Shown: one piece after another, positions 1 to 64,000 of the stretch
Position numbering within the stretch: the first letter of the stretch is position 1
Layout: each line of letters begins with the position of its first letter
Source of the DNA: Dictyostelium discoideum
Taxonomy: Eukaryota
DNA length: 64,000 nucleotides
Assembly: GCA_000004695.1 (NCBI GenBank)
Contig: CM000155.2
Location: 1,920,001 to 1,984,000, forward strand
Reading direction: 5' to 3'
Notes under the pieces: generated by a model
Database searches by the model: none
Seen by the model: the letters and a program-made list of their open reading frames with translations, nothing else
What the model was told of the DNA's origin: nothing
Program-made: the position numbers and the translations under genes

Positions 1-391
1 GAGATTTAATGGCTGCATTAAAATCTGGTGTTATCCTTTGCAAGTAAGTAAATTAATTTAATAAAATTATGAAAATAAAAATAAAAATAAACTAATCAAA
101 ACTTTTTTTTTTCATTTTTTTTTTTTTATTTTTTTTAAATATAGATTAGGTAACAAGATTGCCCCAGGATCATGTAAATCATCACCATCATCAGCACCAT
201 TCGTTCAAATGGAAAACGTTAATAACTTTTTAAATCTCTGTAAAAAACAAGGTGTTGCAACTACTGATCTTTTCATGACTGTTGATTTATATGAAGGAAA
301 GAACCCAAATCAAGTTATTCAAGGTCTTCAAGCACTCAAAAGAATAACTTCAGGTGGTGGTAAACCAACTACAACTGCTAAATCAGCGTAA
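1..391 (+). CDS. 3' portion of a calponin-homology (CH) domain protein. Exons are 1..43 and 145..391, the intron is 44..144, and the stop is at 389..391. The 5' end is outside the window.
   Basis: Translation is ...DLMAALKSGVILCK|LGNKIAPGSCKSS...ENVNNFLNLCKKQGVATTDLFMTVDLYEGKNPNQVIQGLQALKRI. It matches the calponin/transgelin CH-domain consensus (GIILCEFINKLQPGSVKK...LFQTVDLYE..QV...L.AL). The GTAAGT donor at 44 and the ATAG acceptor at 141..144 restore the frame (split codon AA|A). Confidence 0.5.
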
Positions 392-673
392 ATTATCAAC
401 ATTTAAAAAAAAAAAAAACCATCATTTATTTATTACTATCCATCATTATTTTTTTTAATTTATTCAACAACATCAAACTACATATCCATATAATATTATA
501 TAATTATTTCAAATTTATCCATCATTCCGCTCTTTCAAATTCCCACTACACCTATACCTATACCTATATATCTCTATATATATTTAACAAAAACCACACA
601 CTCCCCCATCAAAGTATTTATTTTCCAAAAATAAGAAATAAAGAACTAACCTAATAATCATAATTTTTTATAG

Positions 674-794
674 TCCAACACCATCTACTATTTTTGAAAC
701 AACCTCAAAGAATACTACAAGTTTTTGTTCACAATGCGGTACCAAAGCCGTCAGTGGGGCTCGTTTCTGTGGTAGTTGCGGTACTGCCATTTAA
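674..794 (+). CDS. Orphan exon-like segment encoding a C4 zinc ribbon (CSQCGTKAVSGARFCGSCGTAI*), preceded by a TTTTTTATAG acceptor. The parent gene is unresolved.
   Basis: This is a locally GC-rich, open frame with a CxxC-x9-CxxC motif and an in-frame TAA at 792..794. It has no in-frame ATG. Its phase is incompatible with every GT donor in the upstream CH-domain exon. Confidence 0.25.
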
Positions 795-875
795 ATAATA
801 ATTTATAATAAAAAAAAAAAAATAAAAAAAAAGAAATAAAAACAAAAAATAGTAATATTTAAATATGTACAATCG

Positions 876-911
<36 letters not shown>

Positions 912-979
912 AAACTTGTCTTTAATAATTAGATTATTTTTATGGTTTTTATTTTATTTTATTTGGTTTTATTTTATTT

Positions 980-2703
980 TTATAATTTTGGAGTAATATG
1001 AGACATATCAATTGCAACACCAGTTGAATTTTCATTTAAAACTAAAGGTAAAACTTGACATTTCTTCCAATTCATCCAAGAGTTTTTAATTTCATCTTGA
1101 TTAGTGATAACGATAGCGAATAAAGCATCGAAACCACCAGCACCAGGTACACCAGCAGCAATACAACCATTGATTGACATTGTATGATCAGCCAATTCAG
1201 TTTGTTCAATTGGTTCCAATGGTACATCAGCAATTTTACCCATTTCTCTCATTAATGATCTTATCTTTAAAAATGATTCTCTAATTGTAATTAAAGTTTT
1301 ACCAATATTATTATAAATTAATGAATCTTCATTATTATCATTGTCATTATTATTATTATTATTATTATTTTGAATTGATGATTCCCAATTTGATTGTGAT
1401 AAATTACCGAATTGATTTAAAACTTTATCATATTGTGACTGATTTTCTTTACTTAATTGATTCAATTTAATGAAACAATGTTTAACATTTGTATTTTCAA
1501 TATCCAATTGATTCCAAATTGCATTTGCAAGGGTTGGATCATTCTTTCTCCATTCTAATATCTTTTTAACCATTACTGGTGTATTTGAACCAATACTAAC
1601 ATCTGCTAATAATAAATGTAATCCTCTTGGTAATCCCATATCTAAATGTTTATTATCCCATTCAGTTTCTGAAATACATTTTAATAATTCTTTTGAATTT
1701 GGATATAATTTTGAATCATACTTTTTTTCCAAATATTAGTAAAACTATAAATTAAAAGGAATAAAAAAGAAATAAATGAAGTAAAAACATACTAATTTTA
1801 AGATATCATTAATTAATTCAGGTGAAAATCTTCTATAAACTTGACTACCAAAAACAGCAGAACTAATATCGAAACCACTACCAATTTTACCTTGAGCAAT
1901 ACAATGTGCAACTTGTGCTAAATTATGTAATACAGTTTTATCTTTTTGATTCTCTAAATCGATTGCACCAAAGAATGATAATAAAGATGCTGTTAAACTA
2001 CTAACTAATGCTGCTGATGATCCTAATCCTGTTTTTTGTAATTCTTCAAGTGATCCTATAACTGGTAAGAATTTTGGTAATGATTTCAATGATTCAAATG
2101 AAATACTTAAATTTCTATTTTTTAACTTTTAATAACAATAATAAAATATTAATATATATATATATTTATTATTTTTTATTATTATTTATTTTTTTTTAAA
2201 AAAAAACAACTTACTTGAGGAATTTGAGAATAAAAACCATTATCACCAACGATTGTAATTGAAATTAATTGATAAGAAGAAATTAATTTATTAAAAGATT
2301 CAGTAGTTTGATTTTTATATTCTGATAAGGTTATGAGTGAATAAATGATTGTATTTTCAACATATTTGTTCTCTCTATAGTTTTCATTTCCAAATGGTTT
2401 CAATTGATAGGATTTATTTTCATTACTCTTATTATAATAGATATGATAGGTTTGGCTTGAATGAAATTGTGGTGAAATTACATTTATATCTGTAAGATAT
2501 TCTAATGTTTCAAAACTTGATGTTAAAGTTTCTTTATTATTTGATGGTGATGATGATGATGATTCTGGTTTTAATGAACCTTCAATTGTTGTGTAAAATC
2601 TTGAATCAATTGTAAAAACAATACCGTCATATTTTTTATCCAATACTAAGTATCCACCTGTTACTAAAACTTTACCTGGTGCTGAACAAACAACTCTTTC
2701 CAT
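980..2703 (-). CDS. Phosphomevalonate kinase (ERG8-type GHMP kinase). Exons are 2703..2215, 2125..1793 and 1720..980.
   Basis: The N-terminus [22 protein letters not shown] matches yeast ERG8 (SAPGKALLAGGYLVLD). The middle matches [19 protein letters not shown]...[34 protein letters not shown]. The C-terminus [15 protein letters not shown] is the GHMP C-terminal motif. Donors are GTAAGT (2214..2209) and GTATGT (1792..1787). The acceptors end in A-rich ...AAAAG, so exon 2 and 3 starts were chosen by frame continuity. Confidence 0.8.
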
Positions 2704-2757
2704 AGTTTAATTTATAATTTTATCTTTTTTTTTGAAAATAAAAATAATGTTCATCAG

Positions 2758-2800
<43 letters not shown>

Positions 2801-3246
2801 TGAAAATTTGAAAAAAAAAAAAAAGTAATAATCTATTAATAGTTAATATTTTTGAAAATAATTTTTTTTTTTTTTTCAACGAACATTATTTTATTTTTAG
2901 GGGGGGTATCCTTTTTTTTTTTTTTTTTTTTTATATTAATTTTTAATATTATTTTATTAAATTTTTTTTTTAATTTTTTTTTTTTTTCAATAAAGATATC
3001 TTTTACTTAAGAAAAAAAAAAAATTAAAAATATCTTTTTTCTTTTATAGTATTAAAATATCTTTTTTTATTAAACATTGGAAATCATTTTTTTAAAAAAT
3101 ATACCCAAGATCAAAAAAAAAAATATAAATTAAAAAAAATAATTTTTTTTTAATTTATTTTTTTTTTTTTTTTGGAAATTGGTTTTTTCCTTTTTTTTTT
3201 TTTTTTTTTTTGCTTTTCTCATTTTTTAAATAAATAAATACAAATA

Positions 3247-6739
<3,493 letters not shown>

Positions 6740-7197
6740 AATAAAATAATAAAAAAAAATATATATTGTTTTAACAACTATGAACCTTCATAAATAACAA
6801 AAAATTTCATAGAATTCATATCACTCAGATACTTATTTTTGAAACTTTTTTTTTTTTTTTAACTTTTACACGAGGCCAAGGTAGCTCTATATTCAACACC
6901 AATTTCTATTCATACAATATTTTAAACTATTGATTTTTATATTTTGTTCATTGTATTTATCAGTTTTATTTTTGTCACTACCCACAACCTTCTTAATTCC
7001 TTTTTTAATTTTTCTTTTTTTATTTAACAATTTTAAAATAATTTTTTTAAAATGATTACCATTTTCAATAGTTGTCCAAATTCATCTTGGTTTCAAACTA
7101 TAATTGAAACAATTTCATCTTGTATTTCCATGGTTAAAATCTAAAATTATATATCCTTTTTTTAATTGTATTCCTAATGTGGGAGTTCAACAGTAAG

Positions 7198-7209
7198 GAA
7201 TCGAACCAT
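7198..7209 (-). promoter_or_regulatory. External B box (exB) downstream of tRNA-Gly.
   Basis: The minus strand reads TGGTTCGATTCC, about 31-42 nt 3' of the tRNA end. It matches the Pol III B-box consensus GGTTCGANTCC. Dictyostelium tRNA genes are known to carry a duplicated external B box ~30-40 bp downstream. Confidence 0.5.
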
Positions 7210-7239
7210 TGCCCTTTTCAAGGGAGTGTGAAAAAATTG

Positions 7240-7310
7240 TGCGTATGCTGGGAATCGAACCCAGTTCGCATCCGTGGCAGGGATGCATCATACCACTAGA
7301 CCACATACGC
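7240..7310 (-). tRNA. tRNA-Gly (anticodon GCC).
   Basis: The minus strand reads GCGTATGTGGTCTAGTGGTATGATGCATCCCTGCCACGGATGCGAACTGGGTTCGATTCCCAGCATACGCA. It has a 7-bp acceptor stem, an anticodon loop CTGCCAC, a T arm CTGGG-TTCGATT-CCCAG and discriminator A. Confidence 0.85.
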
Positions 7311-7439
7311 TTTTTATGATTTTTAAATAAATTATCTAATATTTTTTTGTTAAAAAATGTATGCTAATAAACTTTGAATAGGTAACACTCACTTTTTATA
7401 ATTTTTAATTTCAATAAATTCTTATAATGGCTAGCATAT

Positions 7440-8824
7440 TTAATATTATATGAACTAACAAAATACTGATTTAAAATTGTAAATGATGATTTGGTAATAT
7501 CAGTTTTGCCCAGTTGTAATGATGTTTTACAAAATTTTAATAATTAAAGTTTATGTTAATAATCATGATATTTGCTTTTAAAATATTATTAATTGATGAT
7601 AATTCTAAATTAAGACAACACCACCTAATACTTGGTAGTACTGAACAATTCTTTTTATAAGCTGAGCGTGAATATTCCCATTCCTTTAAAAATAAATCAT
7701 TTCTTTTTAGTGACATGAATAAACGTAAATTAGATTATCATTAATGGATTCCATGTTTTTGGTAAATATTTTTTAATATTTATTTGGTATATATTTGAAT
7801 AGTTCTTCATATGTTAATTTATTATCTATTTTTAACATTATACCACCAATGGTTTTATGTAAATATCTTTCTATTTCAACTCTTAAACTAATTTCTTCTT
7901 CTTTATTATCATCCTCTTCATCTTCTTTTTCTTTTTCTTCTTTATCATTTTGAAAACCATTGTTATTATTTATTTTTGATAAAAGGGTTCTGAGGAATTC
8001 AACTGATCTATTTAAATTTTAATTTGCAGTCTTTTTAAAATTATCAATTGACATTAATTCATCAGGTAATACTTCGTCATTATATTTTGATAAATATAAT
8101 TCTAATAGTTTATATGATCGTGTCAAGACGATTAATTTTATAAACATTTTTTGAATATGATCCTCTTCATTTTGTTCCAATAATAATAATGATAATTCTG
8201 ATTGCTGATGTTCTTTTGGTTTTTGTTCTCCAAATAATTCTAAACATTTTAATAAAATTTCTAATCTATCTTGATTATTGAAATTTTCACGTTGTTTAAA
8301 TACCATTTTAATATAATATAATAGCTCATATTTAGTTTTGTAATTTATAGTAACTGCTAAATACTCTAATCTAATATTTTTATTTTGACGTTTTATAAAT
8401 TCTAAATTTTTATTTGATTGTTCTGGTTGTTCTTTTATTTTATGATTTATCATAAATACGGGATTAATGTAATACAATGTCTCTTGTTATCAAATAAATA
8501 TGGGATAGAATCAAATGAAAATTCATTATCCATTAAACTCATTGTATATGATTCAAAGTTTGTTGTTGTTGTAGTTGTTGTTTTTGTTGTATTATTATTT
8601 TTATTATTAATATTATTAAGAGTTTCAAGTAATAAATTGATAATTTCATAACCACCATTTTTATATGCAACTTTTATTATTTTTTTAATCTTTCAAAAAT
8701 TCAAAATTCCTTTTTTCAAGTACTAATTGCAATATCTCTTTATATAATTCAATGTTGATTGATCTTTGACATTTTAAGTCGTAGTTTAAACGATCTTTTG
8801 ATGTTATTTCTATTATTTGTGCTC

Positions 8825-8855
<31 letters not shown>

Positions 8856-9152
8856 GTTATTATTATTATTAGTATTATTAATTAAATATAGATTGAATAA
8901 TGACTTTAAATTAAATTTACTAATATGAACATATTCATTATTTTTTAATTTATATTTTAGTAATTGAAATTGATTATTTTTAATCATCCATTTTAAATCA
9001 TAAATATGTTTAAATTTTGTCCTATTCTCTTTACATGATATGGGTTTATAATTAATCCATTCATTATTTTCTATATGATCTAATATTTTGTAAAATAAAC
9101 ATTTATTGTGAATTACTTTCCAAAATAGTACTTCGTTATTATTGAAATCCAT
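7440..9152 (-). pseudogene. Decayed tandem paralog of the downstream gene 9551..12787. It has several internal deletions and keeps the promoter-proximal N-terminus and the C-terminal segments.
   Basis: 7440..7760 matches 9700..9990 at the nucleotide level. 7740..7990 matches 11190..11470. ORF 8019..8477 (KEQPEQSNKNLEFIKRQNK...LEILLKCLELFGEQKPKEHQQSEL) and ORF 8685..9152 (MDFNNNEVLFWKVIHNKCLFYKILDHIENNEW...) are about 85-90% identical to parts of the 1078-aa protein. About 1.3 kb of the middle is missing. An upstream promoter-like TGTGGGAAAAAAAG motif is also copied. Confidence 0.7.
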
Positions 9153-9379
9153 ATTATTATTATTATTATTATAAAAAATAATTGTGGGAAAAAAAGAAAA
9201 AAAAATTTAAAAAGTATATATTTTTTGTTAGCGAAATTTCATGTTCAACACTTTTTAAAAAATAGAATTAAATAAAATAAAATGTTGTTGAAAACAATGG
9301 TGTATATTTAAAAAAAAAAAATTTATTTTATTAAATTAAATTAAAATGATCCTGGTAATTATTCAATTTGAAATAATAT

Positions 9380-9475
9380 TCTTTACATCTGGATCGAACC
9401 GAGAGTCTTCTGATGACTAACTTGTTTAAAATGATCTGGAATAACCATTTGTATACTATATGATCCTGGTAATTT
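9380..9475 (-). other. Orphan Pol III B-box / tRNA-like fragment between the two paralogs, flanked by 13-bp direct repeats GATCCTGGTAATT.
   Basis: The minus strand contains a consensus B box GGTTCGATCC (plus 9391..9400) and a stem-loop AGTC-ATCAGAA-GACT resembling an anticodon arm. No complete cloverleaf could be folded. GATCCTGGTAATT occurs at 9349..9361 and 9462..9474. Confidence 0.3.
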
Positions 9476-9550
9476 TTAGTTTTTATTTTTCTTTTAATTC
9501 TATTTTGTACAAATAATATTTTCAAATAGTAATGAACCCATTTGATAATT

Positions 9551-12144
9551 TTAATTATTATTTTTTATATCATTGATAATAGGATCTAGTTGAATTATTA
9601 TTGAATTCCTATTTATTAAATAATCATTTTCATTATAATTTTTAATTTGATTCAATAAATTCTTATAAATGTGATCATATTTAAAACCACCCCAGGTATC
9701 AAAATACTGCTTTAAAATTGTAAATGATGATTTAATAATATCAGTTTTGCCCAATTGTAATGATGTTTTACAAAATCTTAGTATTTGAAGTGTATGTAAA
9801 CGATCATAATATTCGTGACTATAATTTTCTCCAATTACTTTTAAAATATTATTAATTGATGATAATTCTAAATTAAGACAACACCACCTAATGCTTGGTA
9901 GTACTGCACAATTTCTTTTATAAACTGAACATGAGTATTCCCATTCCTTTAAAAATAAATCATTTCTTTTTAGTGACATGAATAACTTTAAATTATTCAA
10001 ATAATCATCTTCATTTTTGACATAGAGACTTTCTTTATCTTTATATGGACGACTTATCATTGAATCCAATAAATCATTAAATGGTGATTGTTTAATGAAT
10101 CCTAATGTTATCGATTTAAGCAAACCATTATCATTATGAGATATTGATTCATAATAATCATACAATAATCTTGATCTTTTATAAATGAAAAATAATTTAA
10201 TTTCTTTTGTTTCCTTATTAATTTCTAATTGATTTTCAATTAAAAATTGATAAATTTGCTCAGTTAGTTCTTGATTTATATATCTTCTTTTATTAAAAAA
10301 TGCATGTACCAATATTTGATAATAAAATTGCAAATTTGCTTGATGGAAGGTAGTTGTAACTGTTATTACTGTTGATGGTGATGATGACGAACATTTTTGA
10401 AGATTATTACAATTTCTATTGATTTGATTATTTGTTTTAATTATTTCTTTTGATTTATTAAATTGGTTAATGAATAATATAATAAAAGATTCTGAAAATT
10501 TTTTATCTCTCCCGTCAAAATTATAATCTTTATCTTTAATTATAAAATTCTCTATTATGAATCTTGAATAATTACTATTGGATATTATATTTCCTTTTGT
10601 ACCCTCAAAGAAACCTCCAGCAGGTTGAGCATCTAAATTGGTGTTTATTTTAATTTTTGAAAGATTAAATTTCGCTTCAGGATTTAATGTGCTTGTATTA
10701 TTTCTATCACTATCATCTTCATAAAAACCATTTCTAGATATATATTCTACTAAATAATAATATTCTTCAGGAGTAACCATTTTATAATCAAAAATAAAAT
10801 TGAATAATCTATTATATTCTTGATAAATTGATTCATCTTCTTGATTTAATAATCTTTCATTTAAAGAATATGGTAAACGACGTAAATAGCAAAGTACAGA
10901 TTTAAATTGAATACCTAATGAATGAAAATATTTAATCTCTTGAATATTACATTTTATAATTGCTTTTAAAAATGGTATTCGATAATAATATTGTAAATCT
11001 TCAGTGATTGAATTTAACTCTATAAAGTGATTCGATAATTCAATAGAATCGAAATAGTAATCAATTTCAAATAACCTTAATTCTAATTTATTTAATGATG
11101 GTTCTCTCCATTCACATTGTATAACCCAATCCATTGTTTCAATATCTTTGATAATAGGGAGAGGATGATTATATCTATCGTGAAAGATTATCATTAATGG
11201 ATTCCATGTTTTTGGTAAATATTTTTTATATTTATTTGGTATATATTTGAATAGTTCTTCATATGTTAATTTATTATCTATTTTTAGCATTATACCACCA
11301 ATGGTTTCATGTAAATATTTTTCTATATCATCATCCTCTTCATCATCATCATCTTCATCATCATCTTCTTCTTCTTCTTCTTTTTCTTCTTCTTCATCTT
11401 TTTCTTTTTCTTCCTTTTCTTTTTCTTCTTTATCATTTTGAAAACCATTGATATTATTTATTTTTGATAAAAGGGTTCTAAGGAATTCAACTGATCTATT
11501 TAAATTTTCATTTGCGGTTGAGTAAATATAGAAAGAATAACGTTTTTGAGGATCGAAAGTGAAATCCATTTGTTTCAATATCGAAGGAATGTAATTTTTA
11601 AGACTATATTCAAATGCAAACTTTTTAAAATCATCAATTGACATTAATTCATCAGGTAATACTTCATCATGATATTTTGATAAATATAATTCTAATAGTT
11701 GATCTGATCGTGTTAAGATAATTAATTTTATAAGCATTTTTTGAATATGATCCTCTTCATTTTGTTCTAATAATAATAATAATTCTGATTGCTGATGTTC
11801 TTTTGGTTTTTGTTCTCCAAATAATTCTAAACATTTTAATAAAATTTCTAATCTATCTTGATTGTTAAAATTTTTACGTTCTTTAAATACCTTTTCAATA
11901 TAATCTAATAGCTTATATATAGTTTTGTAATTTATAGTAACTGCTAAATATTCAAATCTAATGTCTTTATTTTGATGTTTTATAAATTCTAAATTTTTAT
12001 TTGATTGATTTGGTTGTTCTTTTATTATATGATTTATCATAATACGGGTTAATGTAGTACGATGTCTCTTGTTACAATGTAGATATGGGATAGAATCAAA
12101 TGAAAATTCATTGTCCATTAAACGCATTGTATATGATTCAAAGT

Positions 12145-12201
<57 letters not shown>

Positions 12202-12426
12202 TTGTATTATTTTTATTATTAATATTACTTAAAGTTCCAAATAATAAATTGATAATTTCATAACTACCATTTTTATATGCAACTTCTATTATTATTTTAT
12301 CTTCCAAAAATTCACAATTCCTTTTTTCAAGTACTAGTTGCAATATCTCTTTATATAATTCAATGTTGATTGATCTTTGACATTTTAATCTATAATATTC
12401 TTTTGGTGAATCTATTATTTGTACTC

Positions 12427-12496
<70 letters not shown>

Positions 12497-12787
12497 GTTA
12501 TTATTATTATCAACTAAATATAGATTGAATAATGACTTTATATTAAATTTACTAATATGAACATATTCATTATTTTTTAATTTATATTTTAGTAATTGAA
12601 ATTGATTATTTTTAATCATCCATTTTAAATCATAAATATGTTTAAATTTTGTCCTATTCTCTTTACCTAATGATATGGGTTCATAATTAATCCATTCATT
12701 ATTTTCTATATGATCTAATATTTTGTAAAATAAATATTTATTGTGAATTACTTTCCAAAATAGTACTTCATTATTATTAATATCCAT
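9551..12787 (-). CDS. Hypothetical 1078-aa protein with poly-Asn, poly-Thr and an Asp/Glu-rich acidic stretch. No domain recognised. Parent of the upstream pseudogene.
   Basis: A single uninterrupted ORF begins with ATG (MDINNNEVLFWKVIHNKYLF...). Outside the homopolymer tracts the sequence has complex, non-repetitive composition. Confidence 0.7.
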
Positions 12788-13188
12788 ATTATTATTATTA
12801 TTATTATTATAATTAAAAAATAATGGTCGATTTTGTGGGAAAAAAAAAAAAGAAAAAAAAAAAGAAAAAAGTTGAAAAAAAAAAAGAAAAAAAAAAAGTA
12901 AAAAAAAAAGAAAAAAAAAAAAAGAAAGAAAAAAGTTGAAAAATAAACTAATAAAAGTAAAAACAAATAAACCGATTCAAACCAAATCAATTTTTTTGGT
13001 TTTTTTTTTTTTTTTTCAAATATTATTGGTATTTGTATGGTATTTGGGATTGTTGTGGTAAATATCTATTCAAGGAAAAATAAATAAAAGTTTTTTAAAT
13101 TTAAAAAAAATATAAAATTCAAAAAAACATTCACAAATTTTCCCGCCAAACCATTTTGCTGTTAAAAAAAAAAAATGGGAATCTGGAA

Positions 13189-13227
<39 letters not shown>

Positions 13228-13349
13228 TAAAAAAAAAAAAAAAATAGTGATATTTGTTATGACTTTACCCAATTCCTTAAAAATAAAAATAATAATAATA
13301 AAATAATAATAATAATAATAATAACAAACTCAATAAAAATAAAAAAAAA

Positions 13350-13488
13350 ATGTCATCATTGAGCGATTGGGAAAATACAAAAGAAAATATAGTTCCTCTT
13401 AAAACTGGTAGGGACCCAACTAAACTTGCATTATTTGCAAAACAAACAAATCAATCAGATGAAGAATTAGAAAAAGAAAAACAGTAAA

Positions 13489-13549
<61 letters not shown>

Positions 13550-14262
13550 TTATTTTTATTATAATTATTATTAACACAACTTTTTTTTTTTTTTTTTTTT
13601 TTTTCTTTAATAAAAGAAAATTTGAAATAATTATAAATGAATACCAAGGTGAAGATCCAATTGATAATTGGTTAAAATATATAAAATGGGTACAACAATC
13701 ATATCCAGGTGGTAATATGAAAGAACAATTAATTGTATTATTAGAGAGATGTACAAGATTATTTTTAAGTACAGAGAAATATAAAAATGATCCACGTTAT
13801 TTAAGAATTTGGATTACATATGCCGATATGTGTAGAGATCCAATTGAAGTATTCTCATTTTTAGAGGTACAACGTATAGGTTTCTATCTTTCATTACTCT
13901 ATGAAGCAAGAGCTATCGTCTATGAAAATAAAGGTAACTATGAACAAGCCGATAAATCATTCAAACAAGGTATAGAGAGAAAAGCTCAACCCATTGAAAG
14001 ATTACAACAAAAACATTTAGATTTCGAAAGAAGATTAATTGCAAGATTAAAACATCAACAACAACACCAACAACTTCAACAACAACAACAACAACAAAAT
14101 GATCAATTAGAACAACAACAACTTGATGAAAATGGTAATACAAAATTAACTAGATCTGCATTAGGTACAATTAGTTCATCTTCAGTTCATTCTGAAAGAA
14201 AATCTCAACAAACTAAAGGTTTACCATTAGGTAATTCTACAATTGGTAAGCTTTATTATTAC

Positions 14263-14334
<72 letters not shown>

Positions 14335-15497
14335 TATTATTATTATTATTATTATTATTTTAAAGATGAAAAATAAAAAAATAATATTAATATGATTTTA
14401 TTTAGATAAAAAGAGAAAAGTTGGAAATGATCAAAAAAATAATTTAGGATTTCAAATTTTTGATGATGAAAAAGGTGGTTCAACAACAAATGAAGTTTTA
14501 ACAGATTCTAAATTTTTTGGATCATCTCGTAAAGCAGCTGCTTTAATGGCTGCTGGTCAAACACAACAAACATCTCAAATGAAATGGGATGAATTAGAAC
14601 CTGAACTTAATAAACATAAAGAAAATACACAACTCTCTCAAAAATGGTCTGATGTAAAACTACTTCAAAAGAAACAAAAAATTACAACTGCTGGTTTTCA
14701 AATTTATTGTGATCAAGATTCTTTATCCAACAACAATAATGGTAGTAATAATAATAATAATAATAACAACAATGAGAATATACCATTATCACCTGATAAA
14801 TTAAGAGTTCATAGTTCAAAACAACAATCTAAATTAGAACAAATTCAAAATAATCCATTAGCAAACTTTCCAAAAGTATCAACATCAAACTCTTCTTCTT
14901 CTTCTTCTTCCTCTACCAATAAATCAACATCAACAACTACTGTTACCACTACTAAAAATGAAAGAGTTGGTTACAATAAACCATTATTTACAAAAGAGAA
15001 TGAAAAACATGAAATTTCATTTGAAGAATATAGAGCATCACTCTTTAAAAAGAAATTAATTGAAAAACAAGAACAACAAAATAAAAAAATTGAAAAAGAA
15101 AAAGAAGAATTAGATATTAAATTAAAACAAGAACAAAAAGAACAAAAAGAAAAAGAACAAAAAGAAAAAGAACAAAAAGAAAAAGAAGAATTAGAGATTA
15201 AATTAAAACAAGAGCAACAAGAAAAAGAATTACAATATCAGCAACATCAACAAAAACAATATCAACAAAAACAACAACAACAACAATCATATAATCCACC
15301 ATCTCCAACAATGACAATTCATACAAAACAAGCTTTTCATGATGTTATGGCAATGTTTAGTGAACCTTTAGAATTTGAAAAGAATAATAAATCAACATCA
15401 TCATCATCGTCATTGCAATTAAATAATGTTCCATCATCACCAAATCCTTTCACTGAAAGTACATTAATGAAATCAACAATCGATAATAATAAAAATG

Positions 15498-15537
<40 letters not shown>

Positions 15538-17563
15538 TAATAAAAATACTGATGTTTCATTTGATGAGAAATCAATTGAAGATCAAGAAAACATTGATCC
15601 AAATCAAGGTGGTGGTGGTGGTAATAATGATGGTAATCCTTTATTATCAAGTAAAATTACAAATCGTGATGTATTAATGAAACAATTATTCTCAAAGGAT
15701 GAAGATGAAGGAAACCAATTTGATCAAGAAAGAGATATGGTAAAAACAATTGAAAGAATTGATTTATTAGTAAAGGGTAAAGATACTCCAAAGTTTGAAA
15801 TTTTCGAAGATTCAACTTTAGCTTCAAGTCAATTACATTCAAAGAGTGTTAGTTTAGCTGATAAGGTTGCAAGTAAAAATAAACAATTAAATCCATTGGA
15901 ACAATCTCAAAATCCATTGAAAAAGTCAATATTAGGTAGTAGTGGTATCAATGGTATCAATGGTAATAATGGCGGTTTTACCATTTTCCAAGACCAACCA
16001 AACCAAGAGAAGAAACAACCATTACAACAATCACAATTACAAAATCCATTGAAAAACTCAATCTTAGGTATCAGTGATGCTAATGGTAATGGTGGTGGTG
16101 GTGGTAGTGGTAGTGGTAGTGGTGGTTTTACAATTTTCCAAGATCAAGCAGCTGAAGAAAAAAAACCATTTAATGAGAAAGAACAACAACAACAAGAAGA
16201 AAAAGAAAAAGAAAATAAAATAGAAGAAGAAGAAGAAGAAGAAGAAAAAGATAAAGAAAAAGAAATTAATTATCAAAATATTACAGGTAATATTACAAGT
16301 ACAATTGATCCAACCACAGTAATTATTTGTAGTTTAACACCAGATGATGGTATTGTTAATCCATATTTAATTGATCACCAATATTTATTGGAACAACACG
16401 TATCAGCTACAGTTCAATCAATTCAATCATTTTTTAATGTTGGAGATGATTTGGCACCACTACCAGAACAATTGGACCAATGTGAACCAAATCAACTTTT
16501 TGAGGATAATAGTATTATTGTTCAATGGCCATTCTCTGATATCACAGTAAACTTTACCAAATGTGTTTGTAAATCAACTATGGATGGTAGTATGACATTT
16601 AAAGTGGAAAGAATCGATGATCTAGCTATGACCACCTCTGAAGACAGTTGGTTGTCTTGTAAGGTTCAAGATCCACCCTCAATTTGGGAATTTTATATTG
16701 GAAATCAAATCCATCAACGTTTACAAGAGAGATCATTGACAATTAGTAACTCTAAATTCCCAACCATCCATTCCCTCTACTATTATACCGATAAATCCAT
16801 AATGTTAATGGATCATACTATAGATCAGGGTACTTTGGACGACGTGGTTTCAAGCACCAATGGCGTACCAATGGAAGAACCATTGGCAATGTTCCATTGT
16901 ATAGAATTGTTGAAAATGATTGAAGATTTACATTTGGTTGGTATCATTCATGGTAATATTTGTGCAAATAATTTACACTTTTTATTCGGACAAACCTCTG
17001 ATTGGCCTGATTGGACAGCAGGTGAATGTAAAGGTGCTTGGAAGAGTAAAGGTTTCACATTAACCGATTTCAGTAGATCAATCGATACAACAATCTATAG
17101 TCAAGACGCCAGATATCAATCACCAATTGAACTCTTACCAATTGGTACACCATTAGAATGGTTAAAAATCAATCAATCATCAACAACCAACGTTGGTTGG
17201 TCTTATAATTTAGATTATTTAGGTATTTGTAAAGTTATGTTTCATATTTTAACATGTGGTAAAGAAGAATTAAAATTATCATTGTCTCAACAAACTGGAA
17301 AATTAGAAATTATAAATCAATCAATAATTCAAAAAGATTCATTTTCTGAACTTGATACCTTATGGTTACCATTTTTAACCACATTGTTAAATCATAATGG
17401 TGAAAATGGTAATCAACAAACAACAACAACAACATATATATTAAAACAACAAAGAAATCTTTTTGAAAACTATTTACAATCAAATCCAGTTAAATCAAAA
17501 ATTAAATCTTTATTAAGAATTCAAAATATTAAATTATTTGAATCAATGAAATCAAAACAATAA
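13350..17563 (+). CDS. Mad3/BubR1/Bub1-family (MadBub) spindle-checkpoint protein. It has an N-terminal KEN box, a TPR-like Mad3/Bub1 homology region, a KEN-ABBA cassette and a C-terminal kinase-like domain. Exons are 13350..13483, 13617..14245 and 14406..17563.
   Basis: Exon 1 ([23 protein letters not shown]) matches BubR1 KEN box 1 (WELSKENVQPLRQGR). Exon 2 ([50 protein letters not shown]...[10 protein letters not shown]) matches the BubR1/Bub1 N-terminal TPR domain. The C-terminus ([18 protein letters not shown]...LTDFSRSID...[18 protein letters not shown]) aligns with the Bub1 kinase catalytic and activation loops. The donor at 13484 and acceptor at 13616 give split codon CA|A. The donor G|GTAAGC at 14246 and acceptor TTTAG|AT at 14405 give split codon G|AT. 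Confidence 0.8.
14256..14362 (+). repeat. Intronic (TAT)n microsatellite, about 35 units, in intron 2 of the MadBub gene. A (TTA)~20 run lies in intron 1 at 13490..13551.
   Basis: Read directly from the sequence. The ORF-track poly-Tyr tail of ORF 13717..14376 is read-through of this intron. Confidence 0.85.
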
Positions 17564-17752
17564 AAAAAAAAAAAAAAAAAAATTTACTAAAAATAAATTA
17601 ATAAAAAAAAAAAAAGAATAAATAAAATTGTATATTTTTAAAAAATTAAATAAATAAAATAAATAAATAAATTATAAGGGGTAATTTATGAAATATACAA
17701 TTTCTTAATATTTAAATATTATATATTTTTATTATTATTATTATTATTATCA

Positions 17753-18921
17753 TTATTTTGGTAATGGAATTGGATTCATATTTCTTAACATAAATAATGG
17801 TGGTGCAATTTCATTATGAGTTTCACATTCAGCTAAATCATGACCAAATGGAATTCTACCCCATGTTTCTGATTGATATTCCTCTTCTAATGCAATTGTT
17901 TGATAAAGATTATCTAATCTTAATTTTCCATAATATAATGATAATGCAACTAAAAATGATTTTGATGATTGTGAAATTAATTGTAAACATACTAATTCCC
18001 AATTATTCATTGAATGTAAATGTCTTTCAATTTTCTAAATTTTTTTTTAAAAAAAAAAAATATATATTAATAAAAATATAAATATAAACTATCTATTTAA
18101 ATAAATTATAATTTATATATATATATTACATCTAATAATTCTTTTGGATGTTTTGAAATTGAAAGATGTGTTGAAATTGAAAATGGAATACCATAATATT
18201 CATTTGCAAATTGAAGTATTGGTTCATATAATTCACTTTGTAATTTTTTAAGTTTTGAATCATTCTTTTCTCTATTACAAATTGGATCTGTTGCTAAATG
18301 ATTAATAAACTCTCCAATGATTTTAAATCTACCTTCTGGTCTTACATCTAAACATGATATAATTGTTTGTGTCTTTTTTTTTATTTATTTAATTTTATTA
18401 GTATTATATTTTAAATTATATTATATATTTTTATATGTATGTATAAAACTTACAATTGGTAATCTAGATGGTTTAATATATTTTTCTTGAGCTCTCCATT
18501 CAGCAGCTACAGCATATGCAATTTCTTTTGAAGGTGTAATAATGACATGATTTGAAGGAGTTCTAATTTTTCTTTCATCAATTAATGGATAATAACCTTG
18601 GTCAGGATTTTCAGGTTCAGTTCTACACATACCAGCTGTTTTATACCATCTTAATGATGAACCATCACTTTTAACACCTTCTAATAAAACATCACCTTTT
18701 AAAAATTTTGAACTTTGTGGTTTTTCCATAACTTCTTTAACTATCTTTTTTTGTTCTTCTAATTTAATGCTTGCTTTTAATTCTTCTGATAATTCTACTG
18801 TATTATCATCTTTAATTATAAATTGAGTTTGATTGCTCTTATTATTAGTTGATGTTGTAGTGAATGTTTTTCTATTAGATAATAAAATGTTTTTATTAAT
18901 TAATCTTAATGATCTAATCAT
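17753..18921 (-). CDS. ATP synthase F1 assembly factor ATP12/ATPAF2 homolog. Exons are 18921..18454, 18372..18130 and 18034..17753.
   Basis: YYPLIDERKIRTPSNHVIITPSKEIAYAVAAEWRAQEKYIKPSRLPI and TIALEEEYQSETWGRIPFGHD match human ATPAF2 (KLKTPQAKLFTVPSEALAIAVATEWDSQ...LEEEYQIQKWGNIEWAHD). The GTAAGT donor at 18453..18448 and the GTAATA donor at 18129 join acceptors AG|ACACAA (18372) and TTTAG|AAAATT (18034). All junctions are phase 0. Confidence 0.8.
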
Positions 18922-19457
18922 TTTTATTTAAACTACTAAATATGTTGTTTATACAAATAAATTAATTAAAAAAAAAAAAAAAAAAAAAAAAAATCTGATT
19001 AAAAAACGACAAATTTCAAAAAAAAATAAAAAAATAAAAAAATAAAAATAAAAAAATAATTTAAAAAAAAAAAAAATAAACCAATAAAAGAATATTTTGA
19101 AAATTTATTATTATCTTGTGTGAATTTATAAAATATTGAAATAAAATAATTAAATAAAAGATAGAACAATTACTTACTTTTTTTTTAAAGTAAGTAAAAA
19201 AAATAATAATAAAAAATACCAATTTAATTTTTTATTTTATTATTTTAATAAATTTAAATATAAATATAAAAAAAAAATAATAAAAAATAAAAAATAAAAA
19301 ATAAAAAATAAAAAATAATATAAATGAATTATTCCATTTTGGTGGGTTTTACTATGAATGGTTAAATTCAAAATAAATAAATATAAAAAGAAATATCTTC
19401 AGAAAATTTTTTTTTTTTTTTAATTTTTTTTTTTTTTAATTTTTAATTTTTAACATA

Positions 19458-19492
<35 letters not shown>

Positions 19493-19702
19493 ATTTTTAG
19501 TAACAATCAAATATAAGATTTCTTATATTGGATACGTGGTGTACTTTTGTGTTTGGGTGGATTTTATTATTTATTTATTTTAATCATCATTTTTATTTGT
19601 AATATATTTCATTTTTATCACACAAAACACACACAAAACACACACTCACAAAAACACACACTCACACATAAATAAATACACAATAATAAAAGAAGAAAGA
19701 AA

Positions 19703-21723
19703 ATGGAGAAAAGAAAGAGTATATTTTTTGCAAATGATAGTGAAGATAATACATCATCAGGAGATTTAAGTAGTTTTACAAAACGTGGTACAATTACACC
19801 AGGTAAGATTGCAAATGCACGTGAAGGAGAGTTATCACAAATGATTGATGTTGAATCGGAACAGAAATATCAAGAAATTATTGAACTTTTAGTTACAGGT
19901 GGTTATTTTAGAGCACGTATTTCAGGTTTATCACCATTTGATAAAGTTGTTGGTGGCATGGCTTGGTCAATCACTGCTTCAAATGTTGATGTTGACGCTG
20001 ATTTATTCTTTCAAGAAAATTCAAATATTAAACAAAAAGTGTAAGTTTAAATTATTATTAAATTATAGTTGTAGATTTTAAATAATATATAAACCAATAA
20101 TAATAATAATAATAATAATAATTTTTTTTTTAAAAAAAAAGATCATTATCAGAAGAATTAATTAAAGCATTAAATCGTATGAAATGTCCATTTCCATTAC
20201 AAGCACAACATATTACATTATTGAATTATATAACATTATTTCCAATTATAAGATGGTTAATTACAAAAGTAATTGAAACACGTGAAGAAACAGGTGATTT
20301 ATTGAGAATGTATTCAATTTCAATGTTTAGTAAAGATTATATAGCACCAATTGATGAAGATATGAAGAAATCATTGAATGAATCATGTGATTTTATAGAG
20401 AGTGTAGAGAAAAGATATAAACCAACTCGTAAATTTAAAAGAGCCAATAATACCAAATCAACACCAACTCAAACATTATTGGAATATGGTAAATTACATC
20501 GTATTTCACGTTTACCAACAAATATAAATGAAAATAAAGAAGCTGCACAAAAATTAGAATCACAATTGAGTGGTAAGGATGGTAGTGGTAAGGATACAAC
20601 TGAAGCAGAACGTGAGGAGGAAGAGAAAAGAATTAAACAAATGATGAAAGGTATGAAAGGTGTAGAGGGTGATGCTTTGTCAAAAGTTAGTGGTGGTGTA
20701 TTGAAATCATTTTTACCATCAGAGGAGATTACAAATCTATCGGAACGTTATGGTGATATGTCTGATTTGGGTGGTGCAGAAGGTGCAAAAATGATGGCAG
20801 AGAAATTACATCGCCAAAAGATTACAAATTTGGAGAAACTAATTCAACAAAAGAATCAAGAATTGGAACAAATTATCAATGCACATTCTGAACGTCAAAC
20901 AGAGTTGGAACAACTTCAATTGCTTGTTGGTAAGAAACAAGCATTCAATGAACGTATCATTAGAGAGACAGAGAAATTGGATGCATTGGAAACACCAGAG
21001 AATACTAAAGCATTACAAGCACTACGTTCATTGGTACTATTGAATGAAACATTGATTGCTCAAGAGGAACTTTTCAAACAATCTTGTAAACGTCAAATGG
21101 TAGAATATAAACAAAAGATCGAACAACTCTTATCACAAGATGCCTCTACTCAAGAGGATCTTCAAGACAGTGATAGACAACAACAAATTCAACAAGCATT
21201 CGATAGTGATATTGGTAAATTAAAGAAATTGAAATTATTACTCAATAAAAAGAATAGAGATATCTCTTTGATTCAACGTTATCTCGATGAATTACCATCT
21301 CGTGCCGAACTATTACAATATCAAAGACAATTTGTTGAATTATCCGAACAAAGTAGTTCGAAATTAACCGAAACCAGACAATACTATACAACCTACAATA
21401 CCTTTGAAGATAAGAAAACACTTTTAGAAAATGAACTCTCAATTCTCAATTCAATTCAATCCAAATATAGCATAGCTATGTCTTCAACAAATAATAAAGA
21501 ATTATTCATTAAATCAATGGATCAAATCATTGATGGTATTCAACAAGTTTTAGATAAATCTGAAAATAAATGGAATGTTGAAAAAGTTCGTCATGATACT
21601 TTATCTGATCAATATATGACTTTATTAGATCAAGAGAGAAATTATTATAAATTAACAAAAGACTTTGAAGAAGAATGTAGAAAGAATGAATTATTAATTA
21701 AAAAATTAAATGAATTACAATAA
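19703..21723 (+). CDS. CCDC93 homolog, a subunit of the CCC/Commander complex. Exons are 19703..20040 and 20142..21723.
   Basis: [53 protein letters not shown] matches human CCDC93 ([50 protein letters not shown]). Further matches are [14 protein letters not shown] and [24 protein letters not shown]. The GTAAGT donor at 20041 and acceptor at 20141 give split codon GT|A. Confidence 0.8.
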
Positions 21724-22131
21724 ATAAATAAATAAATAATAATAAAAAAAAAAAATTAAAAAAAATAAAATAAAATAATATAAAAATAATAAAATAATTG
21801 ATATTTTTCCAAATCTAAAATTATTTATATACATTTTGATAGGTAATTGAATTTTATGTCATTTTTACTTGAGAACCTATTTTTTTAAAAATTTTATTTA
21901 TTTATATTTAATAACTCGATATTTTTTTAAAAAATGCCGAGTTAATTATAACTAATTCAATTATCCACTGAACGGTCCAATGGTATTTGATATATTATAA
22001 ATTGTTTTTTTTTTTAATTAATTTGCACACAAATTTTTTTTTTTTTTTTTTTTAAATTTTTTTTTTTTTAATTTTAAAATTTTTTTTATTTTATTTTTAT
22101 TTTTTTTTTTTTTGGTGGTTTTTCAAAAATC

Positions 22132-22162
<31 letters not shown>

Positions 22163-22431
22163 ACAAATTCAATCATTACCACTTTAAAGCGACATTTAAA
22201 ATAATTTAAACATAATTTTTGTAGATACTTTACAATAATTTGAATGAAAAAAAAAATAGGGATATAATATTTTTTAAAGAGACATATATCCCGTAGAGGA
22301 TAAATAGTTTTTTTTTAAAAAAAAAGATTTCCCAAAAAAAAAAAAAAAAAAAGGAATTTTGGCCCCAGGCTCAAATACCAACCCACCCCAATGTAATTTT
22401 TCCCCAATCCCAACAACAAGCCCAACTTCAA

Positions 22432-22592
22432 ATGATGTTATATAAAGATATTAAATATTCAATAAATTCATGGATAACCCCCAGGGTTTTAGTTATATCC
22501 TCCCCCCCCGGATCAAAAATATTTCAAAGATTTGGTAATAATACTTCCTTAGAACAAGTTTTTTTTCCATATTTTTTAAAAAAAAAAAAAGG

Positions 22593-22642
<50 letters not shown>

Positions 22643-23468
22643 GAAAATCATTATATACTAATAAAAAATTCACTATTTTTTTATTAAATAAATAAAAGTT
22701 AATATAAAAGTAAATGATTCATCATATGAATTAAATGATTTTAAAGTTAATTTTGTAACATTAAAAGATTATGAACAACAAATTCAATCACAAATATTAA
22801 AAGATACATCATCATCAATAGATTCATTAACGACTGATGAATATCATCCAAATTTTAAATTAAGAACAAAACAAGATGTACCTTATTTTCAAAAGAGTAA
22901 GTAATAATAATTAAAACGACTACATTTTTATATATAGAAAAGTAGAAAAAAAAAAATTAATATATTAAATTAATATAATTATTATTATTAGTTTGTCAAG
23001 AACCAACACCATGGTTTGAAAAATATAGACATCAATTTATAAAATCATTACATAATTTAGATTTAGAAACATTTACACATCCAATTGCAGTTATATTAGC
23101 AGTATCATCAGAGGATTCAAATCCAATTGGTACTTTGGTTAAAATGTTTGAAAAACCACCACCAATCTTTCAACAATTAGGTATTGAAGTAACTAATATT
23201 CCAAAGATATATATGTTAATTCATCCAGATAATGCTCATACAGAGAGTGAAAAGAGATTAAATGAAATGAAAACAACTTTTAATACAAGTACTTCTTATC
23301 TTTTAAGAGTTAATACAAAAGAGGATCTTTGTGGTTTAGCTTTCGATCATTCAACTTCTCATTTAAATCCTTTAACAAATATTATAAATGGTATACTTTC
23401 AAAAGATATTCCAACTTATTTTGAAAAAGAAATTGGTGGTTTAAATGATAGTGTATGTAAATTTAATA

Positions 23469-23503
<35 letters not shown>

Positions 23504-26500
23504 AAAATTAATAATATATTTTTATTTTTTTATTTTTTTATTTTTTTTAAAAAAAATAGATTGCAACAAATAAAAAAAGTTTCTTTTCAAAAGTTAAAGC
23601 ATTTAGATTTGGTGGTAAAAAGACAGAAGAACCAACAGAAACTGAAAATCCAAAGAATTCAGTATCAGTTGAACAATCAATTAGAAAAGTTGCAGATCTT
23701 TATTTCCTTTTACAAGATTATGAAAATGCATTATCAAATTATAAAACTTATGCAAAAGAATTTAATAGTGATAAATCACCTGGTTTTTTTGCTGCTGCAA
23801 ATGTTTGTATTTAATAATTATTAATTATTAATTTATAATAATAATATATTTATTAATTTTTTTTTTTTTTTTTTTTAAAAACTTTTTTAAAAGGAAATGA
23901 TTGGTTTATGTAATTATATGATTAATAAAGAATGTGAATCATATTTTGAAATTTCATATAATAATTATATAAAGAGTGGATTAATTCATTGTGCAGCAAG
24001 AGTTACATTAATACATGGTTATATAATGAAAAAGAAATCGAATTTTAAAGGATTATCAGATTTATTTAAGACAACAGCAGAACTTAGAGATATTGATCCA
24101 TTTTGTTCAGCGATTTTATGGGAACAAGCAGGTTTTGCATTATTACAAACGGCACCATCACCAATGTTTAGAAAAGCAACCATGAGAATTGTAATGGCAG
24201 GTGATAAATATTCAGAGGCATCAAAGAGAAAGCATGCATTGAGATGTTATAGTTTTTCATATTCAGTATATGAGAGTAGAGATTGGAATTTAATAGATGA
24301 TCATCTTCATCTATCATTGGTACGTTATTCATTTTTCCAAGGTCATACATCGGATGCCATCCTATTTGTAAATAAATTATTGGAGAAGAATTGCCAATCC
24401 TTTCAAAAACAAAATTCAATCATACGTGAATTCCTTTACATTAGTAAAACCTATACAAAAGATAACTATATAGGTGAATTACCAATACCATCGATTAATA
24501 ATGAATCAATCTCTGTTCATTTAAATGATTATTCACCCGATGGTAGTCAATCGGTTTGGCAAGAAATGGAAGAAGCATTTAAAAAAGAAGCTCAAATCAC
24601 TTCGAAACCTCAATTACAAGGTTTTGATCTTTGGAAACGTGATCTTTATTTTGAAGCTGAAAAAGAAAGAACTGCAGTCGTTGAAGAACAAATTACAATT
24701 GAAGTTGAAATTAAAAATCCACTTCAAATTCCATTACAATTTAATCGTGTTCATTTAGTTGCGACTTTTAAAGAATTATCAACAACAACAACAACAACTA
24801 CAACTGGTGGTGCTGGTGGTGGTGATTCAACTTCAACTTCAACAACAACAACAACTCAAACTGAATTACCAAAAGAAGAATCAAATATGTCACCATTAGA
24901 TGATTTAGCAATGAATAAAATGAATAATGGATTATTACCATTTAAAGTTGAACCAATTGATATTTTATTATTACCAAGTGAAACTAAAAAAATTGTTTTT
25001 TCAATTCAACCATTAAGACCAGGTAATTTAACAGTTAAAGGTTTAGGATTATGCATGTGTGGTGCAATTTGGGGTAAACGTGAATTTAAATTAAAGAATA
25101 AACGTTTAAATAAAACTAGACAACAAAGAGAATCCATTGTCTATGAACCAAATCTTTCAACCACTTTTCGTGTCACTTGTCCAATGCCACGTTTAGAAGC
25201 ACAATTTGTAGATTTCCCAGAATCACTCTATCATGGCGAGTTAAGACAATTGAAATTGGTACTAAAGAATTGTTCCAATAAAATGGGTTTAAAGAATGTA
25301 CGTGTTCGTCTTAGTCATCCAACTGCAATTTGTTTTGGTAGTAATAGTGATGATGCATCATGTATAAAGAAATTGGATCAATCTGTATTTTTAGATGTAG
25401 CATTACCACCAAATGCCACTGTAAACGTTCCATGTTGGGTTAGAGGTATGACTGTTGGTAGACATACATTACGTTGTTTGGTTTACTATGAATCTGAGGC
25501 TGGTAATACCGATTTAAAATATCGTTTAGCAAGATGTCAAACTCAATTTGATGTACGTCCTTCCATTAGAATCTCTTCTTTATCACAACAAAGTTCAACC
25601 AATTTAAACGCTTATCTATTGGGTGTTGAAGTTGATAATCCAATCATTGGTGGTGCTGGTGATAGTTTTCATATTAAACAAATCTCTTCAATTAGTAAAC
25701 ATTGGAAAATTCAACCACTTAGTTATTCAACTGATGTACCAACACCATCAATTGTTTCCTTAAATCCTGGTAAATTTACAAATCTTTTCTTTAGAATTAT
25801 ACCTTCAACAAATATTAGTGGTGGTGGTGAAGGTATTATTGAAAATAAAAATGATGAAATTTCAATTACAAATATTAGTTTTTATAAAAATGAACCAATG
25901 TATGATTCTTCATCTTTTCCAACTTTTCATTTTTTAGAATATGAAAAATTAACAATTGATCAATTACAATTGCAACAACAACAACAACAGCAACAATTAC
26001 AACAACAACAAATACAACAACAACAACAATCACAATTAAATCAATCAACTAATAATAATATGAAACAATCAACAAGTAATAGTCAATTAAATTTATTATC
26101 AAATAATAGAGATATTATTGATAATTCATTAAATGATAATCATCCAAATCATATTGATTTATTAATTTATTGGGAATGTGATAATAATAATAGAATGGGT
26201 GTTTTAAATTCATCAAATATTTCATTCTTACCAACTCATTACAATGATCCATCTTTAGCAATACCTTGGGGATCTTGGAAAAATACAACTTCACCCTCTG
26301 GAAAGAGTATACTGTATCCATCACTTAAGCTACCATTAAGATATCAAATTAAATCTGATCTCTTGATTAAACATAACTTTGAAAAGGAAAGACTTTGTAC
26401 TGTACCATTAAAGTTACAACTTTCAAATTGTTCATTCATTCATCCACTCTGTCTTTCAGTTGAAACTTTATTACCTCATGAAAATATCGATCAAACTTCT

Positions 26501-26716
26501 CATTCAACTTGTCAATACTTTTGGACTGGTATAACAAAATATAATATCGAATTGAAACCTCAAGAAATTATCAATGTTGATTTACATGTTTGTTTTGCTC
26601 AATCTGGTGTATTTAATATAAATCGATTTAAAATTAATGTAAAATTATCAAATGAAATTCATAAAGAAATTTATTCAACAATTCAACATTTAATAAATAT
26701 TGAATCAATTAATTAA
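22432..26716 (+). CDS. TRAPPC8 (Trs85) homolog, TRAPP-III subunit. Proposed exons are 22432..22534 (tentative), 22711..22896, 22992..23452, 23560..23802 and 23894..26716.
   Basis: TPWFEKYRHQFIKSL...HPIAVILAVSSEDSNPI...IYMLIHPDNAHTESEKRLNEMKTTFNTSTSYLLRVN, VRKVADLYFLLQDYENALSNYKTYAKEFNSDKSPGFFAAAN, FRKATMRIVMAGDKYSEASKRKHALRCYSFSYSVY and the C-terminal ...CFAQSGVFNINRF all align with human TRAPPC8 (IRKMADLCFLVQHYDLAYSCYHTAKKDF; VRKYAFHMILAGHRFSKAGQKKHALRCY). Donors are GTAATA, GTAAGT, GTATGT and GTTTGT. Intron phases 1, 1, 0, 0 are all consistent. Confidence 0.8.
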
Positions 26717-26829
26717 ATAAAATAAACTAAAATAAAATAAAATAATAAATATATATAAACAAATTAAATTAAAAAAATATATATAAACCTTTTTTTTTTT
26801 TTTTTTTTTTTTTTTATTAAAAAAATATT

Positions 26830-26976
26830 TTAAGTATTAAAATCCATTAATTGAATATTTATATTTTTTATTGATTTAAATAAAATAATTAAATTTCCAA
26901 ATTCAAATGATAAATTACAAATACTTTTATTTGAATTTAAAATATTATTATCATTATTTGAATTAAGTTTTTCATG

Positions 26977-27011
<35 letters not shown>

Positions 27012-27477
27012 AAAATGATTCAATTTTAAAAATTATTTGATTATTTATTGATTGTTTTTGCACAATTTTTAAAATATTTGGATTTTGACAATTCCTTTTT
27101 AAAGTTTTATATATGTTTTCTAAAATATCGACCAATACTAGACCAAACATATCTTTTAGCTTTTTTGGTAATAAGTTAAAGTATATATTTTTTAAAGATA
27201 TTTCATCAATGGACCAATCATTTTTTGAGGATATAATTTCTTTTATATCATTCAATTTATTTCCAATTTTTTCTATATTTATTTCAATATTATTTTTTGT
27301 TTCTTTTGAAAAATATTCATTGTTTGTCAAATAAAATAAATTATGATTATTATATTTATAATTATTTTTAAATTGTTTATTTTCAATATCTTTATTGATT
27401 TTTAAATCATTTTTATTTTCTATTTTAAGACTATTTTCAATTAATTGTAAATTGGTTTTTAATTGATTTTCTTTCAT
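26830..27477 (-). CDS. Hypothetical small K/N/I-rich protein (215 aa) with a poly-Asp tract.
   Basis: An ATG-initiated ORF. It is low-complexity, which is typical for this genome. I recognise no family. Confidence 0.3.
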
Positions 27478-28172
27478 AATTCTATATATTTATTTTTTTT
27501 AAATAACTAATTAATTATTTTTTATTTTTTTTTTTAAAAAAATTATTAAAATTTAATAATAAATAATCTTACCTCATTGCAATTAATGACATTTTTTTTT
27601 TTTTGGTTATTTTTATTAAAAAAAAAAAAAAAAAAATTAAAAATTTAAATCATTTTATTTATTAAAAAAAATTAAAAAAAAATTGGAAATAAATTGAATG
27701 ATATAAACAAGAAAAAATGAAAAAATATCGAAAATTTTTGGAAAAAGAAAAAAAAAATTTGGTAAAAATAATTTTTTTTTTGATTTTCTCTTAATATCAA
27801 ATAAAAAATTATATAAAAATAAATCAAACTGATTGGCAGATTGGGATAAATAAAAAATAATTAATAATAAATAAAAATAGATAAATAAAAAAATAAAAAA
27901 ATTATAAATTAATTATTTTTTTATTTAAAAAAAAAATAAATTTTATTTGTTTTCTTTTTTATTATTAATTTAAATTAAGAGAAGAAATTAAAAGTTTTTT
28001 TTTAAAAAAATTATGCATCTAATAAAAAAATATACACTAGTTCTGGAATACAGTATATTTTGCAGGTTAGTTTTGTTAATTTTATTATTTGTTTGGTAAA
28101 GTCATTTGGGTCTTAAAAATTACCTGGGTCTTTTTTAAAAAAAAGTTACAGTTTATTCACTTTTTAATAATT

Positions 28173-28184
28173 AGGAATCGAACC
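28173..28184 (-). promoter_or_regulatory. External B box downstream of initiator tRNA-Met.
   Basis: The minus strand reads GGGTTCGATTCC, about 33 nt 3' of the tRNA end. The spacing matches the tRNA-Gly exB. Confidence 0.5.
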
Positions 28185-28216
28185 CTTGATCTATAAATAA
28201 TTTTAATTTAAATATT

Positions 28217-28288
28217 TAGCTTCTCTAGGTTTCGATCCTAGGACCTCGAGGTTATGGGCCTCGCACTCTACCCCTGAGTTAAGAAGCT
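28217..28288 (-). tRNA. Initiator tRNA-Met (anticodon CAT).
   Basis: The minus strand reads AGCTTCTTAACTCAGGGGTAGAGTGCGAGGCCCATAACCTCGAGGTCCTAGGATCGAAACCTAGAGAAGCTA. It has an A1:U72 end pair, three G:C pairs closing the anticodon stem, anticodon loop CCCATAA, and a T loop AUCGAAA (A54/A60). These are the eukaryotic initiator signatures. Confidence 0.85.
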
Positions 28289-28412
28289 GTCGATACAAGC
28301 TAGTTGAACCGTATGATTTTAAATAATTTGGATATACAATCACTACCATAAAAAAACTTTTTAAATAATATTACAAATAATAAAAATTACTCATTATTAA
28401 CTTGACTCATAG

Positions 28413-28465
28413 GTCTCCCACTCTGAGTTAAGAAGCTGTCGATACAGGCTTGTTGAACATGATAT
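28413..28465 (-). pseudogene. Truncated duplicate of the 5' ~25 nt of tRNAi-Met plus ~25 bp of its 5' flank. It has no B box and no 3' half.
   Basis: GTCGATACAGGCTTGTTGAAC + AGCTTCTTAACTCAGAGTGGGAGAC mirrors 28262..28315 (GTCGATACAAGCTAGTTGAAC + tRNA 5' end). Confidence 0.5.
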
Positions 28466-28922
28466 CTCTTCAGAGAAAATATAATCACCACCCAAATATA
28501 AGGAAGCTATGCTTGTAAAAAAATAAAAAAAAAAAAAAAAAAAAAAGTTATCCATATTCAATTTAAAAAAAAAAAATAAAAAATAAAAAAATAAAAATTA
28601 CCCTTTTGGTTTTAACACATTCCATTTTATGACAAGTAATTGAAGTTTTTTTTTATTTTTTATTTTTATTGTAATAGATTTCAAAGTGATTACAATTGAT
28701 CAACAATTTCAATTTATTCTAATTTGATTTATTAAATAGTATAATAACATTATATTTTTAAAACATACTTTTTAATTCAAATAATAAAAATAAATTAATT
28801 AGTTTTTTTTTTATTTAATATATATTATTATAAGAATAATCCAATAAAATAATATCATGTATAAATAAATCAATTTTTTAAAATTTAGTATATGACTAAA
28901 AAAAATATTTTTTAATTTAATT

Positions 28923-29048
28923 ATTGTGAAAAACATTCAAGTTTGAGCACTTTTCAAAATTTGAAAATTATACATAATTTTATATGGGCTCCCATATAAA
29001 AATATTTTAAATTACAAAAAGTGCACAAATTTGAATGGTTTTCACAAT
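28923..29048. repeat. Imperfect inverted repeat. The 33-bp arms are 29 of 33 complementary, with a 60-bp spacer that contains a perfect palindrome TATATGGGCTCCCATATA.
   Basis: Arm 1 at 28923..28955 is ATTGTGAAAAACATTCAAGTTTGAGCACTTTTC. Arm 2 at 29016..29048 is AAAAAGTGCACAAATTTGAATGGTTTTCACAAT. The inner palindrome is at 28981..28998. Confidence 0.7.
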
Positions 29049-29202
29049 AAAAATAAAAAAAAAATTGAAAAAAAAATTATTTTTAAAAAAAATAAAATAT
29101 AAAAAATAAAAAATAAAAAAAAAAAATAAAAAAAATTAAAAAAAAAATGAAAAAGTTAAAAATTGAGAAAAATAATTTATTTCGGTCATTTTCGAATTTG
29201 AA

Positions 29203-29591
29203 ATGGAATCAGTAGAAACCACCACTCCCTCTAATTCAGAGATAAAATCTGTTGAAACTATTGTAGAGGAACAAAAAGTAAATGAAACCAATACAACATT
29301 AAACGCAGAAGTTGTTGAAACACCAACAAAAACTGAAGAAAAATCAAAAACCGAAATAACCAATGAAAATAAAGAAAGAAGTAGAGGATTAGAAGCTAAA
29401 ATTAAACCAGAATTTGTTTTACCTTTTAAAAAAATTGAAAAAGTTGAAGTTGATAAAGCTGCTAAAAAAAAAGAATTTAGAAATCAATTAAGAGAATCAA
29501 TGAATGATAAAGTAAGTAAAAAATAATAAAAAAATAATAATAATATATAATATATAATAATAATATATCATAATATAATTTTAATATTTAT

Positions 29592-29633
<42 letters not shown>

Positions 29634-31338
29634 ATGTCCAAAGATTAGTAAAGGATTAGTATGTGAATTTAATGAAACATGTAAATTTAGTCATGATGTT
29701 GAAAAATATTTAGCAAGTAAACCAAAATCAATTGGAATTTGTCAAAACTTTCAAACCTATGGAGAATGTAAATATGGATTAAATTGTTACTTTGGAGAAT
29801 GTCATATCGTTGATAATAAAACCATTGTAAACAAAGAATTAATTGGTAAAGTTGAACCAGTAAAAACTTTAAATGAAGTTTCAAATGAAATTCAAATTCA
29901 ATTAAAAACTAATAATTATCCATTCCCAAAGAGTGAAATTTATTTTAATGAAAATGGTATTTCTGTTAGACAAATTAAAGGTAGAAATAATAATAATAAT
30001 AAAAATAATAATAAACAAAATGATAATAAAAGAAAAGAAAATGAAAAAGATGATGATGATGATAAATTAAATAAAAAAATTAAGTTAGAAAATGAAAATA
30101 CTACAACAACAACTACTACTACTACTACTACAACAACTGAAACAACAGAAAAAACAGAAAAAACAGAAAAAACAGAAAAAACAGAAACAACAGAAACAAA
30201 AAAAGAAGAATTTAAACAAAGCAATGAAAATACAGAAATTGATATAATGACACCATTAAAAGCAAATGAGAAGAAAAGAATTAATTTTGAAAATCAATTA
30301 ATTTTAGCACCATTAACAACAGTTGGTAATTTACCATTTAGAAGAATTTGTAAGAGATTAGGTGCAGATATTACAATTGGTGAGATGGCATTAACAACCA
30401 AATTATTGGAAGGTACAAAATCAGAATTAGCATTATTAAAGAGACATCCATGTGAAGATAAATTTGGTGTTCAAATTTGTGGATCCTATGTTGACGCAGC
30501 TGTTAAATGTGCAGAGTTTATTGAGAATGAAATCGATGCTGATTTCGTTGATATTAATTCAGGTTGTCCAATTGATTTAGTTTGTAATATGGGTGCAGGT
30601 GCAGCATTAATGGAGAGACCTAAAAAGGTTGAACAATTGCTTAGAGGTATTTCAAGTAGTTTGTCATGTCCAACCACAATTAAAATAAGAATTGGTAAAT
30701 CAGAGGATGCCCCAACCGCTCATAAATTAATTCCATCACTTGGTGAATGGGGTGCTTGTGCAGTCACTTTACATGGTCGTAGTAGAGCACAAAGATATAG
30801 TCGTCTTGCAAATTGGGATTATGTTAAACAATGTTCAGAGGTTTCTTCAATTCCTTTGATTGGTAATGGCGACATTTACAACTATCAAGATGTTGTAAAC
30901 ATTTACGATAGTTCAAAGGTCTCCTCAATCATGATTGCCAGAGGTGCACTCATTAAACCTTGGATTTTCACAGAAATTAAAGAAAAGAGAGAATGGGATA
31001 TCTCTGCCTCTGAAAGATTGGATTTCATTCGTGACTTTGCAAATTATGGTTTAGATCATTGGGGTTCCGATAGAATCGGTGTTGATAATACTAGAAAATT
31101 CCTTTTAAATTGGTTATCTTTCTCTCATCGTTATATTCCAGTTGGTTTATTAGATAAAGTTCACTATATGAATGAAAGACCTCCAGCTTATTTCGGTCGT
31201 TCAGATTTAGAAACTTTATTAGCTTCCACTCAAGTTAAAGATTGGATTAAAATTACTGAAATGTTTTTAGGTCCTGTAACTTCTGATTATAGTTTTGTAC
31301 CAAAGCATAATTCAAATTCTTATGAATCTCAAGGTTAA
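29203..31338 (+). CDS. tRNA-dihydrouridine synthase 3 (DUS3/DUS3L) homolog with tandem CCCH zinc fingers. Exons are 29203..29511 and 29632..31338.
   Basis: [21 protein letters not shown] and [23 protein letters not shown] are two CCCH fingers. [30 protein letters not shown]...VDINSGCP...[17 protein letters not shown] is the DUS catalytic domain. The GTAAGT donor at 29512 and an A-rich acceptor at 29631 join in phase 0. An internal (GAAAAAACA)4 repeat encodes [12 protein letters not shown]. Confidence 0.85.
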
Positions 31339-31724
31339 ATAATAAAAAAAAAAAAAAATTAAAAAAAAAAAAAATTAAAAAAAATAGATAATATATTTTT
31401 ATTTTTTATTTTTTTATTTTTATTTATTTATATTAAATATAAAATTTATTTGATTACTGTTAATGAAATCTGTAAAGACTTATCAAAAATGAAAAAAATA
31501 GAGTTATAAAAAATATAAAGATTTAATGTGATTGTCAATTACAGGTAATAAAGAATCATAACTAAATGAGAATTTGAAGAAAATAGGTGGAAAGATGGAA
31601 TTACAAATCCTTAAATACCCAATTTTACATTGAGAGATGGTGGCTTTAAAAATAATCCAAAATTTGAGATTTTTTTAACAACACCACCCAATCATTAATA
31701 TTATTTTTAAAAATTTTAATTTTG

Positions 31725-31760
<36 letters not shown>

Positions 31761-31941
31761 ATATATTTCATTTTTAATTTATAAATTTTGTTTTTCATTG
31801 AATATTAGTGAGTATTTTAAATTAATATATATATATATATATATTTTTTTTTTATATTACACCTAAAACTAATTTTATTGAAACCACTTTCTTTTTTAAA
31901 ATATATAGAATCAGCAAAAGAATAAATGTCATGGATGAAGA

Positions 31942-32187
31942 TTATTGCTCAAATTGGTCATTTTGGTTTAACTGAGTTGGGGCTTTAATTTCAATTGGAA
32001 CTATTTTATTGTATTCTTGATTCGATTCAATGACAGATGTATCGACTTTAATCTCATCAGTTATTGCATATGATTGGAAATCACCATTGCAATCAATTCT
32101 TTGACCAATTCCAATTGGACTGAATTTAATATTTGGTGTTTTTTTTAAAAAACTCTGAATGCAAACTTTGGTTACCAATTGTAACAA
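31942..32187 (-). CDS. Possible exon or small ORF (81 codons) of non-repetitive composition. There is no in-frame ATG, so it may be part of an unresolved spliced gene.
   Basis: The open frame reads ...KFSPIGIGQRIDCNGDFQSYAITDEIKVDTSVIESNQEYNKIVPIEIKAPTQLNQNDQFEQ*. Composition is much less AT-biased than the flanks. Confidence 0.2.
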   Translation of the reverse strand: MLQLVTKVCIQSFLKKTPNIKFSPIGIGQRIDCNGDFQSYAITDEIKVDTSVIESNQEYNKIVPIEIKAPTQLNQNDQFEQ

Positions 32188-32595
32188 AATGAATTCATTT
32201 CCTCCAAATATTTATTTTGCCCACTAACTTATCTTTTTTTAAAAAAGCAATAAAATAAAAACAATGGAAATAAAAATAAAAAAAAAAAAAAAATAAAAAA
32301 TGCATTTTTCTATTTTCGCATAAAAAAATATAAATATTTTAATTTGTATATAGAAAAAAAAAAATTCCAAATCCACAAATTAAAATATTTATATTTTTTT
32401 TTTTTTTGTATTATAATTCCTCATTTAAAAAATAATTTGGTTTAATTTTATTTTGACTTTTCCTTTTTTTTTTTTTTTTTTTTTTTTTGATTTTTTTTTT
32501 TTTTTTTGATTTTTTTTTTTTTTTTAATTTTTTATTTTAATTTTATTTTTTTTTTGTATAAAAAACAATAATTAAAAAAACTAAAATTAAAAGCA

Positions 32596-33348
32596 ATGAG
32601 TTCAGAAAAATCAACATCAATTGAAAAATTAACCAAATATTATAGTTTACAAGTTGTTTCACAAGAAAGATTATATAATTTTTTACCAAAGATTAATATT
32701 TTAGGATCAGATAAAGTTTGTTGTGATTTCATTCATTCATTAATTGATCAAATATGTGGTAAAATCATTTCATTCGATAGATTTATAAATGATGAAAATC
32801 AAAGAATAATATATCAACTTATTAGAGTTTACACTTTATTTATAAATAAAGTTGTTGGTAAAGATTTAAAAAAAGAATTTGTAAGTGTTTCAATCAATCA
32901 ATCAACCACAATTCCATAATATTAATAATATTAATCAACTATTATTATTTATTATTTATTATTTATTATTTATTATTTATTATTTATTATTTATTATTTT
33001 TAAAAAAAAAAAAAGATTTGTGAAGATTTAAAAACATCAAATGTAGATAATATATATATTACAGCTATTTCAGATTGTATTATTTCAAGATTCCAAGATA
33101 TTAAAAAAGAATTAACAGAAAAATTATCAACCATTAGTTCATCATCATTAAGTGATTTCGATTGGAAAATGAATGCAATCCTATCAAGTGATAGAATTAA
33201 TATTGTACAAGAAAATGTTTTATTATTAAATCTTACAATCGAAACAAATATAAATGATAAAAAAGAACAAGTTTTAATTGAATTATCAAAAAAAGAATTG
33301 GATCATATTTTAGAAACTTTTGATCAAATTAATGAAGTAAGTTTTTAA
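32596..33348 (+). CDS. COMM domain-containing (COMMD-family) protein. Exons are 32596..32880 and 33016..33348. Alternatively a further donor GTAAGT at 33337 gives one more exon.
   Basis: The C-terminal LSDFDWKMNAILSSDRINIVQENVLLLNLTI...VLIELSKKELDHILETFDQINE is a textbook COMM domain (DFDW+v.lsS..l.....P.l.l.l...........el....l..ll..L). GTAAGT donor is at 32881. A (TTATTTA)n heptamer repeat lies in the intron at 32930..32998. Confidence 0.7.
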
Positions 33349-33370
33349 TTTAATTTTGGATGCAAATGTT

Positions 33371-33407
<37 letters not shown>

Positions 33408-33537
33408 CCTATGTTTATTAATATTTTTTTCTTTTTTTTTTTTTGGGGAATTCAATCATTAAAAGTTTAATTAAAAAAAAAATAAAAAAATAAAAAATAA
33501 AATAATAATAAAAAAAAAAAAAATCTAAAAGATATTG

Positions 33538-33586
<49 letters not shown>

Positions 33587-33633
33587 ATATTCTATTTTCA
33601 TACTTATGAATTATTTTATTTTTATTTTTAAAT

Positions 33634-34436
33634 TTACAATGATGGTACAAGATTTGTTACTTCTTGTAAAAACTTTTTAGATTCTACTTTACTATTTGGT
33701 TTATAAAATGGATTGCTTGTTGTATTTATAAATAATGTTTGTAATCTCTTAAAAAACTAAAAAAAAAAAATAATATATAATTAGTATTTTTGAAAATAAT
33801 AAATTGAAATTGGAAATAATAAAGAAATTAAATGTATTGATAATAGGACTTTTTAAAAAACTTACTAATTTTAAATCAGAATCTTTAATATCTGATGTAT
33901 CTAAAACTACAATAATGAACTTAATTTTTGTGTTTGTTAAATATCCATATCTAGAGATAATAAATAGTATTTTTTTTTTTTTTTTTTTTAATTTTAATAA
34001 TTGTTAGTTTTGTACAAAGTTTAAAATATTTATAATATATTTTATTCATACACTTTATAATCTTCAGTTGGGTATAATAAACCTAAATACATATCACTTG
34101 GTAACTTTTTGTTTGAACCAGCTAAATGAAAAAAACAAAAAAAAAAAGATGGGATTAGTATGAATGAAAACAAGAAAAAAAAAAGATTCATTGAATTACC
34201 TACGTTTATCCTCTATAATATCTAATGAACAATGAACGATATAGTGTAATTTTAATTTATTTTCATCAGTTATACTTGATGAAAAATCTTGAATAAATAA
34301 TGGGTTATTCTATTTAAATAATAAACTATTAATAAATAAATAAAAAAAATAAAATAAAAACAGAATAAGTGTTGGTTTAATTATCTTTTTTACTTACTCC
34401 CTTTCCAACGATTGCGACACAAACAATTTTCTTCAT
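33634..34436 (-). CDS. TRAPPC2 (sedlin) homolog. It has 5 exons, 34436..34398, 34309..34204, 34121..34052, 33950..33866 and 33756..33634, giving 140 aa.
   Basis: The spliced product is MKKIVCVAIVGKG|NNPLFIQDF...HYIVHCSLDIIEDK|PGSNKKLPSDMYLGLLYPTEDYK|VYGYLTNTKIKFIIVVLDTSDIKDSDLKL|FFKRLQTLFINTTSNPFYKPNSKVESKKFLQEVTNLVPSL*. It aligns end-to-end with human sedlin (140 aa; FYFVIVGHHDNP...AHAALDLVDENMW...[52 protein letters not shown]). Donors are GTAAGT, GTAGGT, GTATGA and GTAAGT. All intron phases are consistent. Confidence 0.85.
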
Positions 34437-34518
34437 TTTGAGACGTATACTTTTGATGTGTTAATTAAAAAAAAAGAAAAAAAATTAAATAAAAAAAAGA
34501 TTTTTTCATTTTATTTTT

Positions 34519-34553
<35 letters not shown>

Positions 34554-35559
34554 CATTTTTTTTTTTTTTTTTTTTTTTAAACAATTAGTTTTATTTATTT
34601 TTAGTATGAATTTAGTTTATAAAAAAAGAGCACCCAAAAATACACAAAATCACATAAATTAGATTGGTTTTTTTTAATATTGCAGATATGTTTTACTTGT
34701 GCAACAGTTTCAAATGATAATGCCATTAAAATTTGGAATTTAAATCCAAATCAATAACAACATCAATAACAGTCGTACTACAACAATAATACTAACAGCA
34801 ATGAATAAATGTGGTACACTAGTTGAAACCAGCGTTAATAGTTCATTAAAGATTTGCTCAAAATTATTTAATTTTGGTGGTTAGTATGCTTTATTAAGCA
34901 GCGCTTGTTATAGTAGAATTGTAATGTTGTGGTGGATTTAGATGTTCATGGATCCAAAGTGGTGGTGATGATAATTTCTTTTTCATTTCAACTCATTTAT
35001 GTGCTGATGAAAAGCATTACTTTTATCCTGGTGGTATCGATGTCAGGATGTTGGTGAAACTTGTCATTTCTCTGATCAATTCAATTTCATATTCTTCATT
35101 ACTATCTACAAATACAACAACTATTACTACCTATACCTGAACAACAAATTCAAATAAAAAAAAAAAAAGAATAAAAAAGAAAAAAATGATCTTAGGATTT
35201 TTTTAAATTAAAAAATATTAAAATTTATTTTTATTTTTATTAAGTTTTGATCAAAACAGAATTAATTTAGTTTTAAAAAAAAAAAAAAAAAAAAAAATAT
35301 AAATTGTAAATAAATATTTAAATTCAAGTCAAAAATATTTTTTTTTATATAAAATTTATCCCCACTCGTTGTTCTTCAAAATAAAAAAATAATTACAAAA
35401 AATGAATGATAAATAATTAAATTCTAAAAATAAGGATTCTCATATTAGAACTATCACATTCAATTTTTTATGTTTTTATAAATAGAAATTTTTTTTATTT
35501 TTTTATTTTTTATTTTATTTTATTTTTTTTTTTTTTTTATTCGCCTTTTTTTTCGTTTT

Positions 35560-35590
<31 letters not shown>

Positions 35591-35630
35591 GAAATTAATA
35601 AACTATTTTCAGAACTAAAAAGAAAACAGA

Positions 35631-36688
35631 ATGGAAGCATTTCAAAAGATTCACCCATTAGAATTTTATAGAAAATATTTAGTTAGATCAGTTAGACCAG
35701 ATGGTAGATCTTTAGACGATATAAGAAAGACAACAATTTCAACAGGTTCAATAACCACAGCAGATGGTTCATCATTTGTAAAAATTGGTAGTACATCAGT
35801 AGTTTGTGGTGTTAGAGCCGAAGTTGGTGAAAAACCGTCAATTGATAAATCAAAATTTTCAACATTAAATGTTCATGAAAATAAAAATATATGTAAGTCT
35901 TTGATTATTAATTTTTTTTTTTTAAATTTTTAATATTAATATATTTAAATAATAATAATATTATAATAATAAATAAATAAATAAAGTTATAAATATAGAA
36001 TTAGGACCAATTTGTTCAAATACATTTTCATCAAGTAAACCTTCAGATATAGCAATGTCATTATGCTCAAGATTAAATTCACTTATAAATCGTTTAGAGA
36101 TACCAGAAACAGATTATTACTTTGATGAAGAAGGTAAAGCATTATGGTATTTATATGTAGATGTTTATTGTTTAGATTATGATGGAAATATATATGATGC
36201 TGCTGTACTTTCAATAATATCAGCTCTTAAAAATGGTAAATTATAAATTATAAATTATATAATTATTAAGGTATTTTTATAAAAATTCTATTACTAATAT
36301 TTATTATTAATTATTAGTAAAATTACCAAAAGGAATTATTGAGAATAATGATGAATTTTATAAAGATTTAGAATCACCACAACGTAAATTAAATATTCAA
36401 CATTATTTAATCCCATTATCATTTTCAGTAATTGATGACTATATACTAGCAGATCCATCATTAGATGAAGAGAAATTATCATCAGGTACAATTAATATTA
36501 CATATAATGAATTAAATGAAATTTGTTTATTACTTTCAAGTGGAACAAGTTTAATATCAAAAACAAATTTAAAAACTTGTATGGAAAAAGCAAAAGAAAG
36601 ATCTACTTTCATTATAGATTTAATAAATAATAGTAATAATAATGATAATAATAATAATAATAATAATAATGTAGAAATGAAAGAATAA
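35631..36688 (+). CDS. Exosome component EXOSC8/Rrp43 (RNase PH-like) homolog. Exons are 35631..35892, 35987..36235 and 36318..36688.
   Basis: MEAFQKIHPLEFYRKYLVRSVRPDGRSLDDIRKTTISTGSITTADGSSFVKIGSTSVVCGVRAE matches human EXOSC8 ([58 protein letters not shown]). [36 protein letters not shown] matches [36 protein letters not shown]. Donor T|GTAAGT gives split codon T|TT, and donor G|GTAAAT gives G|TA. Confidence 0.85.
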
Positions 36689-36744
36689 TAATAAATTAAA
36701 TTTTTTTTTAACATGAATTTTTTAATTTTATTTATTTAATTTAT

Positions 36745-37413
36745 TTATTTCCATTTTATTTTTGAATTTGATAAAGATTCATCTAAAGATTGAATTATTG
36801 GATGGTTAATACCTAAATTTTGTTGAATTTTAATTCTAAATTGTTGAACTTTCTTTAATTGTCTCATTGAGATTAAAGATTCTAAAGCTACTTGATAGAT
36901 GTTATATTGGATTGAACATTCATAACGACGTTGATCATCTTGAATCATACGTGCGCATTGTTCAATGAGATCCAATGGCGCCATATTTATTGTTAAGATT
37001 TCAACGAATGCTTCAATTGGTATATCAGATACAAATGATTTTGTAAAAATGCCTTTCTTCTTTGGTAGTATACTATTAATGTATTGCCAATCTTGTAATC
37101 TTGATCTACTAGTGAGTTGATTGTAAAGATAGATTTTATTTGAAACTTTATAATTCTCTTTATAACTTATTGGTGACGATAATTTATCTTTTGGTGCACT
37201 TGGATGATAAACTAAACAATAATAAATTGTATCACTAACTGATTTACCAATTAATGTAGTTGGTCTTGGTACTCTTTGAAATATTGGATCACCCTTTAAA
37301 GCTAATTCACTATCAAATTGTTCAATTTTAATTTGTCTATCTAATACTGATAAATAAGTTTCAACTTGTTTTAAATAAATATCTAAATTATTATTATTAA
37401 TACTATTACCAGT

Positions 37414-37444
<31 letters not shown>

Positions 37445-37863
37445 CCAAAATTTACACACCATTGATTTAATAATATTACTTTTCTATTTAAATCTTTTTC
37501 TTGAATTGCCATATATAGATTAATATAGATTTCTTCATTTCTTTGATTATTTTGTTTTTGTAAAGTTATTACATCATTAAATTTACCAATTCTTCTTAAA
37601 TAACCTAAAAACATATCATATAAACCAAATTTATTACTATCACTAATTGAATTTATAACCTCAAAGAATAATCTTGTATTTAAACTATTGTATAAATAAT
37701 GCATAACCATTAAACTTGCATCCATATCCATTGATATTACTGATTGTCTAAGTATTTCTTTTTTTTCCTTTATAGTTTTATAATTTGTTAATTTCCTTAA
37801 CTCTTGATTTAAATTAAATGATTTAAAACTTGATAATTGTTCTGAATTATTTGAATTATTTGA

Positions 37864-37922
<59 letters not shown>

Positions 37923-38192
37923 ATTGATTTTTTTGATTTTCATCTTCTTGTTGTGATGAAGAAGATTGTTGTAAAATGTTTTTATGTTTATTTATAAATT
38001 TATTTGTATTTTTTAATTCTTCATTCTCTTCTAATAATTTCAAAAATTTTGTATTCAATTGATCTAATGATAATTGTAATGATTCTTTTTCTTGTATAAC
38101 TTTCATCATATTAGATCTATAAGTATTTTCTTTAGATTCAAACTCTTTATTCATTTGAATTTTTACATTTCTAATTAAATTATCAGCATCAA

Positions 38193-38286
<94 letters not shown>

Positions 38287-38616
38287 TTGAGTTACCAAAG
38301 ATGTCACTGCTGCTGTTGTTGTTGTTGTCGTTGCTTTTGTTGAGTTTTTAAGTGTTTGTTGCTGTTGTTGTTGTTGTTGTTTTTGTTGTGGTTGTTGTTG
38401 TGGAGGTGGTGGTAAAGGTTTTTTAGTTATTGGGGTTGGTTTTGTATCTTGTAAAAATGGATTCAAATCATCATCATTCTTACTTGGATTGGATTCTTTA
38501 TTGTTACAAGAAGATGTGGATGTATTTAAGAATGGGTTTAATTCCTCTTCTGATTTATTATTTATACTAGAGTTTTGCATTAAAAATGGATTTAATTCAT
38601 CTTCATTTTTAAGTGT

Positions 38617-38690
<74 letters not shown>

Positions 38691-38906
38691 GCTGGAGTTG
38701 ATTGTTATTTGAGGTTTGTTTTGATAAAAATGGGTTTAAATAGTCATCTTCACCTACTAAATGTTGTTTTGTATTATTACTAATAGGTATTGGAGGTAAC
38801 TTCTTATTCGATATATCATCGTTTGATGTTAAAAATGGGTTATCATCACTTGAAAAATTATTATTATTATTGTTATTTGTTAAAGGAGTTACAGGTAGTG
38901 ATTTTC

Positions 38907-38993
<87 letters not shown>

Positions 38994-39099
38994 TATTATT
39001 TTTGTTATTATTAGAAAGTGGATCAGTTATTAAATTGGCCCCATCTACTATTTTGTTGTTTGATGGTAAATCAAATGGGTTATCTTCAAAAGGGTTCAT
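36745..39099 (-). CDS. Hypothetical 784-aa protein with at least 6 N-terminal NPF motifs (EH-domain ligand type), long poly-Asn/poly-Gln tracts, a coiled-coil-like middle and a structured C-terminal region.
   Basis: A single ORF from ATG. It contains NPFEDNPFD, NPFLTSND, NPFLSKQ, NPFLMQN, NPFLNTST and NPFLQDT. (CAA)n at 38614..38690 encodes ~26 Gln. The C-terminus (...DMFLGYLRRIGKFNDVITLQKQ...LNQWCVNFGKQ...EAFVEILTINMAPLDLIEQCARMI...) has non-repetitive composition. Confidence 0.6.
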
Positions 39100-39384
39100 T
39101 GTGGTATATCAACTTTCGACTTTACAAAAAAATAAAAAAAATAAAAAAATAAAAAAAAAAACAAAAACACAATAAAAAAAAAAAATTAAAAAAAATAAAA
39201 AAAAAAAAATTTAAAAATAATCAATTTCCCATTTTTCCAAGATTTATTATTTTTGTTAAGAATAAATAAAGACAGACTGGAAAAATAAATATATTTTTTT
39301 TTTAAATTTTTTTTTAATTTTATTTATTTACTATTTTATTTTATTATTTAAAAAATATTATTTTTTTTATTATATTATTTGGTT

Positions 39385-39453
<69 letters not shown>

Positions 39454-39494
39454 ATAATTATTTAATTTTTTAATTTTTTAATTTTTTTAATTTT

Positions 39495-42400
39495 TTAGTT
39501 TGTAACACCAAAATTTAAATCATATCTACTTGAAGCTATCATTGGATCTAAAATAAGAATATTTGAAATTGTTGCTTTTCCATTAACCATTGTTGCAGCG
39601 TTATAAGGAATAGATGAAGTTGGTAGAGGTGATGGAATAATTGAAAGTGTAACTGAATCAGCTGTAATAATATATTGTTGATTTTGGTATGGTGGATTAA
39701 TGAATTTAAATAGACCTAATGAATCGGTTGATTGTTTTTGAATTAAGGTACCATTGGCAAATAATAAACTAACGGCAACACCTTGTTTACCTTGCTCCCA
39801 TGGTTCTTGAATACCATTACCATTTGTATCAATAAAGACAATACTACCAAGGGTAATTGGTTTTGGAGAACAGTGGGCTACAAGTTGACCAAGACCCGAT
39901 GCTTTGCCAAAGGTAACTGGATTGACTGTATCTGAATTATCAGTGAGATAAACTTGGAATGAAGAACGAAGGGTACCATTGTTATTGTTATAAAATTTGA
40001 CTACACCTTCGAATACAGTTGTAGCATCGAATGAAGCTGATGCAACCTCTGGGAAACCTGGAACTTGGAAAACTGAAAGACCACCAGTATCATCATGACC
40101 AATTTGACCTTTTCTAAAGTTATCATTATAGAATTCACCAGTACCTGGACCTTCAATTTGACCTTTATAACCTGATGGACCTGTATGAGAACCAATAGCA
40201 CCACCACATTTACCATCTCTTTCTGGGACATAAACTCCATTGACCAAACAAATACGTAAAATATCTGGTGCCGATACGAAACTACCTTGATCACCTTCTC
40301 TATCTCTGATACCGATAACCATATCATTACCATCGAATGTAATTGATGCAACGACTGGTTGTGGATTGTCATCGATATCAATCCATGGTTGCCATGTACT
40401 GTTACGACAGACTGTATTTGAATCAAAATTCTTACAACCTCTGCTATAATTTAATGGTAGAGTGACAACCTTTGTGAAGACTTGAGTGACTGGATCAAAA
40501 GAGTGAATGATTGCATTCATATCTGGGATGGTTGGACCACCACAAACTGAACCTGTATAATATTTACCTTGATGGAAGTTGATTGCAAATGGTTGCCAGA
40601 AATATTTGTCTTGGGTTCTTGTACAACCAAATGGAACCGTAAATCTTTGAGTGTTTGTTTTATTTGGCTGAGTATCCAATGGCATTATAATAATATCACG
40701 GGTTTGTAAACCAACTACTGCCAAACTACGAGTGTATGGATTAATAACAATACCACCAAATGCTGTACGATAAATCTCTGAAATTCTAAAATCTGTATCT
40801 AAACTAATGTCCATACCTAAAATATCATCAGTACCTTCTGTATCTTTTTCAAGGAAAGAATCAATTCTAGTGTATAGTGAATTTCTACCGGTTACAGTAT
40901 CGATCTTATAGATTGCATTAAGACGTCCAGGGCCATAATCTGTACCAAACTTGGTGAATGCTGAGGCGTAAAGTTGTTTCTTACTACGATCATAGGCTAG
41001 ACCATAGGTTGTACCTGATTCATAATAGAAGGATAGTGGAGTGATTTGATTATGTTGAGTAGAATTGTATGGGAACATAACGATAACTGGTTCACCAGTG
41101 TTTGGACCATTTTCATCACTATTACCAATGACATAACAACCTACTGAAAGATTTGGTACATCATTACATGTTTCTTCATTGGTGATGAAAGAGAAATCTG
41201 CAAATCCTGCTGGAACGGTGTAGGTGTTTGGAAGAATTACTGAAGTTGGTCTACATGTTTCAACCTTATCGCCTGAACCAGTTGGAAGTGCTGGCGTACC
41301 TACTGTAATCAAATAATTACCATCTTGTACAAGATTAAAGAATGAATATGAACCGGTTGAATCTGTAAGAGTGGAGTTGAAAGGAGTCTTACTATCGGCA
41401 TAGTAAATATAAACTGGAATCTTTGAAAGTGGTATATCTTTAGCTGTACCAAATTGACCACTGATATCGTATTTACCGTTACAATTGTAATCTTTGAAAA
41501 CTCTACCAGTGACATTCTTAAGACTTGGTCTAATTACACCAAGATTAACTGGTTTACATTTATATTGAGAGAATGGACAAACTATATTATCATCATCATT
41601 TGCATCCAATGTAAACATTGTAGAATTAAAGGTACCCAATAATAAAGAGTTTGTTGGTGAGCCAGTTACATTGAATTTAGTTGTTAGCCAACCAGATCCT
41701 GATGGAGGAATCAAGGTGAGTGTATAATTACCAAGTTGAAGGTTTGGAATTGAGAAACTACCATTGGCTGCCACTGGTGAGGTTGCAACAACAGTACCAA
41801 TTGGAACTGTAGTTAAACCACCATTAACGGCTTGATTGGCAGATTTCAATTGAACAGTAAAGTTACCTGGTGGAACTGAACCCATTTCAAAGAGACCATC
41901 TTGTAAAACATCATTCCAAACGTAACCAAATACACCCATTGTAGTGAAAACAAAACCTGCATCATGAGTAGGGTCAAGGTATGGTGCTGTATATAAATTT
42001 GATTCATTATCAAATCTTGAACGAATATCGGATGATGTAATAATAAGATTAAATGCATCAGTTCTACCATTAGGGAATGCATTGTTTTCTACTTGATTTG
42101 ATGTTGACACTAATTTGGTTGGAGTGATTGAATAACCGGCTGGTATGACAAATTGAACGATATAATAACCTAAACGTACATTATCAATGTAATAGTAACC
42201 TTGAGAGTTTGATACTGCTTTCAATGGGTTACCATCTGAACCCATAACTGGTTGACCATTGTTATTTAAGAGAAGTACAGTAACATTTGGTAATGGTTTT
42301 TCATCAATATCAAAGATACCATTCTTGTTGGTATCAATAAAGGTTCTAACACCCAATGCAACATATGGGGTATTTATACCAACATTGGCTTTGTTGTACG

Positions 42401-45400
42401 CTTGTCTACAACGACTAACACTTGATACAGTTACTACATCTGGTCCTGGCATTGTGAATATTGGTGTTGTACGATTTAATGGGAAGAATCTATTGTTGAC
42501 TAAACCAGTAGTGGTGAAATTTGAAATGATATAACGAGGTGGAATTGAAACTGTCATATAGTAGGAACCTGGTGGAACGTTTGGAATTGAATATTTACCA
42601 TTTACATCTGTGACTGCCATTTGAATTGGTTTGCCGAAAATATCATTTGGAGTGGAACCATCTGCATTAAAGAGTGTAAGGTTTACATATGGGAAACCAA
42701 TTTCATTGATATCAAAGATACCATTGAGATTACCATCGGACCATGATTGTTGACCAATACTGTAACATGGGATTACAATACCTGCATCATTGTTTAGATT
42801 TTTCCAAGTATTTGATCCATAGGTTGTATCCAATGTAAAGTTATTCAAAACAATTACTTGACCGTTTGCTGTGGCTCTTGACATACCACCTGTCAAAATT
42901 GGTGAATAAGTAGTACCTGCAATATATTTGGTACTATTGGCAGGTATAGTTAATCTTACTACATAGGAAGGTCCACTTGATACATTTTGGAATAAATATT
43001 TACCATTGGCAGTTGTTACTTGACTTGAAATTGGTTTACCTAAAATATCCAATGCTGGTGAAAGATCTGAAGATACTAATAATTCAACTTTAATACCATC
43101 TGCACCAACTTCACCATTGTCTAATAGTGAATTATTATTTGAATCAATCCAAATAGTATCACCTAAATATATTTTTTTTTTTCATCAAATTATATTAAAA
43201 AAACAAATTATTAATAAAAATAAAAATTTTAATAAAAATAAAATTATATTTAAAAAAAATTTAATACTTTACCAATAATAAATGATTGTGGAACATAACC
43301 AACATTGAATGTATAATTCTTATTGAAAGCCTTGAGATTATCTGATGGAACTGTACGTAATGTATTATTATAAATTTCAATATCTAAACATAATGTATTA
43401 TTACCTTTTAAGAAATTATCTGGACCTGATATACCAAGTTGATAGGTTGGATTTGGTGGTATGAAAGTTAAACAATCGTTACCAGTTTCTAAATTATCAA
43501 AAATGTAGAAACCATTGGCATCAGTTTGTTTGGTCTTTGAACCAATTGAGATTGTAACATTTGCAATACCTGGTTCATCTACATCTTTCTTACCATTGTT
43601 GTTAATATCTAAGAATACAAATCTACCAATTGCTATCTTGGGTGGAACAATACCAAAGTCTTGATAGATATTGATATAGTTTGCTTTAAGATTCCAAGTT
43701 GAATCAATTAGCATAAGTGCTTTATCATTTTGACTGAGATCAATACTGATGTAACCAGTTGCATTTGCCTTGTTATCTTGAAGAGTATTATTGGAGATTG
43801 TAAAACCAACTGGTGGAGTAATTGCTAAATTGTAAACTCCTGGGTATAAATTATCGAAAATGTAGATACCACTTGGATTTGTTACGGTAGATGTTATAAA
43901 GTTAAAGTTACTATCATAAATTCTAACAGTAATACCTTCAACTGCAGGTTCATATGATTCAGCTCCACCATTACCATTCTTATCTACCCAAATATATGTT
44001 CCAACTGCATATTTGTATGGGGCTAAACCAAAATTAACAGTGGCATCTTGATAGGTATCTTCAGTATGACTTGGAATTGAGAATCTTTGAACGGTTGGAC
44101 TGAATACAGAGACATTGGTACAAGCAATAGCATTAGAATCACCTCTATTAAATGTTGTTGGAGTTAAGAGAGTTGGATAAAATTCTTTTGGTACAGTGAG
44201 TGAAACGCAATAATTTCCTGGAGCTAAATGGGTAAAGATGTATGTTCCATTGGCATCTGTTGTTGTTGTTGCAATGGTTTGTGATAGGTTAGAACCACTT
44301 CTTAAGAAAACTGTAATATTTGCCATACCCATTTCACTTGGTTGCATTTGACCATCTTTATTGTCATCATTGAAAACAATGAAACCAATACTCAAATATT
44401 CTGTGGTGAAACCAGCATCAATATTTCTATTAATATAATAAGTTGGTACTTTATCTGATGCAATCGATGCTGTAACATCTGGACTATTGATTCTAAGAGA
44501 AACTGATACACGTCCTCTACTGTTTACTTTAGATTGATCTGTTATTGGACTTGGTTTCAATTGTTTTGGATAACCAAATTGTACAACATAATCTCCTTGT
44601 TCAACATTAACGAAATGATAGATACCTTGTGAATCAGTGGTTGTGGTCATGAGAGTTGTATTGAATAAATTCAAAAGTCTAACGGTAATATTAACCAATG
44701 GAGTATCTTGGGCACTATCAAATAGACCATTTCCATTAACATCACGGAATACAAAGTCACCAATTGAAAAGATTGGTGGAATTAAACCACCATTAATATC
44801 ATTTCTACAAATTGGATCACCATAATTAATAGTGAAACAACTTAAACCTTGAGGGTTGAATACAGAGTCATTGGTTATCTTTGTCATTATATAGTTATCG
44901 ATAATGGATAAACTTACACAATAATTTCCAACAACTAAATTATCGAATCTATAATTTCCATTTACATCAGTTGTTGTAGTTTGAGTTGGTAAAGCGGTGT
45001 TATTTGGAGTAAGAGTAATGGTTAAGTTTCTATATGGTTCTTCGGTTGGTTCTGGATGACCATTACCGTTAATATCAATCCAAACATATTTACCAACACA
45101 ATAAAGTGGAACTAAACCGAGGTTTGCGTCATTTTTATTTCCAGATAGCGTGAAACAATATTGTTGTGTGTTTGAATCACCACCAATTGGTGAGAATGGT
45201 GAATCATTTGATTTTGTAACTGCTTTGAAATTTTGTGGAACTGATGCAGTTAAACAATAATTACCGGCTAATAATTGACCAAAACTATATTTACCTTGTG
45301 AGTTTGTTGTTGTTGTTTTTATTTCTGAGTTTCCAGTGTTAACAAGAGAAAGAGAAACATTTGCTTGAAGTGGATCATCTAAATCTTTAATACCATTATT

Positions 45401-48400
45401 AAGTTTATCAATCCAAACATTATCACCTAATGTATAGAATGGAGTTAAACCTACATTGACATTAGTTAAATTGGTAGCATTAACATTGAAACAATATGTT
45501 GTTACATTTTTAGAGGTTGATAAAATAAATGGAGAGTCTAAAGATGTATTTACAAATTTGTAAAGTGCAGAATTAATTGGACCTGCGCTCATACAATAGT
45601 TACCTGGTGCAACATCAACAAATTGGTAGAATCCATTTGCGTTTGTAATGGTTGAATTGATTTGTTTTCCTTGTGAATCTAAAAGTGTCATGGTAATGTT
45701 TGGAACACCAGCCGATGTTGGTAAACGTTTACCAGTATTTAATGGATCTAACCAAGCTGTATCACCAACAGTCAAAAGTGGAGTGAGACCAAGGTTGGCA
45801 TTAGTAATTGATGATGTTGTAAGGTCGAAACAATAGATTGTACTCTTGTTAAATGGTGAATCTTGAGATTGAATAACTTGTTGATAGTGTGGTGGAATAA
45901 TCATCTTGATACAATATGATCCTGGTACTTGATCTTTAAATGCGTACTTACCGTTTTCATCTGTAATTGTGTTGGCAATGGAAGTTCCATTTGGTGAGAA
46001 CAATGAAACTGAAACACCTGGTAATAATGGTTCATCTAATTCTTTAATACCATTATTATTCTTTTCGATCCAAACATATTGACCAATATCAAGTGTTGAT
46101 ACGAAACCTGGATTAACATTAGTGTTGTTATATGGTATATGACCATTTAATCTAACACAATACTGACCATTAATGAATGGAGAATCTTTGCTACCTGTTA
46201 CTGGAATTGTACCTAATGGAGTTGTTGCATTGAGACAATATTTACCCATTAATAATGGATAGAACATGTAGTTACCATTAATATCTGTTTTGGTTGTTTC
46301 TATAACATTTCCTAGTGGGTCAATAAGTGATAATTCTACATCGGAAAGGAATTCATTATCTTGTCTCTTTCCATCGTTATTAATATCTAACCAAGCAATA
46401 TAACCAACTCCAAATATAGTATCCAAACCAAGGTTAACATCTGACATATCACCAAATAATGGGAAACAAAAACCACCTGTAGAGTTGGTAACTGAATCAT
46501 CAGAGTCGACAACAACAATATATCCTGGTGGAACTTCAAATTGAACACAATAGTCTGCACTTGGTAATAAATTAGGTACAACATAGCCACCTTTATCATC
46601 AGATCTTGTAGCAGCTAAAATGTTTCCACTTACCTTGTCATATAATTGTACTGTTACATTTGGAAGAAGTAGATCACTAGATGAAAGGAATTTTGATAAA
46701 TCTAAATCGACCCATGTTGTACCATCGACCACAAGGTATGGAATCAAACCAATATTGGCATTCAATACATTAGAATCTGTGACTGCGAAACAATATTGAA
46801 GTTCTGCTAATGGATTAGTTGGAGATGTATCAGTGAAGTTTTTGAATGGCGATACTTCAGAATATGAATCTGCTAAATAATTGGATGGTACTGTAGCTCT
46901 TACGCAATAACTACCTGGTTGTATATCATTGAATTGATATTTACCAGAAGAGTTGGTAATAGTTGTTTCAATTAAATTACCATTGTTATCATAGAGAGAC
47001 ATTGTTACATTTGGTACCAATAATGAATCATTTCTACGAACTCCATTATTTAAATTATCTAACCATGCATCAGAACCAATATTATAAAGTGGAATTAAAC
47101 CTAAATTGGCATTTGTAATTGATTTATCAAGTAAATCGAAACAATATTTGACATCTGAATCGAATGGAGAGTCTTTTGATTGTGCAACTTGTTCATAGTG
47201 TGGTGGAATAACCATTTGTACACAATATGATCCTGGTACTTGATCTTTTAATGCATATTTACCATTTTCATCTGTTACAAGATTGGCAATTGATGTTCCA
47301 TTTGGTGAGAAAATATGAATTTGTATGCCTGGTAATAATGGTTCATCTGATTCTTCTTTACCATTGTTATTCTTATCGATCCAAACATATTGACCAATAT
47401 CGAGTGTTGGTACAAAACCTGGATTGACATCAGTTCTATCAATTGGTTGTGGTCCTGTGAATGTTAAACAATATTTATTATTGACAAAGAGATTATCTGA
47501 ACTACCAGTAACTGGAATTGAACCTATTGGAGTTGTTGCAATGATACAATAATCACCTTGTGGAAGGTTATCAAATTTGTAATTACCTGATTCATTGGTT
47601 GTTGTAGTTTGTAATACTTTACCATTTGAATCTTGTAATGATAACTCTACACCTGGTAAGAACTCATTGTCTTCTTTATTACCATTATTATTCTTATCTA
47701 ACCATGATACTGATCCGATACTATTGAGTGGAGAAATACCAATATTGATATTTGGATTTGATTGTGTTAATAAGAAACAATATTTACCTGTTGTTTGGTC
47801 AACAACTGAGTCTTTTGATGGTTGTACGAAATGATATTTAATTGGAGTTGTTGTTTCAATACAATAATTGCCTGGTAATAAATGGTCAAAGTGGTAGTTT
47901 CCATTTGAATCTGTTTGTGTAGTAGATGATTGACCTGATCCAGTATTGGTAAGTTTAATTTGGAATTCTGATTTACCAACATCAACTGGTTTATCGTAGA
48001 CATTGTTATTATTTGAATCAATCCAAACAATAGTTCCAATTTTAAGTAATGGAATTAAACCAAGATCTTGATTATCTGTTGGTCCACTAACTGTGAAACA
48101 TGATTCAACATCTGATTGGGAAGATAATGAAAATGGTGAGTCTGAAGATTTGTTAACTGGGGAATAATCCGAAGGAACAGATACTTTGATACAATAATCG
48201 CCTGGCTCAACATCATCGAATTGATATTTACCAATATCGTCAGTTGGAATTGATTTAATAATTGTATTTCCATTTTTATCAGTAAGTGTTAATACAATAT
48301 TTGGAATACCTGGGGAATTTTCTAATTGAATACCAGTGTTGAATGAATCTAACCAAACAGTATCACCAATTGGATAAAGTGGAATTAAACCAAGATTGGC

Positions 48401-51400
48401 GTTTGCAATTGATTTATCTACTAAATCGAAACAATATTTGACATCTGAATCGAATGGTGAATCTTCTGATTGTGCAACTTGTTTATAATGATCTGGAATA
48501 ACCATTTGTACACAATATGGTCCTGGTACTTGATCTTTTAATGCGTATTTACCATTTTCATCTGTTACAAGATCTGCGATCTTAGTTCCATTTGGTGATG
48601 TGATAATAACTTGAACACCTGGTAATAATGGTTCATCTGGTTCTTCTTTACCATTGTTATTCTTATCGATCCAAACATATTGACCAATATCGAGTGTTGA
48701 TACAAAACCTGGATTGACATCAGTTCTATCGATTGGTTGTGGTCCTGTGAATGTTAAACAATATTTATTATTGACAAATAGATTATCTGGACTGCTTGTT
48801 ACTGGAATTGAACCGATTGGAGTTGTTGCGACGATACAATAATCACCTGGTAATAAATTATCAAATTTGTAATTACCTGATTCATCAGTTGTTGTTGTAT
48901 CTAATACTTTGCCACTTGGATCTTGTAATGATAACTCTACACCTGGTAAGAATTCATTATCTTCTTTCTTACCATTATTATTTTTATCTAACCATGATAC
49001 TGATCCGATACTATTGAGTGGTACTAAACCGATATTGATATTTGGATTTGATTGTGTTAATTTGAAACAATATTCACCTGTTGAGTCGACAACTGAATCA
49101 TCTGAAGTTACAACAAATTGGTATTGATCTGGTTGTGTTACTTTGATACAATAATCACCTGCTAATAAATGATTGAAATTATAGTTACCATCAACATCTG
49201 TTTGAATTGTTGATGTTTCACCATTACCACTGTTGGTTAATGTAATTGATACATCTGATTTACCGATATCACTTGGTTGTTCAAACTTATCATTGTTATT
49301 TGAATCAATCCAAACAATGGTACCGATTTCATAGAATGGTGATAAACCTAAGTTTTGATTATCTAATGGTCCTGAAACTTTGAAGCATGATTTAACAATT
49401 GATTCATTCGAAGTTGGAGAGAATGGTGAATCTGATGATGTATTGACTGCTTGATAGGTATCACTTGGAAATTCTGCTTCAATACAATAATCACCTGGTG
49501 GAACATCTTCGAATTGATATTTACCATCTGGTCCTGAAGTTGTTGATTGAATAACTTTATCATCTTTATCGACTAAATTTAATTCAATACCTTCGACACC
49601 TGGTGAATCATCAGTACGTTTACCAGTATTGAACGGATCTAACCAAACACTATCACCAATTGGATAAAGTGGAATTAAACCAAGATTGGCGTTTGTAATT
49701 GATGTATCTACTAAATCGAAACAATATTTGACATCTGAATCGAATGGTGAATCTTCTGATTGTGCAACTTGTTTATAATGATCTGGAATAATCATTTGTA
49801 CACAATATGATCCTGGTACTTGATCTTTTAATGCATATTTACCATTTTCATCTGTTACAAGATTGGCAATTGATGTTCCATTTGGTGATGTGATAATAAC
49901 TTGAACACCTGTTAATAATGGTTCATCTGATTCTTCTTTACCATTGTTATTCTTATCGATCCAAACATATTGACCAATATCGAGTGTTGATACAAAACCT
50001 GGATTGACATCAGTTCTATCGATTGGTTGTGGTCCTGTGAATGTTAAACAATATTTATTATCGACAAAGAGATTGTCTGGACTACCAGTAACTGGAATTG
50101 AACCGATTGGAGTTGTTCCGACGATACAATAATCACCTGGTAATAAATTATCAAATTTGTAATTACCTGATTCATCAGTTGTTGTTGTTGTATCTAATAC
50201 TTTACCATTTGAATCTTGTAATGATAATTCTACACCTGGTAAGAATTCATTGTTTTCTCTCTTACCATTATTATTCTTATCTAACCATGATACTGATCCG
50301 ATACTATTGAGTGGTACTAAACCGATATTGATATTTGGATTTGATTGTGTTAATTTGAAACAATATTCACCTGTTGAGTCGACAACTGAATCATCTGAAG
50401 TTACAACAAATTGATATTTATTTGGTTCTGTTGCTTTGATACAATAATCACCTGCTAATAAATGATTGAAATTGTATTCCCCATCAGCATCTGTTTGAAT
50501 TGTTGATGTTTCACCATTACCACTGTTGGTTAATGTAATTGATACATCTGATTTTTTAATATCACTTGGTTGTTCAAACTTATCATTGTTATTTGAATCA
50601 ATCCAAACAAATGTACCGATTTCATAGAATGGAGTAACACCAATTGGTGGTTTGACATCATGATCAGTGATTGTGAAACAATATTTAACTGTGACGAAAC
50701 TATCATTTGTTGAATCAGCCGAGAATGGTGAATCTGATGATGTATTGACTGGTTTGTATTGATCTTTTGGAATATCAGCTTCAACACAATAATCACCTGG
50801 TGGAACATCTTCGAATTGATATTTACCATCTGGTCCTGATTTGGTGTTTGTAATTTCATTTCCATCTTTATCAGTTAATCTAATTGTAATGTCTGATAAT
50901 GGTGGTGAATCATCAGTTTGTTTACCAGTATTGAATGGATCTAACCAAACTTTATCACCAACGTTGAATAATGGAATTAAACCAAGATTGGCATTTGTAA
51001 TTGATTTATCTACCAAATCGAAACAATATTTGACATCTGAATCGAATGGTGAGTCTTCTGATTGTGCATCTTGTTTATAATGTGGTGGAATAACCATTTG
51101 TACACAATATGATCCTGGTACTTGATCTTTTAATGCATAATTACCATTTTCATCTGTTACAAGATCTGCGATCTTAGTTCCATTTGGTGATGTGATAATA
51201 ACTTGAACACCTGGTAATAATGGTTCATCTGGTTCTTCTTTACCATTGTTATTCTTATCGATCCAAACATATTGACCAATATCGAGTGTTGATACAAAAC
51301 CTGGATTGACATCATATCTATCGATTGGTTGTGGTCCTGTGAATGTTAAACAATATTTATTATTGACAAATAGATTGTCTGGACTACCAGTAACAGGGAT

Positions 51401-54400
51401 TGAACCGATTGGAGTTGTAGCGACAATACAATAATCACCTGGTAATAATTCGTAAAATAGGTAATAACCTGATTCATCGGTTGTTGTTGTTTCAAATAAA
51501 GTACCATTTGGATCTTGTAATGATAATTCTACACCTGCTAATGATTCTCCAGCAGTTGCTAAACCATCATTATCTTTATCTAACCAAGCGAATGTTCCGA
51601 TACTATTGAGTGGTACTAAACCGATATTGATATTTGGATTTGATTGTGTTAATTTGAAACAATATTCACCTGTTGAATTTACAACTGAATCATCTGAAGT
51701 TACAACAAATTGATATTTATTTGGTTCTGTTACTTTGATACAATAATCACCTGCTAATAAATTATTGAATTTGTAATTACCATTTGAGTCTGTTTGAATT
51801 GTTGATGTTTCACCATTACCACTGTTGGTTAATGTAATTGATACATCTGATTGTTTAATATCACTTGGTTGTTCAAACTTATCATTGTTATTTGAATCAA
51901 TCCAAACAAATGTTCCGATTTCGAGGAATGGAATTAAACCAAGATTGGCATTGTTAACTGGCTCTGTAACTGTGAAACAATATCTAGATTTAATTGGTTC
52001 AATCGAAGAAGTTGGGAGTGGAAGAACTACCGAGAATGGTGAATCTGATGAGGTATTTTCTACTTGATATTTTCTTGGGACAGATGCTTCAATACAATAA
52101 TCGCCTGGTGGAACATCTTCGAATTGATATTTACCATTTGGTCCTGATGCAGTTGATTGAATTGAATTTCCGTATTTATCAATGAGTGTGAGTGGAATAC
52201 CTTCTACTCCTGGTGAATCATCAGTACGTTTACCAGTATTGAATGGATCTAACCAAACACTATCACCAAGGTTGTAAAGTGGAACTAAACCAAGATTTGC
52301 GTTTGTAATTGATTTATCTTCTAAATCGAAACAATATTTGACATCTGAATCGAATGGTGAATCTTCTGATTGGTTAACTTGTTTATAATGATCTGGAATA
52401 ATCATTTGTACACAATATGATCCTGGTACTTGATCTTTTAATGCATATTTACCATTTTCGTCTGTAAAAAGATTGGCAATTGATGTTCCATTTGGTGATG
52501 TGATAATAACTTGAACACCTGGTAATAATGGTTCATCTGGTTCTTCTTTACCATTGTTATTCTTATCGATCCAAACATATTGACCAATATCGAGTGTTGG
52601 TACAAAACCTGGATTGACATCAGTTCTATCGATTGGTTGTGGTCCTGTGAATGTTAAACAATATTTATTATTGACAAAGAGATTGTCTGGACTACCAGTA
52701 ACTGGAATTGAACCGATTGGAGTTGTTCCGACGATACAATAATCACCTGGTAATAAATTATCAAATTTGTAATTACCTGATTCATCGGTTGTTATTGTTT
52801 GTAATACAGTGCCATTTGGATCTTGTAATGATAATTCTACACCTTCTAATGATTCTTCAGCAGTTGCTAAACCATCATTATCTTTATCTAACCAAGCGAA
52901 TGTTCCGATACTATTGAGTGGTACTAAACCGATATTGATATTTGGATTTGATTGTGTTAATTTGAAACAATATTCACCTGTTGAGTCGACAACTGAATCA
53001 TCTGAAGTTACAACAAATTGATATTTATTTGGTTCTGTTGCTTTGATACAATAATCACCTGCTAATAAATGATTGAAATTGTATTCACCATCAGCATCTG
53101 TTTGAATTGTTGATGTTTCACCATTACCACTGTTGGTTAATGTAATTGATACATCTGATTTTTTTATATCACTTGGTTGTTCAAACTTATCATTGTTATT
53201 TGAATCAATCCAAACAAATGTACCGATTTCATAGAATGGAGTAACACCAATTGGTGGTTTGACATCATGATCAGTGATTGTGAAACAATATTTAACTGTG
53301 ACGAAACTATCATTTGTTGAATCAGCCGAGAATGGTGAATCTGATGATGTATTGACTGGTTTGTATTGATCTTTTAGAATATCAGCTTCAACACAATAAT
53401 CACCTGGTGGAACATCTTCGAATTGGTATTTACCATCTGGTCCTGATTTGGTGTTTGTAATTTCATTTCCATCTTTATCAGTTAATCTAATTGTAATGTC
53501 TGATAATGGTGGTGAATCATCAGTTTGTTTACCAGTATTGAATGGATCTAACCAAACTTTATCACCAACGTTGAATAATGGAATTAAACCAAGATTGGCA
53601 TTTGTAATTGATTTATCTACCAAATCGAAACAATATTTGACATCTGAATCGAATGGTGAGTCTTCTGATTGTGCATCTTGTTTATAATGTGGTGGAATAA
53701 CCATTTGTACACAATATGATCCTGGTACTTGATCTTTTAATGCATAATTACCATTTTCATCTGTTACAAGATCTGCGATCTTAGTTCCATTTGGTGATGT
53801 GATAATAACTTGAACGCCTGGTAATAATGGTTCGTCTGATTCTTCTTTACCATTGTTATTCTTATCGATCCAAACATATTGACCAATATCAAGTGTTGAT
53901 ACAAAACCTGGATTGACATCATATCTATCGATTGGTTGTGGTCCTGTGAATGTTAAACAATATTTATTATTGACAAATAGATTATCTGGACTGCTTGTTA
54001 CTGGAATTGAACCGATTGGAGTTGTTGCAACGATACAATAATCGCCTGGTAATAAATTATCAAATTTGTAATTACCTGATTCATCAGTTGTTGTTGTTTC
54101 TAATACTTTACCATTTGAATCTTGTAATGATAACTCTACACCTGGTAAGAATTCATTGTCTTCTTTATTACCATTATTATTCTTATCTAACCATGATACT
54201 GATCCGATACTATTGAGTGGTACTAAACCGATATTGATATTTGGATTTGATTGTGTTAATTTGAAACAATATTCACCTGTTGAGTCGATAACTGAATCAT
54301 CTGAAGTTACAACAAATTGGTATTGATCTGGTTGTGTTGCTTTGATACAATAATCACCTGCTAATAAATGATTGAAATTATAGTTACCATCAACATCTGT

Positions 54401-57400
54401 TTGAATTGTTGATGTTTCACCATTACCACTGTTGGTTAATGTAATTGATACATTTGATTTTCCGATATCACTTGGTTGTTCAAATTTATCATTGTTATTT
54501 GAATCAATCCAAACAATGGTACCGATTTCATAGAATGGTGATAAACCTAAGTTTTGATTATCTAATGGTCCTGAAACTTTGAAGCATGATTTAACAATTG
54601 ATTCATCTGAAGTTGGAGAGAATGGTGAATCTGATGATGTATTGACTGGTTTGTATTGATCATTTGGAATTGTTGCTTCAATACAATAATCACCTGGTGG
54701 AACATCTTCGAATTGATATTTACCATCTGGTCCTGATGTTGTTGATTGAATAACTTTACCATCTTTATCGACTAAATTTAATTCAATACCTTCTACACCT
54801 GGTGAATCATCAGTACGTTTACCAGTATTGAATGGATCTAACCAAACAGTATCACCAATTGGATAAAGTGGAATTAAACCAAGATTGGCATTTGTAATTG
54901 ATTTATCTACCAAATCGAAACAATATTTGACATCTGAATCGAATGGTGAGTCTTCTGATTGTACAACTTGTTTATAATGTGGTGGAATAACCATTTGTAC
55001 ACAATATGGTCCTGGTACTTGATCTTTTAATGCATAATTACCATTTTCATCTGTTACAAGATCTGCGATCTTAGTTCCATTGGGTGATGTGATAATAACT
55101 TGAACACCTGGTAATAATGGTTCATCTGATTCTTCTTTACCATTGTTATTCTTATCGATCCAAACATATTGACCAATATCGAGTGTTGATACAAAACCTG
55201 GATTGACATCAGTTCTATCGATTGGTTGTGGTCCTGTGAATGTTAAACAATATTTATCATCTACAAAGAGATTATCTGGACTGCTTGTTACTGGAATTGA
55301 ACCGATTGGAGTTGTTGCAACGATACAATAATCACCTGGTAATAAATTATCAAATTTGTAATTACCTGATTCATCGGTTGTTGTTGTATCTAATACTTTA
55401 CCATTTGAATCTTGTAATGATAATTCTACACCTGGTAAAAATTCATTATCTTCTTTATTACCATTATTATTCTTATCTAACCATGATACTGATCCGATAC
55501 TATTGAGTGGTACTAAACCGATATTGATATTTGGATTTGATTGTGTTAATTTGAAACAATATTCACCTGTTGAGTCGACAACTGAATCATCTGAAGTTAC
55601 AACAAATTGATATTTATTTGGTTCTGTTACTTTGATACAATAATCACCTGCTAATAAATGATTGAAATTATAGTTACCATCAACATCTGTTTGAATTGTT
55701 GATGTTTCACCATTACCACTGTTGGTTAATGTAATTGATACATCTGATTTTTTTATATCACTTGGTTGTTCAAAGTTATCATTGTTATTTGAATCAATCC
55801 AAACAAATGTACCGATTTCATAGAATGGAGTAACACCAATTGGTGGTTTGACATCATGATCAGTGATTGTGAAACAATATTTAACTGTGACGAAATTATC
55901 ATTTGTTGAATCGACTGAGAATGGTGAATCTGATGATGTATTGACTGGTTTGTATTGATCTTTTAGAATATCAGCTTCAACACAATAATCACCTGGTGGA
56001 ACATCTTCGAATTGATATTTACCATCTGGTCCTGATTTGGTGTTTGTAATTTCATTTCCATCTTTATCAGTTAATCTAATTGTAATGTCTGATAATGGTG
56101 GTGAATCATCAGTTTGTTTACCAGTATTGAATGGATCTAACCAAACTTTATCACCAACTTTGAATAATGGAATTAAACCAAGATTGGCATTTGTAATTGA
56201 CTCATCGATTAAATCGAAACAATATTTGACATCTGAATCGAATGGTGAGTCTTCTGATTGTGCAACTTGTTTATAATGTGGTGGAATAACCATTTGTACA
56301 CAATATGATCCTGGTACTTGATCTTTTAATGCATAATTACCATTTTCATCTGTTACAAGATCTGCGATCTTAGTTCCATTGGGTGATGTGATAATAACTT
56401 GAACACCTGGTAATAATGGTTCATCTGATTCTTCTTTACCATTGTTATTCTTATCGATCCAAACATATTGACCAATATCGAGTGTTGATACAAAACCTGG
56501 ATTGACATCATATCTATCGATTGGTTGTGGTCCTGTGAATGTTAAACAATATTTATCGTCGACAAATAGATTATCTGGACTGCTTGTTACTGGAATTGAA
56601 CCGATTGGAGTTGTTGAGACGATACAATAATCACCTGGTAATAAATTATCAAATTTGTAATTACCTGATTCATCGGTTGTTGTTGTATCTAATACTTTAC
56701 CATTTGAATCTTGTAATGATAATTCTACACCTGGTAAAAATTCATTATCTTCTTTATTACCATTATTATTCTTATCTAACCATGATACTGATCCGATACT
56801 ATTGAGTGGTACTAAACCAATATTGATATTTGGATTTGATTGTGTTAATTTGAAACAATATTCACCTGTTGAGTTGACAACTGAATCATCTGAAGTTACA
56901 ACAAATTGGTATTGATCTGGTTGTGTTACTTTGATACAATAATCACCTGCTAATAAATGATTGAAATTATAGTTACCATCAACATCTGTTTGAATTGTTG
57001 ATGTTTCACCATTACCACTGTTGGTTAATGTAATTGATACATTTGATTTTCCGATATCACTTGGTTGTTCAAATTTATCATTGTTATTTGAATCAATCCA
57101 AACAATGGTACCGATTTCATAGAATGGTGATAAACCTAAGTTTTGATTATCTAATGGTCCTGAAACTGCGAAACATGATTTAACGATTGATTCATCTGAA
57201 GTTGGAGAGAATGGTGAATCTGATGATGTATTGACTGCTCGTAAGATATCATTTGAAATTGTTGCTTCAATACAATAATCACCTGGTGGAACATCTTCAA
57301 ATTGATATTTACCATTTGGTCCTGAAGTTGTTGATTGAATAACTTTACCATCTTTATCGACTAATTGTAATTCAATACCTTCGAGACCTGGTGAATCATC

Positions 57401-60400
57401 AGTACGTTTACCAGTATTGAATGGATCTAACCAAACAGTATCACCAATTGGATAAAGTGGAACTAAACCGAGATTTGCGTTTGTAATTGATTCATCGATT
57501 AAATCGAAACAATATTTGACATCTGAATCGAATGGTGAGTCTTCTGATTGTGCAACTTGTTTATAATGTGGTGGAATAATCATTTGTATACAATATGATC
57601 CTGGTACTTGATCTTTTAATGCATAATTACCATTTTCATCTGTTACAAGATCTGCGATCTTAGTTCCATTGGGTGATGTGATAATAACTTGAACACCTGG
57701 TAATAATGGTTCATCTGATTCTTCTTTACCATTGTTATTCTTATCGATCCAAACATATTGACCAATATCGAGTGTTGATACAAAACCTGGATTGACATCA
57801 TATCTATCAATTGGTTGTGGTCCTGTGAATGTTAAACAATATTTATCATCAACAAATAGATTATCTGGACTGCTTGTTACTGGAATTGAACCGATTGGAG
57901 TTGTTGCGACGATACAATAATCACCTGGTAATAAATTATCAAATTTGTAATTACCTGATTCATCAGTTGTTGTTGTTTCTAATACTTTACCATTTGAATC
58001 TTGTAATGATAATTCTACACCTGGTAATGATTCTCCCTCACTTGCTAAACCATCATTATCTTTATCTAGCCATGCGAACGATCCGATACTATTGAGTGGT
58101 ACTAAACCAATATTGATATTTGGATTTGATTCTGTTAATTTGAAACAATATTCACCTGTTGAGTTGACAACTGAATCATCTGAAGTTACAACAAATTGGT
58201 ATTTATTTGGTTCTGTTGCTTTGATACAATAATCACCTGCTAATAAATGATTGAAATTATAGTTACCATCAACATCTGTTTGAATTGTTGATGTTTCACC
58301 ATTACCACTGTTGGTTAATGTAATTGGAACATCTGATTGTTTAATATCACTTGGTTGTTCAAACTTATCATTGTTATTTGAATCAATCCAAACAAATGTT
58401 CCGATTTCGAGGAATGGAATTAAACCAAGATTGGCATTGTTAACTGGCTCTGTAACTGTGAAACAATATCTAGATTTAATTGGTTCAATTGAAGAAGTTG
58501 GGAGTGGAAGAACTACCGAGAATGGTGAATCTGATGAGGTATTTTCTACTTGATATTTTCTTGGGACAGATGCTTCAATACAATAATCACCTGGTGGAAC
58601 ATCTTCGAATTGATATTTACCATTTGGTCCTGATGCAGTTGATTGAATTGAATTTCCGTATTTATCAATGAGTGTTAGTGGAATACCTTCTACACCTGGT
58701 GAATCATCAGTACGTTTACCAGTGTTGAATGGATCTAACCAAACAGTATCACCAAGGTTGTAAAGTGGAACTAAACCAAGATTTGCGTTTGTAATTGATT
58801 TATCTTCTAAATCGAAACAATATTTGACATCTGAATCGAATGGTGAGTCTTCTGATTGTGAAACTTGTTTATAATGATCTGGAATAATCATTTGTACACA
58901 ATATGATCCTGGTACTTGATCTTTTAATGCGTATTTACCATTTTCATCTGTTACAAGATCTGCGATCTTAGTTCCATTTGATGATGTGATAATAACTTGA
59001 ACACCTGGTAATAATGGTTCATCTGATTCTTCTTTACCATTGTTATTCTTATCGATCCAAACATATTGACCAATATCAAGTGTTGATACAAAACCTGGAT
59101 TGACATCAGTTCTATCGATTGGTTGTGGTCCTGTGAATGTTAAACAATATTTATTATTGACAAATAGATTATCTGGACTGCTTGTTACTGGAATTGAACC
59201 GATTGGAGTTGTTGCAACGATACAATAATCACCTGGTAATAAATTATCAAATTTGTAATTACCTGATTCATCGGTTGTTGTTGTATCTAATACTTTACCA
59301 TTTGAATCTTGTAATGATAATTCTACACCTGGTAAAAATTCATTGTCTTCTTTCTTACCATTATTATTCTTATCTAACCATGATACTGATCCGATACTAT
59401 TGAGAGGTACTAAACCAATATTGATATTTGGATTTGATTCTGTTAATTTGAAACAATATTCACCTGTTGAGTCGACAACTGAATCATCTGAAGTTACAAC
59501 AAATTGATATTTATTTGGTTCTGTTGCTTTGATACAATAATCACCTGCTAATAAATGATTGAAATTATAGTTACCATCGACATCTGTTTGAATTGTTGAT
59601 GTTTCACCATTACCACTGTTGGTTAATGTAATTGATACATCTGATTTTTTTATATCACTTGGTTGTTCAAACTTATCATTGTTATTTGAATCAATCCAAA
59701 CAAATGTACCGATTTCATAGAATGGAGTAACACCAATTGGTGGTTTGACATCATGATCAGTGATTGTGAAACAATATTTAACTGTGACGAAATTATCATT
59801 TGTTGAATCGACTGAGAATGGTGAATCTGATGATGTATTGACTGGTTTGTATTGATCTTTTGGAATATCAGCTTCAACACAATAATCACCTGGTGGAACA
59901 TCTTCGAATTGGTATTTACCGTCTGGTCCTGATTTAGTGTTTGAATTTTCATTTCCATCTGGTCTTGATTTGGTTTTTGTAATTTCATTTCCATCTTTAT
60001 CAGTTAATCTAATTGTAATGTCTGATAATGGTGGTGAATCATCAGTTTGTTTACCAGTATTGAATGGATCTAACCAAACTTTATCACCAACGTTGAATAA
60101 TGGAACTAAACCAAGATTGGCATTTGTAATTGATTTGTCGTCTAAATCGAAACAATATTTGATATCTGAATCGAATGGTGAGTCTTCTGATTGTGAAACT
60201 TGTTTATAATGTGGTGGACTAACCATTTGTACACAATATGATCCTGGTACTTGATCTTTTAATGTGTATTTACCATTTTCATCTGTTACAAGATTGGCAA
60301 TTGATGTTCCATTTGGTGATGTGATAATAACTTGAACACCTGGTAATAATGGTTCATCTGATTCTTCTTTACCATTGTTATTCTTATCGATCCAAACATA

Positions 60401-63400
60401 TTGACCAATATCGAGTGTTGATACAAAACCTGGATTGACATCAGTTCTATCGATTGGTTGTGGTCCTGTGAATGTTAAACAATATTTATCATCAACAAAT
60501 AGATTATCTGGACTGCTTGTTACTGGAATTGAACCGATTGGAGTTGTTACAACGATACAATAATCGCCTGGTAATAAATTATCAAATTTGTAATTACCTG
60601 ATTCATCAGTTGTTGTTGTATCTAATACTTTACCATTTGAATCTTGTAATGATAATTCTACACCTGGTAAAAATTCATTATCTTCTTTATTACCATTATT
60701 ATTCTTATCTAACCATGATACTGATCCGATACTATTGAGTGGTACTAAACCAATATTGATATTTGGATTTGATTGTGTTAATTTGAAACAATATTCACCT
60801 GTTGAGTCGACAACTGAATCATCTGAAGTTACAACAAATTGATATTTATTTGGTTCTGTTGCTTTGATACAATAATCACCTGCTAATAAATGATTGAAAT
60901 TGTATTCACCGTCAACATCTGTTTGAATTGTTGATGTTTCACCATTACCACTGTTGGTTAATGTAATTGATACATCTGATTTTCCAATATCACTTGGTTG
61001 TTCGAATCTATCATTGTTATTTGAATCAATCCAAACAATGGTACCGATTTCATAGAATGGAGTAACACCAATTGGTGGTTTGACATCATGATCAGTGATT
61101 GTGAAACAATATCTAACTGTGACGAAATTATCATTTGTTGAATCGACTGAGAATGGTGAATCTGATGATGTATTGACTGGTTTGTATTGATCTTTTGGAA
61201 TATAAGCTTCAACACAATAATCACCTGGTGGAACATCTTCGAATTGGTATTTACCATCTGGTCCTGAAGTTGTTGATTGAATAACTTTACCATCTTTATC
61301 AGTTAATCTAATTGTAATGTCTGATAATGGTGGTGAATCATCAGTTTGTTTACCAGTATTGAATGGATCTAACCAAACTTTATCACCAACTTTGAATAAC
61401 GGAACTAAACCAAGATTGGCATTTGAAATTGATTCATTGACTAAATCGAAACAATATTTGACATCTAAATCGAATGGTGAGTCTTCTGATTGTGCAACTT
61501 GTTTATAATGTGGTGGAATAATCATTTGTACACAATATGATCCTGGTACTTGATCTTTTAATGTGTATTTACCATTTTCATCTGTTACAAGATTGGCAAT
61601 TGATGTTCCATTTGGTGATGTGATAATAACTTGAACACCTGGTAATAATGGTTCATCTGGTTCTTCTTTACCATTGTTATTCTTATCGATCCAAACATAT
61701 TGACCAATATCGAGTGTTGATACAAAACCTGGATTGACATCAGTTCTATCGATTGGTTGTGGTCCTGTGAATGTTAAACAATATTTATTATTGACAAATA
61801 GATTATCTGGACTGCTTGTTACTGGAATTGAACCGATTGGAGTTGTTGTGACAATACAATAATCACCTGGTAATAAATTATCAAATTTGTAACTACCTGA
61901 TTCATCGGTTGTTGTTGTATCTAATACTTTACCATTTGAATCTTGTAATGATAATTCTACACCTGGTAAAAATTCATTGTCTTCTTTCTTACCATTATTA
62001 TTCTTATCTAACCATGATACTGATCCGATACTATTGAGTGGTACTAAACCGATATTGATATTTGGATTTGATTGTGTTAATTTGAAACAATATTCACCTG
62101 TTGAGTCGACAACTGAATCATCTGAAGTTACAACAAATTGGTATTGATCTGGTTGTGTTGCTTTGATACAATAATCACCTGCTAATAAATGATTGAAATT
62201 ATAGTTACCATCAACATCTGTTTGAATTGTTGATGTTTCACCATTACCACTGTTGGTTAATGTAATTGATACATCTGATTTTAAAACATCACTTGGTTGT
62301 TCGAATTTACCATTGTTATTTGAATCAATCCAAACCATGGTACCAATTTCATAGAATAGTGATAAACCTAAGTTTTGATTGTCTAATGGTCCTGAAACTG
62401 CGAAACATGATTTAACGATTGATTCATCTGAAGTTGGAGAGAATGGTGAATCTGATGATGTATTGACTGGTTTGTATTGATCATTTGGAATTGTTGCTTC
62501 AATACAATAATCACCTGGTGGAACATCTTCGAATTGATATTTACCATCTGGTCCTGATGTTGTTGATTGAATGACTTTGCCATCTTTATCGACTAATTGT
62601 AATTCAATACCTTCGACACCTGGTGAATCATCAGTACGTTTACCAGTATTGAATTGATCTAACCAAACAGTATCACCAATTGGATATAATGGGATTAAAC
62701 CAAGATTGGCATTTGTAATTGACTCATCGATTAAATCGAAACAATATTTGACATCTGAATCGAATGGAGATTCTTCTGATTGTGCAACTTGTTTATAATG
62801 ATCTGAAATAATCATTTGTACACAATATGATCCTGGTACTTGATCTTTTAATGCGTATTTACCATTTTCATCTGTTACAAGATCTGCGATCTTAGTTCCA
62901 TTTGATGATGTGATAATAACTTGAACACCTGGTAATAATGGTTCATCTGGTTCTTCTTTACCATTGTTATTCTTATCGATCCAAACATATTGACCAATAT
63001 CAAGTGTTGATACAAAACCTGGATTGACATCAGTTCTATCGGTTGGTAGTGGTCCTGTGAATGTTAAACAATATTTACCATCGACAAATAGATTATCTGG
63101 ACTGCTTGTTACTGGAATTGAACCGATTGGGGTTGTTGCAGAAATACAATAATCACCTGGAAGTAAATTATCAAAGTAATAGTTACCATCGGAATCTGTT
63201 GTTATTGTTTGAATAACAATACCATTTGGATCTTGTAATGATAATTCTACACCTGGTAAAAATTCATTGTCTTGTCTCTTACCATCATTATTCTTATCTA
63301 ACCATGATACTGATCCGATACTATTGAGTGGTACTAATCCAATATTGATATTTGGATTTGATTCTGTTAATTTGAAACAATATTCACCTGTTGAGTCGAC

Positions 63401-64000
63401 AACTGAATCATCTGAAGTTACAACAAATTTGTATTGATCTGGTTCTGTTACCTTGATACAATAATCACCTGCTAATAAATGATTGAAATTGTATTCACCG
63501 TCAGTATTGGAGATTGTTGAATACATTTCACCATTACCACTGTTGGTTAATGTAATTGATACATTTGATTTTCCGATATCATTTGGTTGTTCAAACTTAT
63601 CATTGTTATTTGAATCAATCCAAACAATGGTACCGATTTCATAGAATGGTGATAAACCTAAGTTTTGGTTATCTAATGGTCCTGAAACTGCGAAACATGA
63701 TTTAACAATTGAATTATCTGAAGTTGGAGAGAATGGTGAATCTGATGATGTATTAACTGATTGATAGGTATCATTTGGAATTGTTGCTTCAATACAATAA
63801 TCACCTGGTGGAACATCTTCGAATTGATATTTACCATCTGGCCCTGATGTTGTTGATTGAATAACTTTACCATCTTTATCGACTAATTGTAATTCAATAC
63901 CTTCGAGACCTGGTGAATCATCAGTACGTTTACCAGTATTGAATGGATCTAACCAAACAGTATCACCAATTGGATATAATGGAATTAAACCAAGATTGGC
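39495..64000 (-). CDS. Giant colossin-like protein, at least 8000 aa in this window. The N-terminus lies beyond coordinate 64000. Exons are >64000..43273 (repeat array) and 43162..39495 (unique C-terminal ~1220 aa). Dictyostelium colossin A is the nearest family I recall.
   Basis: The frame of the 6758-aa ORF stays open to the window edge. The M at 63526 is an internal Met. Donor G|GTAAAG at 43272 and acceptor TTTAG|GT at 43163 give split codon G|GT and splice ...PQSFIIG to DTIWIDSNNN..., which reproduces the repeat motif (PIGDTVWLD). Repeated modules carry LPGVxVxLxDxNGxxIxTTxTDxxGxYxFxxLxPGDYC, typical of Cna B-type / SdrD B-like beta-sandwich domains. Confidence 0.8.
43300..64000 (-). repeat. 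Coding tandem repeat array. There are at least 16 units of ~1290-1303 bp (about 430 aa, 5 modules each) at about 90-99% nucleotide identity, and the array continues past the window edge.
   Basis: Out-of-frame ORF copies recur with a fixed period, for example MLLELNRLELL... at 48796, 50098, 52708, 53995, 55240, 56539, 57829, 59182 and 60472. Identical 79-aa copies occur at 50841, 53448 and 56037. The protein units are near-identical (PFYEIGTIVWIDSNNNDKFEQPSDI...). Confidence 0.9.

Follow-up and report, generated by a model that had tools for sequence, protein, structure and literature searches.

A decayed tandem duplicate beside its intact parent gene in Dictyostelium discoideum

A stretch of 64,000 nucleotides of Dictyostelium discoideum DNA (contig CM000155.2, positions 1,920,001 to 1,984,000; hereafter the window, in which position 1 is the first letter) contains a gene remnant at 7396..9172, referred to as copy A, next to an intact gene at 9551..12787, referred to as copy B. 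The analysis supports the conclusion that the remnant is a tandem duplicate of its neighbour that has been disabled by internal deletions, frameshifts and stops. Judged from its sequence it is to be classed as an unprocessed tandem-duplicate pseudogene, which is in itself an ordinary phenomenon. We consider it very probable that the tandem duplication is old, that copy A decayed independently in each of two lineages and that gene conversion took place between the copies. In the following, wA and wB denote the window copies A and B, and cA and cB their counterparts at locus L002 of D. cf. discoideum. All genes, spacers and lesions for which window positions are given lie on the minus strand.

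The extent of the homology was established by BLASTN of 6800..9550 against 9300..13400, by TBLASTN and by tabulation of the lesions. BLASTN returned three collinear blocks on the same strand with identities of 82-89%: 7396..7732 corresponds to 9633..9995 in the parent (82.4%, E 8e-82), 7732..8027 to 11185..11515 (85.5%, E 6e-88) and 8025..9172 to 11615..12807 (89.2%, E 0). The intact protein could be placed by TBLASTN on the remnant as aa 1-163, 164-249, 250-395, 430-534 and 931-1045 in shifting frames. The same-orientation tandem duplication proposed in a first-pass annotation of this DNA was thereby confirmed, with limits that were wider than the 7440..9152 given there and an identity somewhat below the 85-90% estimated. 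At the 5' side of the remnant only about 20 bp of flank could be aligned contiguously (12788-12807 with 9153-9172), and farther upstream the matches were patchy, A-rich and contracted; the repetition of the 5' flank noted earlier thus holds as a contiguous match for the former part only. At the 3' side the remnant lacks codons 1046-1078 (the last 33) together with the stop codon and 3' flank. The remnant is thus truncated near the tRNA gene described below, and the 3' end that had been thought to be retained is missing.

The tRNA gene, a tRNA-Gly(GCC) identified with ARAGORN at 7239..7310 and found at the same position in loci L001 and L002, lies 86 bp beyond the remnant; the first-pass annotation had placed a tRNA-Gly gene immediately past this end. 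The spacer between the two (7311..7395, 85 bp) has 20 bp beside the tRNA gene that are conserved in L002, and for the other 65 bp no match was found in the comparison with L002. Inspection of this spacer for TRE-, DGLT-A- or Skipper-type sequence revealed nothing retroelement-like. That the 3' truncation was brought about by insertion of a tRNA-targeted retrotransposon was considered and rejected, there being no retroelement sequence between remnant and tRNA gene. The spacer between the copies (9173..9550) forms the 3' flank of copy B. It cannot be recognised as belonging to the repeat, nor is it conserved in L002, whose inter-copy spacer measures about 1.7 kb. Its comparison with the flanks of either copy gave nothing beyond low-complexity matches.

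About 1.4 kb is missing from the remnant: deletions of 1190, 102 and 22 bp and microsatellite contractions of 30, 27 and 36 bp. The earlier estimate of about 1.3 kb lost in at least three places was therefore right as to several deletions and slightly low as to the total. The 1190-bp deletion shifts the frame, removes parental 9996..11185 (codons 535-930) and has its junction at 7732..7733 with 1 nt of microhomology; the segment is present in both L002 copies. The 102-bp deletion is in frame, removes parental 11516..11617 (codons 391-425) and has its junction at 8025..8027 with 3-4 nt of microhomology (TGCA/CGCA); this segment is present in wB, cB and cA. In the C-terminal block several lesions lie close together at 7544..7575: the 22-bp deletion at about 7575 (codon 984; microhomology 0-1 nt) and two TAA stops, one in codon 997 (7556..7558) and one in codon 1001 (7544..7546). 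The third stop in the parental frame results from a GAA>TAA change in parental codon 427 (8019..8021). Beside the two large deletions there are six smaller frameshifting indels, with further frameshifts of +1, +2, +1 and -4. Altogether 8 of the 16 indels between remnant and intact copy, the 1190-bp deletion included, are not multiples of 3. Because the sister-species copies, used as outgroup, have every segment that is missing here, the differences are due to loss from the remnant; insertion into the intact gene does not account for them. Multiple internal deletions with stops and frameshifts, as the first-pass annotation had described them, were thus verified, and the breakpoint alignment it had suggested yielded the 0-4 nt of microhomology at the 1190-, 102- and 22-bp junctions, which is indistinguishable from chance in sequence of 80% A+T. 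End joining or slippage may have produced the deletions. The first open frame of the remnant (8685..9152, 155 aa) has kept its ATG, corresponds to parental aa 1-163 and ends at the +1 frameshift near 8688. Comparison of the remnant with the other copies gave a pN/pS of 0.65-0.85, not above that of the intact pair (0.92 overall). Since the parent itself evolves at about 0.9, this ratio does not discriminate a pseudogene from a gene.

Copy B is a single intronless open reading frame of 1078 codons, according to the list of open frames, and its protein contains poly-Asn, poly-Thr and acidic tracts. Its exact product is annotated in the sister assembly GCA_054883475.1 and its D. cf. discoideum ortholog is intact (1068 aa). 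A search of the protein, together with its neighbours, against Pfam returned for the family no family at threshold, only low-complexity noise, and no Ank match above the gathering threshold; two paralogs gave a sub-threshold Ank_2 hit (16 bits vs a cut-off of 27.3). The AlphaFold2 model, computed from a 4-sequence alignment, was all-helical with a mean pLDDT of 39 and a pTM of 0.28. Because of this pLDDT the model is unusable and fold-search matches are meaningless. A literature search on DDB_G0292668, 0292670, 0292672 and 0292674 found nothing. The parent is a Dictyostelium-specific gene of an uncharacterised family. Compared with the ortholog its dN/dS is 0.92, and the pN/pS of the intact gene reaches 1.2-1.85 in codons 125-534; the parent gene is nearly unconstrained at the amino-acid level, that is, its protein evolution is near-neutral. 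All 15 indels between copy B and the ortholog are multiples of 3, which contrasts clearly with the figures for the remnant. Of random substitutions in the intact ORF about 7.1% would give rise to a stop, whereas the roughly 363 codon differences between wB and cB include no stop in either gene. The reading frame is clearly maintained in copy B only. The family thus combines near-neutral protein evolution with 1000-codon frames that have stayed open, a combination that usually reflects conflict-driven or diversifying evolution.

In D. cf. discoideum the syntenic locus L002 carries intact copy B, then copy A, then the tRNA-Gly gene, followed by the same downstream neighbours. L002 4484-7770 aligns with window 12897-9569, and L002 9404-9883 matches window 12914-12413 with 88.7% identity. 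The 5' flank of copy B at 12788..12914 belongs to the duplicated unit, as it matches about 100 bp upstream of both L002 copies. The first-pass annotation had proposed that other species be checked for an intact duplicate, and here copy A proved to be broken as well: cA keeps aa 7-93, 350-440 and 491-1058 in three frames, so that codons 94-349 are lost and the centre is kept, and its lesions are entirely different from those of wA. The union of wA and cA covers nearly the whole gene, which implies that the ancestral copy A was full length. As the deletions in the two differ, the copies must have decayed independently in each lineage. The dS of neighbouring genes between the two genomes is about 0.1. 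On this comparison of sequences the duplication is taken to be older than the split between D. discoideum and D. cf. discoideum and not recent. The remnant had been called a snapshot of pseudogenisation following head-to-tail duplication; it is most probably a pseudogene, but not a fresh one, the duplication being placed before the species split. Word-indexed protein searches gave few matches, in a collection that lacks most proteins of the new Dictyostelium assemblies; there the search with the neighbour-gene protein for further syntenic loci found one D. citrinum protein only (34% identity), and the D. citrinum locus L003 is not syntenic and has no member of the copy B family.

In the sequence of events that we favour, a DNA-level head-to-tail duplication of about 3.4 kb, comprising the whole intronless coding sequence and at least 100 bp of 5' flank, would have taken place before the two species diverged. 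The downstream copy A, beside the tRNA-Gly gene, would then have lost its function and decayed separately in each lineage. In the D. discoideum lineage codons 535-930 and 391-425, the 22 bp and the last 33 codons would have been lost and the frameshifts and the three stops acquired, and in the sister species codons 94-349 would have been lost instead. Episodes of conversion between the adjacent copies would have kept some stretches of A and B closer to each other in the same genome than to their counterparts in the other.

The main competitor of this history is that two independent and more recent duplications took place at the same position, one in each lineage. Over most of the length the copies in one genome resemble each other more than they do those of the other genome, which alone would suggest separate duplications: cA and cB are 94-98% identical at aa 565-715, where wB and cB are 88-92% identical, and wA and wB are 92-97% identical at aa 320-465, where wB and cB reach 82-90%. 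Moreover, 21 of the informative sites, mainly in codons 360-534, group the copies by genome. However, the two genomes agree in the order and orientation of the copies, in the 5'-flank boundary and in the adjacency to tRNA-Gly, and at 15 sites the two A copies group together, as do the two B copies. Seven of the 15 lie within 45 codons (994-1038) and include the shared multi-base motif TCATATAAT; under independent duplication such sites would need parallel changes, and the third, noise pattern accounts for only 6 sites. A post-hoc Fisher test on the site patterns gave p=0.011. Such a mosaic agrees with an ancestral duplication and subsequent gene conversion, and separate duplications are considered unlikely. 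Part of the 82-89% similarity then probably reflects later gene conversion and not the age of the duplication. One could go further and regard the broken tandem copies as conversion donors that diversify the fast-evolving intact gene, with transfer possible in either direction; this would resemble pseudogene-templated diversification or the recombination-driven turnover of the Dictyostelium tgr loci, and we hold it to be improbable. Compatible with such a donor role are the mosaic sites and the fact that two loci of the family have arrays of an intact gene plus a patchwork copy.

That the remnant could be a functional shorter gene, encoding a spliced protein of 381 aa, the 95-aa DDB_G0292670 or a 155-aa N-terminal-domain protein, is suggested by the presence of models in two annotations and by features that the remnant has kept, namely its ATG, the 155-aa N-terminal ORF and some 20 bp of 5' flank. 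An N-terminal ORF of 149 aa exists in the sister species too, and a family search yielded many short proteins consisting of the N-terminal domain only. Yet the 95-aa ORF at 8019..8306, which is identical to the AX4 model DDB_G0292670 (XP_629562.1, UniProt Q54CV8, 'hypothetical protein'), begins with an internal Met and terminates at the substitution-derived stop in codon 427. The 381-aa spliced model belongs to the annotation of GCA_054883475.1, and because the parent is intronless an 'intron' bridging a frameshift would remove parental coding sequence. Besides, the N-terminal pN/pS is 0.82 between the A copies vs 0.43 between the B copies, both from small counts, and the lesions differ completely between the lineages. 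A functional short gene is accordingly thought improbable; to judge by sequence DDB_G0292670 is probably spurious and the reference models in the remnant are probably artefacts. Along with the 381-, 149- and 621-aa models of newer assemblies, the 95-aa model most likely represents pseudogene fragments and is worth flagging. Less credible still is a processed (retrotransposed) pseudogene that landed beside its parent, perhaps by means of tRNA-targeting retroelement machinery. In Dictyostelium, retrotransposons target tRNA genes, a Ty3-like gag pair lies in the interval of L002 equivalent to 7311..7395, upstream of the same tRNA gene, and in view of the intronless parent the absence of introns is no argument against this origin. 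Against it stand the copied 5' flank, of which cA has about 100 bp and wA 20 bp or more, the head-to-tail position adjoining the parent, the absence of a poly(A) tract at the end of the homology in cA (in wA the 3' end is deleted) and the same tandem pattern, with no tRNA gene in the picture, at the paralogous locus L004. The possibility that the similarity is an assembly artefact or low complexity only might be raised by the base composition of the region (about 80% A+T) and its many trinucleotide tracts. It is practically negligible: the blocks survived hard-masking of low-complexity sequence and still scored as much as 499 bits, none of 20 shuffles exceeded 36 bits, an independent long-read assembly had an identical structure with 0 differences across 4136..12787, and the homologous two-copy structure recurred in a third genome. 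Similarity confined to low-complexity repeats, which the first-pass annotation had named as the finding that would speak against it, was thus not encountered.

As in the psi-globins and the Xenopus 5S rRNA pseudogene, a tandem copy made at the DNA level has kept its 5' flank and gene order, carries frameshifts, stops and deletions and shows evidence of sequence exchange with a functional neighbour. The remnant differs from these in that its parent is an orphan with a dN/dS of about 0.9, that large internal deletions dominate over point lesions and have produced a patchwork, and that one ancestral copy has decayed by two routes in sister lineages. With a single ancestral duplicate that underwent different large deletions in two sister lineages and probably exchanged sequence with its intact neighbour, the locus should be useful for work on deletion bias and gene conversion where the genome is extremely A+T-rich. 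The tgr clusters of Dictyostelium comprise 38 genes and 26 pseudogenes in AX4 and are subject to turnover and local recombination (PMC12745789). They resemble the present family as lineage-specific, fast-evolving tandem arrays in which pseudogenes are numerous and the copies show signs of having recombined locally. However, there is no sequence relationship, neither a signal peptide nor Ig-like (TIG) domains were detected (no Pfam match), the array described here has two copies only and no evidence ties the family to allorecognition.

Closer to copies A and B is locus L004, where members of the same family (40-44% aa identity) are arranged head-to-tail (ACTFIW_011975, its 1158-aa neighbour, and ACTFIW_011973 plus a 103-aa model). 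It also contains an internally deleted copy, without aa 556-835, and a patchwork remnant that is split into several models and retains aa 4-28, 573-917 and 966-1062 in three frames; it differs in having three tandem copies vs two and in that no tRNA gene was noted. The internally deleted copy has an open frame of 813 aa, conserved in D. cf. discoideum at a length of 783 aa (P0002), and it may still be functional.

When 6800..9550 was compared by BLASTN with 9300..13400, the remnant (wA, 7396..9172, minus strand) was aligned with the intact gene (wB, 9551..12787, minus strand, 1078 codons) as three same-strand blocks in collinear order: 7396..7732 with 9633..9995 at 82.4% identity, 7732..8027 with 11185..11515 at 85.5% and 8025..9172 with 11615..12807 at 89.2%. 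Both copies are carried by the minus strand, the intact gene upstream and the remnant downstream, and are therefore arranged head-to-tail. This bears out the same-orientation tandem copy described in the first-pass annotation. After hard-masking of low-complexity sequence the blocks were still present, with bit scores of up to 499, whereas the best of 20 shuffles reached 36. This indicates that the similarity is not an effect of low complexity, in spite of the A+T content of the window (~78-80%) and its coding tracts of poly-Asn and poly-Gln. In TBLASTN the 1078-aa product was recovered from the remnant as aa 1-163, 164-249, 250-395, 430-534 and 931-1045 in changing frames; the 64-kb window contains no third copy of the gene. 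The matching locus in another assembly (JBTAPE010000034.1, GCA_054883475.1), which like the other comparison assemblies most probably originates from a ten-genome study (PMC12745789), is 99.55% identical across 22.8 kb and shows no differences between 4136 and 12787. The window itself probably belongs to the AX4/AX2 lineage of D. discoideum.

Alignment of the remnant with its parent revealed, in the direction of translation, frameshifts by insertion of 1 bp at ~8688 (parental codon 163) and 2 bp at ~8460 (codon 248), an in-frame deletion of 102 bp at 8025-8027 (codons 391-425), a GAA to TAA stop at 8019..8021 (codon 427), a further 1-bp insertion with frameshift at ~7776 (codon 520), frameshifting deletions of 1190 bp at 7732/7733 (codons 535-930) and 22 bp at ~7575 (codon 984), TAA stops at 7556..7558 (codon 997) and 7544..7546 (codon 1001), and a frameshifting 4-bp deletion at ~7412 (codon 1046). 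In addition, poly-Asn, poly-Thr and acidic trinucleotide tracts are shorter in the remnant by 30, 27 and 36 bp. Pseudogenisation by internal deletions, stops and frameshifts had thus been recognized essentially correctly. The proposed breakpoint mapping placed the deletions, with junction microhomologies of 1 nt (1190-bp deletion), 3-4 nt (102-bp) and 0-1 nt (22-bp), which fit end joining or slippage and are uninformative in DNA this A+T-rich. The 3' end of the gene, believed to be retained in the copy, is not: past 7396 homology is wholly gone, so that the copy has neither the final 33 codons nor the stop. The tRNA-Gly(GCC) gene reported beyond this end is present at 7239..7310 on the minus strand, 86 bp past the final homologous base, and the copy is truncated near this conserved gene.

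Two gene models lie inside the remnant. A 95-aa ORF at 8019..8306 on the minus strand is identical to DDB_G0292670 of D. discoideum AX4 (XP_629562.1, Q54CV8), which starts at an internal Met and ends at the stop in parental codon 427, and in GCA_054883475.1 a 381-aa spliced product is annotated that bridges the remnant frameshifts. As the parent gene has no introns and the lesions in the sister lineage are wholly different, both models are most likely spurious calls within a pseudogene.

The top database relative, a D. cf. discoideum protein (P0001), gave access to a locus (L002) that is syntenic with the window downstream, where the neighbour gene, the GHMP-kinase-like and CH-domain genes and tRNA-Gly(GCC) are all shared. 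It holds an intact ortholog of the parent (cB, 1068 aa, single frame, 86% nucleotide identity) and, ~1.7 kb downstream, a second copy (cA) that keeps aa 7-93, 350-440 and 491-1058 spread over three frames; two gene models, of 149 and 621 aa, are annotated on it. The duplicate that the first-pass annotation proposed to look for in other species thus exists, but it is not intact. The pair is present in both genomes and its second member is broken differently in each: aa 94-349 survive in wA, which has lost the centre, whereas in cA the centre survives and aa 94-349 are gone. Because every segment missing from wA occurs in cA and cB, the gaps are deletions from an ancestral second copy that was essentially full length. 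The stretch of ~100 bp preceding cA matches the 5' flank of wB, which implies that the duplicated unit took in promoter-proximal DNA; cA/cB homology ends near the stop codon. Between cA and tRNA-Gly (15039..15110 of L002) lie two Ty3-like gag ORFs in inverted arrangement (12818..14476; 287 and 220 aa, N-termini nearly identical, zf-CCHC), which are not in the window and look like the remnant of a tRNA-associated LTR retroelement. When L002 1..4483 is compared with window 12900..17563, synteny breaks directly upstream of the intact copy. The upstream 4.5 kb of L002, which carry ORFs of 491 aa (Gln-rich) and 301 aa, match nothing in the 64-kb window; their place is taken there by a Bub1-like gene, and a lineage-specific rearrangement breakpoint therefore adjoins the duplicated gene.

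In a four-way alignment, paralogs within a genome were often closer than orthologs. The informative sites numbered 15 for wA with cA and wB with cB, 21 for grouping by genome and 6 for the third topology. Sites grouping A with A are concentrated in codons 994-1038, where both A copies have the motif TCATATAAT and both B copies T(G/C)GG(G/A)TG(G/A)T, and by-genome sites prevail in codons 360-534 (post-hoc Fisher test, p=0.011). Independent duplications in the two lineages would require clustered parallel changes. The mosaic, together with the identical position and orientation of the copies, is best explained by a single ancestral duplication predating the split of both genomes, after which tracts of sequence were converted between the neighbouring copies A and B. 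Of the snapshot of pseudogenisation originally envisaged the decay stands, but not its recent age: the duplication is old, its apparent age probably blurred by gene conversion, and the second copy is undergoing independent decay in two lineages. The locus is a well-resolved yet ordinary instance of a known process.

No Pfam domain was detected in the parent gene, and phmmer, run exhaustively against 1.84 billion representatives, yielded just 31 relatives, many of them short pieces of the conserved N-terminal region (~100 aa); all those looked up were from Dictyostelium. Two paralogs gave sub-threshold Ank_2 matches, and the AlphaFold model of the protein is helical and unreliable (pLDDT 39). 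Between wB and cB, dS was 0.135 and dN/dS 0.92, compared with 0.08-0.11 and 0.05-0.38 for neighbouring genes of the same two species. In codons 125-534 (window 9551..12787 versus L002 4575..7781) pN/pS was 1.2-1.85, and some constraint was seen only in the N-terminal 100 codons (0.43 for B-B, 0.82 for A-A). Indels were multiples of three in 15/15 cases for wB/cB, 8/16 for remnant/parent and 17/22 for cA/cB. Since ~7% of random substitutions create a stop, ~26 stops would be estimated among the ~363 codon differences between wB and cB under neutrality, and none was observed; together with the in-frame indels this shows that the parent is clearly maintained. High dN/dS with a maintained frame marks the family as fast-evolving yet functional. 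These values, the in-frame indels and the lack of stops suggest an orphan family whose evolution is rapid and may be diversifying.

A paralogous array in another D. discoideum assembly (L004 10001..18464) contains three head-to-tail family copies: one of 813 aa without aa 556-835 and with an open frame, one full-length copy of 1158 aa, and one patchwork copy, in which aa 4-28, 573-917 and 966-1062 are spread over three frames and small genes of 325 and 103 aa are annotated. As the pattern is repeated there, tandem duplication with subsequent patchwork decay is recurrent in the family.

Elsewhere in the window, the Bub1-like checkpoint kinase gene (13717..17563, plus strand) begins with a Mad3_BUB1_I domain (13717..14376), after which comes an ORF of 1005 aa; the gene is interrupted by one or more introns and has long homopolymeric codon tracts. 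A second tRNA gene, tRNA-Met(CAT), is located at 28217..28288 on the minus strand. A giant gene at 39495..63526 (minus strand), with ORFs of 6758 aa (43250..63526) and 1185 aa (39495..43052) and more than 60 repeats of the SdrD_B / CarboxypepD_reg / SpaA type, looks like one for a colossin-like protein, and explains the plateau of 32% G+C from 40 to 64 kb.

Follow-up and report, generated by a model that had tools for sequence, protein, structure and literature searches.

Does a checkpoint gene that joins the Cdc20-binding motifs of BubR1 to a kinase-like domain with altered catalytic residues belong to the BubR1 type, or is it an undivided gene whose kinase has degenerated on its own? This question is raised by the locus 13350-17563 (+) of a 64-kb window, the whole stretch of Dictyostelium discoideum DNA analysed here. 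The gene is D. discoideum bub1 (dictyBase protein DDB0231500; DDIS_MADBUB), a spindle-checkpoint gene and an undivided MadBub orthologous to both Bub1 and BubR1/Mad3. We regard it as highly probable that a single unduplicated MadBub, performing both checkpoint jobs and ending in a C-terminal pseudokinase, explains the observations as a whole.

Gene model and copy number

The spliced translation is identical to the published DDIS_MADBUB protein over 1306/1306 aa (Tromer et al. 2016), and the same protein has also been catalogued as 'DDIS008699_bub1_MadBub' and 'DDB0231500 Bub1'. A preliminary description of this DNA had read a MadBub checkpoint gene in three exons; the exon structure is confirmed by this identity, and the assignment also by the Pfam match of the TPR domain and the motifs given below. 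The gene model is as follows.

13350..17563, +, bub1/MadBub gene from start to stop codon (splice model; 1,306 aa product; ATG at 13350, TAA at 17561-17563)
13350..13483, +, exon 1 (junction peptide EKEKQ|KFEII agrees with the published protein)
13484..13616, +, intron 1 (133 nt, GTAAAT...AAAAG, 95.5% A+T, with a (TTA)n tract)
13617..14245, +, exon 2 (splice model)
14246..14405, +, intron 2 (160 nt, GTAAGC...TTTAG, 94.4% A+T)
14406..17563, +, exon 3 (splice model; 3.1-kb unbroken reading frame)

Both introns have GT..AG borders. The sole other in-frame acceptor of intron 2, at 14421, was rejected, as it would drop 5 aa and disagrees with the published protein.

One BUB-family gene was counted in the D. 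discoideum genome in the kinome study (Goldberg et al. 2006, PMC1420674), only one DDIS_MADBUB is given by Tromer et al. 2016 (PMC5204127), and the MadBub orthologue set of van Hooff 2017 holds one DDIS entry, in agreement with the earlier assumption of a lineage with one MadBub gene. No second paralogue was found within the 64-kb window, where tblastn returned the gene's own exons only and every other match had E>1.

Checkpoint motifs of the undivided protein

The motifs preceding the kinase-like domain are distributed along the protein as follows.

13362..13439, +, KEN1 box region, aa 5-30 (KEN1/5-30 of Tromer 2016; kept in five dictyostelid orthologues)
13476..13974, +, TPR domain, Mad3/BUB1 homology region 1, aa 43-164, across intron 1 (Pfam PF08311)
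14143..14181, +, D-box, aa 221-233 (Dbox/221-233 of Tromer 2016; RxxL at aa 224)
14441..14476, +, ABBA1, aa 267-278 (GFQIFDDE at aa 269-276, FQIFDD from 270; Tromer 2016)
14573..14671, +, KEN2 with two flanking Trp, aa 311-343 (NKHKENTQ at aa 323-330; Tromer 2016)
14687..14722, +, ABBA2, aa 349-360 (GFQIYCDQD at aa 351-359, FQIYCD from 352; Tromer 2016)
14822..14881, +, MadaM motif, aa 394-413 (MadaM/394-413 of Tromer 2016)
14957..15064, +, GLEBS, predicted Bub3-binding motif, aa 439-474 (Tromer 2016; EISFEEYRA at aa 457-465)
15296..15376, +, CMI/CD1, predicted Mad1-binding motif, aa 552-578 (Tromer 2016; dictyostelid alignment)
15785..15820, +, extra ABBA motif a, aa 715-726 (KFEIFED at aa 718; Tromer 2016)
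15908..16147, +, two diverged repeat units with extra ABBA motifs b (aa 776-787) and c (aa 826-837) (QNPLK(K/N)SILG...GGFTIFQDQ; Tromer 2016)
16358..16474, +, CDII, N-terminal extension of the kinase domain, aa 906-944 (CDII/906-944 of Tromer 2016; helix, pLDDT >90)

The TPR domain is matched by Pfam PF08311 (Mad3_BUB1_I) with E=3.4e-43 and 146.9 bits against a cut-off of 31.4, over profile positions 2-123 of 123. The KEN1 context xWExxKENxxPLxxGR is present at aa 5-21 and fits the KEN1 set of Tromer 2016; the 15-aa string quoted earlier for this box corresponds to aa 7-21. KEN2 is defined by its two tryptophans (Tromer et al. 2016, PMC5204127), and both are present here (W315...KEN(326)...W335). 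The whole ABBA1-KEN2-ABBA2 cassette is kept in the five dictyostelid orthologues, and the CMI/CD1 consensus PSPTxTxxTKxA...MF, found at aa 552-572, belongs to the best-conserved segment of the linker (63-85% identity among dictyostelids). GLEBS, which the preliminary description had left to be located, is placed by the annotation of Tromer 2016 and its EISFEEYRA core. In 15 of the 16 DDIS feature entries of the same work, no KARD motif is listed.

Strict ABBA matches number five against 0.10 expected when the protein was shuffled 5,000 times (P<0.0002), and KEN occurs four times against 0.91 expected by shuffling (P=0.016). About one KEN is thus expected by chance, and those at aa 451 (within GLEBS) and aa 856 (in a tract rich in E and K) are lost beyond the closest relative, so we do not consider either a functional degron. 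GGFTIFQDQ stands at aa 777-785 and 827-835, each time within one QNPLK(K/N)SILG...GGFTIFQDQ unit; the two measure 30 and 36 aa, with starts 44 aa apart, and the corresponding NPLFG...GGFxIFQD array of P. pallidum has 5 copies. Tandem Repeats Finder detected nothing but microsatellites at the DNA level in 15700-16300, and therefore the two units are a diverged protein-level repeat; a recent DNA duplication was rejected as their source.

All strings quoted earlier, those for KEN1, ABBA-KEN2-ABBA, the two GGFTIFQDQ motifs and the kinase-like domain, were found where they had been reported. The cassette had been presented as a feature of vertebrate BUBR1; it is instead ancestral to eukaryotes and is expected in any MadBub of the ancestral type. 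The fifth strict ABBA match (KFEIFED), the D-box, MadaM, GLEBS, CMI/CD1 and CDII had been overlooked.

[quoted passage not shown] By this analogy, one polypeptide most likely does both jobs that animals and yeasts divide between two paralogues. At the kinetochore, GLEBS would bind Bub3 and hence dock the protein on phosphorylated Knl1, CMI/CD1 would recruit Mad1, and the C-terminal ABBA array may concentrate Cdc20. In the mitotic checkpoint complex, KEN1 and the TPR domain would bind one Cdc20, and the D-box together with ABBA1-KEN2-ABBA2 would hold a second, APC/C-bound Cdc20, with anaphase blocked.

The kinase-like domain

The residues that matter for catalysis were placed by HMMER alignment to the human BUB1 kinase and by MAFFT alignment with 12 other MadBub/Bub1/BubR1 kinase domains.

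16520..16543, +, Gly-rich loop equivalent VQWPFSDI, aa 960-967 (without glycine; aligned by MAFFT to GEGAFAxV)
16643..17560, +, Bub1-type kinase-fold core, predicted inactive, aa 1001-1306 (phmmer, AF2, Foldseek)
16661..16663, +, beta3 ('VAIK') lysine K1007 in SCKVQ, retained (alignments; invariant column K132 of a 40-sequence alignment)
16949..16972, +, catalytic loop HGNICANN, aa 1103-1110 (Asp to Asn, Lys to Cys, terminal Asn kept)
17066..17074, +, DFS for DFG, aa 1142-1144 (Asp kept, Gly to Ser)

In both alignments the catalytic-base Asp of HGDIKPDN falls on the Asn of HGN, and DLG/DFG on DFS, so the catalytic Asp and the DFG Gly are indeed lost, as described before, and no Asp is found at the catalytic base. 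The VAIK lysine, earlier left to be located, is K1007 by both methods, and the alphaC Glu (in WEFY) is likewise retained; the columns of these two residues show no variation among the 40 aligned sequences. The preliminary description had not noticed that the Gly-rich loop is gone and that Cys has replaced the catalytic-loop Lys, nor that K1007, the alphaC Glu, the catalytic-loop Asn and the DFG Asp are retained.

A relation to Bub1 kinases is recognisable. With phmmer the human BUB1 kinase is matched at E=2.5e-10, and an exhaustive representative search with the C-terminal domain gave 780 relatives (one 91% identical), 383 of them at E<=1e-10, although an earlier homologue search with the same 431-aa domain had returned nothing. 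The alignment-based AF2 model of the domain reaches pLDDT 86.8 and pTM 0.89 and expresses fold compatibility rather than an independent structure, as its alignment consists mostly of canonical Bub1 kinases; a single-sequence run (pLDDT 31.7) was discarded. The best Foldseek matches to this model are structures of the human Bub1 kinase (E~1e-18, TM 0.80-0.82 normalised to the target), the six best being all Bub1/BubR1 kinase domains, with other kinases about 9 orders of magnitude behind. By homology and by this model, the C-terminal domain retains the Bub1 kinase fold. We predict a pseudokinase because neither the Gly-rich loop nor the catalytic Asp (HGN) is left, and the catalytic-loop Lys and the DFG Gly are gone as well; most likely the domain would have a structural, stabilising or docking role and would not act as a histone H2A kinase.

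The degeneration extends to the whole dictyostelid set. The catalytic Asp is replaced by N or S in 6/6 sequences (HGN, HGN, HGS, HGS, NGS, HAN), HxD being kept in 131/150 best relatives, Acanthamoeba among them. The five orthologues other than D. discoideum have N, S, S, S and N at the catalytic base, with no compensating residue conserved. None of the six sequences has G-loop glycines (hmmalign gave no match to the G-loop columns), and the DFG equivalent in the other dictyostelids is DFS, DYS, NYS, NYY or GFS, the Asp being gone (N/N/G) in three. The kinase domain is nearly gap-free at 32-45% identity across the group and the linkers are gap-rich, a pattern suggesting that the domain is kept under constraint.

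It may be asked whether this degeneration is an artefact of mis-splicing in the model, sequencing error or a decaying pseudogene, since AT-rich and repeat-rich Dictyostelium sequence is difficult in general. Nothing further favours such a reading, and the uninterrupted 3.1-kb frame of exon 3, the agreement of both splice junctions with the curated protein, the recurrence of the substitutions and architecture in five independent orthologues and the confident modelling of the domain as a complete fold make it scarcely credible. Kinases with non-canonical active sites, such as WNK, Haspin and CASK, suggest another alternative, that the domain is catalytically active in some unusual manner, with H2A or a different target as its substrate: four residues kept in D. 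discoideum (K1007, the catalytic-loop Asn, the DFG Asp and the alphaC Glu) may still permit nucleotide binding, and the domain is conserved among dictyostelids. Asp-to-Asn at the catalytic base is, however, the classic kinase-dead change, and it stands here without a conserved compensating residue in the orthologues, together with the loss of the DFG Asp in three of them, of every G-loop glycine and of the catalytic-loop Lys, and Pfam Pkinase does not match the D. discoideum protein even at E<=1. The inactive call of Goldberg 2006 was itself only 'qualified', BUB-family kinases elsewhere being active despite divergence (PMC1420674); on balance we consider residual activity improbable.

The third alternative is the one implied by the earlier label of a BubR1-type pseudokinase, namely that BubR1-like subfunctionalisation has taken place unnoticed, perhaps alongside a Bub1-like partner gene that escaped detection. 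KEN1 and ABBA-KEN2-ABBA are indeed present, and DFS with a degenerate G-loop also occurs in vertebrate BUBR1 pseudokinases (VDFSHSVD in XTRO_MAD); in the kinase-like domain these two are the sole points in common. The label itself is not supported: the gene is present as one copy in three genome-wide datasets and has no paralogue in the window, it keeps GLEBS, CMI and CDII, Bub1-side features usually shed by BubR1/Mad3 paralogues, and it has lost the HGD that vertebrate BUBR1 keeps. Subfunctionalisation of this kind is in our opinion very unlikely, and the unduplicated MadBub with a predicted pseudokinase remains the reading that we follow below.

Known features, shugoshin and related systems

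What was observed is real and ordinary, and the gene, the motif map and the predicted inactivity of the kinase have all been published before. HGNICANN, DFS and the call 'inactive (qualified)' were tabulated for Bub1 DDB0231500 in Table S2 of the kinome paper (Goldberg et al. 2006, PMC1420674), the qualification reflecting the departure of BUB-family sequences from the kinase consensus; the VAIK motif was given there as FKVE (aa 985-988), as opposed to CKVQ (K1007) by HMMER and MAFFT here. The map of DDIS_MADBUB with KEN1, D-box, ABBA1, KEN2, ABBA2, MadaM, GLEBS, CMI, three ABBA_other, CDII and kinase was published by Tromer et al. 2016 (PMC5204127), who call the domain 'kinase' and not 'pseudo_kinase'. 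The novelty implied by the preliminary description cannot therefore be upheld, the inactive call having been out in 2006 and the short motifs in 2016 for the same gene and sequence. The case serves as a clean positive control that a complex eukaryotic checkpoint gene is recognisable from raw sequence. What apparently has not been stated in the literature on D. discoideum MadBub is the clade-wide loss of catalytic residues with the fold kept.

The sole conserved output of Bub1 catalysis is H2A-T120ph to shugoshin. In the van Hooff 2017 set shugoshin is absent in 4/4 species checked with a degenerate MadBub kinase (D. discoideum, P. pallidum, Thecamonas, Salpingoeca) and present in 4/6 with a canonical one, Acanthamoeba having an entry. 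This association falls short of significance (one-sided Fisher P=0.07, or P=0.12 with dictyostelids counted once), and the idea that Bub1 catalytic decay tracks shugoshin loss is a weak lead. We may tentatively suggest, as a possibility somewhat short of even, that the dictyostelid MadBub kinase has been dead since before the radiation of the group and was kept under constraint, and that the H2A-T120ph-to-shugoshin pathway was perhaps lost too. If so, Bub1 catalysis and shugoshin would have been eliminated together, and dictyostelids would offer, in an unduplicated setting, a Bub1 whose kinase is naturally dead and which isolates the non-catalytic role of the kinase fold; Dictyostelium, being genetically tractable, is a possible system for studying the function of this fold without catalysis.

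Compared with known systems, vertebrate BUBR1 (XTRO_MAD, human BUBR1) shares with D. discoideum MadBub KEN1, TPR, D-box and ABBA1-KEN2-ABBA2, as well as a kinase fold without catalysis (predicted in D. discoideum), a degenerate Gly-rich loop and DFS. It differs in being a duplication product which has lost CMI and kept the catalytic triad/HGD (HGDLRPET in XTRO_MAD), and the evolution of its pseudokinase went together with that of the KARD/PP2A-B56 motif. The dictyostelid degeneration is independent of that of BUBR1, having occurred in an unduplicated gene with loss of the Asp itself. Human BUB1 (4R8Q, 4QPM, 5DMZ, 6F7B) has GLEBS, CMI/CD1, ABBA motifs, CDII/N-terminal extension and kinase fold in common with the D. 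discoideum protein, but no functional KEN1/KEN2 cassette, and its kinase, which has a Gly-rich loop and HGDIKPDN/DLG, actively phosphorylates H2A-T120.

The nearest available non-dictyostelid amoebozoan sequence, ACAS_MADBUB of Acanthamoeba castellanii, is also a single polypeptide with KEN1, TPR, KEN2 cassette, GLEBS, CMI and a cluster of ABBA motifs ahead of the kinase domain; the C-terminal tail, NPxKxK-IKxLL, is shared too, whereas its Bub1 kinase is fully canonical (GEGAFATV, ALKV, IIHGDIKPDN, IDYG). The catalytic Asp is missing in two further single-copy MadBubs, both labelled 'kinase' by Tromer 2016: SROS_MADBUB of Salpingoeca rosetta (AGNFQPEN/TNFA) and TTRA_MADBUB of Thecamonas trahens (HTHIATDK, with DFG kept). 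These belong to independent lineages, and their substitutions differ from the dictyostelid ones.

The bub1 gene and its checkpoint motifs

A MadBub checkpoint gene (MadBub denotes the unduplicated orthologue of Bub1 and BubR1/Mad3) was proposed at 13350-17563 from the sequence alone, and our analysis supports a three-exon model on the + strand that encodes 1,306 aa in a single frame:

13350-13483 (+), bub1 exon 1
13617-14245 (+), bub1 exon 2
14406-17563 (+), bub1 exon 3

The translation is identical in every residue to DDIS_MADBUB of the Tromer et al. 2016 supplement (PMC5204127), and therefore the gene is bub1 of Dictyostelium discoideum, carried by van Hooff et al. 2017 as "Dictyostelium_discoideum_DDIS008699_bub1_MadBub" and in the kinome paper of Goldberg et al. 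2006 (PMC1420674) as "DDB0231500 Bub1". Both introns (133 and 160 nt, GT..AG, 94-96% A+T) agree with the curated protein. The region is A+T-rich, with poly-Asn/Gln tracts and short introns of nearly pure A+T, a style typical of dictyostelid genomes. Long (TTA)n/(ATT)n microsatellites fill most of both introns (13488-13545, 14255-14350) and, read in frame, appear as poly-Ile or poly-Tyr ORFs in a mechanical ORF list. A single MadBub in this species is supported by one Dictyostelium BUB gene in the family table of Goldberg et al. 2006 (PMC1420674), one DDIS entry in the MadBub.fa file of van Hooff 2017 and the lack of a paralogue within the 64-kb window.

Other features of the window are the following:

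7239-7310 (-), tRNA-Gly(GCC)
9551-12787 (-), ORF of 1,078 aa, no Pfam match at E<=1e-5; in head-to-head orientation about 560 bp upstream of the bub1 start codon
20179-21723 (+), CCDC93 homologue (PF09762, E=3e-123)
23897-26716 (+), protein with TRAPPC8 C-terminal Ig-like domains
28217-28288 (-), tRNA-Met(CAT)
36745-39099 (-), ORF of 784 aa, no Pfam match at E<=1e-5
39495-43052 (-), ORF of 1,185 aa adjoining the next, three more SdrD B-like (PF17210) repeats
43250-63526 (-), giant uninterrupted ORF of 6,758 aa, about 60 SdrD B-like (PF17210) repeats

The last two ORFs probably belong to a single giant repeat protein of colossin-like type, interrupted by an intron.

All motifs quoted in the preliminary description (KEN1, GFQIFDDE, NKHKENTQ, GFQIYCDQD, two GGFTIFQDQ units, HGNICANN and DFS) were found in place in the translation. 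For strict ABBA (Fx[ILV][FHY]x[DE]) the protein has five matches where shuffling predicts 0.10, and for KEN four where it predicts 0.91; the N-terminal Mad3/BUB1 homology region 1 is a Pfam match (E=3.4e-43). One ABBA motif, the fifth (KFEIFED, aa 718), had been overlooked, as had several features annotated by Tromer et al., among them the predicted Bub3-binding GLEBS motif, which was still to be located:

aa 221-233, D-box
aa 394-413, MadaM
aa 439-474, GLEBS
aa 552-578, CMI/CD1 (predicted Mad1-binding)
aa 647-654, QEN "other KEN"
aa 906-944, CDII

Since features of the Bub1 side (GLEBS, CMI, CDII, kinase fold) are present together with those of the BubR1/Mad3 side (KEN1, D-box, ABBA1-KEN2-ABBA2 cassette), the protein carries the full ancestral feature set. 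The layout of short motifs, with 2-5 ABBA copies arrayed C-terminally, is kept in all dictyostelid orthologues.

A degenerate kinase-like domain across dictyostelids

The Pfam protein-kinase model gave no match to this protein even at E<=1, which agrees with Goldberg et al. 2006 (PMC1420674), whose kinase HMM missed the Bub1 orthologue, recovered by BLAST alone. A HMMER alignment to human BUB1 nevertheless recovers the kinase-domain homology of the C-terminus (E=2.5e-10): HGN-ICANN falls on HGDIKPDN and DFS on DLG. MAFFT with twelve other MadBub/Bub1/BubR1 kinase domains gives the same placement. The proposed losses of the catalytic Asp and of the DFG Gly are thus borne out, no Asp being aligned at the catalytic-base position. 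In the MAFFT alignment the Gly-rich loop is also lost (VQWPFSDI versus GEGAFAxV) and the catalytic-loop Lys is replaced by Cys; residues still in place are the beta3 Lys, alphaC Glu, catalytic-loop Asn and DFG Asp. The beta3 ("VAIK") lysine is K1007 in CKVQ, directly N-terminal to the WEFY alphaC helix and 20 residues past FKVE, the motif assigned in Table S2 of Goldberg 2006 (PMC1420674); the K1007 column is invariant across 40 sequences.

16595-16606 (aa 985-988), FKVE, VAIK site of Goldberg 2006
16655-16669 (aa 1005-1009), CKVQ, VAIK site by alignment

The AlphaFold2 model of the domain reaches pLDDT 86.8 and pTM 0.89 with a 40-sequence alignment that is rich in canonical Bub1 kinases, on which the model leans. 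In Foldseek its leading matches are the kinase of human Bub1 (E about 1e-18, with TM 0.80-0.82 normalised to target) and a BubR1 kinase domain, and all other kinases lie far below both (about 1e-9).

When aa 876-1306 were searched exhaustively with HMMER against 1.84 billion representative proteins, 780 relatives came up, one at 91% identity, although a word-indexed protein search gave no match; the null of an indexed search is therefore not absence for this family. The five closest relatives, P. pallidum among them, all have the dictyostelid-type N-terminus SDWENxKENIxPL.

Catalytic positions in the five closest relatives
Catalytic Asp: lost in 5/5 (HGN, HGS, HGS, NGS, HAN)
Gly-rich loop: absent in 5/5
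beta3 Lys and alphaC Glu: kept in 5/5
DFG: DFS, DYS, NYS, NYY, GFS

Losses of the Asp and the Gly-rich loop in all five, with varied replacements, point to a loss of catalytic residues that predates the divergence of the sampled dictyostelids and was followed by free drift, the pattern expected from a true pseudokinase. The domain is retained despite these losses, being nearly gap-free across dictyostelids at 32-45% identity, in contrast to the gap-rich linkers.

Proposed function and a possible link to shugoshin

By homology to Bub1/BubR1, Dictyostelium Bub1 would dock at kinetochores via GLEBS-Bub3, recruit Mad1 via CMI, concentrate Cdc20 with its ABBA array, enter the mitotic checkpoint complex via KEN1 and the TPR domain, and inhibit APC/C-bound Cdc20 by the D-box and the ABBA1-KEN2-ABBA2 cassette. 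The Dictyostelium spindle checkpoint itself is, per the literature, little studied and slippage-prone. Most likely the kinase fold plays a structural rather than a catalytic part, as shown in human BUBR1, which is stabilised by its pseudokinase. Unconventional catalysis would be the main rival to this reading, and the Lys, Glu, Asn and DFG Asp kept in D. discoideum itself speak for it; we consider it unlikely, however, because no catalytic residue is conserved across the clade.

H2A-T120, the conserved substrate of Bub1 kinase, recruits shugoshin. We compared kinase state with shugoshin presence in ten species.

MadBub kinase state and entries in Sgo.fa (van Hooff 2017 Dataset EV1)
D. discoideum: degenerate, 0
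P. pallidum: degenerate, 0
Thecamonas: degenerate, 0
Salpingoeca: degenerate, 0
Acanthamoeba: canonical, 1
Yarrowia: canonical, 1
Ustilago: canonical, 1
Thalassiosira: canonical, 1
Phaeodactylum: canonical, 0
Trichoplax: canonical, 0

Entries are thus found for 0/4 degenerate-kinase and 4/6 canonical-kinase species (one-sided Fisher P=0.07, or P=0.12 with dictyostelids counted as one event), in a tiny sample and for a protein notoriously hard to detect. That kinase degeneration tracks shugoshin absence is only a hypothesis.

The Tromer et al. 2016 feature file (PMC5204127) gives all motifs of DDIS_MADBUB at the same coordinates, and Goldberg et al. 2006 (PMC1420674) predicted the BUB kinase domain of Dictyostelium to be inactive, listing HGNICANN and DFS with the call "inactive (qualified)", so both halves of the finding are already published for exactly this gene. 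What our work adds, to a small extent, is a view of the pseudokinase across the clade and the shugoshin lead.

Comparison with BUBR1 and other degenerate MadBubs

The preliminary observation is confirmed and its interpretation, a "BubR1-type" pseudokinase, is partly supported. A degenerate Gly-rich loop and DFS are indeed common to BUBR1 (VDFSHSVD in Xenopus) and Dictyostelium Bub1. Vertebrate BUBR1, however, keeps HGD where Dictyostelium has HGN, is a product of duplication that has shed the Bub1-side motifs kept in the unduplicated Dictyostelium protein, and co-evolved with a KARD motif. These differences outweigh the shared features, and the label is only partly apt; the dictyostelid degeneration is independent of BUBR1 and took place in an unduplicated gene.

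The single MadBubs of Salpingoeca rosetta (SROS_MADBUB, AGNFQPEN/TNFA) and Thecamonas trahens (TTRA_MADBUB, HTHIATDK) are also degenerate and without the catalytic Asp, and both are labelled 'kinase' in the Tromer 2016 feature file (PMC5204127). Among the best 150 of the 780 relatives HxD is kept in 131, Acanthamoeba included, and the catalytic Asp is missing in 19. Taken with the two single MadBubs, these 19 make kinase decay in the MadBub family seem commoner than the vertebrate 'pseudo_kinase' label suggests.

Follow-up and report, generated by a model that had tools for sequence, protein, structure and literature searches.

The window analysed here is a 64-kb stretch of chromosome 6 of Dictyostelium discoideum AX4, and the feature under study lies in a very AT-rich intergenic spacer that runs from a tRNA-Met gene to the ATG of DUS3. 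The A1:U72 pair and AUCGAAA T-loop of the tRNA-Met gene fit a eukaryotic initiator tRNA. The DUS3 locus, which may be DDB_G0292686, was mentioned under that identifier nowhere in a full-text literature search. The genes and flanking features are as follows:

26830–27477, minus strand: open reading frame with 100% identity to DDB_G0292684 of D. discoideum AX4
28217–28288, minus strand: tRNA-Met gene, matched by Rfam
29050–29202, plus strand: A-rich DUS3 leader, conserved in relatives, with the element described below at its 5′ edge
29203–29511, plus strand: DUS3 exon 1, open frame, beginning with the ATG
29512–29631, plus strand: DUS3 intron
29632–31338, plus strand: DUS3 exon 2, open frame

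An inverted repeat is located in this spacer, 155–280 bp upstream of the DUS3 ATG, as the first-pass annotation had correctly stated, and 635 bp from the tRNA-Met gene, in agreement with the ~650 bp given there. The outer arms reported at 28923–28955 and 29016–29048 were confirmed on the sequence to be complementary at 29 of 33 positions. A 32-nt arm pattern, allowing up to 3 mismatches, occurred at two places in the window, both belonging to this repeat, where shuffled sequences gave an expectation of 0.00. The repeat can be extended to 59 nt on either side (28908–28966 and 29005–29063) at 80% complementarity, the outermost 15 nt being no more than a T-run opposite an A-run. The 18-mer TATATGGGCTCCCATATA (28981–28998) had been described as a perfect palindrome, but it departs from its reverse complement at the two bases in the middle and consists of 8-bp arms flanking CT. 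It lies within a longer sub-palindrome with 11-bp arms, TTTTATATGGG at 28978–28988 and CCCATATAAAA at 28991–29001. The symmetry centres of the inner and outer repeats are 4 nt apart, with an 8-nt indel between the arms, and apart from this indel and a few bulges the region between the outer arms pairs as well.

As delimited by the comparison with related genomes given below, the element is 124 bp long. When it was aligned with its own reverse complement, 102 of 132 columns were identical, and no open reading frame of at least 80 amino acids overlaps it. Its parts are as follows:

28922–28923, unstranded: left TA, candidate target-site duplication, the empty sites holding one TA
28924–29047, unstranded: inserted palindromic element of 124 bp, TTGTGAAAAAC...GGTTTTCACAA, missing as one block from the two closest relatives (L012 and L013)
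28924–28954, plus strand: left terminal inverted repeat, 31 nt, complementary to 29017–29047 at 28 of 31 positions
28951–28967, unstranded: side near-palindrome TTTTCAAAATTTGAAAA, within the left half of the element
28978–29001, unstranded: central sub-palindrome, with non-complementary CT at 28989–28990 between its 11-bp arms, forming the hairpin tip
29017–29047, minus strand: right terminal inverted repeat, 31 nt, pairing with 28924–28954
29048–29049, unstranded: right TA, candidate target-site duplication on the same empty-site basis

The earlier suggestion that this structure could fold into a long hairpin was borne out. The predicted RNA fold of the plus strand had a free energy of −51.0 kcal/mol (z = −9.65, with 0 of 200 shuffled sequences as good), and the values were −48.2 kcal/mol (z = −8.7) for RNA of the minus strand and −35.6 kcal/mol (z = −9.4) for DNA. 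Among all 4257 overlapping 150-nt segments of the 64-kb window, the one holding the repeat was the most stable (−49.3 kcal/mol versus a mean of −20.1, sd 7.7), at a GC content of just 0.19. A chance origin of the repeat was ruled out by the arm-pattern shuffles, the z scores of the fold and this window-wide stability scan.

The runners-up in the stability scan were recurring local RNA folds of a tandem repeat at ~48100–63600, which holds at least 12 copies of a ~1.3-kb unit that are 88–100% identical. Because all unit spacings (1290–1335) are multiples of three, this region suggests a giant in-frame repeat in a very large coding gene that would run off the window.

Empty sites in related genomes

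The locus was compared with five syntenic loci, all of which hold TRAPPC8, tRNA-Met and DUS3: L012 (GCA_054859355.1, labelled D. discoideum), L013 (GCA_054859205.1, D. cf. discoideum), L014 and L015 (further related assemblies), and L002 (D. firmibasis, GCA_036169595.1). The gene DDB_G0292684 was called in all of them except D. firmibasis. Another D. discoideum assembly, GCA_054883475.1, was 100% identical to AX4 over the 356 nt compared, the whole hairpin included, and the hairpin is therefore not an assembly artefact.

Assembly GCA_054859205.1 contains two DUS3 loci, the syntenic one (L013, 6732–8900) and a non-syntenic one (L001, 9281–11288). The DNA of the second copy is 89% identical to AX4; its first exon is different, and the annotation splits the copy into two genes. 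L001 was rejected as a comparison locus since this non-syntenic copy is misleading. It was also found that L012, although labelled D. discoideum, shares only 91% identity with AX4 across 14 kb at the DUS3 locus. This divergence is about equal to that of the two D. cf. discoideum assemblies; GCA_054883475.1, by contrast, matches AX4 fully over its 356 nt. The label D. discoideum probably takes in cryptic species.

Both flanks of the element were aligned with L012 and L013 (alignments A3 and A4). The left 100 nt were 92% identical to AX4 in L012 and 87% in L013, and the right 100 nt were 81 and 88% identical, respectively. In both relatives the 124 bp between these flanks were gone as one block, arms and centre alike. 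With a slash marking each junction, AX4 reads ...AATTA/TTGTGAAAA...TTTTCACAA/TAAAA, whereas the relatives read ...TTA/AAAA with a single TA. In wider context, the AX4 sequence is ...TATTTTTTAATTTAATTA/TTGTGAAAAAC...GGTTTTCACAA/TAAAAATAAAA..., the empty site of L013 is ...TATTTTTTAATTTAATTA/AAAAAAAAAA..., and that of L012 is ...TATTTTTTAATTTGGTTA/AAAATAATAA.... The AX4 sequence thus differs by the 124-bp element plus a second TA, a difference that can be parsed equally well as a blunt insertion of 126 bp because TA is self-complementary. The presence of TA on either side in AX4 and of one TA in L012 and L013 is weak as an indication of a target-site duplication, as it amounts to 2 bp in DNA of ~85% A+T. 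The empty sites of L012 and L013 carry no excision footprint.

The remaining three loci, L014, L015 and L002, could be aligned only from the A-rich DUS3 leader onward; D. firmibasis, although syntenic, has diverged so far upstream of 29068 that no empty site can be defined there. A trace of the element was looked for in all five loci, and none was found.

Over 13–17 kb, the pairwise identities were 91.0% for AX4 and L012, 89.7% for AX4 and L013, and 89.3% for L012 and L013. Given these values, L012 and L013 do not form a sister pair that excludes AX4, and a single gain on the AX4 branch therefore accounts for the pattern more parsimoniously than two losses, each precise and identical, would. 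The arms resemble no neighbouring sequence, and an inverted duplication formed in situ was rejected because the empty sites lack arms and centre alike and nothing nearby matches the arms. The locus holds an insertion with exact borders, the empty sites have a single TA, and the arms do not derive from neighbouring sequence. Read from these alignments, the feature is a clean 124-bp insertion at a TA in the AX4 lineage that is missing from its closest relatives, and being absent from them as a whole it is not a conserved element.

Two further differences were seen in the same spacer. At 28413–28460 there is a copy of the first ~15 nt of tRNA-Met together with ~22 nt of its upstream flank (core 36/38 identical), lying ~125 bp upstream of the real gene; this duplication is old, since a similar fragment is present in L013. 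A ~200-bp segment of AX4 at 28440–28645, with an A28 run at 28517–28547, has no counterpart in L012 or L013 and on this comparison is another lineage-specific indel between the tRNA gene and DUS3, in which a retroelement fragment could have left the A-run as its tail.

The related loci also hold palindromes of their own. In D. firmibasis (L002, 18074–18500), a ~425-bp near-perfect palindrome abuts the orthologous initiator tRNA-Met gene on its 5′ side, with perfect 92-nt arms at 18165–18256 and 18314–18405 and a fold of −78 kcal/mol per 150 nt; its sequence is unrelated to the AX4 element and is absent from AX4 and from L012 to L015. A private AT-rich hairpin is located upstream of DUS3 in L014 (5001–5150), with a copy of a mini-palindrome (TTTTGAAAATTTTG...CAAAATTTTCAAAA) on either side, and another lies downstream of DUS3 in L013 (6081–6230). 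Because D. firmibasis, L014 and L013 each hold unrelated palindromes, private palindromic insertions seem to be a recurrent kind of change, and strong AT-rich hairpins were encountered at about one per 20–60 kb.

Origin of the insertion

We consider the best explanation, at somewhat better than even probability, to be a non-autonomous palindromic DNA element of the MITE or foldback type that was inserted at a TA in the AX4 lineage. The sequence has terminal inverted repeats at both ends, it is small and non-coding, and an unoccupied site with conserved flanks exists; the private, unrelated palindromes in the corresponding spacers of related species also count in its favour. A MITE or DNA-transposon remnant had been proposed in the first-pass annotation, and this proposal gained positive support from the clean presence and absence of the element and from the single-TA empty sites. 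A MITE family would show many copies; in the sequence covered, the element occurs once in the 64 kb of AX4 and, at this same locus, once in 8.8 kb of GCA_054883475.1, and no copy was found in ~150 kb from six related Dictyostelium loci. A scan of metagenome, prokaryote and viral collections with the arms gave no match, but these negatives carry no weight because the collections hold no Dictyostelium genome. Eight matches to the 20-nt centre in the same collections were dismissed as chance, as they had neither the extended centre nor the arms.

In the mechanism that we propose, the element would have been inserted at a TA upstream of DUS3 after the AX4 lineage split from its nearest sequenced relatives, most likely by cut-and-paste transposition. 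A transposase supplied in trans would have recognised the terminal inverted repeats of ~31 nt, and integration at the TA would have duplicated it. The mobility of the element, the transposase and the reading of the TA as a target-site duplication are our inferences from the structure of the site. Since its insertion, the element has probably been carried along as a passenger. In its DNA form a cruciform could be extruded, and read-through on the plus strand from an upstream start would yield an imperfect hairpin of ~51 bp, which has the stem size and stability of a Dictyostelium pri-miRNA.

Counting against a MITE, the element is palindromic throughout, with no unique core enclosed by its terminal repeats. 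Target-site duplications of 3, 4 or 8 bp, of the PIF, piggyBac and hAT types, respectively, were looked for on reading the sequence and are absent. The DNA transposons described from D. discoideum (Tdd, DDT and thug) have transposases unlike known families (PMC5633606), and text searches of the literature found no MITE described in this species. For these two reasons no plausible parent element is known, and a one-off capture of palindromic DNA at a break stays a serious rival.

According to that rival, which we judge unlikely, the insertion is not a transposon at all and has neither family nor function: palindromic filler or templated DNA would have been captured during double-strand break repair in the AX4 lineage. 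The element is indeed single-copy in all the sequence searched, its 2-bp flank could reflect chance or microhomology, and private, unrelated palindromes recur in these AT-rich spacers at ~1 per 20–60 kb. However, snap-back or hairpin-primed repair should copy adjacent sequence, and neither arm matches the flanks; moreover, the borders are clean and symmetric, with the long terminal repeats ending exactly at TA on each side. If sister copies exist, a MITE-type family would be added to the D. discoideum repeat catalogue, in which none was found described, and recent DNA-transposon activity would be shown for the lineage of the laboratory strain. The insertion in addition provides a clear natural case of a long Dicer-substrate hairpin arising beside a gene in one step, which bears on the very fast miRNA turnover reported between D. 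discoideum and D. firmibasis.

Possible hairpin RNA or DUS3 regulation, and known systems

A structured non-coding RNA had also been among the earlier proposals. Its fold held up very well, whereas no Rfam family other than tRNAs was matched, either locally at E ≤ 10 or window-wide at the gathering score, and the sequence is missing both from the closest relatives and from the published miRNA lists that were searched. Because it is missing from these relatives, it is not conserved as an RNA. A more specific version, which we regard as quite unlikely, is that the element is at present a hairpin-RNA locus: Pol II would transcribe the plus strand from an upstream T-rich/G motif, perhaps into DUS3, and the Dicer-like enzyme DrnB would cut the hairpin to 21-nt RNAs, making it a young miRNA or hairpin-siRNA gene. 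The candidate start is as follows:

28646–28671, plus strand: T-rich 25-mer followed by G28671, resembling the pri-miRNA start motif, 252 nt upstream of the hairpin and outside the insertion

A T-rich motif followed by G has been reported at the start sites of D. discoideum pri-miRNAs (PMC6161686), and the spacing of 252 nt compares with published values of 116 (mir-1177) and 281 (mir-1176). A T-run lies at the same place in L012. There are 11 plus-strand sites of this motif in the 64 kb, so that proximity by chance has a probability of ~5–15%, and T-rich motifs and T-runs are ordinary promoter features.

The fold itself fits a miRNA precursor in several respects. The hairpin is ~130 nt in total length, its lower stem has 30 bp interrupted solely by one 2×2 and one 1×1 internal loop, and a model transcript of 532 nt, running from the T-rich/G motif to the DUS3 ATG, retained it as a domain of its own. 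Its minimum free energy is −0.37 kcal/mol/nt at 37 °C and −0.50 at 22 °C, compared with a span of −0.51 to −0.73 among the D. discoideum miRNA hairpins (105–180 nt) in the literature, although this places it at the weak end of the published range. Of the precursor features listed in PMC6161686, the element shows an imperfect hairpin, a free energy under −0.2 kcal/mol/nt and a duplex of ~21 nt that is mostly paired. In addition, pri-mir-1177 runs into its downstream gene, and thug-S shows that repeat-derived miRNAs exist. The youth of the element is no objection, because the majority of D. discoideum miRNAs lie between genes and lack conservation even in D. firmibasis (PMC11014262).

Against a hairpin-RNA gene, Liao 2018, Meier 2016 and Edelbroek 2024 list no such sequence in their miRNA tables or supplements, and searches with 11–15-mers of the element gave no match in the full-text literature searched or in the supplements of these three miRNA papers. 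The G:U pairs, one per strand, give no strand preference. The locus upstream of DUS3 also goes unmentioned in the supplements of the lncRNA paper.

The mobile-element and hairpin-RNA readings could both apply. In that combination, which we think improbable, an undescribed and recently active family of TA-integrating MITEs would require a transposase beyond those of Tdd, DDT and thug, and its copy in the upstream transcript of DUS3 would be a newborn DrnB substrate, that is, a transposon-born miRNA gene with its empty ancestral site preserved in sister genomes.

A third role that had been put forward, that of a palindromic protein-binding site, was not sustained for DUS3. As a cis-regulatory or core-promoter element, the insertion would act through divergent TATAAAA boxes, a GGGCTCCC core and two octamers resembling the DUSE, whose consensus is [AT]CCCA[CT]AA; we consider this very unlikely. 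The distance from the ATG would suit such a site, GGGCTCCC stands out as a rare G+C island in surroundings of ~15% GC, TATAAAA stands beside the centre on both strands, and TCCCATAT fits the DUSE consensus at 7 of 8 positions. However, the element is absent from the DUS3 promoters of all five relatives (L012, L013, L014, L015 and L002), in which the proximal leader is conserved, and because these orthologous promoters lack it, DUS3 regulation does not need it. TATA-like strings are trivial at this base composition, and the two DUSE matches are imperfect (7/8 and 6/8). A distance rule places the DUSE ~60 nt upstream of a non-coding RNA or of a like-oriented TGTG box (PMC7919456), but at ~55–60 nt the sequence CACA follows here, i.e., TGTG on the opposite strand, and no non-coding RNA was found ~60 nt downstream on either strand (Rfam, E ≤ 10). 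A DUSE-driven non-coding RNA gene, such as a Class I RNA or snRNA, was rejected on these grounds: the imperfect octamers, the wrong orientation of TGTG and the lack of a downstream RNA gene. For annotation, the point is a negative one: neither DUS3 nor the initiator tRNA gene has a conserved regulator in this palindrome.

The leader downstream of the element was aligned in L012 to L014 and is 79% identical to D. firmibasis from 29068 onward. Within it, the ~45 nt just upstream of the ATG (29155–29202, GAGAAAAATAATTTATTTCGGTCATTTTCGAATTTGAA) hardly vary across the range from AX4 to D. firmibasis. With conservation far above that of the remaining spacer, this stretch is likely to be a functional leader or core-promoter block.

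Finally, an ancestral element lost by precise deletion from the relatives is extremely improbable. Palindromes are unstable and tend to be lost through slippage between short repeats that flank them, such as the TA on both sides here, but the pairwise identities would demand two independent deletions with identical end points, and no remnant is present in L012, L013, L014, L015 or L002.

The preferred reading, a mobile palindromic element, can be set against three known systems. The first comprises the TA-targeting MITEs (Stowaway-like, Tc1/mariner-derived) and foldback elements, which the AX4 element resembles in being AT-rich, non-coding and in the size range of ~100–300 bp, and in its terminal inverted repeats, long hairpin, flanking TA and intact TA at the empty site. 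It differs from them in being palindromic over its whole length, and no second copy or parent transposon was found in the sequence searched. Its termini (TTGTGAAAA...) are presumably unlike those of Stowaway or Tc1 elements. [quoted passage not shown]

The second system is the set of D. discoideum DNA transposons Tdd, DDT and thug, which are class II elements with inverted terminal repeats and reside in the same genome. Copies of thug-S give rise to miRNAs, and the thug-S gene holds an intron.

The third system is formed by the D. discoideum pri-miRNAs, such as mir-1177, upstream of DDB_G0287713, and the thug-S miRNAs. The AX4 element differs from these in its lower GC content and somewhat weaker fold, but it is like them in being an intergenic, imperfect hairpin of ~130 nt with a similar energy at 22 °C, in its orientation and closeness upstream of a protein gene, in the T-rich/G motif that precedes it, and in its lineage specificity.

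Follow-up and report, generated by a model that had tools for sequence, protein, structure and literature searches.

What is a stretch of some 450 bp, far richer in GC than its surroundings and free of long ORFs, doing between two divergently transcribed genes of Dictyostelium discoideum? The question was raised by the first-pass annotation of the 64-kb window (the whole stretch of DNA analysed here, 64,000 nucleotides), which offered three candidates for this island: a non-coding RNA gene, a heavily decayed pseudogene or exon relic, and a dense regulatory module. The second of these is the best supported, given a neutral rate of change, frame-breaking indels, a mosaic of reading frames on the plus strand and weak traces of protein families. 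The explanation that we favour, with moderate confidence, is therefore that the island is an eroding, non-functional remnant of plus-strand protein-coding DNA, in other words a pseudogene fragment, and most likely a piece of ordinary genomic debris. It carries a caution of its own: a GC-rich and ORF-free island in an AT-rich genome is often read as an RNA gene, and decaying coding DNA mimics this signal.

The two neighbours lie as first described, with TRAPPC2 starting at 34436 on the minus strand and EXOSC8 starting at 35631 on the plus strand, in divergent orientation. The Sedlin_N Pfam domain is found on the orthologous TRAPPC2 models. Coordinates of the features discussed here are collected in Table 1.

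Table 1. The island, its neighbours and the features found in and around it (positions in the 64-kb window; L004 is the sister assembly GCA_054859355.1).
Feature	Position	Strand	Remarks
TRAPPC2 (sedlin), left neighbour	33634..34436	-	140 aa, five exons; spliced manually
DUSE, exact match to [AT]CCCA[AT]AA	34632..34639	+	ACCCAAAA; ~45-65 nt upstream of the island start
GC-richer island	34680..35135	+	Favoured reading: eroding coding remnant, from composition, independent assembly, L004 divergence and frame mosaic
WD-repeat-like trace	34698..34745	+	CATVSNDNAIKIWNLN; frame 2; Pfam WD40-type families at E 0.005-0.012
Predicted imperfect hairpin, 80 nt	34699..34778	-	dG -20.9 kcal/mol, z -4.12 (bounds set post hoc)
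Middle segment	34750..34938	+	INNNINNSRTTTIILTAMNKCGTLVETSVNSSLKICSKLFNFGG*YALLSSACYSRIVMLWWI; frame 0, one stop; top-scoring codon-usage frame
HDAC-like core trace	34917..35065	+	NCNVVVDLDVH (frame 2), 31-nt deletion at 34948/34949, then WIQSGGDDNFFFISTHLCADEKHYFYPGGIDVRMLVKLV in frame 1
A-rich tract	35152..35187	+	3' edge of the island, inside a 95-nt stretch absent from L004
EXOSC8/RRP43 first exon, right neighbour	35631..35888	+	86% identity to the D. purpureum RRP43 protein

Composition and rate of change

A compositional island does occupy 34680-35135. Its GC content is 30.5%, against 12.8% in the left flank (34437-34679) and 12.5% in the right flank (35136-35630), while the 64-kb window as a whole stands at 26.1%. 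The contrast first reported is thus real, although the 35-40% then given for the island is too high; its richest 100-nt windows, at 34900-35100, reach 33-36%. Since the published medians for D. discoideum are 25% for ORFs, 17% for lncRNAs and 13% for intergenic DNA (PMC5295588), the composition of the island is coding-like. The earlier statement that it contains no ORF longer than about 30 codons holds for ATG ORFs lying within it (at most 30 aa), but not for the longest start-codon ORF, which opens with GTG and encodes 42 aa (34929-35057), nor for the longest stop-free run, of 71 codons (34925-35137). On the minus strand, a 41-aa ATG ORF straddles the left edge. The description of the sequence as complex and non-repetitive is borne out: no tandem or dispersed repeats were found within the island, and the only simple stretch is the A-rich tract just beyond it, which would suit a poly(A)-like tail without being diagnostic in an AT-rich genome.

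How does such a sequence evolve? Two further D. discoideum assemblies were available for comparison. The first, L005 (GCA_054883475.1), was assembled independently and is essentially identical to the window; as its island is identical too, the stop codons of the island are not sequencing errors. The second, L004 (GCA_054859355.1), represents a close but distinct lineage, whose long blastn alignments are 93-95% identical to the window. Between the window and L004, 22 of the 433 aligned sites of the island are substituted (5.1%). In the neighbouring genes the corresponding figures are 4.9% at 4-fold sites (49/1000), 4.6% at third codon positions (117/2557) and only 1.3% at codon positions 1 and 2 (65/5114). 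With a substitution rate matching that of 4-fold sites, the island evolves neutrally; had it been half-constrained, about 10 substitutions would have been expected rather than the 22 seen. Seven indels (1, 3, 31, 10, 5, 1, and 18 nt) also separate the two copies, five of them frame-breaking. The pieces lost are complex sequence, and DNA loss is therefore ongoing in both D. discoideum lineages.

Together, the neutral rate and the deletions exclude a conserved protein as well as a structured RNA under strong constraint. One comparison, with a lineage diverged by about 5%, suffices to reveal neutrality, and the expectation that in this genome such a composition usually means functional sequence fails for this island.

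Coding signal and protein-family traces on the plus strand

If the island is no longer constrained, what was it before? On the plus strand, the reading frame that scores best changes in long blocks, from frame 2 (34680-34754) to frame 0 (34750-34938) and then to frame 1 (34925-35137). A codon-usage path through the best frames scores 12.3 on this strand, against -61 +/- 17 for shuffled sequences, none of which (0/500) reaches the observed value, although the test separates the island poorly from its AT-rich flanks. The codon-usage score of the minus strand resembles that of the antisense of real genes, and simulated coding sequence carrying 10-20% substitutions plus indels scores like the plus strand of the island.

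When the plus-strand translation of the island was stitched together and searched against 5.8 billion proteins, exactly one match was returned. This protein, P0048 ("hypothetical protein ACTFIW_007016 [D. discoideum]", 99 aa), was predicted ab initio at the corresponding locus of L004. Its first 31 codons derive from the middle segment (34750-34938), which has no significant family match of its own, and it has no relatives among 1.84 billion representative proteins. Could it be a real small orphan protein gene, with its single 62-nt intron? In favour of this are the gene call itself and the 10-nt and 5-nt deletions that jointly restore the frame in L004. The ORF is however broken in the window lineage, where the indels do not add up to a multiple of 3, and the near-identical assembly L005 carries no gene call here. 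No homolog exists among the 1.84 billion representatives, the model contains 1 synonymous and 3 non-synonymous changes, and its "intron" has about 34% GC, unlike the introns of Dictyostelium. Moreover, an open run of 68 codons is estimated to arise by chance about once in four at such a composition. An orphan gene is thus highly improbable at this locus, and the "hypothetical protein" ACTFIW_007016 is probably not a gene.

Neither a parent gene nor an intact ortholog of the island was found in searches of proteins (a collection from which the window's own proteins appear to be missing), of metagenomes and of viruses, or at the three dictyostelid syntenic loci. The metagenome scan gave a single spurious match, antisense to a bacterial binding-protein gene, and NCBIfam gave nothing relevant. 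To go further back, a reconstruction of 536 nt was made in which every indel between the window and L004 was treated as a deletion and filled in. It contains a 90-codon open frame, NCNVVVDLDVHHANEWNTTLEWIQSGGDDNFFFISTHLCADEKHYFYPGGIDV..., which shares the frame of the WD-like motif. In a six-frame Pfam scan of the filled sequence one frame has matches, and it has two of them (Hist_deacetyl, E=0.0032; WD40, E=0.012); the other five filled frames and the three minus-strand frames of the window have none. Nonsense controls gave a match in only 1 of 20 cases (E=0.0073), and the joint significance of the two family traces was put near 0.01. The traces belong to different families and are parted, in their common frame, by a stop-rich stretch.

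The first trace is WD-repeat-like. Frame 2 holds CATVSNDNAIKIWNL, a canonical WD-repeat end, which agrees with the final strand of the WD40 repeat (Pfam beta-propeller clan) and with its WD dipeptide region. Scored with a custom WD-repeat HMM, the peptide at 34623-34754 ranks first among the 2921 six-frame peptides of the window (E=0.0034). In hhalign tests it gives P=4e-5, all other frames giving at least 0.076; the families for these tests were picked after the Pfam scan, and the custom profiles were built from human RACK1, GNB1, WDR5 and HDAC1/4/6/8 sequences. The canonical WD regular expression occurs only at this trace in about 250,000 codon positions. WD40 proteins nevertheless carry several tandem repeats of about 40 residues, whereas the island supports half of one only. 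Two stronger versions were tried and dropped: a multi-repeat WD40 relic, whose putative second and third repeats fail the custom HMM test, and a processed pseudogene of RACK1, an idea formed by eye, since tblastn with human RACK1 gave no collinear match. Against WD40 proteins of the PDB, phmmer gave large E-values, which are inflated by one 18-aa segment matching every repeat. The WD-repeat-like strand may therefore be coincidental.

The second trace recalls the histone deacetylases. On the reconstruction, the Pfam Hist_deacetyl match has E-values of 0.0014-0.0032 and scores of 17.3-18.4 bits, below the PF00850 gathering cut-off of 27.9. It covers profile positions 145-183, that is, the DxDxHHGNG...SxH...FYPGxG catalytic core. 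In hhalign comparisons with a custom HDAC1/4/6/8 alignment, P is 2.4e-4 with the filled sequence, 0.004 with the natural L004 frame and 0.032 with the window; all other frames give at least 0.076. The hallmarks DLD[VI]HH, STH and FYPGG come in the correct order in the reconstruction, and the regular expressions D[LWIVMF]D[VIL]H and [FY][FY]PG[GTS] are found only here, in six-frame translations of the window and of the D. purpureum, T. lacteum and H. album loci. L004 reads DLDIHHANE...IYPGG, while the window reads DLDVH, then the deletion, then ...STH...FYPGG. The natural L004 peptide has no Pfam match, and tblastn with human HDAC1 and HDAC6 fragments found nothing.

How close is this to a true deacetylase? 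Compared with the class II/IV-like core of PF00850, the filled frame reads VVVDLDVHHANE...FFFISTH...FYFYPGGID, but both glycines of HHGNG are replaced (by A and E), the upstream PPGHHA and GFCxFN motifs are unrecognisable, and the window copy has lost the HH through its 31-nt deletion. The spacing between motifs is also 4-8 residues longer than in human HDAC1/6/11. An HDAC-like family is a lead only. Should the trace be confirmed, it would testify that a lineage-specific HDAC-like gene was lost recently.

What can safely be concluded is coding ancestry on the plus strand, to which the frame mosaic, the ab initio call and the weak family traces all point. Decayed pseudogenes, of the unitary or fragmentary kind and including those of D. 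discoideum, likewise show coding-like GC, stops and frameshifts common to several lineages, a neutral rate, progressive loss by deletion and protein-family traces spread over several frames. The island differs from them in that no parent or ortholog has been identified, its family matches lie below every curated threshold and only about 150 codons are left.

An RNA gene or a small-RNA hairpin?

A non-coding RNA gene was also among the candidates of the first-pass annotation, and neither Rfam, nor folding, nor conservation lends it support. No Rfam family matches the island, be it at a permissive E=10 or at gathering thresholds. The permissive scan of 34000-36000 gave chance-level results only, the best at 22 bits against a threshold of 70, and the scan of the whole window at gathering thresholds returned two tRNAs only. 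Resemblances to U5, an Sm site, snR30 and C/D boxes had been noticed by eye; all are unsupported by Rfam, the best C/D match having an E-value of about 6. The plus strand of the island folds no better than its shuffles (z = -0.44, with a local minimum of -2.45), and the minus strand has a z of -1.70.

What keeps the RNA gene as a rival is an exact DUSE upstream. This element, [AT]CCCA[AT]AA, sits about 60-63 nt upstream of many Dictyostelium ncRNA genes (PMC3188802, PMC7919456). The island could accordingly be a lineage-specific ncRNA gene on the plus strand, driven by the DUSE, starting near 34695-34702 and tolerating rapid change. The distance from the DUSE to the GC-rich onset agrees with the published spacing. 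The element is also rare in the window (4 matches, against 20.9 expected from shuffles), two of the other matches lie inside coding-like sequence, and the DUSE at 34632-34639 is unchanged in L004 together with 25 nt around it. It overlaps a small AAAATACAC repeat. The company that the island keeps points the same way: only 3 segments of the 64 kb are at least 300 bp long with a GC content of at least 27% and lack an open frame of at least 80 codons, and the two that remain beside the island surround tRNA-Gly and tRNA-Met.

Against such a gene stand the Rfam and plus-strand folding results, a substitution rate equal to that of 4-fold sites, indels of 31, 10, 5 and 18 nt across a divergence of only about 5%, and the fact that the region is missing from D. 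purpureum. The predicted start (34692-34701) is itself a hot spot of divergence: its 10 nt hold 5 substitutions and 1 deletion. Class I RNAs are 42-65 nt long and have a 5'/3' terminal stem with an adjacent 11-nt motif, CCUUACAGCAA (PMC3188802, PMC7919456). The best match to this motif, at 34791-34801, is 9/11, which is about chance; the DUSE is 150 nt away from it, and a terminal stem at the required spacing is missing. A GTTGA occurs at 34831, without the motif after it. Membership of this class was thus rejected. In general, what the locus has in common with DUSE-dependent ncRNA genes (snRNAs, Class I/II RNAs) is a GC-richer stretch without ORFs that is preceded, at about 60 nt, by an exact DUSE, but it has neither conserved RNA sequence or structure nor a family match, its start is a hot spot of divergence, and the candidate is several times longer than a Class I RNA. 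We consider a DUSE-driven ncRNA gene unlikely.

The coding-relic reading, for its part, leaves the exact upstream DUSE unexplained.

A different kind of RNA is suggested by the minus strand, where an imperfect hairpin is predicted that might be a young, miRNA-like small-RNA precursor. Its z of -4.12 and dG of -20.9 kcal/mol are striking values, but its bounds (34699-34778) were set after viewing the fold, so that the z is post hoc. Overlapping minus-strand windows over 34670-34900 give a z of about -2.9. Among 326 other windows with a GC content of at least 22%, 1.5% reach -2.8 or less, with a minimum of -3.97, and such values therefore occur in ordinary coding sequence. In L004, four one-sided changes fall in predicted pairs, three of them within the hairpin; all four keep the pairing and none breaks it, although consensus folding is biased to kept pairs. 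The loop is short (7 nt), and no match was found in the supplementary lists of D. discoideum miRNAs examined. The predicted hairpin is suggestive at most, and a miRNA-like precursor seems extremely improbable.

Could both histories be true at once? A young, D. discoideum-specific ncRNA gene might have been born on a dying gene, either as a DUSE-driven plus-strand transcript or as the minus-strand miRNA-like hairpin. This is decidedly unlikely; if true, the birth of an ncRNA from pseudogene DNA would have been caught in the act in a social amoeba.

The gap between TRAPPC2 and EXOSC8 and the history of the island

The island is not conserved in the three other dictyostelids compared. It is missing from the gap in D. 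purpureum, H. album and T. lacteum, and no similarity to it was found at the three syntenic loci. In H. album, TRAPPC2 and EXOSC8 are separated by about 280 bp only, in T. lacteum they are not adjacent, and the D. purpureum gap is occupied by an unrelated, bacterial-derived ORF of 708 aa. That the island is a relic of this D. purpureum gene was considered and rejected, no tblastn or profile similarity being found in any frame.

A gap that holds about 280 bp in one species and a bacterial-derived ORF in another is prone to insertion, and the island might be a non-coding insertion (a transposon fragment, an organellar copy or foreign DNA) that was never coding in this lineage. The A-rich tract at its 3' edge would fit such an event. 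However, neither the 64-kb window nor about 100 kb of related loci holds a second copy of the island. It lacks terminal and inverted repeats, it matches neither rRNA nor anything else in Rfam, the plasmid, phage and viral collections gave no match, and its translation matched no transposon or organellar proteins. A NUMT and a plasmid, phage or viral origin were accordingly set aside as specific sources, and a non-coding insertion of any kind appears very unlikely.

The location between divergently transcribed genes is also what speaks for the third of the original candidates, a cis-regulatory or chromatin-organising module common to the TRAPPC2 and EXOSC8 promoters. H. album nevertheless keeps the same gene pair with only its short spacer, and the promoters of Dictyostelium are AT-rich. 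The island is lineage-specific and unconstrained, and what is perfectly conserved between the window and L004 is instead an AT-rich block of 80 nt nearer EXOSC8 (35371-35450). The regulatory module thus finds no support, and we regard it as most unlikely.

Under the favoured reading of an eroding coding remnant, the history of the island would be simple. A former coding sequence on the plus strand would have lost its function and would have no sequence-specific role at present. The island would stand out in GC since coding DNA is far GC-richer than intergenic DNA in this genome, and under AT-biased mutation it would be drifting neutrally from a coding GC content toward the ~12.5% of its flanks; mutation and deletions together would so far have had too little time to erase it. 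The 30% GC still retained would place the loss of function in the recent past, roughly a few times as long ago as the split between the window and L004. The loss would also predate that split, because most stops of the island are common to the window and the ~5%-diverged L004.

So young a relic, with 30% GC left, would be expected to resemble its parent, and the searches returned no parent. This implies that the parent was a lineage-specific gene since lost, that it is unsampled, or that it was missed by the searches; we infer that it has been lost or is unsampled.

The same gene gap independently acquired a bacterial gene in D. purpureum.

Conserved and divergent blocks beside the island

The Dictyostelium discoideum stretch was compared over positions 25207–45000 with assembly GCA_054859355.1 (JBTAPG010000061.1), which carries the same species label. 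Because the two differ at about 4.9% of 4-fold sites and by many indels, the sequence comparison suggests that the second assembly comes either from a deeply split lineage within the species or from a sibling species. Against this background of roughly 5% divergence, no difference separates the two in an AT-rich block of 80 nt that lies upstream of EXOSC8, whereas the sequence around it differs by about 7%. This block is a better candidate for a conserved promoter or 5′-UTR element than the GC-richer island between TRAPPC2 and EXOSC8. Directly to the left of the island lies a local divergence hot spot, where 50 nt hold about 16 substitutions and 2 indels between the two assemblies, bordered on both sides by perfectly conserved blocks.

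Features of the window and of the D. purpureum gap
Feature	Positions	Strand	Location
GC-rich ORF-free segment	6976–7525		window
tRNA-Gly	7239–7310		inside 6976–7525
C-rich island	22330–22545		window
DUSE-like match	22330–22337	+	directly before C-rich island
GC-rich ORF-free segment	27976–28550		window
tRNA-Met	28217–28288		inside 27976–28550
Divergence hot spot	34651–34701		left of GC-richer island
Identical AT-rich block	35371–35450		upstream of EXOSC8
Giant gene	39498–64000	−	reaches window end
708-aa ORF	7543–9669	−	D. purpureum contig GL871014.1

The TRAPPC2-EXOSC8 gap in D. purpureum

In D. purpureum, the same gap holds an intronless ORF of 708 aa, of which only the last 207 are covered by the annotation. 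This ORF and the D. discoideum island are unrelated. The homologs of the ORF (38–46% identity) come from bacterial contigs only, where they are neighboured by LolA, SerS, RecN, TldD/PmbA, and beta-lactamase genes. The ORF looks like a horizontally acquired bacterial gene.

Other compositional islands and a giant gene

A second, shorter island in the window is C-rich, with a GC content of up to 45% and a GC skew of −0.85. It starts directly after TCCCAAAA, a further match resembling the Dictyostelium upstream sequence element (DUSE), a promoter motif of many non-coding RNA genes. The island contains no ORF longer than 55 aa and has no Rfam match; possible identities are a small RNA gene missing from the annotation and a fragment of a repeat.

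Besides the GC-richer island between TRAPPC2 and EXOSC8, the window's only long GC-rich ORF-free segments both enclose tRNA genes, and reach several hundred bp past them. One possibility is that the sequence beyond the tRNAs consists of remnants of tRNA-targeted retroelements.

Finally, one open frame of the giant gene spans 1228 codons and another at least 6916, the gene's repeat content prompting the guess that it is colossin-like; orthologous models range from 9785 to 11505 aa.

Follow-up and report, generated by a model that had tools for sequence, protein, structure and literature searches.

The central and 3' part of the colossin A gene in Dictyostelium discoideum: mosaic four-domain SdrD_B units and a predicted C-terminal beta-propeller

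Locus and exon-intron structure

The analyzed window, a stretch of 64,000 nucleotides without a single N base, comes from chromosome 6 of D. discoideum AX4 and contains the central and 3' part of colA (DDB_G0292696). The ORF at 20179..21723 was 100% identical (514/514 aa) to DDB_G0292680 (XP_629567.1) of strain AX4 and displayed 94.6-99.8% identity to sequences from other Dictyostelium strains and species. A giant gene is situated 18 kb from this ORF, with about six to seven ORFs of gene size in the interval. The colA gene has been located on NC_007092.3 near position 1,984,519 (PMC10755179), and the giant gene was found at the place on chromosome 6 expected of DDB_G0292696, a few genes after DDB_G0292680. 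Its assignment to colA was made by position, gene numbering and orthologous architecture, that is, by positional inference and not by direct alignment with a record. Among the matches of two protein searches there was no near-identical protein to the product of the giant gene. The C-terminal 561 aa had six distant matches in a database of 5.8 billion proteins, all with 23-30% identity except one, which reached 56% and was short (9% of the query). The earlier note on this DNA had described the protein as comparable to the colossins. The kinship is correct, but by position and architecture the protein is colossin A itself. The gene is thus an already described giant gene and its observation is not new; the practical outcome is the correct label, with the array recognized as part of colA, and a correct gene model.

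Five other neighboring ORFs had no exact protein match, probably because the annotated models are spliced. The downstream neighbor at 36745..39099 carries polyN/polyQ tracts, on account of which the complete ORF had no match. Its C-terminal half matched Tieghemostelium lacteum only, and no colossin was found within 10 kb of the homologous locus in that species, indicating no synteny.

One frame of the minus strand was free of stops from 64000 down to 43253 (6916 codons), while stops numbered 333 and 893 in the other two minus frames over that interval. This agrees with the single giant minus-strand coding frame of tandem units proposed earlier. The frame is still open at position 64000 and runs off the end of the window, therefore the gene extends beyond it, as had also been proposed. 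The N-terminus of the protein is located outside the window and no signal peptide is in view. Full-length colossin A is presumably about 11,100 aa long, which would place about seven further units upstream of the window.

The position previously given as the lower boundary of the gene, 43273, proved to be the last base of an exon, and the gene continues through an intron. This intron (43163..43272, minus strand) is 110 nt long, is bounded by GT..AG and consists of 94.5% A+T. The in-frame stop at 43250..43252, which ends the raw ORF, is located inside it. Removal of the intron restored both the frame and an SdrD_B motif across the junction (IIG/DTIWIDSNNN), and the junction aligned without gaps with the protein of Polysphondylium violaceum and with a second amoebozoan protein. 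A gene end at the stop at 43250 was ruled out by the splice sites, the frame and the orthologue alignment. The gene reaches 3.8 kb past 43273 with a terminal exon (39495..43162, minus strand) of 1222 codons plus a TAA stop (39495..39497). This exon encodes SdrD_B domains 64-68, a predicted beta-propeller and the last SdrD_B domain, number 69 (39552..39866, minus strand); five SdrD_B domains are whole in it, together with most of a sixth that spans the exon junction. The part of the gene within the window comprises 8131 codons with the frame intact over 24.4 kb. According to a census with a custom HMM, the 8131 aa include 69 SdrD_B domains, most of which follow one another directly (spacers of 0-21 aa), and one insert of 456 aa.

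Domain family, fold and predicted beta-propeller

SdrD_B (PF17210) was the best Pfam match of the array unit (229.9 bits, E = 5.4e-69, gathering cut-off 29.7), with four stretches per unit, and the terminal exon scored 201.4 bits with six stretches. CarbopepD_reg_2 also matched the unit, more weakly than SdrD_B. A threshold of E <= 0.01 admitted 21 families; Cna_B and Big_9, the other two families suggested earlier for a profile-HMM check, were absent from them. A sequence search of the PDB gave a match to SdrD (E = 5.7e-18). An AlphaFold2 model of a single domain (pLDDT 96.1) agreed with the SdrD B domains 10PS, 8VDK and 4JDZ at TM scores of 0.85-0.89 and rmsd of 1.9-2.4 Å, but reached TM scores of only 0.55-0.64 against isopeptide CnaB2, SpyCatcher and pilin domains.

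The residues of the Ca loops were largely kept among the 69 domains: D13 in 68, N16 in 59, G18 in 55, D48 in 48, G51 in all 69 and D81 in 59. The motifs W-x-D-x-N-N-N-G...E/D, T-D-x-N/D-G-x-Y and S-x-D-S were conserved across domains and aligned with SdrD. Type A domains displayed a weakened first loop (WLDPFNTGKR), in which F and T replace two loop Asn residues. The B domains have been reported to bind three Ca2+ and to unfold only above 2 nN (PMC6232131).

A pair of cysteines was present in 61 of the D. discoideum domains and absent from eight, and no domain had a single one. In six dictyostelid and amoebozoan proteins, D. discoideum included, both cysteines were found in 152 domains, neither in 72 and one in 7, while neither residue was seen in any of the 38 bacterial or metagenomic SdrD_B domains examined. 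Judging from this sequence pattern, Cys64 and Cys91 probably form a disulfide. The 8131 aa were devoid of transmembrane segments, LPxTG motifs and (SD)n runs, and 97 N-glycosylation sequons were counted in them.

The predicted beta-propeller (39858..41180, minus strand) is a non-repeat domain of 441 aa between SdrD_B domains 68 and 69. The AlphaFold2 model (pLDDT 90.1, pTM 0.92) contains 28 strands, and on this model the domain is probably a beta-propeller of seven blades. Foldseek returned only generic beta-propellers (TM 0.3-0.57), and there was no sequence match in Pfam, NCBIfam or the PDB. The NCBIfam MSCRAMM models were likewise unmatched by the propeller, and the relatives that were scanned scored 19.6-63.4 bits against cut-offs of 1700 and 2500. 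Colossins A, C and D as well as bacterial SdrD_B proteins were among a total of 1745 relatives detected. The best of these at the same C-terminal place were the P. violaceum protein (55% identity), residues 7239-7675 of Cavenderia fasciculata colossin A (XP_004357925.1, 7796 aa; 49%) and Heterostelium album colossin A (XP_020432806.1; 41%). This family of about 440 aa, unannotated and common to colossins and bacterial SdrD_B proteins, may be undescribed.

In the literature, colossin A is a slug protein with a structural role (PMC3188802). We suggest that it is secreted and that, outside the cells of the multicellular slug, it may form a long filament of high mechanical strength; it is probably an extracellular structural protein. 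By analogy with the B domains of staphylococcal SdrD and SdrG, each domain would be stiffened by bound Ca2+, and the putative dictyostelid-specific disulfide might stiffen it further. The C-terminal propeller could serve as a binding or attachment module. To our knowledge, the SdrD B fold is the mechanically strongest protein fold measured so far.

Repeat units and their evolution

The longest period of Tandem Repeats Finder is 500, therefore the program misses the 1.3-kb array, which was demonstrated by autocorrelation and anchored alignment. DNA autocorrelation peaked at 1290, 1299, 1308, 2589, 3897 and 5232 nt, exact 40-mers recurred mainly at 1299, 1290, 2589, 2607, 1308 and 1335 nt, and anchored segmentation gave unit lengths of 429-445 aa (1290-1335 nt). 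The periodicity of about 1.3 kb reported in the earlier note was confirmed by all three, and a few identical alternative-frame ORFs did recur, at 1299, 2589, 5232, 6486 and 10386 nt. The count of at least 16 near-identical units was too high; the tandem units are real, but only 14 were recognizable by anchored segmentation.

Units U01-U12 form a homogenized core (48404..64000, minus strand) that is mostly covered by repeated exact 40-mers. Each core unit is 1290-1335 nt long and encodes four SdrD_B domains of types A, B, C and D; U01, at the window edge, lacks only its first codon. Pairwise DNA identity within the core was 83.6-97.5%. The earlier statement that many units are more than 95% identical holds for some of them, as 11 of the 66 pairs reached 95%. 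Every unit from U02 to U12 had a partner at 95% or above, and the best partner of U01 was at 92%. The units could be divided into the subtypes alpha (U01, 02, 06, 08, 12), beta (U03, 04, 07, 09, 11) and gamma (U05, 10), arranged from U01 to U12 as alpha, alpha, beta, beta, gamma, alpha, beta, alpha, beta, gamma, beta, alpha. No two units were identical. U04 and U07, the closest pair, were separated by 32 substitutions plus one 36-nt indel. The longest exact run common to units was 244 nt, and all indels between units were multiples of three. A 36-nt tandem duplication in U04 (59914..59996, minus strand) was detected by Tandem Repeats Finder with period 36 and 2.3 copies; in the unit alignment U04 alone carried a 12-codon insertion, which brings it to 445 aa where the other beta units have 433 aa.

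Toward the 3' side the array decays. In the decaying units (45803..48403, minus strand), U13 (47114..48403) was about 80% identical to the core units and U14 (45803..47113) about 62% identical to the other units; dS was 0.44 for U12 versus U13 and about 0.9 in comparison with U14. The 3' end of the long exon (43273..45802, minus strand) encodes, according to the HMM census, the diverged SdrD_B domains 57-63 together with the beginning of domain 64. It contained no repeated exact 40-mer and its domains were not homogenized; within the gene, exact 40-mer repeats were limited to about 47.1 kb-64 kb.

The array domains were 86-100% identical to another D. discoideum domain and 52-72% identical to any domain of P. 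violaceum, whose protein in this comparison is partial. P. violaceum has the same four-domain unit, also homogenized internally, and its array domains were mutually 69-90% identical. The last 12 domains behaved differently. Domains 58-69 paired colinearly and one-to-one with P. violaceum domains 13-24, and their identity across species (38-55%) exceeded that within the protein (28-43%). Among the units, 45% of informative site pairs failed the four-gamete test. The PHI-like statistic was 0.241 compared with 0.447 +/- 0.010 after permutation, and none of 1000 permutations was as low. The nearest partner of a unit switched every 150-450 nt. The units are recombination mosaics, and the concerted evolution put forward in the earlier note was borne out by the comparison within and between species together with the recombination test. 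Homogenization was uneven: the D domain was at least 91.7% identical across all units, and the A and B domains were 74-84% identical between subtypes. The claim that the exchange was very recent was too strong, as 2.5% of sites differed even between the closest units, and close pairs had dS values of 0.05-0.12.

Had the units arisen in one burst of tandem duplication within the D. discoideum lineage and then simply diverged, with no continuing gene conversion, they would equally be expected to be more similar within than between species, and any independent lineage-specific amplification would have the same effect. The closest units are still 2.5-5% apart (dS 0.05-0.12), therefore nothing demands very recent exchange. 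We nevertheless consider such a burst quite unlikely. It does not account for units whose nearest partner changes along their length, for the 45% of site pairs incompatible with any single tree, for the clustering of this incompatibility by distance (p < 0.001), or for a D domain near-uniform in all units beside A and B domains divided by subtype; furthermore, P. violaceum carries the same unit, itself internally homogenized.

Partial misassembly, with copies collapsed, expanded or shuffled in the reference and a unit number and order that would differ from those of the true chromosome, is an explanation we regard as unlikely. It would be invited by units that are 1.3 kb long and up to 97.5% identical, and the contig of 11,963 nt that carries the P. 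violaceum orthologue, a partial protein, ends within the array, therefore such arrays do defeat assemblers. However, N bases are absent from the window, the frame stays open across 20.7 kb with inter-unit indels all in multiples of three, and neither frameshifts nor chimeric breaks were seen at any junction. No unit duplicates another, and even the longest exact common run is shorter than a Sanger read; the units being distinguishable, a collapsed assembly is therefore not forced. It appears highly improbable that the ORF is a relic, decaying or without function, that escapes both translation and selection. The dN/dS among units is fairly high (0.2-0.8), as a relic might display, but at 32% G+C a stretch of 8131 codons cannot stay open by chance when other frames have 333-893 stops. 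In addition, key structural residues are near-invariant over 69 domains, orthologues of the same architecture are kept across Dictyostelia, and colossin A is called a slug protein in the literature.

We therefore prefer recombination between units as the process that keeps the array alike, and the overall reading of the gene as colA, encoding a long SdrD_B chain that would be secreted and stiffened by Ca2+, seems to us very likely correct. The 1.3-kb unit A-B-C-D would have been present already in the common ancestor with P. violaceum. In D. discoideum, unequal crossing-over and gene conversion between units have probably multiplied them and held them alike. The homogenization is uneven, with a near-uniform D domain beside A and B domains that remain divided into three subtypes. 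Toward its 3' edge the array decays, and the last 12 domains evolve independently like ordinary orthologues. The SdrD B-type Ig-like domains of colA are thought to have come from bacteria; a literature search on horizontal transfer of Cna B to Dictyostelium found nothing. A further, tentative suggestion, which we consider possible but doubtful, is that dictyostelids re-engineered the SdrD B fold by adding the co-varying Cys64-Cys91 clamp, and that domain-selective gene conversion maintains the super-repeat with a uniform D domain and three subtypes of A and B.

Two details, the domain-selective homogenization with three unit subtypes and the dictyostelid-specific cysteine pair, may be undescribed. 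Within a limited coverage of the literature, nothing was found on either of them or on the propeller family of about 440 aa. The gene is a clear case of a bacterial adhesin stalk domain acquired by a eukaryote and expanded to a protein of more than 8000 residues. If unit number or subtype order vary among strains as well, the mechanics of the sheath or matrix of the slug could be adjusted through colA, which would then offer a natural system for the concerted evolution of a horizontally acquired domain. For users of the genome, the array region calls for care with short-read mapping and variant calls.

Comparison with known systems

The window gene shares with colossin A of D. discoideum the neighborhood and a giant repeat ORF of Cna_B/SdrD_B type, and nothing indicates a different gene. 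The colossin A proteins of C. fasciculata and H. album resemble it in the order of their C-terminal parts (diverged domains, beta-propeller, final SdrD_B domain) and in the conserved cysteine pair. However, the other dictyostelid colossins are without its homogenized 1.3-kb array; C. fasciculata colossin A has a period of 122/246 aa instead, and H. album and Synstelium have no strong period.

The B domains of staphylococcal SdrD and SdrG (PDB 4JDZ, 8VDK, 10PS) and UafA belong to the same Pfam family SdrD_B, with the modelled fold at TM 0.85-0.89. They have in common with colA an EF-hand-like D-x-N-x-N-G loop, further acidic positions that are putative ligands, and a tandem stalk. A Ca2+-dependent mechanostable rod is, by analogy, likely the working principle common to both. 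In contrast to SdrD and SdrG, no A-region ligand-binding domain, SD repeats or LPxTG signal of colA were seen within the window. The colA gene encodes at least 69 domains compared with 2-5, most of them with the added cysteine pair, and it contains an intron and resides in a eukaryotic host, while SdrD and SdrG are staphylococcal. Membership of the MSCRAMM adhesins (SdrC/D/E/G type) was rejected on the absence of LPxTG and (SD)n from the 8131 aa, the N-terminus being outside the window. Isopeptide CnaB domains (Cna, SpaA, FbaB/SpyCatcher) have a related transthyretin-like or 'inverse Ig' beta-sandwich, and colossin repeats have historically carried the annotation Cna_B. Assignment to the isopeptide Cna_B class (PF05738) was likewise rejected, with no Pfam match at E <= 0.01 and TM scores of only 0.55-0.64.

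Giant bacterial proteins in which SdrD_B arrays accompany the same propeller of about 440 aa (28-39% identity) were identified in Caldilineaceae (MFN8488963.1, MBX3015727.1) and in Ktedonobacteraceae, Cytophagaceae and Neomicrothrix MAGs. This combination fits a bacterial origin of the whole architecture. Unlike in colA, the propeller of the bacterial proteins frequently lies close to the N-terminus or occurs in multiple copies, and the 38 domains examined lack the cysteine pair. Concertedly evolving coding arrays include nebulin super-repeats, mucin and involucrin repeats, and the Rib/alpha-like or Bap repeats of bacteria. They resemble colA in greater similarity within the gene than between species, mosaic units, edge decay and in-frame variation of unit length, but differ from colA in the make-up of the unit, which in colA is a super-repeat containing four times a bacterial domain gained by horizontal transfer.

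Gene structure and identity of the giant open reading frame

The single giant minus-strand frame described in the earlier note was recovered without a stop from 64000 to 43253 (6916 codons), and it was still open at the upper edge of the window. Across this interval the two remaining frames of that strand contained 333 and 893 stops, and with a G+C content of about 32% in this DNA, a stop-free run of 6916 codons cannot be due to chance. The raw ORF ended at a stop at 43250..43252 (…GKVLNFF*). Position 43273, which had been taken as the lower limit of the gene, is instead an exon boundary, and the gene continues through an intron to 39495. The intron (43163..43272, minus strand) is 110 nt long and 94.5% A+T, with a GTAAAG donor whose G is 43272 and a TTTAG acceptor whose last base is 43163. 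Splicing preserves the frame, restores a normal domain start (…SFIIG followed by DTIWIDSNNN…) and joins in frame a terminal exon of 1222 codons (39495..43162, minus strand). The Polysphondylium violaceum protein KAF2069556.1 aligned gap-free across the junction (45% identity, 308 columns), as did a second amoebozoan protein, and at the sequence level the junction is confirmed by these two alignments. With intron and terminal exon joined, 8131 codons of the gene lie in the window, ending with a TAA at 39495..39497. About 50 nt past the colA stop, the coding strand has a poly(A) run exceeding 50 A (39400..39494, minus strand), as is typical of intergenic DNA in Dictyostelium.

The ORF at 20179..21723 (plus strand) matched D. 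discoideum AX4 DDB_G0292680 at 514/514 residues; identity was 99.8% with a second D. discoideum strain and 94.6-98.4% with other species. The ORF represents the last exon of this CCDC93 homologue. DDB_G0292696 is colA, the "Colossin A slug protein", whose Cna_B domain was listed as a horizontal-transfer candidate (PMC3188802). The gene is on NC_007092.3, with a missense variant reported at position 1,984,519 (PMC10755179). Six to seven ORF-sized genes were found between DDB_G0292680 and the giant ORF. A deposited D. discoideum colA protein was not matched in the two protein libraries searched. The giant ORF was placed as colA by gene numbering, the intervening ORFs and the orthologous C-terminal architecture. 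The earlier note compared the protein with the colossins; the ORF was placed as colA itself, a known gene.

The neighboring ORF downstream (36745..39099, minus strand) encodes 784 aa and contains very long tracts of polyN and polyQ. The C-terminal half of its product was 46% identical to the Tieghemostelium lacteum hypothetical protein DLAC_06412, and no D. discoideum entry for it was found in the protein database. The ORF at 30247..31338 (plus strand) presumably resembles a tRNA-dihydrouridine synthase, judged from its sequence alone.

Units of the array and their concerted evolution

Autocorrelation of the DNA peaked at 1290, 2589, 5232, 1299, 3897 and 1308 nt, and exact repeated 40-mers were spaced chiefly at 1299, 1290, 2589, 2607, 1308 and 1335 nt. 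Tandem Repeats Finder is blind to periods above 500 nt, and its output was limited to a 36-nt duplication and the A+T-rich intron. Identical alternative-frame ORFs, few in number, did recur as described, at spacings of 1299, 2589, 5232, 6486 and 10386 nt, and are by-products of the repeat.

Segmentation anchored on the conserved peptides NANLGL and DIGQYVWIDKNNNG gave 14 units (U01-U14, numbered downward from 64000) of 429-445 aa, each with four SdrD_B domains (A, B, C, D). U01-U12 form a homogenised core (48404..64000, minus strand) with 83.6-97.5% DNA identity. Identity to this core was about 80% for U13 and about 62% for U14, and the last 2.5 kb of the long exon (43273..45802, minus strand) encodes diverged domains without repeated 40-mers. 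The earlier count of 16 or more nearly identical units was therefore too high, the core in the window comprising 12. Identity above 95% applied to part of them: 11 of the 66 core pairs reached at least 95% and 24 at least 90%, the remainder descending to 83.6%, and every unit from U02 to U12 had a partner at 95% or more. No identical pair was present among the units compared; the closest, U04/U07, were 32 substitutions apart. The core units belong to three subtypes, which from U01 to U12 run alpha, alpha, beta, beta, gamma, alpha, beta, alpha, beta, gamma, beta, alpha. All unit length differences were divisible by three, and an in-frame tandem duplication of 36 nt (2.3 copies, 59914..59996), found inside U04 only, adds 12 residues (…KTKSRPDGNENS…) in a loop of the A-type domain.

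Domains 1-52 each matched another domain of their own protein at 86-100% identity, except domains 49-50 (64-66%), and their best P. violaceum matches reached only 52-72%. The P. violaceum protein is built from this A-B-C-D unit too, repeating every 428-433 aa, and its array domains are 69-90% identical to one another. Domains 58-69 are colinear, one-to-one counterparts of P. violaceum domains 13-24, and here cross-species identity (38-55%) exceeded identity within the protein (28-43%). In these comparisons, likeness of the array within species together with C-terminal orthology is what concerted evolution restricted to the array classically produces. The units are also mosaic: each 150-nt piece had a partner at 97-100%, and the partner switched along the unit. 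The four-gamete test was failed by 45% of pairs (185 informative sites), with incompatibility far lower between neighboring sites (0.241 vs. 0.447 ± 0.010; none of 1000 permutations as low). These within- and between-species identities and mosaic units bear out the concerted evolution suggested earlier; the exchange was not "very recent" in absolute terms, with a dS of 0.05-0.12 for the closest unit pairs. Homogenisation is uneven across the unit, since the A and B domains, which define the subtypes, were 74-84% identical between subtypes and the D domain at least 91.7% in all units. The dN/dS among units was 0.2-0.8, and selection on them is relaxed yet purifying. The colossin A of Cavenderia fasciculata has an internal period of 122/246 aa, in contrast to about 430 aa here, suggesting that repeats were amplified independently in that dictyostelid lineage.

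Arrays of this type may be mis-assembled, and the P. violaceum orthologue is an example of such arrays breaking assemblies: it is annotated as partial, and its 11,963-nt contig ends inside the repeat array. In D. discoideum there are several arguments against an obvious artefact: the window contains no N bases, the frame is intact with every indel in frame, and each unit is unique, the longest exact run common to two units being 244 nt. The array is a real feature of the known colA gene, whose repeat nature is already in the literature.

Domains, cysteine pair and C-terminal propeller

The profile search of one unit matched Pfam SdrD_B, one of the families proposed, in four stretches (229.9 bits, E = 5.4e-69). 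Weaker matches were to the transthyretin-clan families CarboxypepD_reg, SpaA and CarbopepD_reg_2; Cna_B and Big_9, also proposed, were not matched in the Pfam search. An HMM built from the unit detected 69 domains in 8131 aa, arranged back to back, except that an insert of 456 aa separates domain 68 from domain 69. Conservation was high in the EF-hand-like loop and at further acidic positions (D13 in 68, N16 in 59, G18 in 55, D48 in 48, G51 in 69 and D81 in 59 of 69 domains). Cysteines at model columns 64 and 91 occurred together in 61 of the 69 domains, were both absent from eight and never occurred singly. In six dictyostelid/amoebozoan proteins including that of D. discoideum, 152 domains had both, 72 neither and seven one, and either cysteine was found in 0 of 38 bacterial or metagenomic homologous domains. 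The two columns may form an intradomain disulfide, and this distribution suggests that the putative bond is specific to the eukaryotic lineage. The 8131 aa within the window contain 97 N-x-S/T sequons and no transmembrane-like segment, LPxTG motif or SD repeats.

Between domains 68 and 69 lies a domain of about 440 aa (39858..41180, minus strand). The 441-aa piece had no sequence match in Pfam, NCBIfam or PDB, and its relatives numbered 1745 at E <= 1e-3 and 119 at E <= 1e-30. AlphaFold2, with a 42-sequence alignment as input, gave a model of 28 strands (pLDDT 90.1, pTM 0.92). Foldseek with this model retrieved only generic beta-propellers (TM 0.3-0.57), including LRP2/LRP6 YWTD, YncE, BtuG and lactonase-like proteins. 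The prediction of a beta-propeller, probably with seven blades, is thus made with high confidence. The domain also occurred in the proteins named colossin A of C. fasciculata and Heterostelium album, colossin C of T. lacteum and colossin D of H. album, as well as in large SdrD_B proteins of Caldilineaceae, Ktedonobacteraceae, Cytophagaceae and Neomicrothrix MAGs. SdrD_B domains adjoined it in almost all relatives, with bacterial examples in Chloroflexota, Bacteroidota and Actinomycetota, and it seems to represent a domain family that lacks annotation. Bacteria therefore also combine stalk and propeller, in line with the horizontal transfer proposed in the literature (PMC3188802).

Proposed role of colossin A

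To the known gene this analysis adds a revised number of units, the intron with the actual 3' end, quantitative support for concerted evolution, a cysteine pair specific to dictyostelids and a predicted propeller domain that lacks annotation. Colossin A has been termed a slug structural protein (PMC3188802). It would be a glycosylated, rod-like matrix protein, presumably secreted, with its strength coming from tandem SdrD B-type domains that may be clamped by Ca2+ and, in most domains, by an additional putative disulfide; the C-terminal propeller might serve as an attachment or recognition module. The B domains of SdrG/SdrD display Ca2+-dependent stability above 2 nN (PMC6232131). The nearest solved structures by sequence were Staphylococcus aureus SdrD (E = 5.7e-18) and S. 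saprophyticus UafA, and profile and structural matches establish the domain family and fold of the colossin A repeats. The modelled D-type domain (pLDDT 96.1) superposed on SdrD B domains with TM 0.85-0.89 and rmsd 1.9-2.4 Å, whereas isopeptide-type CnaB, pilin and SpyCatcher domains gave TM 0.55-0.64.

Follow-up and report, generated by a model that had tools for sequence, protein, structure and literature searches.

The minus-strand gene that runs into the window (the whole stretch of DNA analysed, 64,000 nucleotides long) very probably represents the 3' three-quarters of a colossin gene of the Dictyostelium type, with colA as the likeliest candidate, and would encode a secreted, rod-like structural or adhesive protein of bacterial origin. 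With at least 8,131 aa, 69 modules and a Dictyostelium-like genome context, the product corresponds to what is called a colossin, a giant dictyostelid protein of Cna_B/SdrD_B repeats. ColA (~11,100 aa) is presumably the only colossin of D. discoideum that is large enough. The published features of colossin A (colA, DDB_G0292696, on chromosome 6), which is likewise a giant A+T-rich amoebal gene of Cna_B/SdrD_B-type repeats, do not contradict this identity, the part in the window being the one without the N-terminal region. The module make-up and bacterial origin of colossin A are already published: PMC3188802 describes ColA as a 'slug protein' of 'hundreds of repeats of a bacterial Cna_B domain' and lists it as a candidate for horizontal gene transfer (HGT), conserved in D. 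purpureum. The colossin family is expanded in other dictyostelids, where it numbers 7-33 proteins against five in D. discoideum (PMC4334915).

Gene structure and module array

The gene enters at the window edge (position 64000), stops at 39495 and comprises 8,131 codons within the window. The following features were delineated:

43273..64000, minus strand: exon 1 (partial, 5' end beyond the window), a stop-free frame of 6,909 codons plus 1 base
47081..63970, minus strand: 13 tandem super-repeats of four modules (A-B-C-D), 1290-1335 bp each, with 78-96% nucleotide identity
59914..59996, minus strand: 36-nt tandem duplication inside one A-type module (TRF, module lengths and translation)
43337..47080, minus strand: 11 increasingly divergent SdrD_B modules (53-63), of which 60 and 62 are without the Cys pair (self-HMM domain tables)
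41247..43276, minus strand: five degenerate SdrD_B modules (64-68), of which 64-66 are without Cys (module tables)
43163..43272, minus strand: intron of 110 nt, GT..AG, phase 1, strongly A+T-rich
39495..43162, minus strand: exon 2 with the remainder of module 64, modules 65-68, the non-repeat domain, module 69 and a TAA stop
39852..41246, minus strand: non-repeat C-terminal domain, ~430-465 aa
39498..39851, minus strand: terminal SdrD_B module 69 and the C-terminus (...RYDLNFGVTN)

An earlier sequence-only reading had placed the feature at 43273-64000. One unbroken minus-strand frame, consisting almost throughout of back-to-back SdrD_B modules, does fill 64000..43273, but the gene continues past 43273, which is not a feature end but the final exon base ahead of the GT donor (exonic G followed by GTAAAG, at 43273/43272). 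Exon 2 (43162..39495), lying behind the intron, adds six modules and the non-repeat domain. Module 64 begins in exon 1 and straddles the intron, the removal of which rebuilds the module start motif IGDTIWIDSNNN. The terminal module and C-terminus contain no Cys, no LPXTG motif and no hydrophobic tail.

The self-HMM domain tables gave 69 tandem modules within the window, 106-126 aa in length (mostly 106, 107 or 111 aa) and thus longer than the ~85 aa first estimated; the figure of ~100 modules, given in the same estimate, may apply to the whole protein only, because its N-terminal part extends beyond position 64000. The module motif W-x-D-x-N-N-N-G-K...TD..G.Y.F..L.PGDYC does repeat along the whole array. 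The invariant or near-invariant columns are W6, D8, N10-12, G46, Y48, Y58, C59, S74, S77, C86, F87, N98 and G100. Most of the modules abut without linkers, while linkers of 20-27 aa appear past module 60. One module is as long as 126 aa because the 36-nt duplication inserts an extra 'NEITKTKSRPDG'-like stretch of 12 aa.

The higher-order unit consists of four modules (~430 aa, 1.29 kb) and not of five as had been proposed, since modules at offsets of 4, 8 and 12 are 82-84% identical and those at every other offset ~35%. This periodicity was derived from protein module identities and alignments of the DNA units; TRF, which reports periods of up to 500 bp, missed the 1.29-kb repeat. The units, differing pairwise by 4-22%, form three subfamilies. 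The array grew by tandem amplification of this four-module, 1.29-kb unit.

Arrays with units up to 96% identical are hard to assemble and the domain family is bacterial, so that an assembly artefact with collapsed or over-expanded repeats, or bacterial contamination, has to be weighed as the origin of the locus. Either is extremely unlikely. An independent Logan assembly contains the same exon-2 sequence (fragment P0001, 98% identity, the sole near-identical hit), and the 4-22% divergence together with the existence of three subfamilies indicates that the units are distinct copies. Contamination is contradicted by the base composition (G+C ~32% within the gene and ~20% on either side of it, with the poly-A/T tracts that are typical of Dictyostelium), by the in-frame GT..AG intron, by the eukaryotic neighbour genes (CCDC93, TRAPPC8, Dus and BUB1) and by the publication of the gene as colA (PMC3188802). 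The eukaryotic setting assumed from the outset is thus substantiated by a spliceosomal-type intron within the gene and by its neighbours.

Family, fold and predicted stabilisation of the modules

The modules belong to the SdrD_B family (PF17210), their match to Cna_B proper (PF05738) being only marginal. Two stretches of exon 1 matched the Pfam SdrD_B profile with E-values of 4.6e-214 and 7.6e-282 (697 and 915 bits, cut-off 29.7) and contained 14 and 18 individually significant stretches, respectively; exon 2 gave an E-value of 1.6e-51 with five stretches. Over a stretch of 1,599 aa the Cna_B profile reached a total of 24.3 bits against a cut-off of 22.3, with no individually significant stretch, and was outside the best 25 Pfam matches listed for a 2,000-aa stretch. 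In a phmmer search of the PDB with two modules as the query, the B1-B2 repeats of Staphylococcus aureus SdrD (10ps_A) were found with an E-value of 5.3e-22 (SdrD residues 332-527). The Cna B/SdrD B character first suggested for the modules is therefore supported by the SdrD_B profile match and by the pairwise match to SdrD. The AlphaFold2 model of two modules (pLDDT 91.1, pTM 0.79) is all-beta with eight strands per module, and in a Foldseek search of the PDB SdrD ranked first (E 6.3e-17), followed by UafA, TIE and the CnaB domains of Gram-positive pilins; model and search agree with the beta-sandwich that had been expected, namely of the CnaB type (IgG-rev). The B repeats of S. aureus SdrD, as well as UafA, are thus of the same family by profile and pairwise sequence and have the same predicted fold.

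Another origin of the modules could be vertical inheritance of eukaryotic transthyretin- or prealbumin-like domains, kin of NOMO, EMC7 and the carboxypeptidase regulatory domain, which would only look like bacterial SdrD_B, without any gene transfer. Pfam also gave matches to NOMO1-like, NOMO_3rd, EMC7_beta-sandw and CarboxypepD_reg, and phmmer against the PDB returned human NOMO2 (E 7.8e-11). This descent is, however, very unlikely, as these matches are confined to the central C-E strand segment (e.g. 48/82 or 39/90 profile positions), whereas the best SdrD_B stretch spans model positions 2-93 of 112 and takes in the W-x-D-x-N-x-N-G loop specific to the family, and two whole modules are aligned in the match to SdrD. 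Moreover, thousands of bacterial proteins share the C-terminal domain and the way in which it is joined to an SdrD_B module.

The Cys pair that had been attributed to every module is real, with exactly two Cys in 60 of the 69 modules, although six degenerate C-terminal modules have none and one module has one; two further modules have three, so that the count is 2 (or 3) or 0 in 68/69. Both Cys sit in strands of the AlphaFold2 model (56-63 and 84-89) that correspond to strands E and F of SdrD, which are neighbours in its CBEF sheet (PMC13174682). The strand register, from which the proximity of the two residues was derived, suggests that a disulfide may join the Cys of strand E (..GDYC..) to that of the adjacent strand F (..YCF..). 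These two conserved Cys are additional in colossin, SdrD having Arg and Val at the same positions.

Colossin, like SdrD, has a putative EF-hand-like loop directly behind strand A, which in SdrD is the high-affinity B-I site (PMC13174682). The loop motif D-x-[DN]-x-[DN]-G-x-x-[acid]-x-x-[DE] was found in 28/29 C and D modules and in none of the 15 A modules, while in 13/15 B modules the acid has moved to position 13. Ca2+ may accordingly be held in a canonical loop in the C and D modules and in a variant one in B, this capacity probably having been lost in A. The low-affinity sites differ: SdrD has a strand-G Asp that bridges the two of them, and all colossin modules have Asn in its place.

The modules might instead work as in pilins, with spontaneously formed intramolecular Lys-Asn/Asp isopeptide bonds as the stabilising element and not Ca2+ and disulfides. 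The CnaB domains of Gram-positive pilins and Cna collagen adhesins (PF05738) share the fold class of the colossin modules and likewise form stalks that project a binding domain; the fold search returned SpaA, GBS52, BcpA and CnaB2, and Asn98 on the last strand is invariant. The isopeptide Lys on the first strand is nevertheless not conserved, any Lys being present within the first eight residues in only 7/69 modules, and there is no Lys among the invariant or near-invariant columns. Considering also the marginal Cna_B profile match and the fact that the SdrD B domain, the closest solved relative, relies on Ca2+ and not on isopeptides (PMC13174682), such bonds are very unlikely, and stabilisation by Ca2+ and disulfides is preferred.

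The C-terminal domain and its bacterial relatives

The non-repeat C-terminal domain has no match in Pfam (E<=10), NCBIfam or the PDB by sequence or profile search. Its homologues include three catalogued proteins (P0040-42), 4,196 representative clusters and 227 GTDB loci, the bacterial ones showing 25-29% identity over ~450 aa with E-values down to 7e-50. By homology, the domain is a member of a large family in bacteria for which neither Pfam nor NCBIfam has a name. Its AlphaFold2 model, built from an alignment of four sequences, resembles the propellers of YncE and strictosidine synthase, and the domain is probably a beta-propeller, an assignment kept tentative because the model is poor (pLDDT 49).

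In bacteria an SdrD_B module directly follows the domain, with the same junction, FGKAxGLGD..C...PI.IG..VW.D.NGNG, as in colossin. Examples of this order are a 2,039-aa ORF of Limnoglobus roseus (L007), a protein of Caldilineaceae (P0040) and an 898-aa ORF of Streptomyces (L009). In the bacterial proteins, in distinction to colossin, the domain usually lies near the N-terminus or the whole cassette is repeated, FG-GAP, DUF11, LAETG or T9SS sorting modules are present, and the Cys pairs and the four-module super-repeat are absent. Terminal module 69 has better matches in ~90 bacterial or colossin-like proteins than among the 68 remaining modules of the same protein. Three colossin-like proteins (P0142, P0159 and P0173) have the Cys-pair modules, the C-terminal domain and the terminal module in common with the present one.

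For the modules and the C-terminal domain alike, nearly all homologues are bacterial, in libraries dominated by prokaryotes and metagenomes; homologues may be more widespread among eukaryotes, which would make HGT less likely. Gram-positive bacteria do not stand out among the closest bacterial relatives, which include Planctomycetota, Chloroflexota, Bacteroidota and Actinomycetota. The same order of domain and SdrD_B module in bacteria suggests the transfer of a whole bacterial surface-protein gene and not of one domain. The dictyostelid ancestor would have acquired a gene that already joined the propeller-like domain with SdrD_B modules, followed by the gain of the intron and the Cys pairs and by internal expansion. 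We consider it an evenly balanced possibility that colossin is a complete bacterial surface-protein gene domesticated with its C-terminal cassette kept intact, to which the amoeba lineage added the disulfides and in which it amplified the four-module unit.

The proposed protein and its significance

The 8,131 aa show no TM-like segment, the Kyte-Doolittle mean over 19 residues being at most 1.27, and a membrane protein was rejected on this ground; the same part contains 97 N-x-S/T sequons. Colossin-like P0159 starts with a signal-peptide-like sequence, and in bacteria the homologues are surface proteins that carry LAETG, DUF11 or T9SS sorting domains. Taken together, the sequons, the lack of TM segments, the N-terminus of P0159 and the nature of the homologues point to a probable extracellular location of colossin, whose own N-terminus lies beyond the window.

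An MSCRAMM adhesin of the SdrC/D/E type was considered and rejected, there being neither an (SD)n run nor an LPXTG-like motif in the 8,131 aa. SdrD differs from this part of colossin in having a ligand-binding A region (N2N3), a Ser-Asp repeat and an LPXTG anchor; Pfam found no SdrG_C_C or other A-region family in the window part, the search having its limit where the N-terminal stretch begins. Colossin further differs in its eukaryotic host, in its intron-bearing gene and in the number of modules, five in SdrD and ~70-100 in colossin. Common to both are tandem modules with very short Pro-containing junctions, which give a rod.

The protein consists of 69 or more SdrD_B modules joined head to tail, the final one being set behind the non-repeat beta-rich domain. 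Each module may be stiffened by its Ca2+ loop and the eukaryote-specific disulfide, and the short Pro-containing junctions would result in a stiff filament of a few tenths of a micrometre, assuming ~4 nm per module (our own estimate). Such a filament could serve to expose its propeller-like C-terminal domain, which would then act as a binding head, or could cross-link the matrix of the slug sheath. Functional experiments on colossins were not found in the searchable literature.

Colossin is a textbook-style example of the recruitment of a bacterial adhesin module into the extracellular matrix of an independently multicellular organism, by horizontal transfer and runaway tandem amplification. 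This point was already made in the Dictyostelium genome papers, and the finding itself therefore adds nothing new. The refinements are the exact family (SdrD_B), the putative Ca loops, which only one of the four module types has lost, the eukaryote-specific Cys pair and the four-module unit. If the gene was indeed domesticated as a whole, bacterial adhesins and colossin alike would have the propeller-like domain as their ligand-binding head, and this domain would merit definition as a new family, with >4,000 representative clusters and no entry in Pfam, NCBIfam or the PDB. Through this nameless C-terminal domain colossin is connected with bacterial surface proteins of a very large, uncharacterised class, and the domain provides a concrete handle on the binding partner of colossin.

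Structure and surroundings of the giant gene

The giant gene on the minus strand agrees in size, composition and architecture with colA, the gene of colossin A, which is carried by chromosome 6 (PMC10755179). Its stop-free frame enters at the window edge (64000) and stays open to 43250; the last codons ahead of the stop in this frame (..IIG KVLNFF*) conceal a splice donor. The sequence-only reading had placed the end of the feature at 43273; this position proved to be an exon boundary, and the gene, split by a very A+T-rich intron, runs on to 39495. The module start motif ..SFIIGDTIWIDSNNN.. is re-formed when exons 1 and 2 are spliced.

64000-43273, minus strand: exon 1, 5' part outside the window, donor G/GTAAAG at its 3' end
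43163-43272, minus strand: intron of 110 nt, GT..AG, ending TTTAG at 43163
43162 to the TAA stop at 39495, minus strand: exon 2

The window holds 8,131 codons of this gene, which is larger, its 5' end lying past 64000. We take ColA to be about 11,100 aa long, which would mean roughly 100 modules. The G+C content ranges from 17 to 37% across the window, being about 20% in the flanks and 31-37% between about 40 and 64 kb. Long poly-A/poly-T tracts and short tandem repeats rich in A+T, as are usual in non-coding DNA of Dictyostelium, were observed at 39126-39501 (just 3' of the stop) and at 43186-43261 (in the intron).

Bacterial contamination was rejected, since ordinary eukaryotic genes (the first four entries below) are located on the same window, which therefore represents a eukaryotic chromosome. 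Four other long ORFs (784-1078 aa) had no Pfam match at E<=1e-5.

13717-14376, plus strand: ORF with BUB1/Mad3 N-terminal homology region
20179-21723, plus strand: CCDC93 ORF
23897-26716, plus strand: TRAPPC8-like ORF, Ig domains
30247-31338, plus strand: dihydrouridine synthase ORF
4136-6739, plus strand: long ORF without Pfam match
9551-12787, minus strand: long ORF without Pfam match
14546-17563, plus strand: long ORF without Pfam match
36745-39099, minus strand: long ORF without Pfam match

Family, fold and arrangement of the modules

The modules had been read as Cna B / SdrD B-like, of bacterial-adhesin type, and this interpretation is supported and narrowed to SdrD_B by Pfam, by the SdrD match and by Foldseek. 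Pfam SdrD_B (PF17210) matched two exon-1 stretches (E 4.6e-214 and 7.6e-282) and exon 2 (E 1.6e-51), while the match of Cna_B proper was marginal. CarboxypepD_reg, SpaA, bMG3, NOMO, EMC7 and other Pfam families, which we take to belong to the same transthyretin-like clan as SdrD_B, gave mostly shorter, partial matches on the same stretches. A sequence search of the PDB with two modules retrieved Staphylococcus aureus SdrD B1-B2 (E 5.3e-22) and UafA (E 4e-7). For modules D+A, AlphaFold2 was run on an alignment of module pairs taken from the window (58 rows) and gave an all-beta model (pLDDT 91.1, pTM 0.79). In a Foldseek search of the PDB, this model matched SdrD A2-A3-B1-B2 best (26% identity, E 6.3e-17), ahead of UafA, Bacillus anthracis TIE and CnaB domains of Gram-positive pilins. 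Given these profile matches and the SdrD-like model, the interpretation stood on both points at which it was open to refutation, namely a significant profile match of Cna_B/SdrD_B type and a beta-sandwich fold.

An HMM, made from the initial modules and then remade from the divergent ones, detected 69 modules in the window, numbered from the 64000 edge downward. Modules 1-59 (106-126 aa) follow head to tail without linker, modules 60-68 are increasingly degenerate and spaced by 18-40 aa, and module 69 comes after about 465 aa of non-repeat sequence. The mean identity between modules is 82-84% at offsets 4, 8 and 12 and about 35% at every other offset; therefore, the higher-order unit consists of four module types, A-B-C-D, and is about 430 aa long. 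Thus, the motif and the giant protein of the sequence-only reading hold, but not its extent, its module of about 85 aa (in fact about 107 aa) or its five-module unit.

47081-63970, minus strand: 13 tandem units of 1290-1335 bp, 78-96% DNA identity
59914-59996: 36-nt tandem duplication, 2.3 copies, inside one A-type module

The 1.29-kb units form three subfamilies (units 1, 2, 6, 8, 12; units 3, 4, 7, 9, 11; units 5, 10) set apart mainly by the A module, suggesting either repetition at a still higher level or recurrent unequal exchange. The 36-nt duplication lengthens its module by 12 aa and explains why this one alone measures 126 aa.

Putative calcium loop and cysteine pair

The SdrD B domain is a cnaB/IgG-rev sandwich of sheets DAG(F0) and CBEF; its A-B loop contains a single EF-hand-like Ca2+ site of high affinity, two sites of low affinity lie at the surface, and the B array is rod-like owing to Pro linkers of one or two residues (2026 structural study, PMC13174682). 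Strand A of the colossin modules is followed by a loop with the sequence D-K-N-N-N-G-K-E-E-P-D-E in type D and D-K-N-N-N-G-K-K-E-D-N-E in type C. Of the 29 modules of these two types, 28 show the pattern of D1, N3, N5, G6, an acidic residue at position 9 and E12. In type B, the loop acid is at position 13 (13/15), and all 15 type A modules lack the motif.

The cysteine pair noted earlier is real, with exactly two Cys in 60 of the 69 modules; six C-terminal modules lack Cys, two contain three, and one contains a single Cys. In the AlphaFold2 model, one Cys of the pair falls in strand 56-63 and the other in strand 84-89; by alignment these are SdrD strands E and F, adjacent in the CBEF sheet, and their antiparallel register (56:89...61:84) sets Cys59 opposite Cys86. 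Arg and Val occupy the equivalent sites in SdrD. Because of this register and the count of two or no Cys per module, an intradomain disulfide Cys59-Cys86 is likely. The protein part encoded in the window contains 97 N-glycosylation sequons, and no TM-like segment, LPXTG or Ser-Asp repeat was found in it. The colossin-like protein P0159 from the representative library (4,342 aa) has a signal-peptide-like N-terminus. Colossin may be a secreted filament that would be stiffened by Ca2+ and disulfides, with Ca2+ binding, the disulfide and secretion each putative.

C-terminal domain and bacterial relatives

~39852-41246, minus strand: non-repeat domain, ~430-465 aa, between modules 68 and 69

This domain had no sequence match in Pfam, NCBIfam or PDB. 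Its bacterial homologues are clear, among them a protein of a Caldilineaceae MAG (28% identity, 91% of the query, E 7e-22). With a profile built from four sequences, 4,196 representative clusters were matched at E<=1e-3, including 3,101 that reached <=1e-30. Among GTDB species genomes, 227 loci with a homologue were confirmed, in Planctomycetota, Campylobacterota, Actinomycetota, Cytophagales and others. SdrD_B modules directly follow the homologue in all four bacterial examples (Pfam scan), and the junction motif FGKAxGLGD..C..API.IG..VW.D.NGNG is common to the bacterial proteins and colossin (FGKASGLGQLVAHCSPKPITLGSIVFIDTNGNG). Module 69 is closer to three colossin-like and about 90 bacterial proteins than to any of its 68 sibling modules, which first appear at rank 93 of its search; several of its top bacterial matches are the module immediately past the propeller-like domain. 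P0142 (3,208 aa), P0159 and P0173 (7,796 aa), presumably colossins of other amoebae, have in common SdrD_B modules with the Cys pair, this C-terminal domain and the same terminal module, which ends in ..FGxxx.

For this domain, AlphaFold2 gave a poor model (pLDDT 49), beta-rich and with blade-like groups of four strands; compared with YncE, strictosidine-synthase and SMP30 propellers it gave TM 0.35-0.56, and one homologue had a sub-threshold YVTN-repeat match. Since it rests on this model and this match, the label of beta-propeller is tentative.

The giant Cna_B/SdrD_B-type repeat protein and its candidacy for bacterial transfer are already known: colossin is among the candidate transfers from bacteria to Dictyostelium kept in D. 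purpureum (PMC3188802), and D. discoideum has 5 colossin / Cna B-type family members, against up to 33 in Acytostelium (PMC4334915). The sole element that may be new is the conserved cassette of the propeller-like domain and SdrD_B, which points to an entire gene for a bacterial surface protein having been transferred, and also to a large unnamed domain family.

Follow-up and report, generated by a model that had tools for sequence, protein, structure and literature searches.

Does a giant coding tandem array in Dictyostelium discoideum carry a second level of repeat organisation, in which blocks of five units were copied together? The question arises in a 64,000-nt stretch of DNA, analysed here at its full length and referred to as the window, where a first-pass annotation had singled out two plus-strand open reading frames (ORFs) with partners further along the strand and had read them as the mark of a 6.5-kb block duplicated en bloc. 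These ORFs are antisense, out-of-frame shadow ORFs and not genes. From its sequence, the flagged region is the centre of a giant extracellular-type repeat-protein gene on the minus strand, encoding tandem β-sandwich domains of bacterial ancestry (Table 1). The minus-strand ORF at 43250..63526 encodes 6758 aa and the same frame is still open at position 64000, so the gene extends 5′ past the window edge. Within the exon the open frame runs for 20.7 kb to that edge without a stop or frameshift, and GC content is ~32% in the large exon compared with ~20% in its flanks. After splicing, the reading frame runs on without a stop for 8131 aa in the window, and the gene product is therefore at least 8131 aa long; 68 SdrD_B/CnaB-like domains were counted in these 8131 aa with a custom HMM. 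Searched against a single unit of the array, the Pfam family SdrD_B (PF17210) matched in four stretches and scored 221.9 bits (cut-off 29.7; E = 1.7e-66). In the assembly GCA_054883475.1 the gene product is 9785 aa, a length that would place ~1654 aa more of the array product beyond the window. A 784-aa gene neighbouring the array also marks the locus on the 2.2-Mb contig of that assembly.

The array is built from super-repeats of ~1.3 kb, with a copy number of at least 13 in the window. Tandem Repeats Finder, with a maximum period of 500, is blind to this period. Each super-repeat contains four domains (D1-D2-D3-D4). The 12 units of the core (U1 to U12) are 1290–1335 nt long, every unit length is a multiple of three, and identity among them is 83–97% at the nucleotide level. 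Toward the 3′ edge the array degenerates, with U13 at 78–82% nucleotide identity to the core and U14 at ~63%. Domains at different positions within a unit share 34–38% of their amino acids, and domains at the same position in different units share 88–92% for D2 to D4 and 74% for D1. The true higher-order unit consists of four diverged domains, one level below the five-unit block proposed in the first-pass annotation. The order D2-D3-D4-D1 is conserved in P0149, an orthologue from another dictyostelid assembly. D1 occurs in three old subtypes that have been kept in the array, with pS ~0.34 between types, while D2 to D4 are held at pS ~0.10–0.15 across units. In gene order from U1 to U12 the D1 subtypes are a a b b c a b a b c b a. 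The regular alternation of two unit subtypes with a 2.6-kb period that had been described for this array is found in U6 to U9 and does not extend to the order as a whole. D3 also varies, with f-type copies 89–93% identical to one another and v-type copies (U2–U4, U6–U8 and U12) 96–98% identical.

Table 1 Coordinates of the features in the window.
Feature	Position	Strand	Partner, further copies or basis
Overlapping shadow ORFs, 80 and 63 aa	51825..52185	+	Partners at 58311-58671; inside minus-strand coding exon
Large exon of giant SdrD_B/CnaB-repeat (colossin-type) gene	43273..64000	-	Frame open to window edge
Intron	43163..43272	-	GTAAAG...TTTAG; in-frame splice ...FIIG to DTIWIDSNNN (sequence read)
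3′ exon, diverged SdrD_B domains and C-terminal region, to stop codon	39495..43162	-	
Homogenised core, 12 super-repeats U1-U12, each D1-D2-D3-D4	48368..63967	-	Unit table; identity, informative-site and per-domain matrices
Degenerating 3′ edge units U13 and U14	45767..48367	-	Identity values per unit
c cassette copy 1, end of U4 D4 and U5 c-type D1	58275..58951	-	blastn tract against 51789-52465
c cassette copy 2, end of U9 D4 and U10 c-type D1	51789..52465	-	blastn tract against 58275-58951
Full in-register similarity (≥90%) at lag 6486	50968..53481	-	U10 and U9 against U5 and U4 at 57454-59967
f-type D3 variant (FAWLDKDNDGLA) in U5	57764..58084	-	Further copies in U9 (52586-52906) and U10 (51278-51598)
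Tandem two-unit (a+b, 2589 nt) duplication	52869..58041	-	52869-55452 against 55458-58041
Most similar tract, end of U10 and start of U11	50262..51436	-	Matches 52869-54043 (end of U8 and start of U9), lag 2607

Both pairs of shadow ORFs are indeed exactly 6486 nt apart, and this distance is exactly five units (U5 to U9, encoding 436 + 430 + 433 + 430 + 433 aa). The paired ORFs had been called identical but are near-identical, with DNA differences at 3 of 243 and 2 of 192 nucleotides and peptide differences at 1 of 80 and 2 of 63 residues. The sole segment specific to the 6486-nt lag is a 677-nt island, the c cassette, with 97.9% identity by blastn between flanks that are 90.7–93.0% identical (Fisher P = 4e-7). 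Around it the two regions stay in register for ~2.5 kb at 93.9% overall identity, and not for 6.5 kb, and the longest exact repeat at this lag is 212 nt. Windows of 243 columns with three or fewer differences occur at unit lags 1–8 and 10, in 30 of the 66 unit pairs; lag 5 shows no excess of them, with a share of 4.3% compared with 3.8–7.3% for lags 1–6. Because near-matching windows are found at many lags, the ORF pair is not distinctive. The 6486-nt match stems from two copies of a rare ~0.7-kb c-type D1 cassette in a recombination-scrambled array. A further claim, that divergent variant modules recur with the same spacing, stands for the c-type D1 (VPRKYQVENTSS...), which is present twice, at a distance of five units (U5 and U10); it does not stand for the f-type D3 (SFAWLDKDNDGLA), which is present three times, in U5, U9, and U10. 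Four units lie between the c cassettes (a b a b), including a tandem two-unit duplication, and taking out that duplication leaves the cassettes three units apart. A by-product, arising as three plus two units or from one conversion tract, may thus be all that the five-unit spacing represents, and two c cassettes, the full number in the window, are too few to establish a period.

The two-unit duplication is the strongest multi-unit tract in the array. Its copies align by blastn over 1745 nt at 97.65% identity and, taken over their full length, over 1788 nt at 96.8% and 801 nt at 94.8%, with in-register similarity spanning 52193-58428. The most similar tract of all joins the end of U10 and the start of U11 to the end of U8 and the start of U9, with 1089 nt at 99.2% identity (blastn), and holds the longest exact repeat of the region (between 350 and 400 nt, with starts at 50820/53427). 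High-identity tracts that cross unit boundaries are present at lags of 2, 3, 4, 5, and 6 units. Together with the 2589-nt duplication, these tracts bear out the earlier suggestion that the array has experienced multi-unit exchange and not just single-unit slippage. Divergence is 2.07% for the c-cassette duplication and 2.35% for the a-b duplication, but where gene conversion acts identity does not keep time, and the order of the two events cannot be read from these values. A three-unit ancestor of the form (b c a) ×2 with later conversion of U11 was considered and rejected, as the rest of U11 has no affinity to U6. The blastn end-points shared by several tracts (52904, 55493, 59390...) were likewise rejected as recombination hot spots, since they coincide with the start of the variable D3 region.

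Along the length of every unit, nearest-neighbour maps show the nearest relative switching. The PHI statistic is 0.299, where permutation gives a mean of 0.524 (P < 0.0005), and among informative site pairs 49.6% cannot be fitted to one tree. The units are mosaics for which no single tree exists. In the orthologue P0149, D2 and D3 of copies 1 and 2 share 72–80% of their amino acids, above the 60–65% of the best cross-species match, a paralogue-versus-orthologue comparison that rests on one other species; the same pattern is less marked in D1 and D4, and fails for the third, more diverged copy of P0149. The best reading of the array is concerted evolution, with unequal exchange and gene conversion as its means, and the decay of the edge units U13 and U14 fits this reading. 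The pattern suggests that misaligned units pair and that homologous exchange keeps the copies evolving together, with unequal crossing-over duplicating or deleting whole numbers of units and gene conversion, in tracts mostly of 1 kb or less, homogenising the copies. We regard the explanation as a whole, comprising a colossin-type array, concerted evolution, a match due to the c cassette, and no five-unit period, as highly probable.

An alternative is that five units were once duplicated en bloc (U1–U5 to U6–U10, or the reverse) and that conversion and the two-unit duplication have since overprinted the event, leaving as remnants the c cassette, the ends of U4 and U9, and the likeness of U1 and U6. 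Mean identity at lag 5 is 90.5%, compared with a grand mean of 88.9%, and is second only to lag 4 at 90.65%. None of the permutation tests over unit lags was significant, with P = 0.11 uncorrected and 0.56 family-wise for lag 5. The lag-5 partner ranks first for D1 and D2 of the pair U1/U6 and for D1 of the pair U5/U10, and second for D1, D2, and D4 of the pair U4/U9, but in the per-domain matrices, where an en bloc copy was expected to appear as block structure, just 4 of the 28 domain comparisons have it as nearest neighbour. The longest run over which the nearest neighbour stays at lag 5 is ~600 nt. Comparison of block 51825-57514 with 58311-64000 gives 90.8% identity, the best for that block among lags 1–5 (the others give 87.4–89.1%), but by our estimate the c cassette alone contributes roughly this small excess, and neighbouring blocks shifted by two units are 91.4–91.7% identical. 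When the D1 subtypes are aligned in fives (aabbc against ababc, then ba), three of five positions agree, which is close to chance: about 2.2 matches among seven pairs would be expected from the type frequencies, again by estimate. The collapse of the c spacing to three units on removal of the two-unit duplication also counts against an old five-unit copy. A five-unit higher-order repeat, or an en bloc five-unit duplication, is thus not supported by the unit comparisons; that an old event of this size left a weak trace is conceivable, given that U1 and U6 are nearest neighbours in D1 and D2, and we judge such an overprinted duplication unlikely.

Mis-joined or duplicated reads in a 16-kb array of 83–97% identical units could also produce near-identical segments or a mosaic order. 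Arrays of this kind are hard to assemble: a draft contig of a related species breaks off inside the array, and short-read Logan contigs (L001 and L002) are confined to 41112-44170, ending at the array edge. Metagenome scans found no array in other strains, and homologue searches to the same end yielded no repeat fragments resembling those of D. discoideum. The coding sequence at 39495-49121 is 100% identical in the independent 2.2-Mb NCBI contig of GCA_054883475.1, which covers U13, U14, and part of U12 and leaves 49122-64000 to a single assembly. An exact assembly duplication was rejected because no exact repeat reaches 400 nt. The private substitutions in each unit, the intact frame, and the unit lengths in multiples of three also speak against an artefact, which we consider very improbable. 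Still less probable is a functionally selected periodicity, in which c and f modules would sit at fixed spacing owing to a structural super-period like the super-repeats of titin and nebulin. The retention of three old D1 types is consistent with such selection, as is the strong protein conservation of the c-type D1 pair (pN/pS 0.06, with pS 0.06 and pN 0.004), although this ratio rests on very few substitutions; but two copies of c define no period, the f-type D3 copies are spaced by one, four, and five units, and neither a nor b recurs periodically. That the c-type modules, with or without the f-type, follow a real five-unit period that continues 5′, with a further c-type unit five upstream of U5, also seems most doubtful; if true, it would constitute a second-order higher-order repeat in a coding gene, or a selected structural super-period of the colossin filament.

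With concerted evolution as the preferred reading, the region is an ordinary finding, the expected footprint of that process in a very long coding tandem array. The 6.5-kb "duplicate" adds no new organisational level to the repeat, and the finding is of limited importance. What is useful is a clean gene model and unit map of a colossin-type gene, showing the four-domain super-repeat, the three old D1 subtypes, and the decay at the 3′ edge. The analysis also cautions that plus-strand ORFs here merely shadow the real gene in antisense, and it provides an example of expansion by multi-domain blocks, together with homogenisation over short tracts, in a gene family believed to have come from bacteria. 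Strain-to-strain variation in copy number or unit order is likely, and could alter the length of an extracellular structural protein.

The domains themselves resemble those of known surface proteins. An AF2 model of U5 D1 (pLDDT 91.2, pTM 0.83) predicts a seven-strand prealbumin-like β-sandwich like the B domains of SdrD, and its top PDB matches by Foldseek are SdrD A2-A3-B1-B2 (10ps), SdrD (8vdk, 4jdz), UafA (3irp), and CnaB2 (8bdw). A loop with the consensus G-x-x-V-W-L-D-x-N-N-N-G-K, in which W5 and D7 are nearly invariant, has a putative Ca2+-binding role. Each domain has two nearly invariant cysteines that are common to other dictyostelid homologues, and both are missing in the two bacterial homologues inspected. 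The closest relatives include dictyostelid homologues (Acytostelium proteins and P0149), bacterial SdrD_B proteins are ~25–30% identical, and a protein search of a representative library returned only relatives, at no more than 44% identity. With the B-domain stalks of staphylococcal SdrD, SdrG, and UafA (PDB 4jdz, 10ps, 3irp) the array shares its fold (Foldseek TM 0.68–0.74, probability 1.00), a sequence match to SdrD at E = 5e-19, the W-x-D-x-N-N-N-G loop motif, and the tandem arrangement of domains. In contrast, the window holds 68 domains where staphylococcal Sdr proteins have 2–5, and the A-region, SD repeat, and LPXTG anchor of those proteins are not seen here.

ColA of Dictyostelium discoideum has been described as containing hundreds of Cna_B repeats of bacterial origin (PMC3188802), and the colossins (ColA-D) as giant slug proteins of Cna_B/SdrD_B repeats with that origin (PMC3188802, PMC4334915). 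The gene described here is likewise giant, lies in an AT-rich genome, and consists almost wholly of SdrD_B/CnaB-like domains; we assign it to this group of giant dictyostelid proteins by its architecture and the published description. The colossin papers speak of "hundreds of repeats" without mention of a four-domain super-repeat or a mosaic (PMC3188802, PMC4334915). Higher-order repeats of the alpha-satellite type are resembled at the step from domain to four-domain unit, where diverged monomers form a unit repeated at much higher identity, but the present sequence is coding and kept in frame, and the five-unit level fails the defining test of such repeats, as copies one period apart are not the most similar. 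Expansion of domain repeats by multi-domain blocks is known from the seven-domain super-repeats of nebulin and from titin (Bjorklund, Ekman and Elofsson 2006, PMC1553488). Compared with those cases, homogenisation is much stronger here, with 83–97% nucleotide identity and a conversion mosaic, and the array lies within a single exon, so that exon shuffling is not involved. As in those proteins, the array has grown by several domains at once, in units of four domains and a tandem duplication of eight, and its middle copies are the most similar while its edges have diverged.

The repeats belong to a colossin-type gene on the minus strand, a member, to judge by its domain make-up, of an already described gene family. 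The frame of its 6758-aa ORF stays open up to the window edge at 64000, and an intron splices this large exon in frame to a second exon, so the window carries the last 8131 aa of the gene and the 5′ end lies outside. Each unit of 1290-1335 nt encodes four domains, D1 (111-126 aa), D2 (106 aa), D3 (107 aa), and D4 (106 aa). Domains at the same position in different units share 88-92% amino acid identity in D2-D4 and 74% in D1, compared with 34-38% between different positions, and the genuine higher-order repeat is therefore the step from a single domain to a four-domain super-repeat. In gene order, the core units U1-U12 are followed by U13 (about 80% DNA identity), U14 (about 63%), and then single domains of growing divergence. 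Three D1 haplotypes, a, b, and c, follow one another along the gene as a a b b c a b a b c b a. With pS of ~0.34 between types and 0.05-0.09 within a type, the three D1 types are old; over all units, D2-D4 have pS of 0.10-0.15 and pN/pS of 0.4-0.65. A variant D3, type f (FAWLDKDNDG...), is present in U5, U9, and U10. An in-frame insertion of 12 aa (NEITKTKSRPDGNENSNTKSGPDG vs NEITNTKSGPDG) in D1 is peculiar to U4; it resembles a small internal duplication and brings that unit to 445 aa. Within the core, U1 diverges most, with 83-92% identity to the other units and 79-91% in D2 and D3, and the homogenised core may end, on its 5′ side, near this unit.

The first-pass annotation had proposed that a 6.5-kb block of five units was copied en bloc, citing two pairs of ORFs. 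These four ORFs are on the plus strand within the minus-strand coding exon and are antisense shadow ORFs. Their spacing of 6486 nt is exact and equals U5 through U9 (2162 aa), but the pairs described as identical are near-identical, with 3/243 and 2/192 nt and 1/80 and 2/63 aa differing. Nor is such a match distinctive: of the 66 unit pairs, 30 contain windows of 243 columns with three or fewer differences. These pairs span lags (distances counted in units) of 1-8 and 10, and lag 5 is not enriched. At exactly 6486 nt, identity of at least 90% extends only across 50968-53481 (U10 and U9 against U5 and U4), 2.5 kb at 93.9%. Within it, only a 677-nt island (51789-52465 vs 58275-58951) is special, with 97.9% identity against 90.7-93.0% in its flanks (Fisher P=4e-7); the island consists of the c-type D1 and the last ~200 nt of the D4 before it. 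The identity of U4 with U9 (94.4%) is below that of U4 with U7 (97.1%), U11 (96.0%), and U3 (95.2%). Mean unit identity at lags 1-6 is 88.3, 89.0, 87.3, 90.7, 90.5, and 89.5%; with unit order permuted, lag 5 gives P=0.11 and the best lag a family-wise P of 0.56, and no lag is significant in nearest-neighbour lag counts. A domain has its lag-5 partner as nearest neighbour in 4 of 28 cases, and the longest stretches of constant nearest-neighbour lag, about 900 columns for lag 2 and about 600 for lag 5, fall short of a full unit. The proposed block, 51825-57514 against 58311-64000, aligns globally at 90.8%. Shifted by one to four units it aligns at 87.4-89.1%, and neighbouring blocks at a two-unit shift reach 91.4-91.7%. 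By our estimate, one matched c-type D1 (~70% identical to a and b over 351 nt) explains most of the block's 1.7-3.4-point excess. An en bloc copy recent enough to leave 98-99% identity in the ORFs would show ~98% across the whole block.

The units are mosaics. An informative-site matrix shows haplotype blocks along the unit that are common to differing sets of units, single-tree incompatibility affects 49.6% of informative site pairs, and a PHI-type permutation test gives P<0.0005. High-identity tracts that cross unit boundaries are found at many lags (see table). The lag-2589 tract adjoins its own copy, with in-register similarity over 52193-58428, about 2.4 periods, and the longest exact repeat of the region (350-400 nt) sits in the lag-2607 tract. 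The flagged interval reads essentially as c / a b a b / c, a tandem two-unit duplication bracketed by two c cassettes, rare ~0.7-kb segments with a c-type D1. Without the two-unit duplication the spacing of the c cassettes would be three units. Divergence is indistinguishable for the c cassette and the two-unit duplication (2.07% vs 2.35%), so either event may have come first. The original observation is partly confirmed and its interpretation partly supported. The c-type module (VPRKYQ...) does recur at exactly 6486 nt, but the FAWLD module is also in U9; a and b do alternate with a 2.6-kb period, but only in U6-U9; and exchange in a multi-unit register is supported, but a five-unit higher-order repeat or an en bloc 6.5-kb duplication is not.

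Features of the window, with the D1 haplotypes and the boundary-crossing tracts of the array
Feature	Position or units	Strand	Remark
6758-aa ORF	43250-63526	-	
Intron GTAAAG...TTTAG	43272..43163	-	
Second exon	43162..39495	-	
U1-U12	63967 down to 48368	-	83-97% DNA identity
U1	62678-63967	-	
U4 D1	59711-60088	-	
Domains with cysteine pair	39495-64000	-	
D1 haplotype a	U1, U2, U6, U8, U12		
D1 haplotype b	U3, U4, U7, U9, U11		
D1 haplotype c	U5, U10		
Tract, lag 2589 nt	2 units apart		1745 nt, 97.65%
Tract, lag 2607 nt	2 units apart		1089 nt, 99.2%
Tract, lag 3897 nt	3 units apart		1281 nt, 96.9%
Tract, lag 5199 nt	4 units apart		1511 nt, 97.0%
Tract, lag 6486 nt	5 units apart		677 nt, 97.9%
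Tract, lag 7821 nt	6 units apart		1571 nt, 95.4%
tRNA-Gly(GCC)	7239-7310	-	unrelated to the array
tRNA-Met(CAT)	28217-28288	-	unrelated to the array
CCDC93-like	20179-21723	+	unrelated to the array
TRAPPC8-like	23897-26716	+	unrelated to the array
Dihydrouridine synthase	30247-31338	+	unrelated to the array
Trinucleotide runs (ATA, TAA, TTA; 36-58 copies) and 81-nt tandem duplicate	4578-4755, 6454-6571, 14253-14359, 15063-15223		

The window is very AT-rich: its GC content is 17-31% up to 40 kb and about 31-37% thereafter. Its trinucleotide runs look like the homopolymer-amino-acid tracts typical of an AT-rich genome, and the long ORFs at 4136-6739 and 14546-17563, which hold several of them, have no Pfam match. 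The 784-aa gene adjoining the array is also found on a 2.2-Mb NCBI contig (GCA_054883475.1), where the colossin-like product next to it has 9785 aa; from this length, the gene should extend past the window by ~1650 aa (at most about 3.8 units), and by extrapolation it would occupy roughly 1,105,000-1,135,200 of the contig. On the same contig, the stretch L004 (JBTAPE010000034.1:1125483-1147837) matches window 49121-26696 at 99.65%, with every difference outside the colossin coding part; the coding sequence of 39495-49121 shows 100% identity. Two Logan short-read contigs (L001 and L002; SRR26869266 and SRR28564543) share 99.6% identity with window 41112-44170. Past 41112 (L001 3060-3278; L002) both diverge: 21 nt are deleted, mismatches become more frequent, and an early stop is followed by AT-rich sequence that is non-coding. 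The product called from them has 687 aa, and the frame of the window's 3′ exon runs well past that point. This divergence could reflect a structural variant, a truncated paralogue, or a chimeric contig.

It is very unlikely that the repeated segments are an assembly artefact, given that an independent assembly is identical over the shared 3′ part (up to ~49 kb), that the array contains no long exact duplicates, that every unit has private substitutions, and that the reading frame is intact. Somewhat less improbable, although still unlikely, is that five units were duplicated long ago and that later events overprinted the copy: U1-U6 and U4/5-U9/10 show a weak lag-5 affinity. This duplication has no statistical support. 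A structural period maintained by selection would be deduced from two copies only, and we consider it scarcely credible.

A single 436-aa unit matches Pfam SdrD_B in four stretches (E=1.7e-66), and a profile built from the repeats themselves identifies 68 domains in the 8131 aa. The AlphaFold model of a c-type D1 (pLDDT 91) has structural matches to the B domains of S. aureus SdrD, S. saprophyticus UafA, and a CnaB2 domain, and a PDB sequence search matches SdrD at E=5e-19. Every domain has two nearly invariant cysteines (G-D-Y-C ... Y-C-F; C58 and C97 in U5 D1, alignment A1). Homologues from Acytostelium and other dictyostelids also have both cysteines, whereas the two bacterial SdrD_B proteins inspected, from Duganella (P0029) and Staphylococcus (P0137), lack them, which points to a dictyostelid-specific intradomain disulfide.

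In the representative library, the best-scoring relative is an orthologue from another dictyostelid (P0149, GCA_000277445.1; 3208 aa, 44% identity), whose 12-kb contig (L005, AJWJ01000641.1) starts within the array. The orthologue contains the order D2-D3-D4-D1 three times, as in the window, followed by counterparts of the U15 domains, and the four-domain unit is therefore older than the species split. In D2 and D3, its copies 1 and 2 share 72-80% identity, which exceeds the highest value between species, 60-65% (mean 54-61%); the pattern is less distinct in D1 and D4, and the third copy is more diverged. Judged from this one other species, the copies are at least partly homogenised, or were amplified, within each lineage, the signature of concerted evolution.

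The likely source of this pattern is homologous recombination between misaligned 1.3-kb units. Unequal sister-chromatid or interhomologue exchange would gain or lose whole units, as in the two-unit duplication, and gene conversion would copy tracts of up to 1 kb between units any distance apart. The diverged D1 types may persist because divergence limits heteroduplex formation there, or through selection, whereas the array edges (U13, U14, and U1 at 83-92%) escape homogenisation. In domain-repeat proteins generally, several domains are added per expansion and the newest duplications lie mid-array (PMC1553488). The array in the window behaves in this way and adds one more case to a known kind, the multi-domain super-repeat that evolves in concert, here in a family already described.
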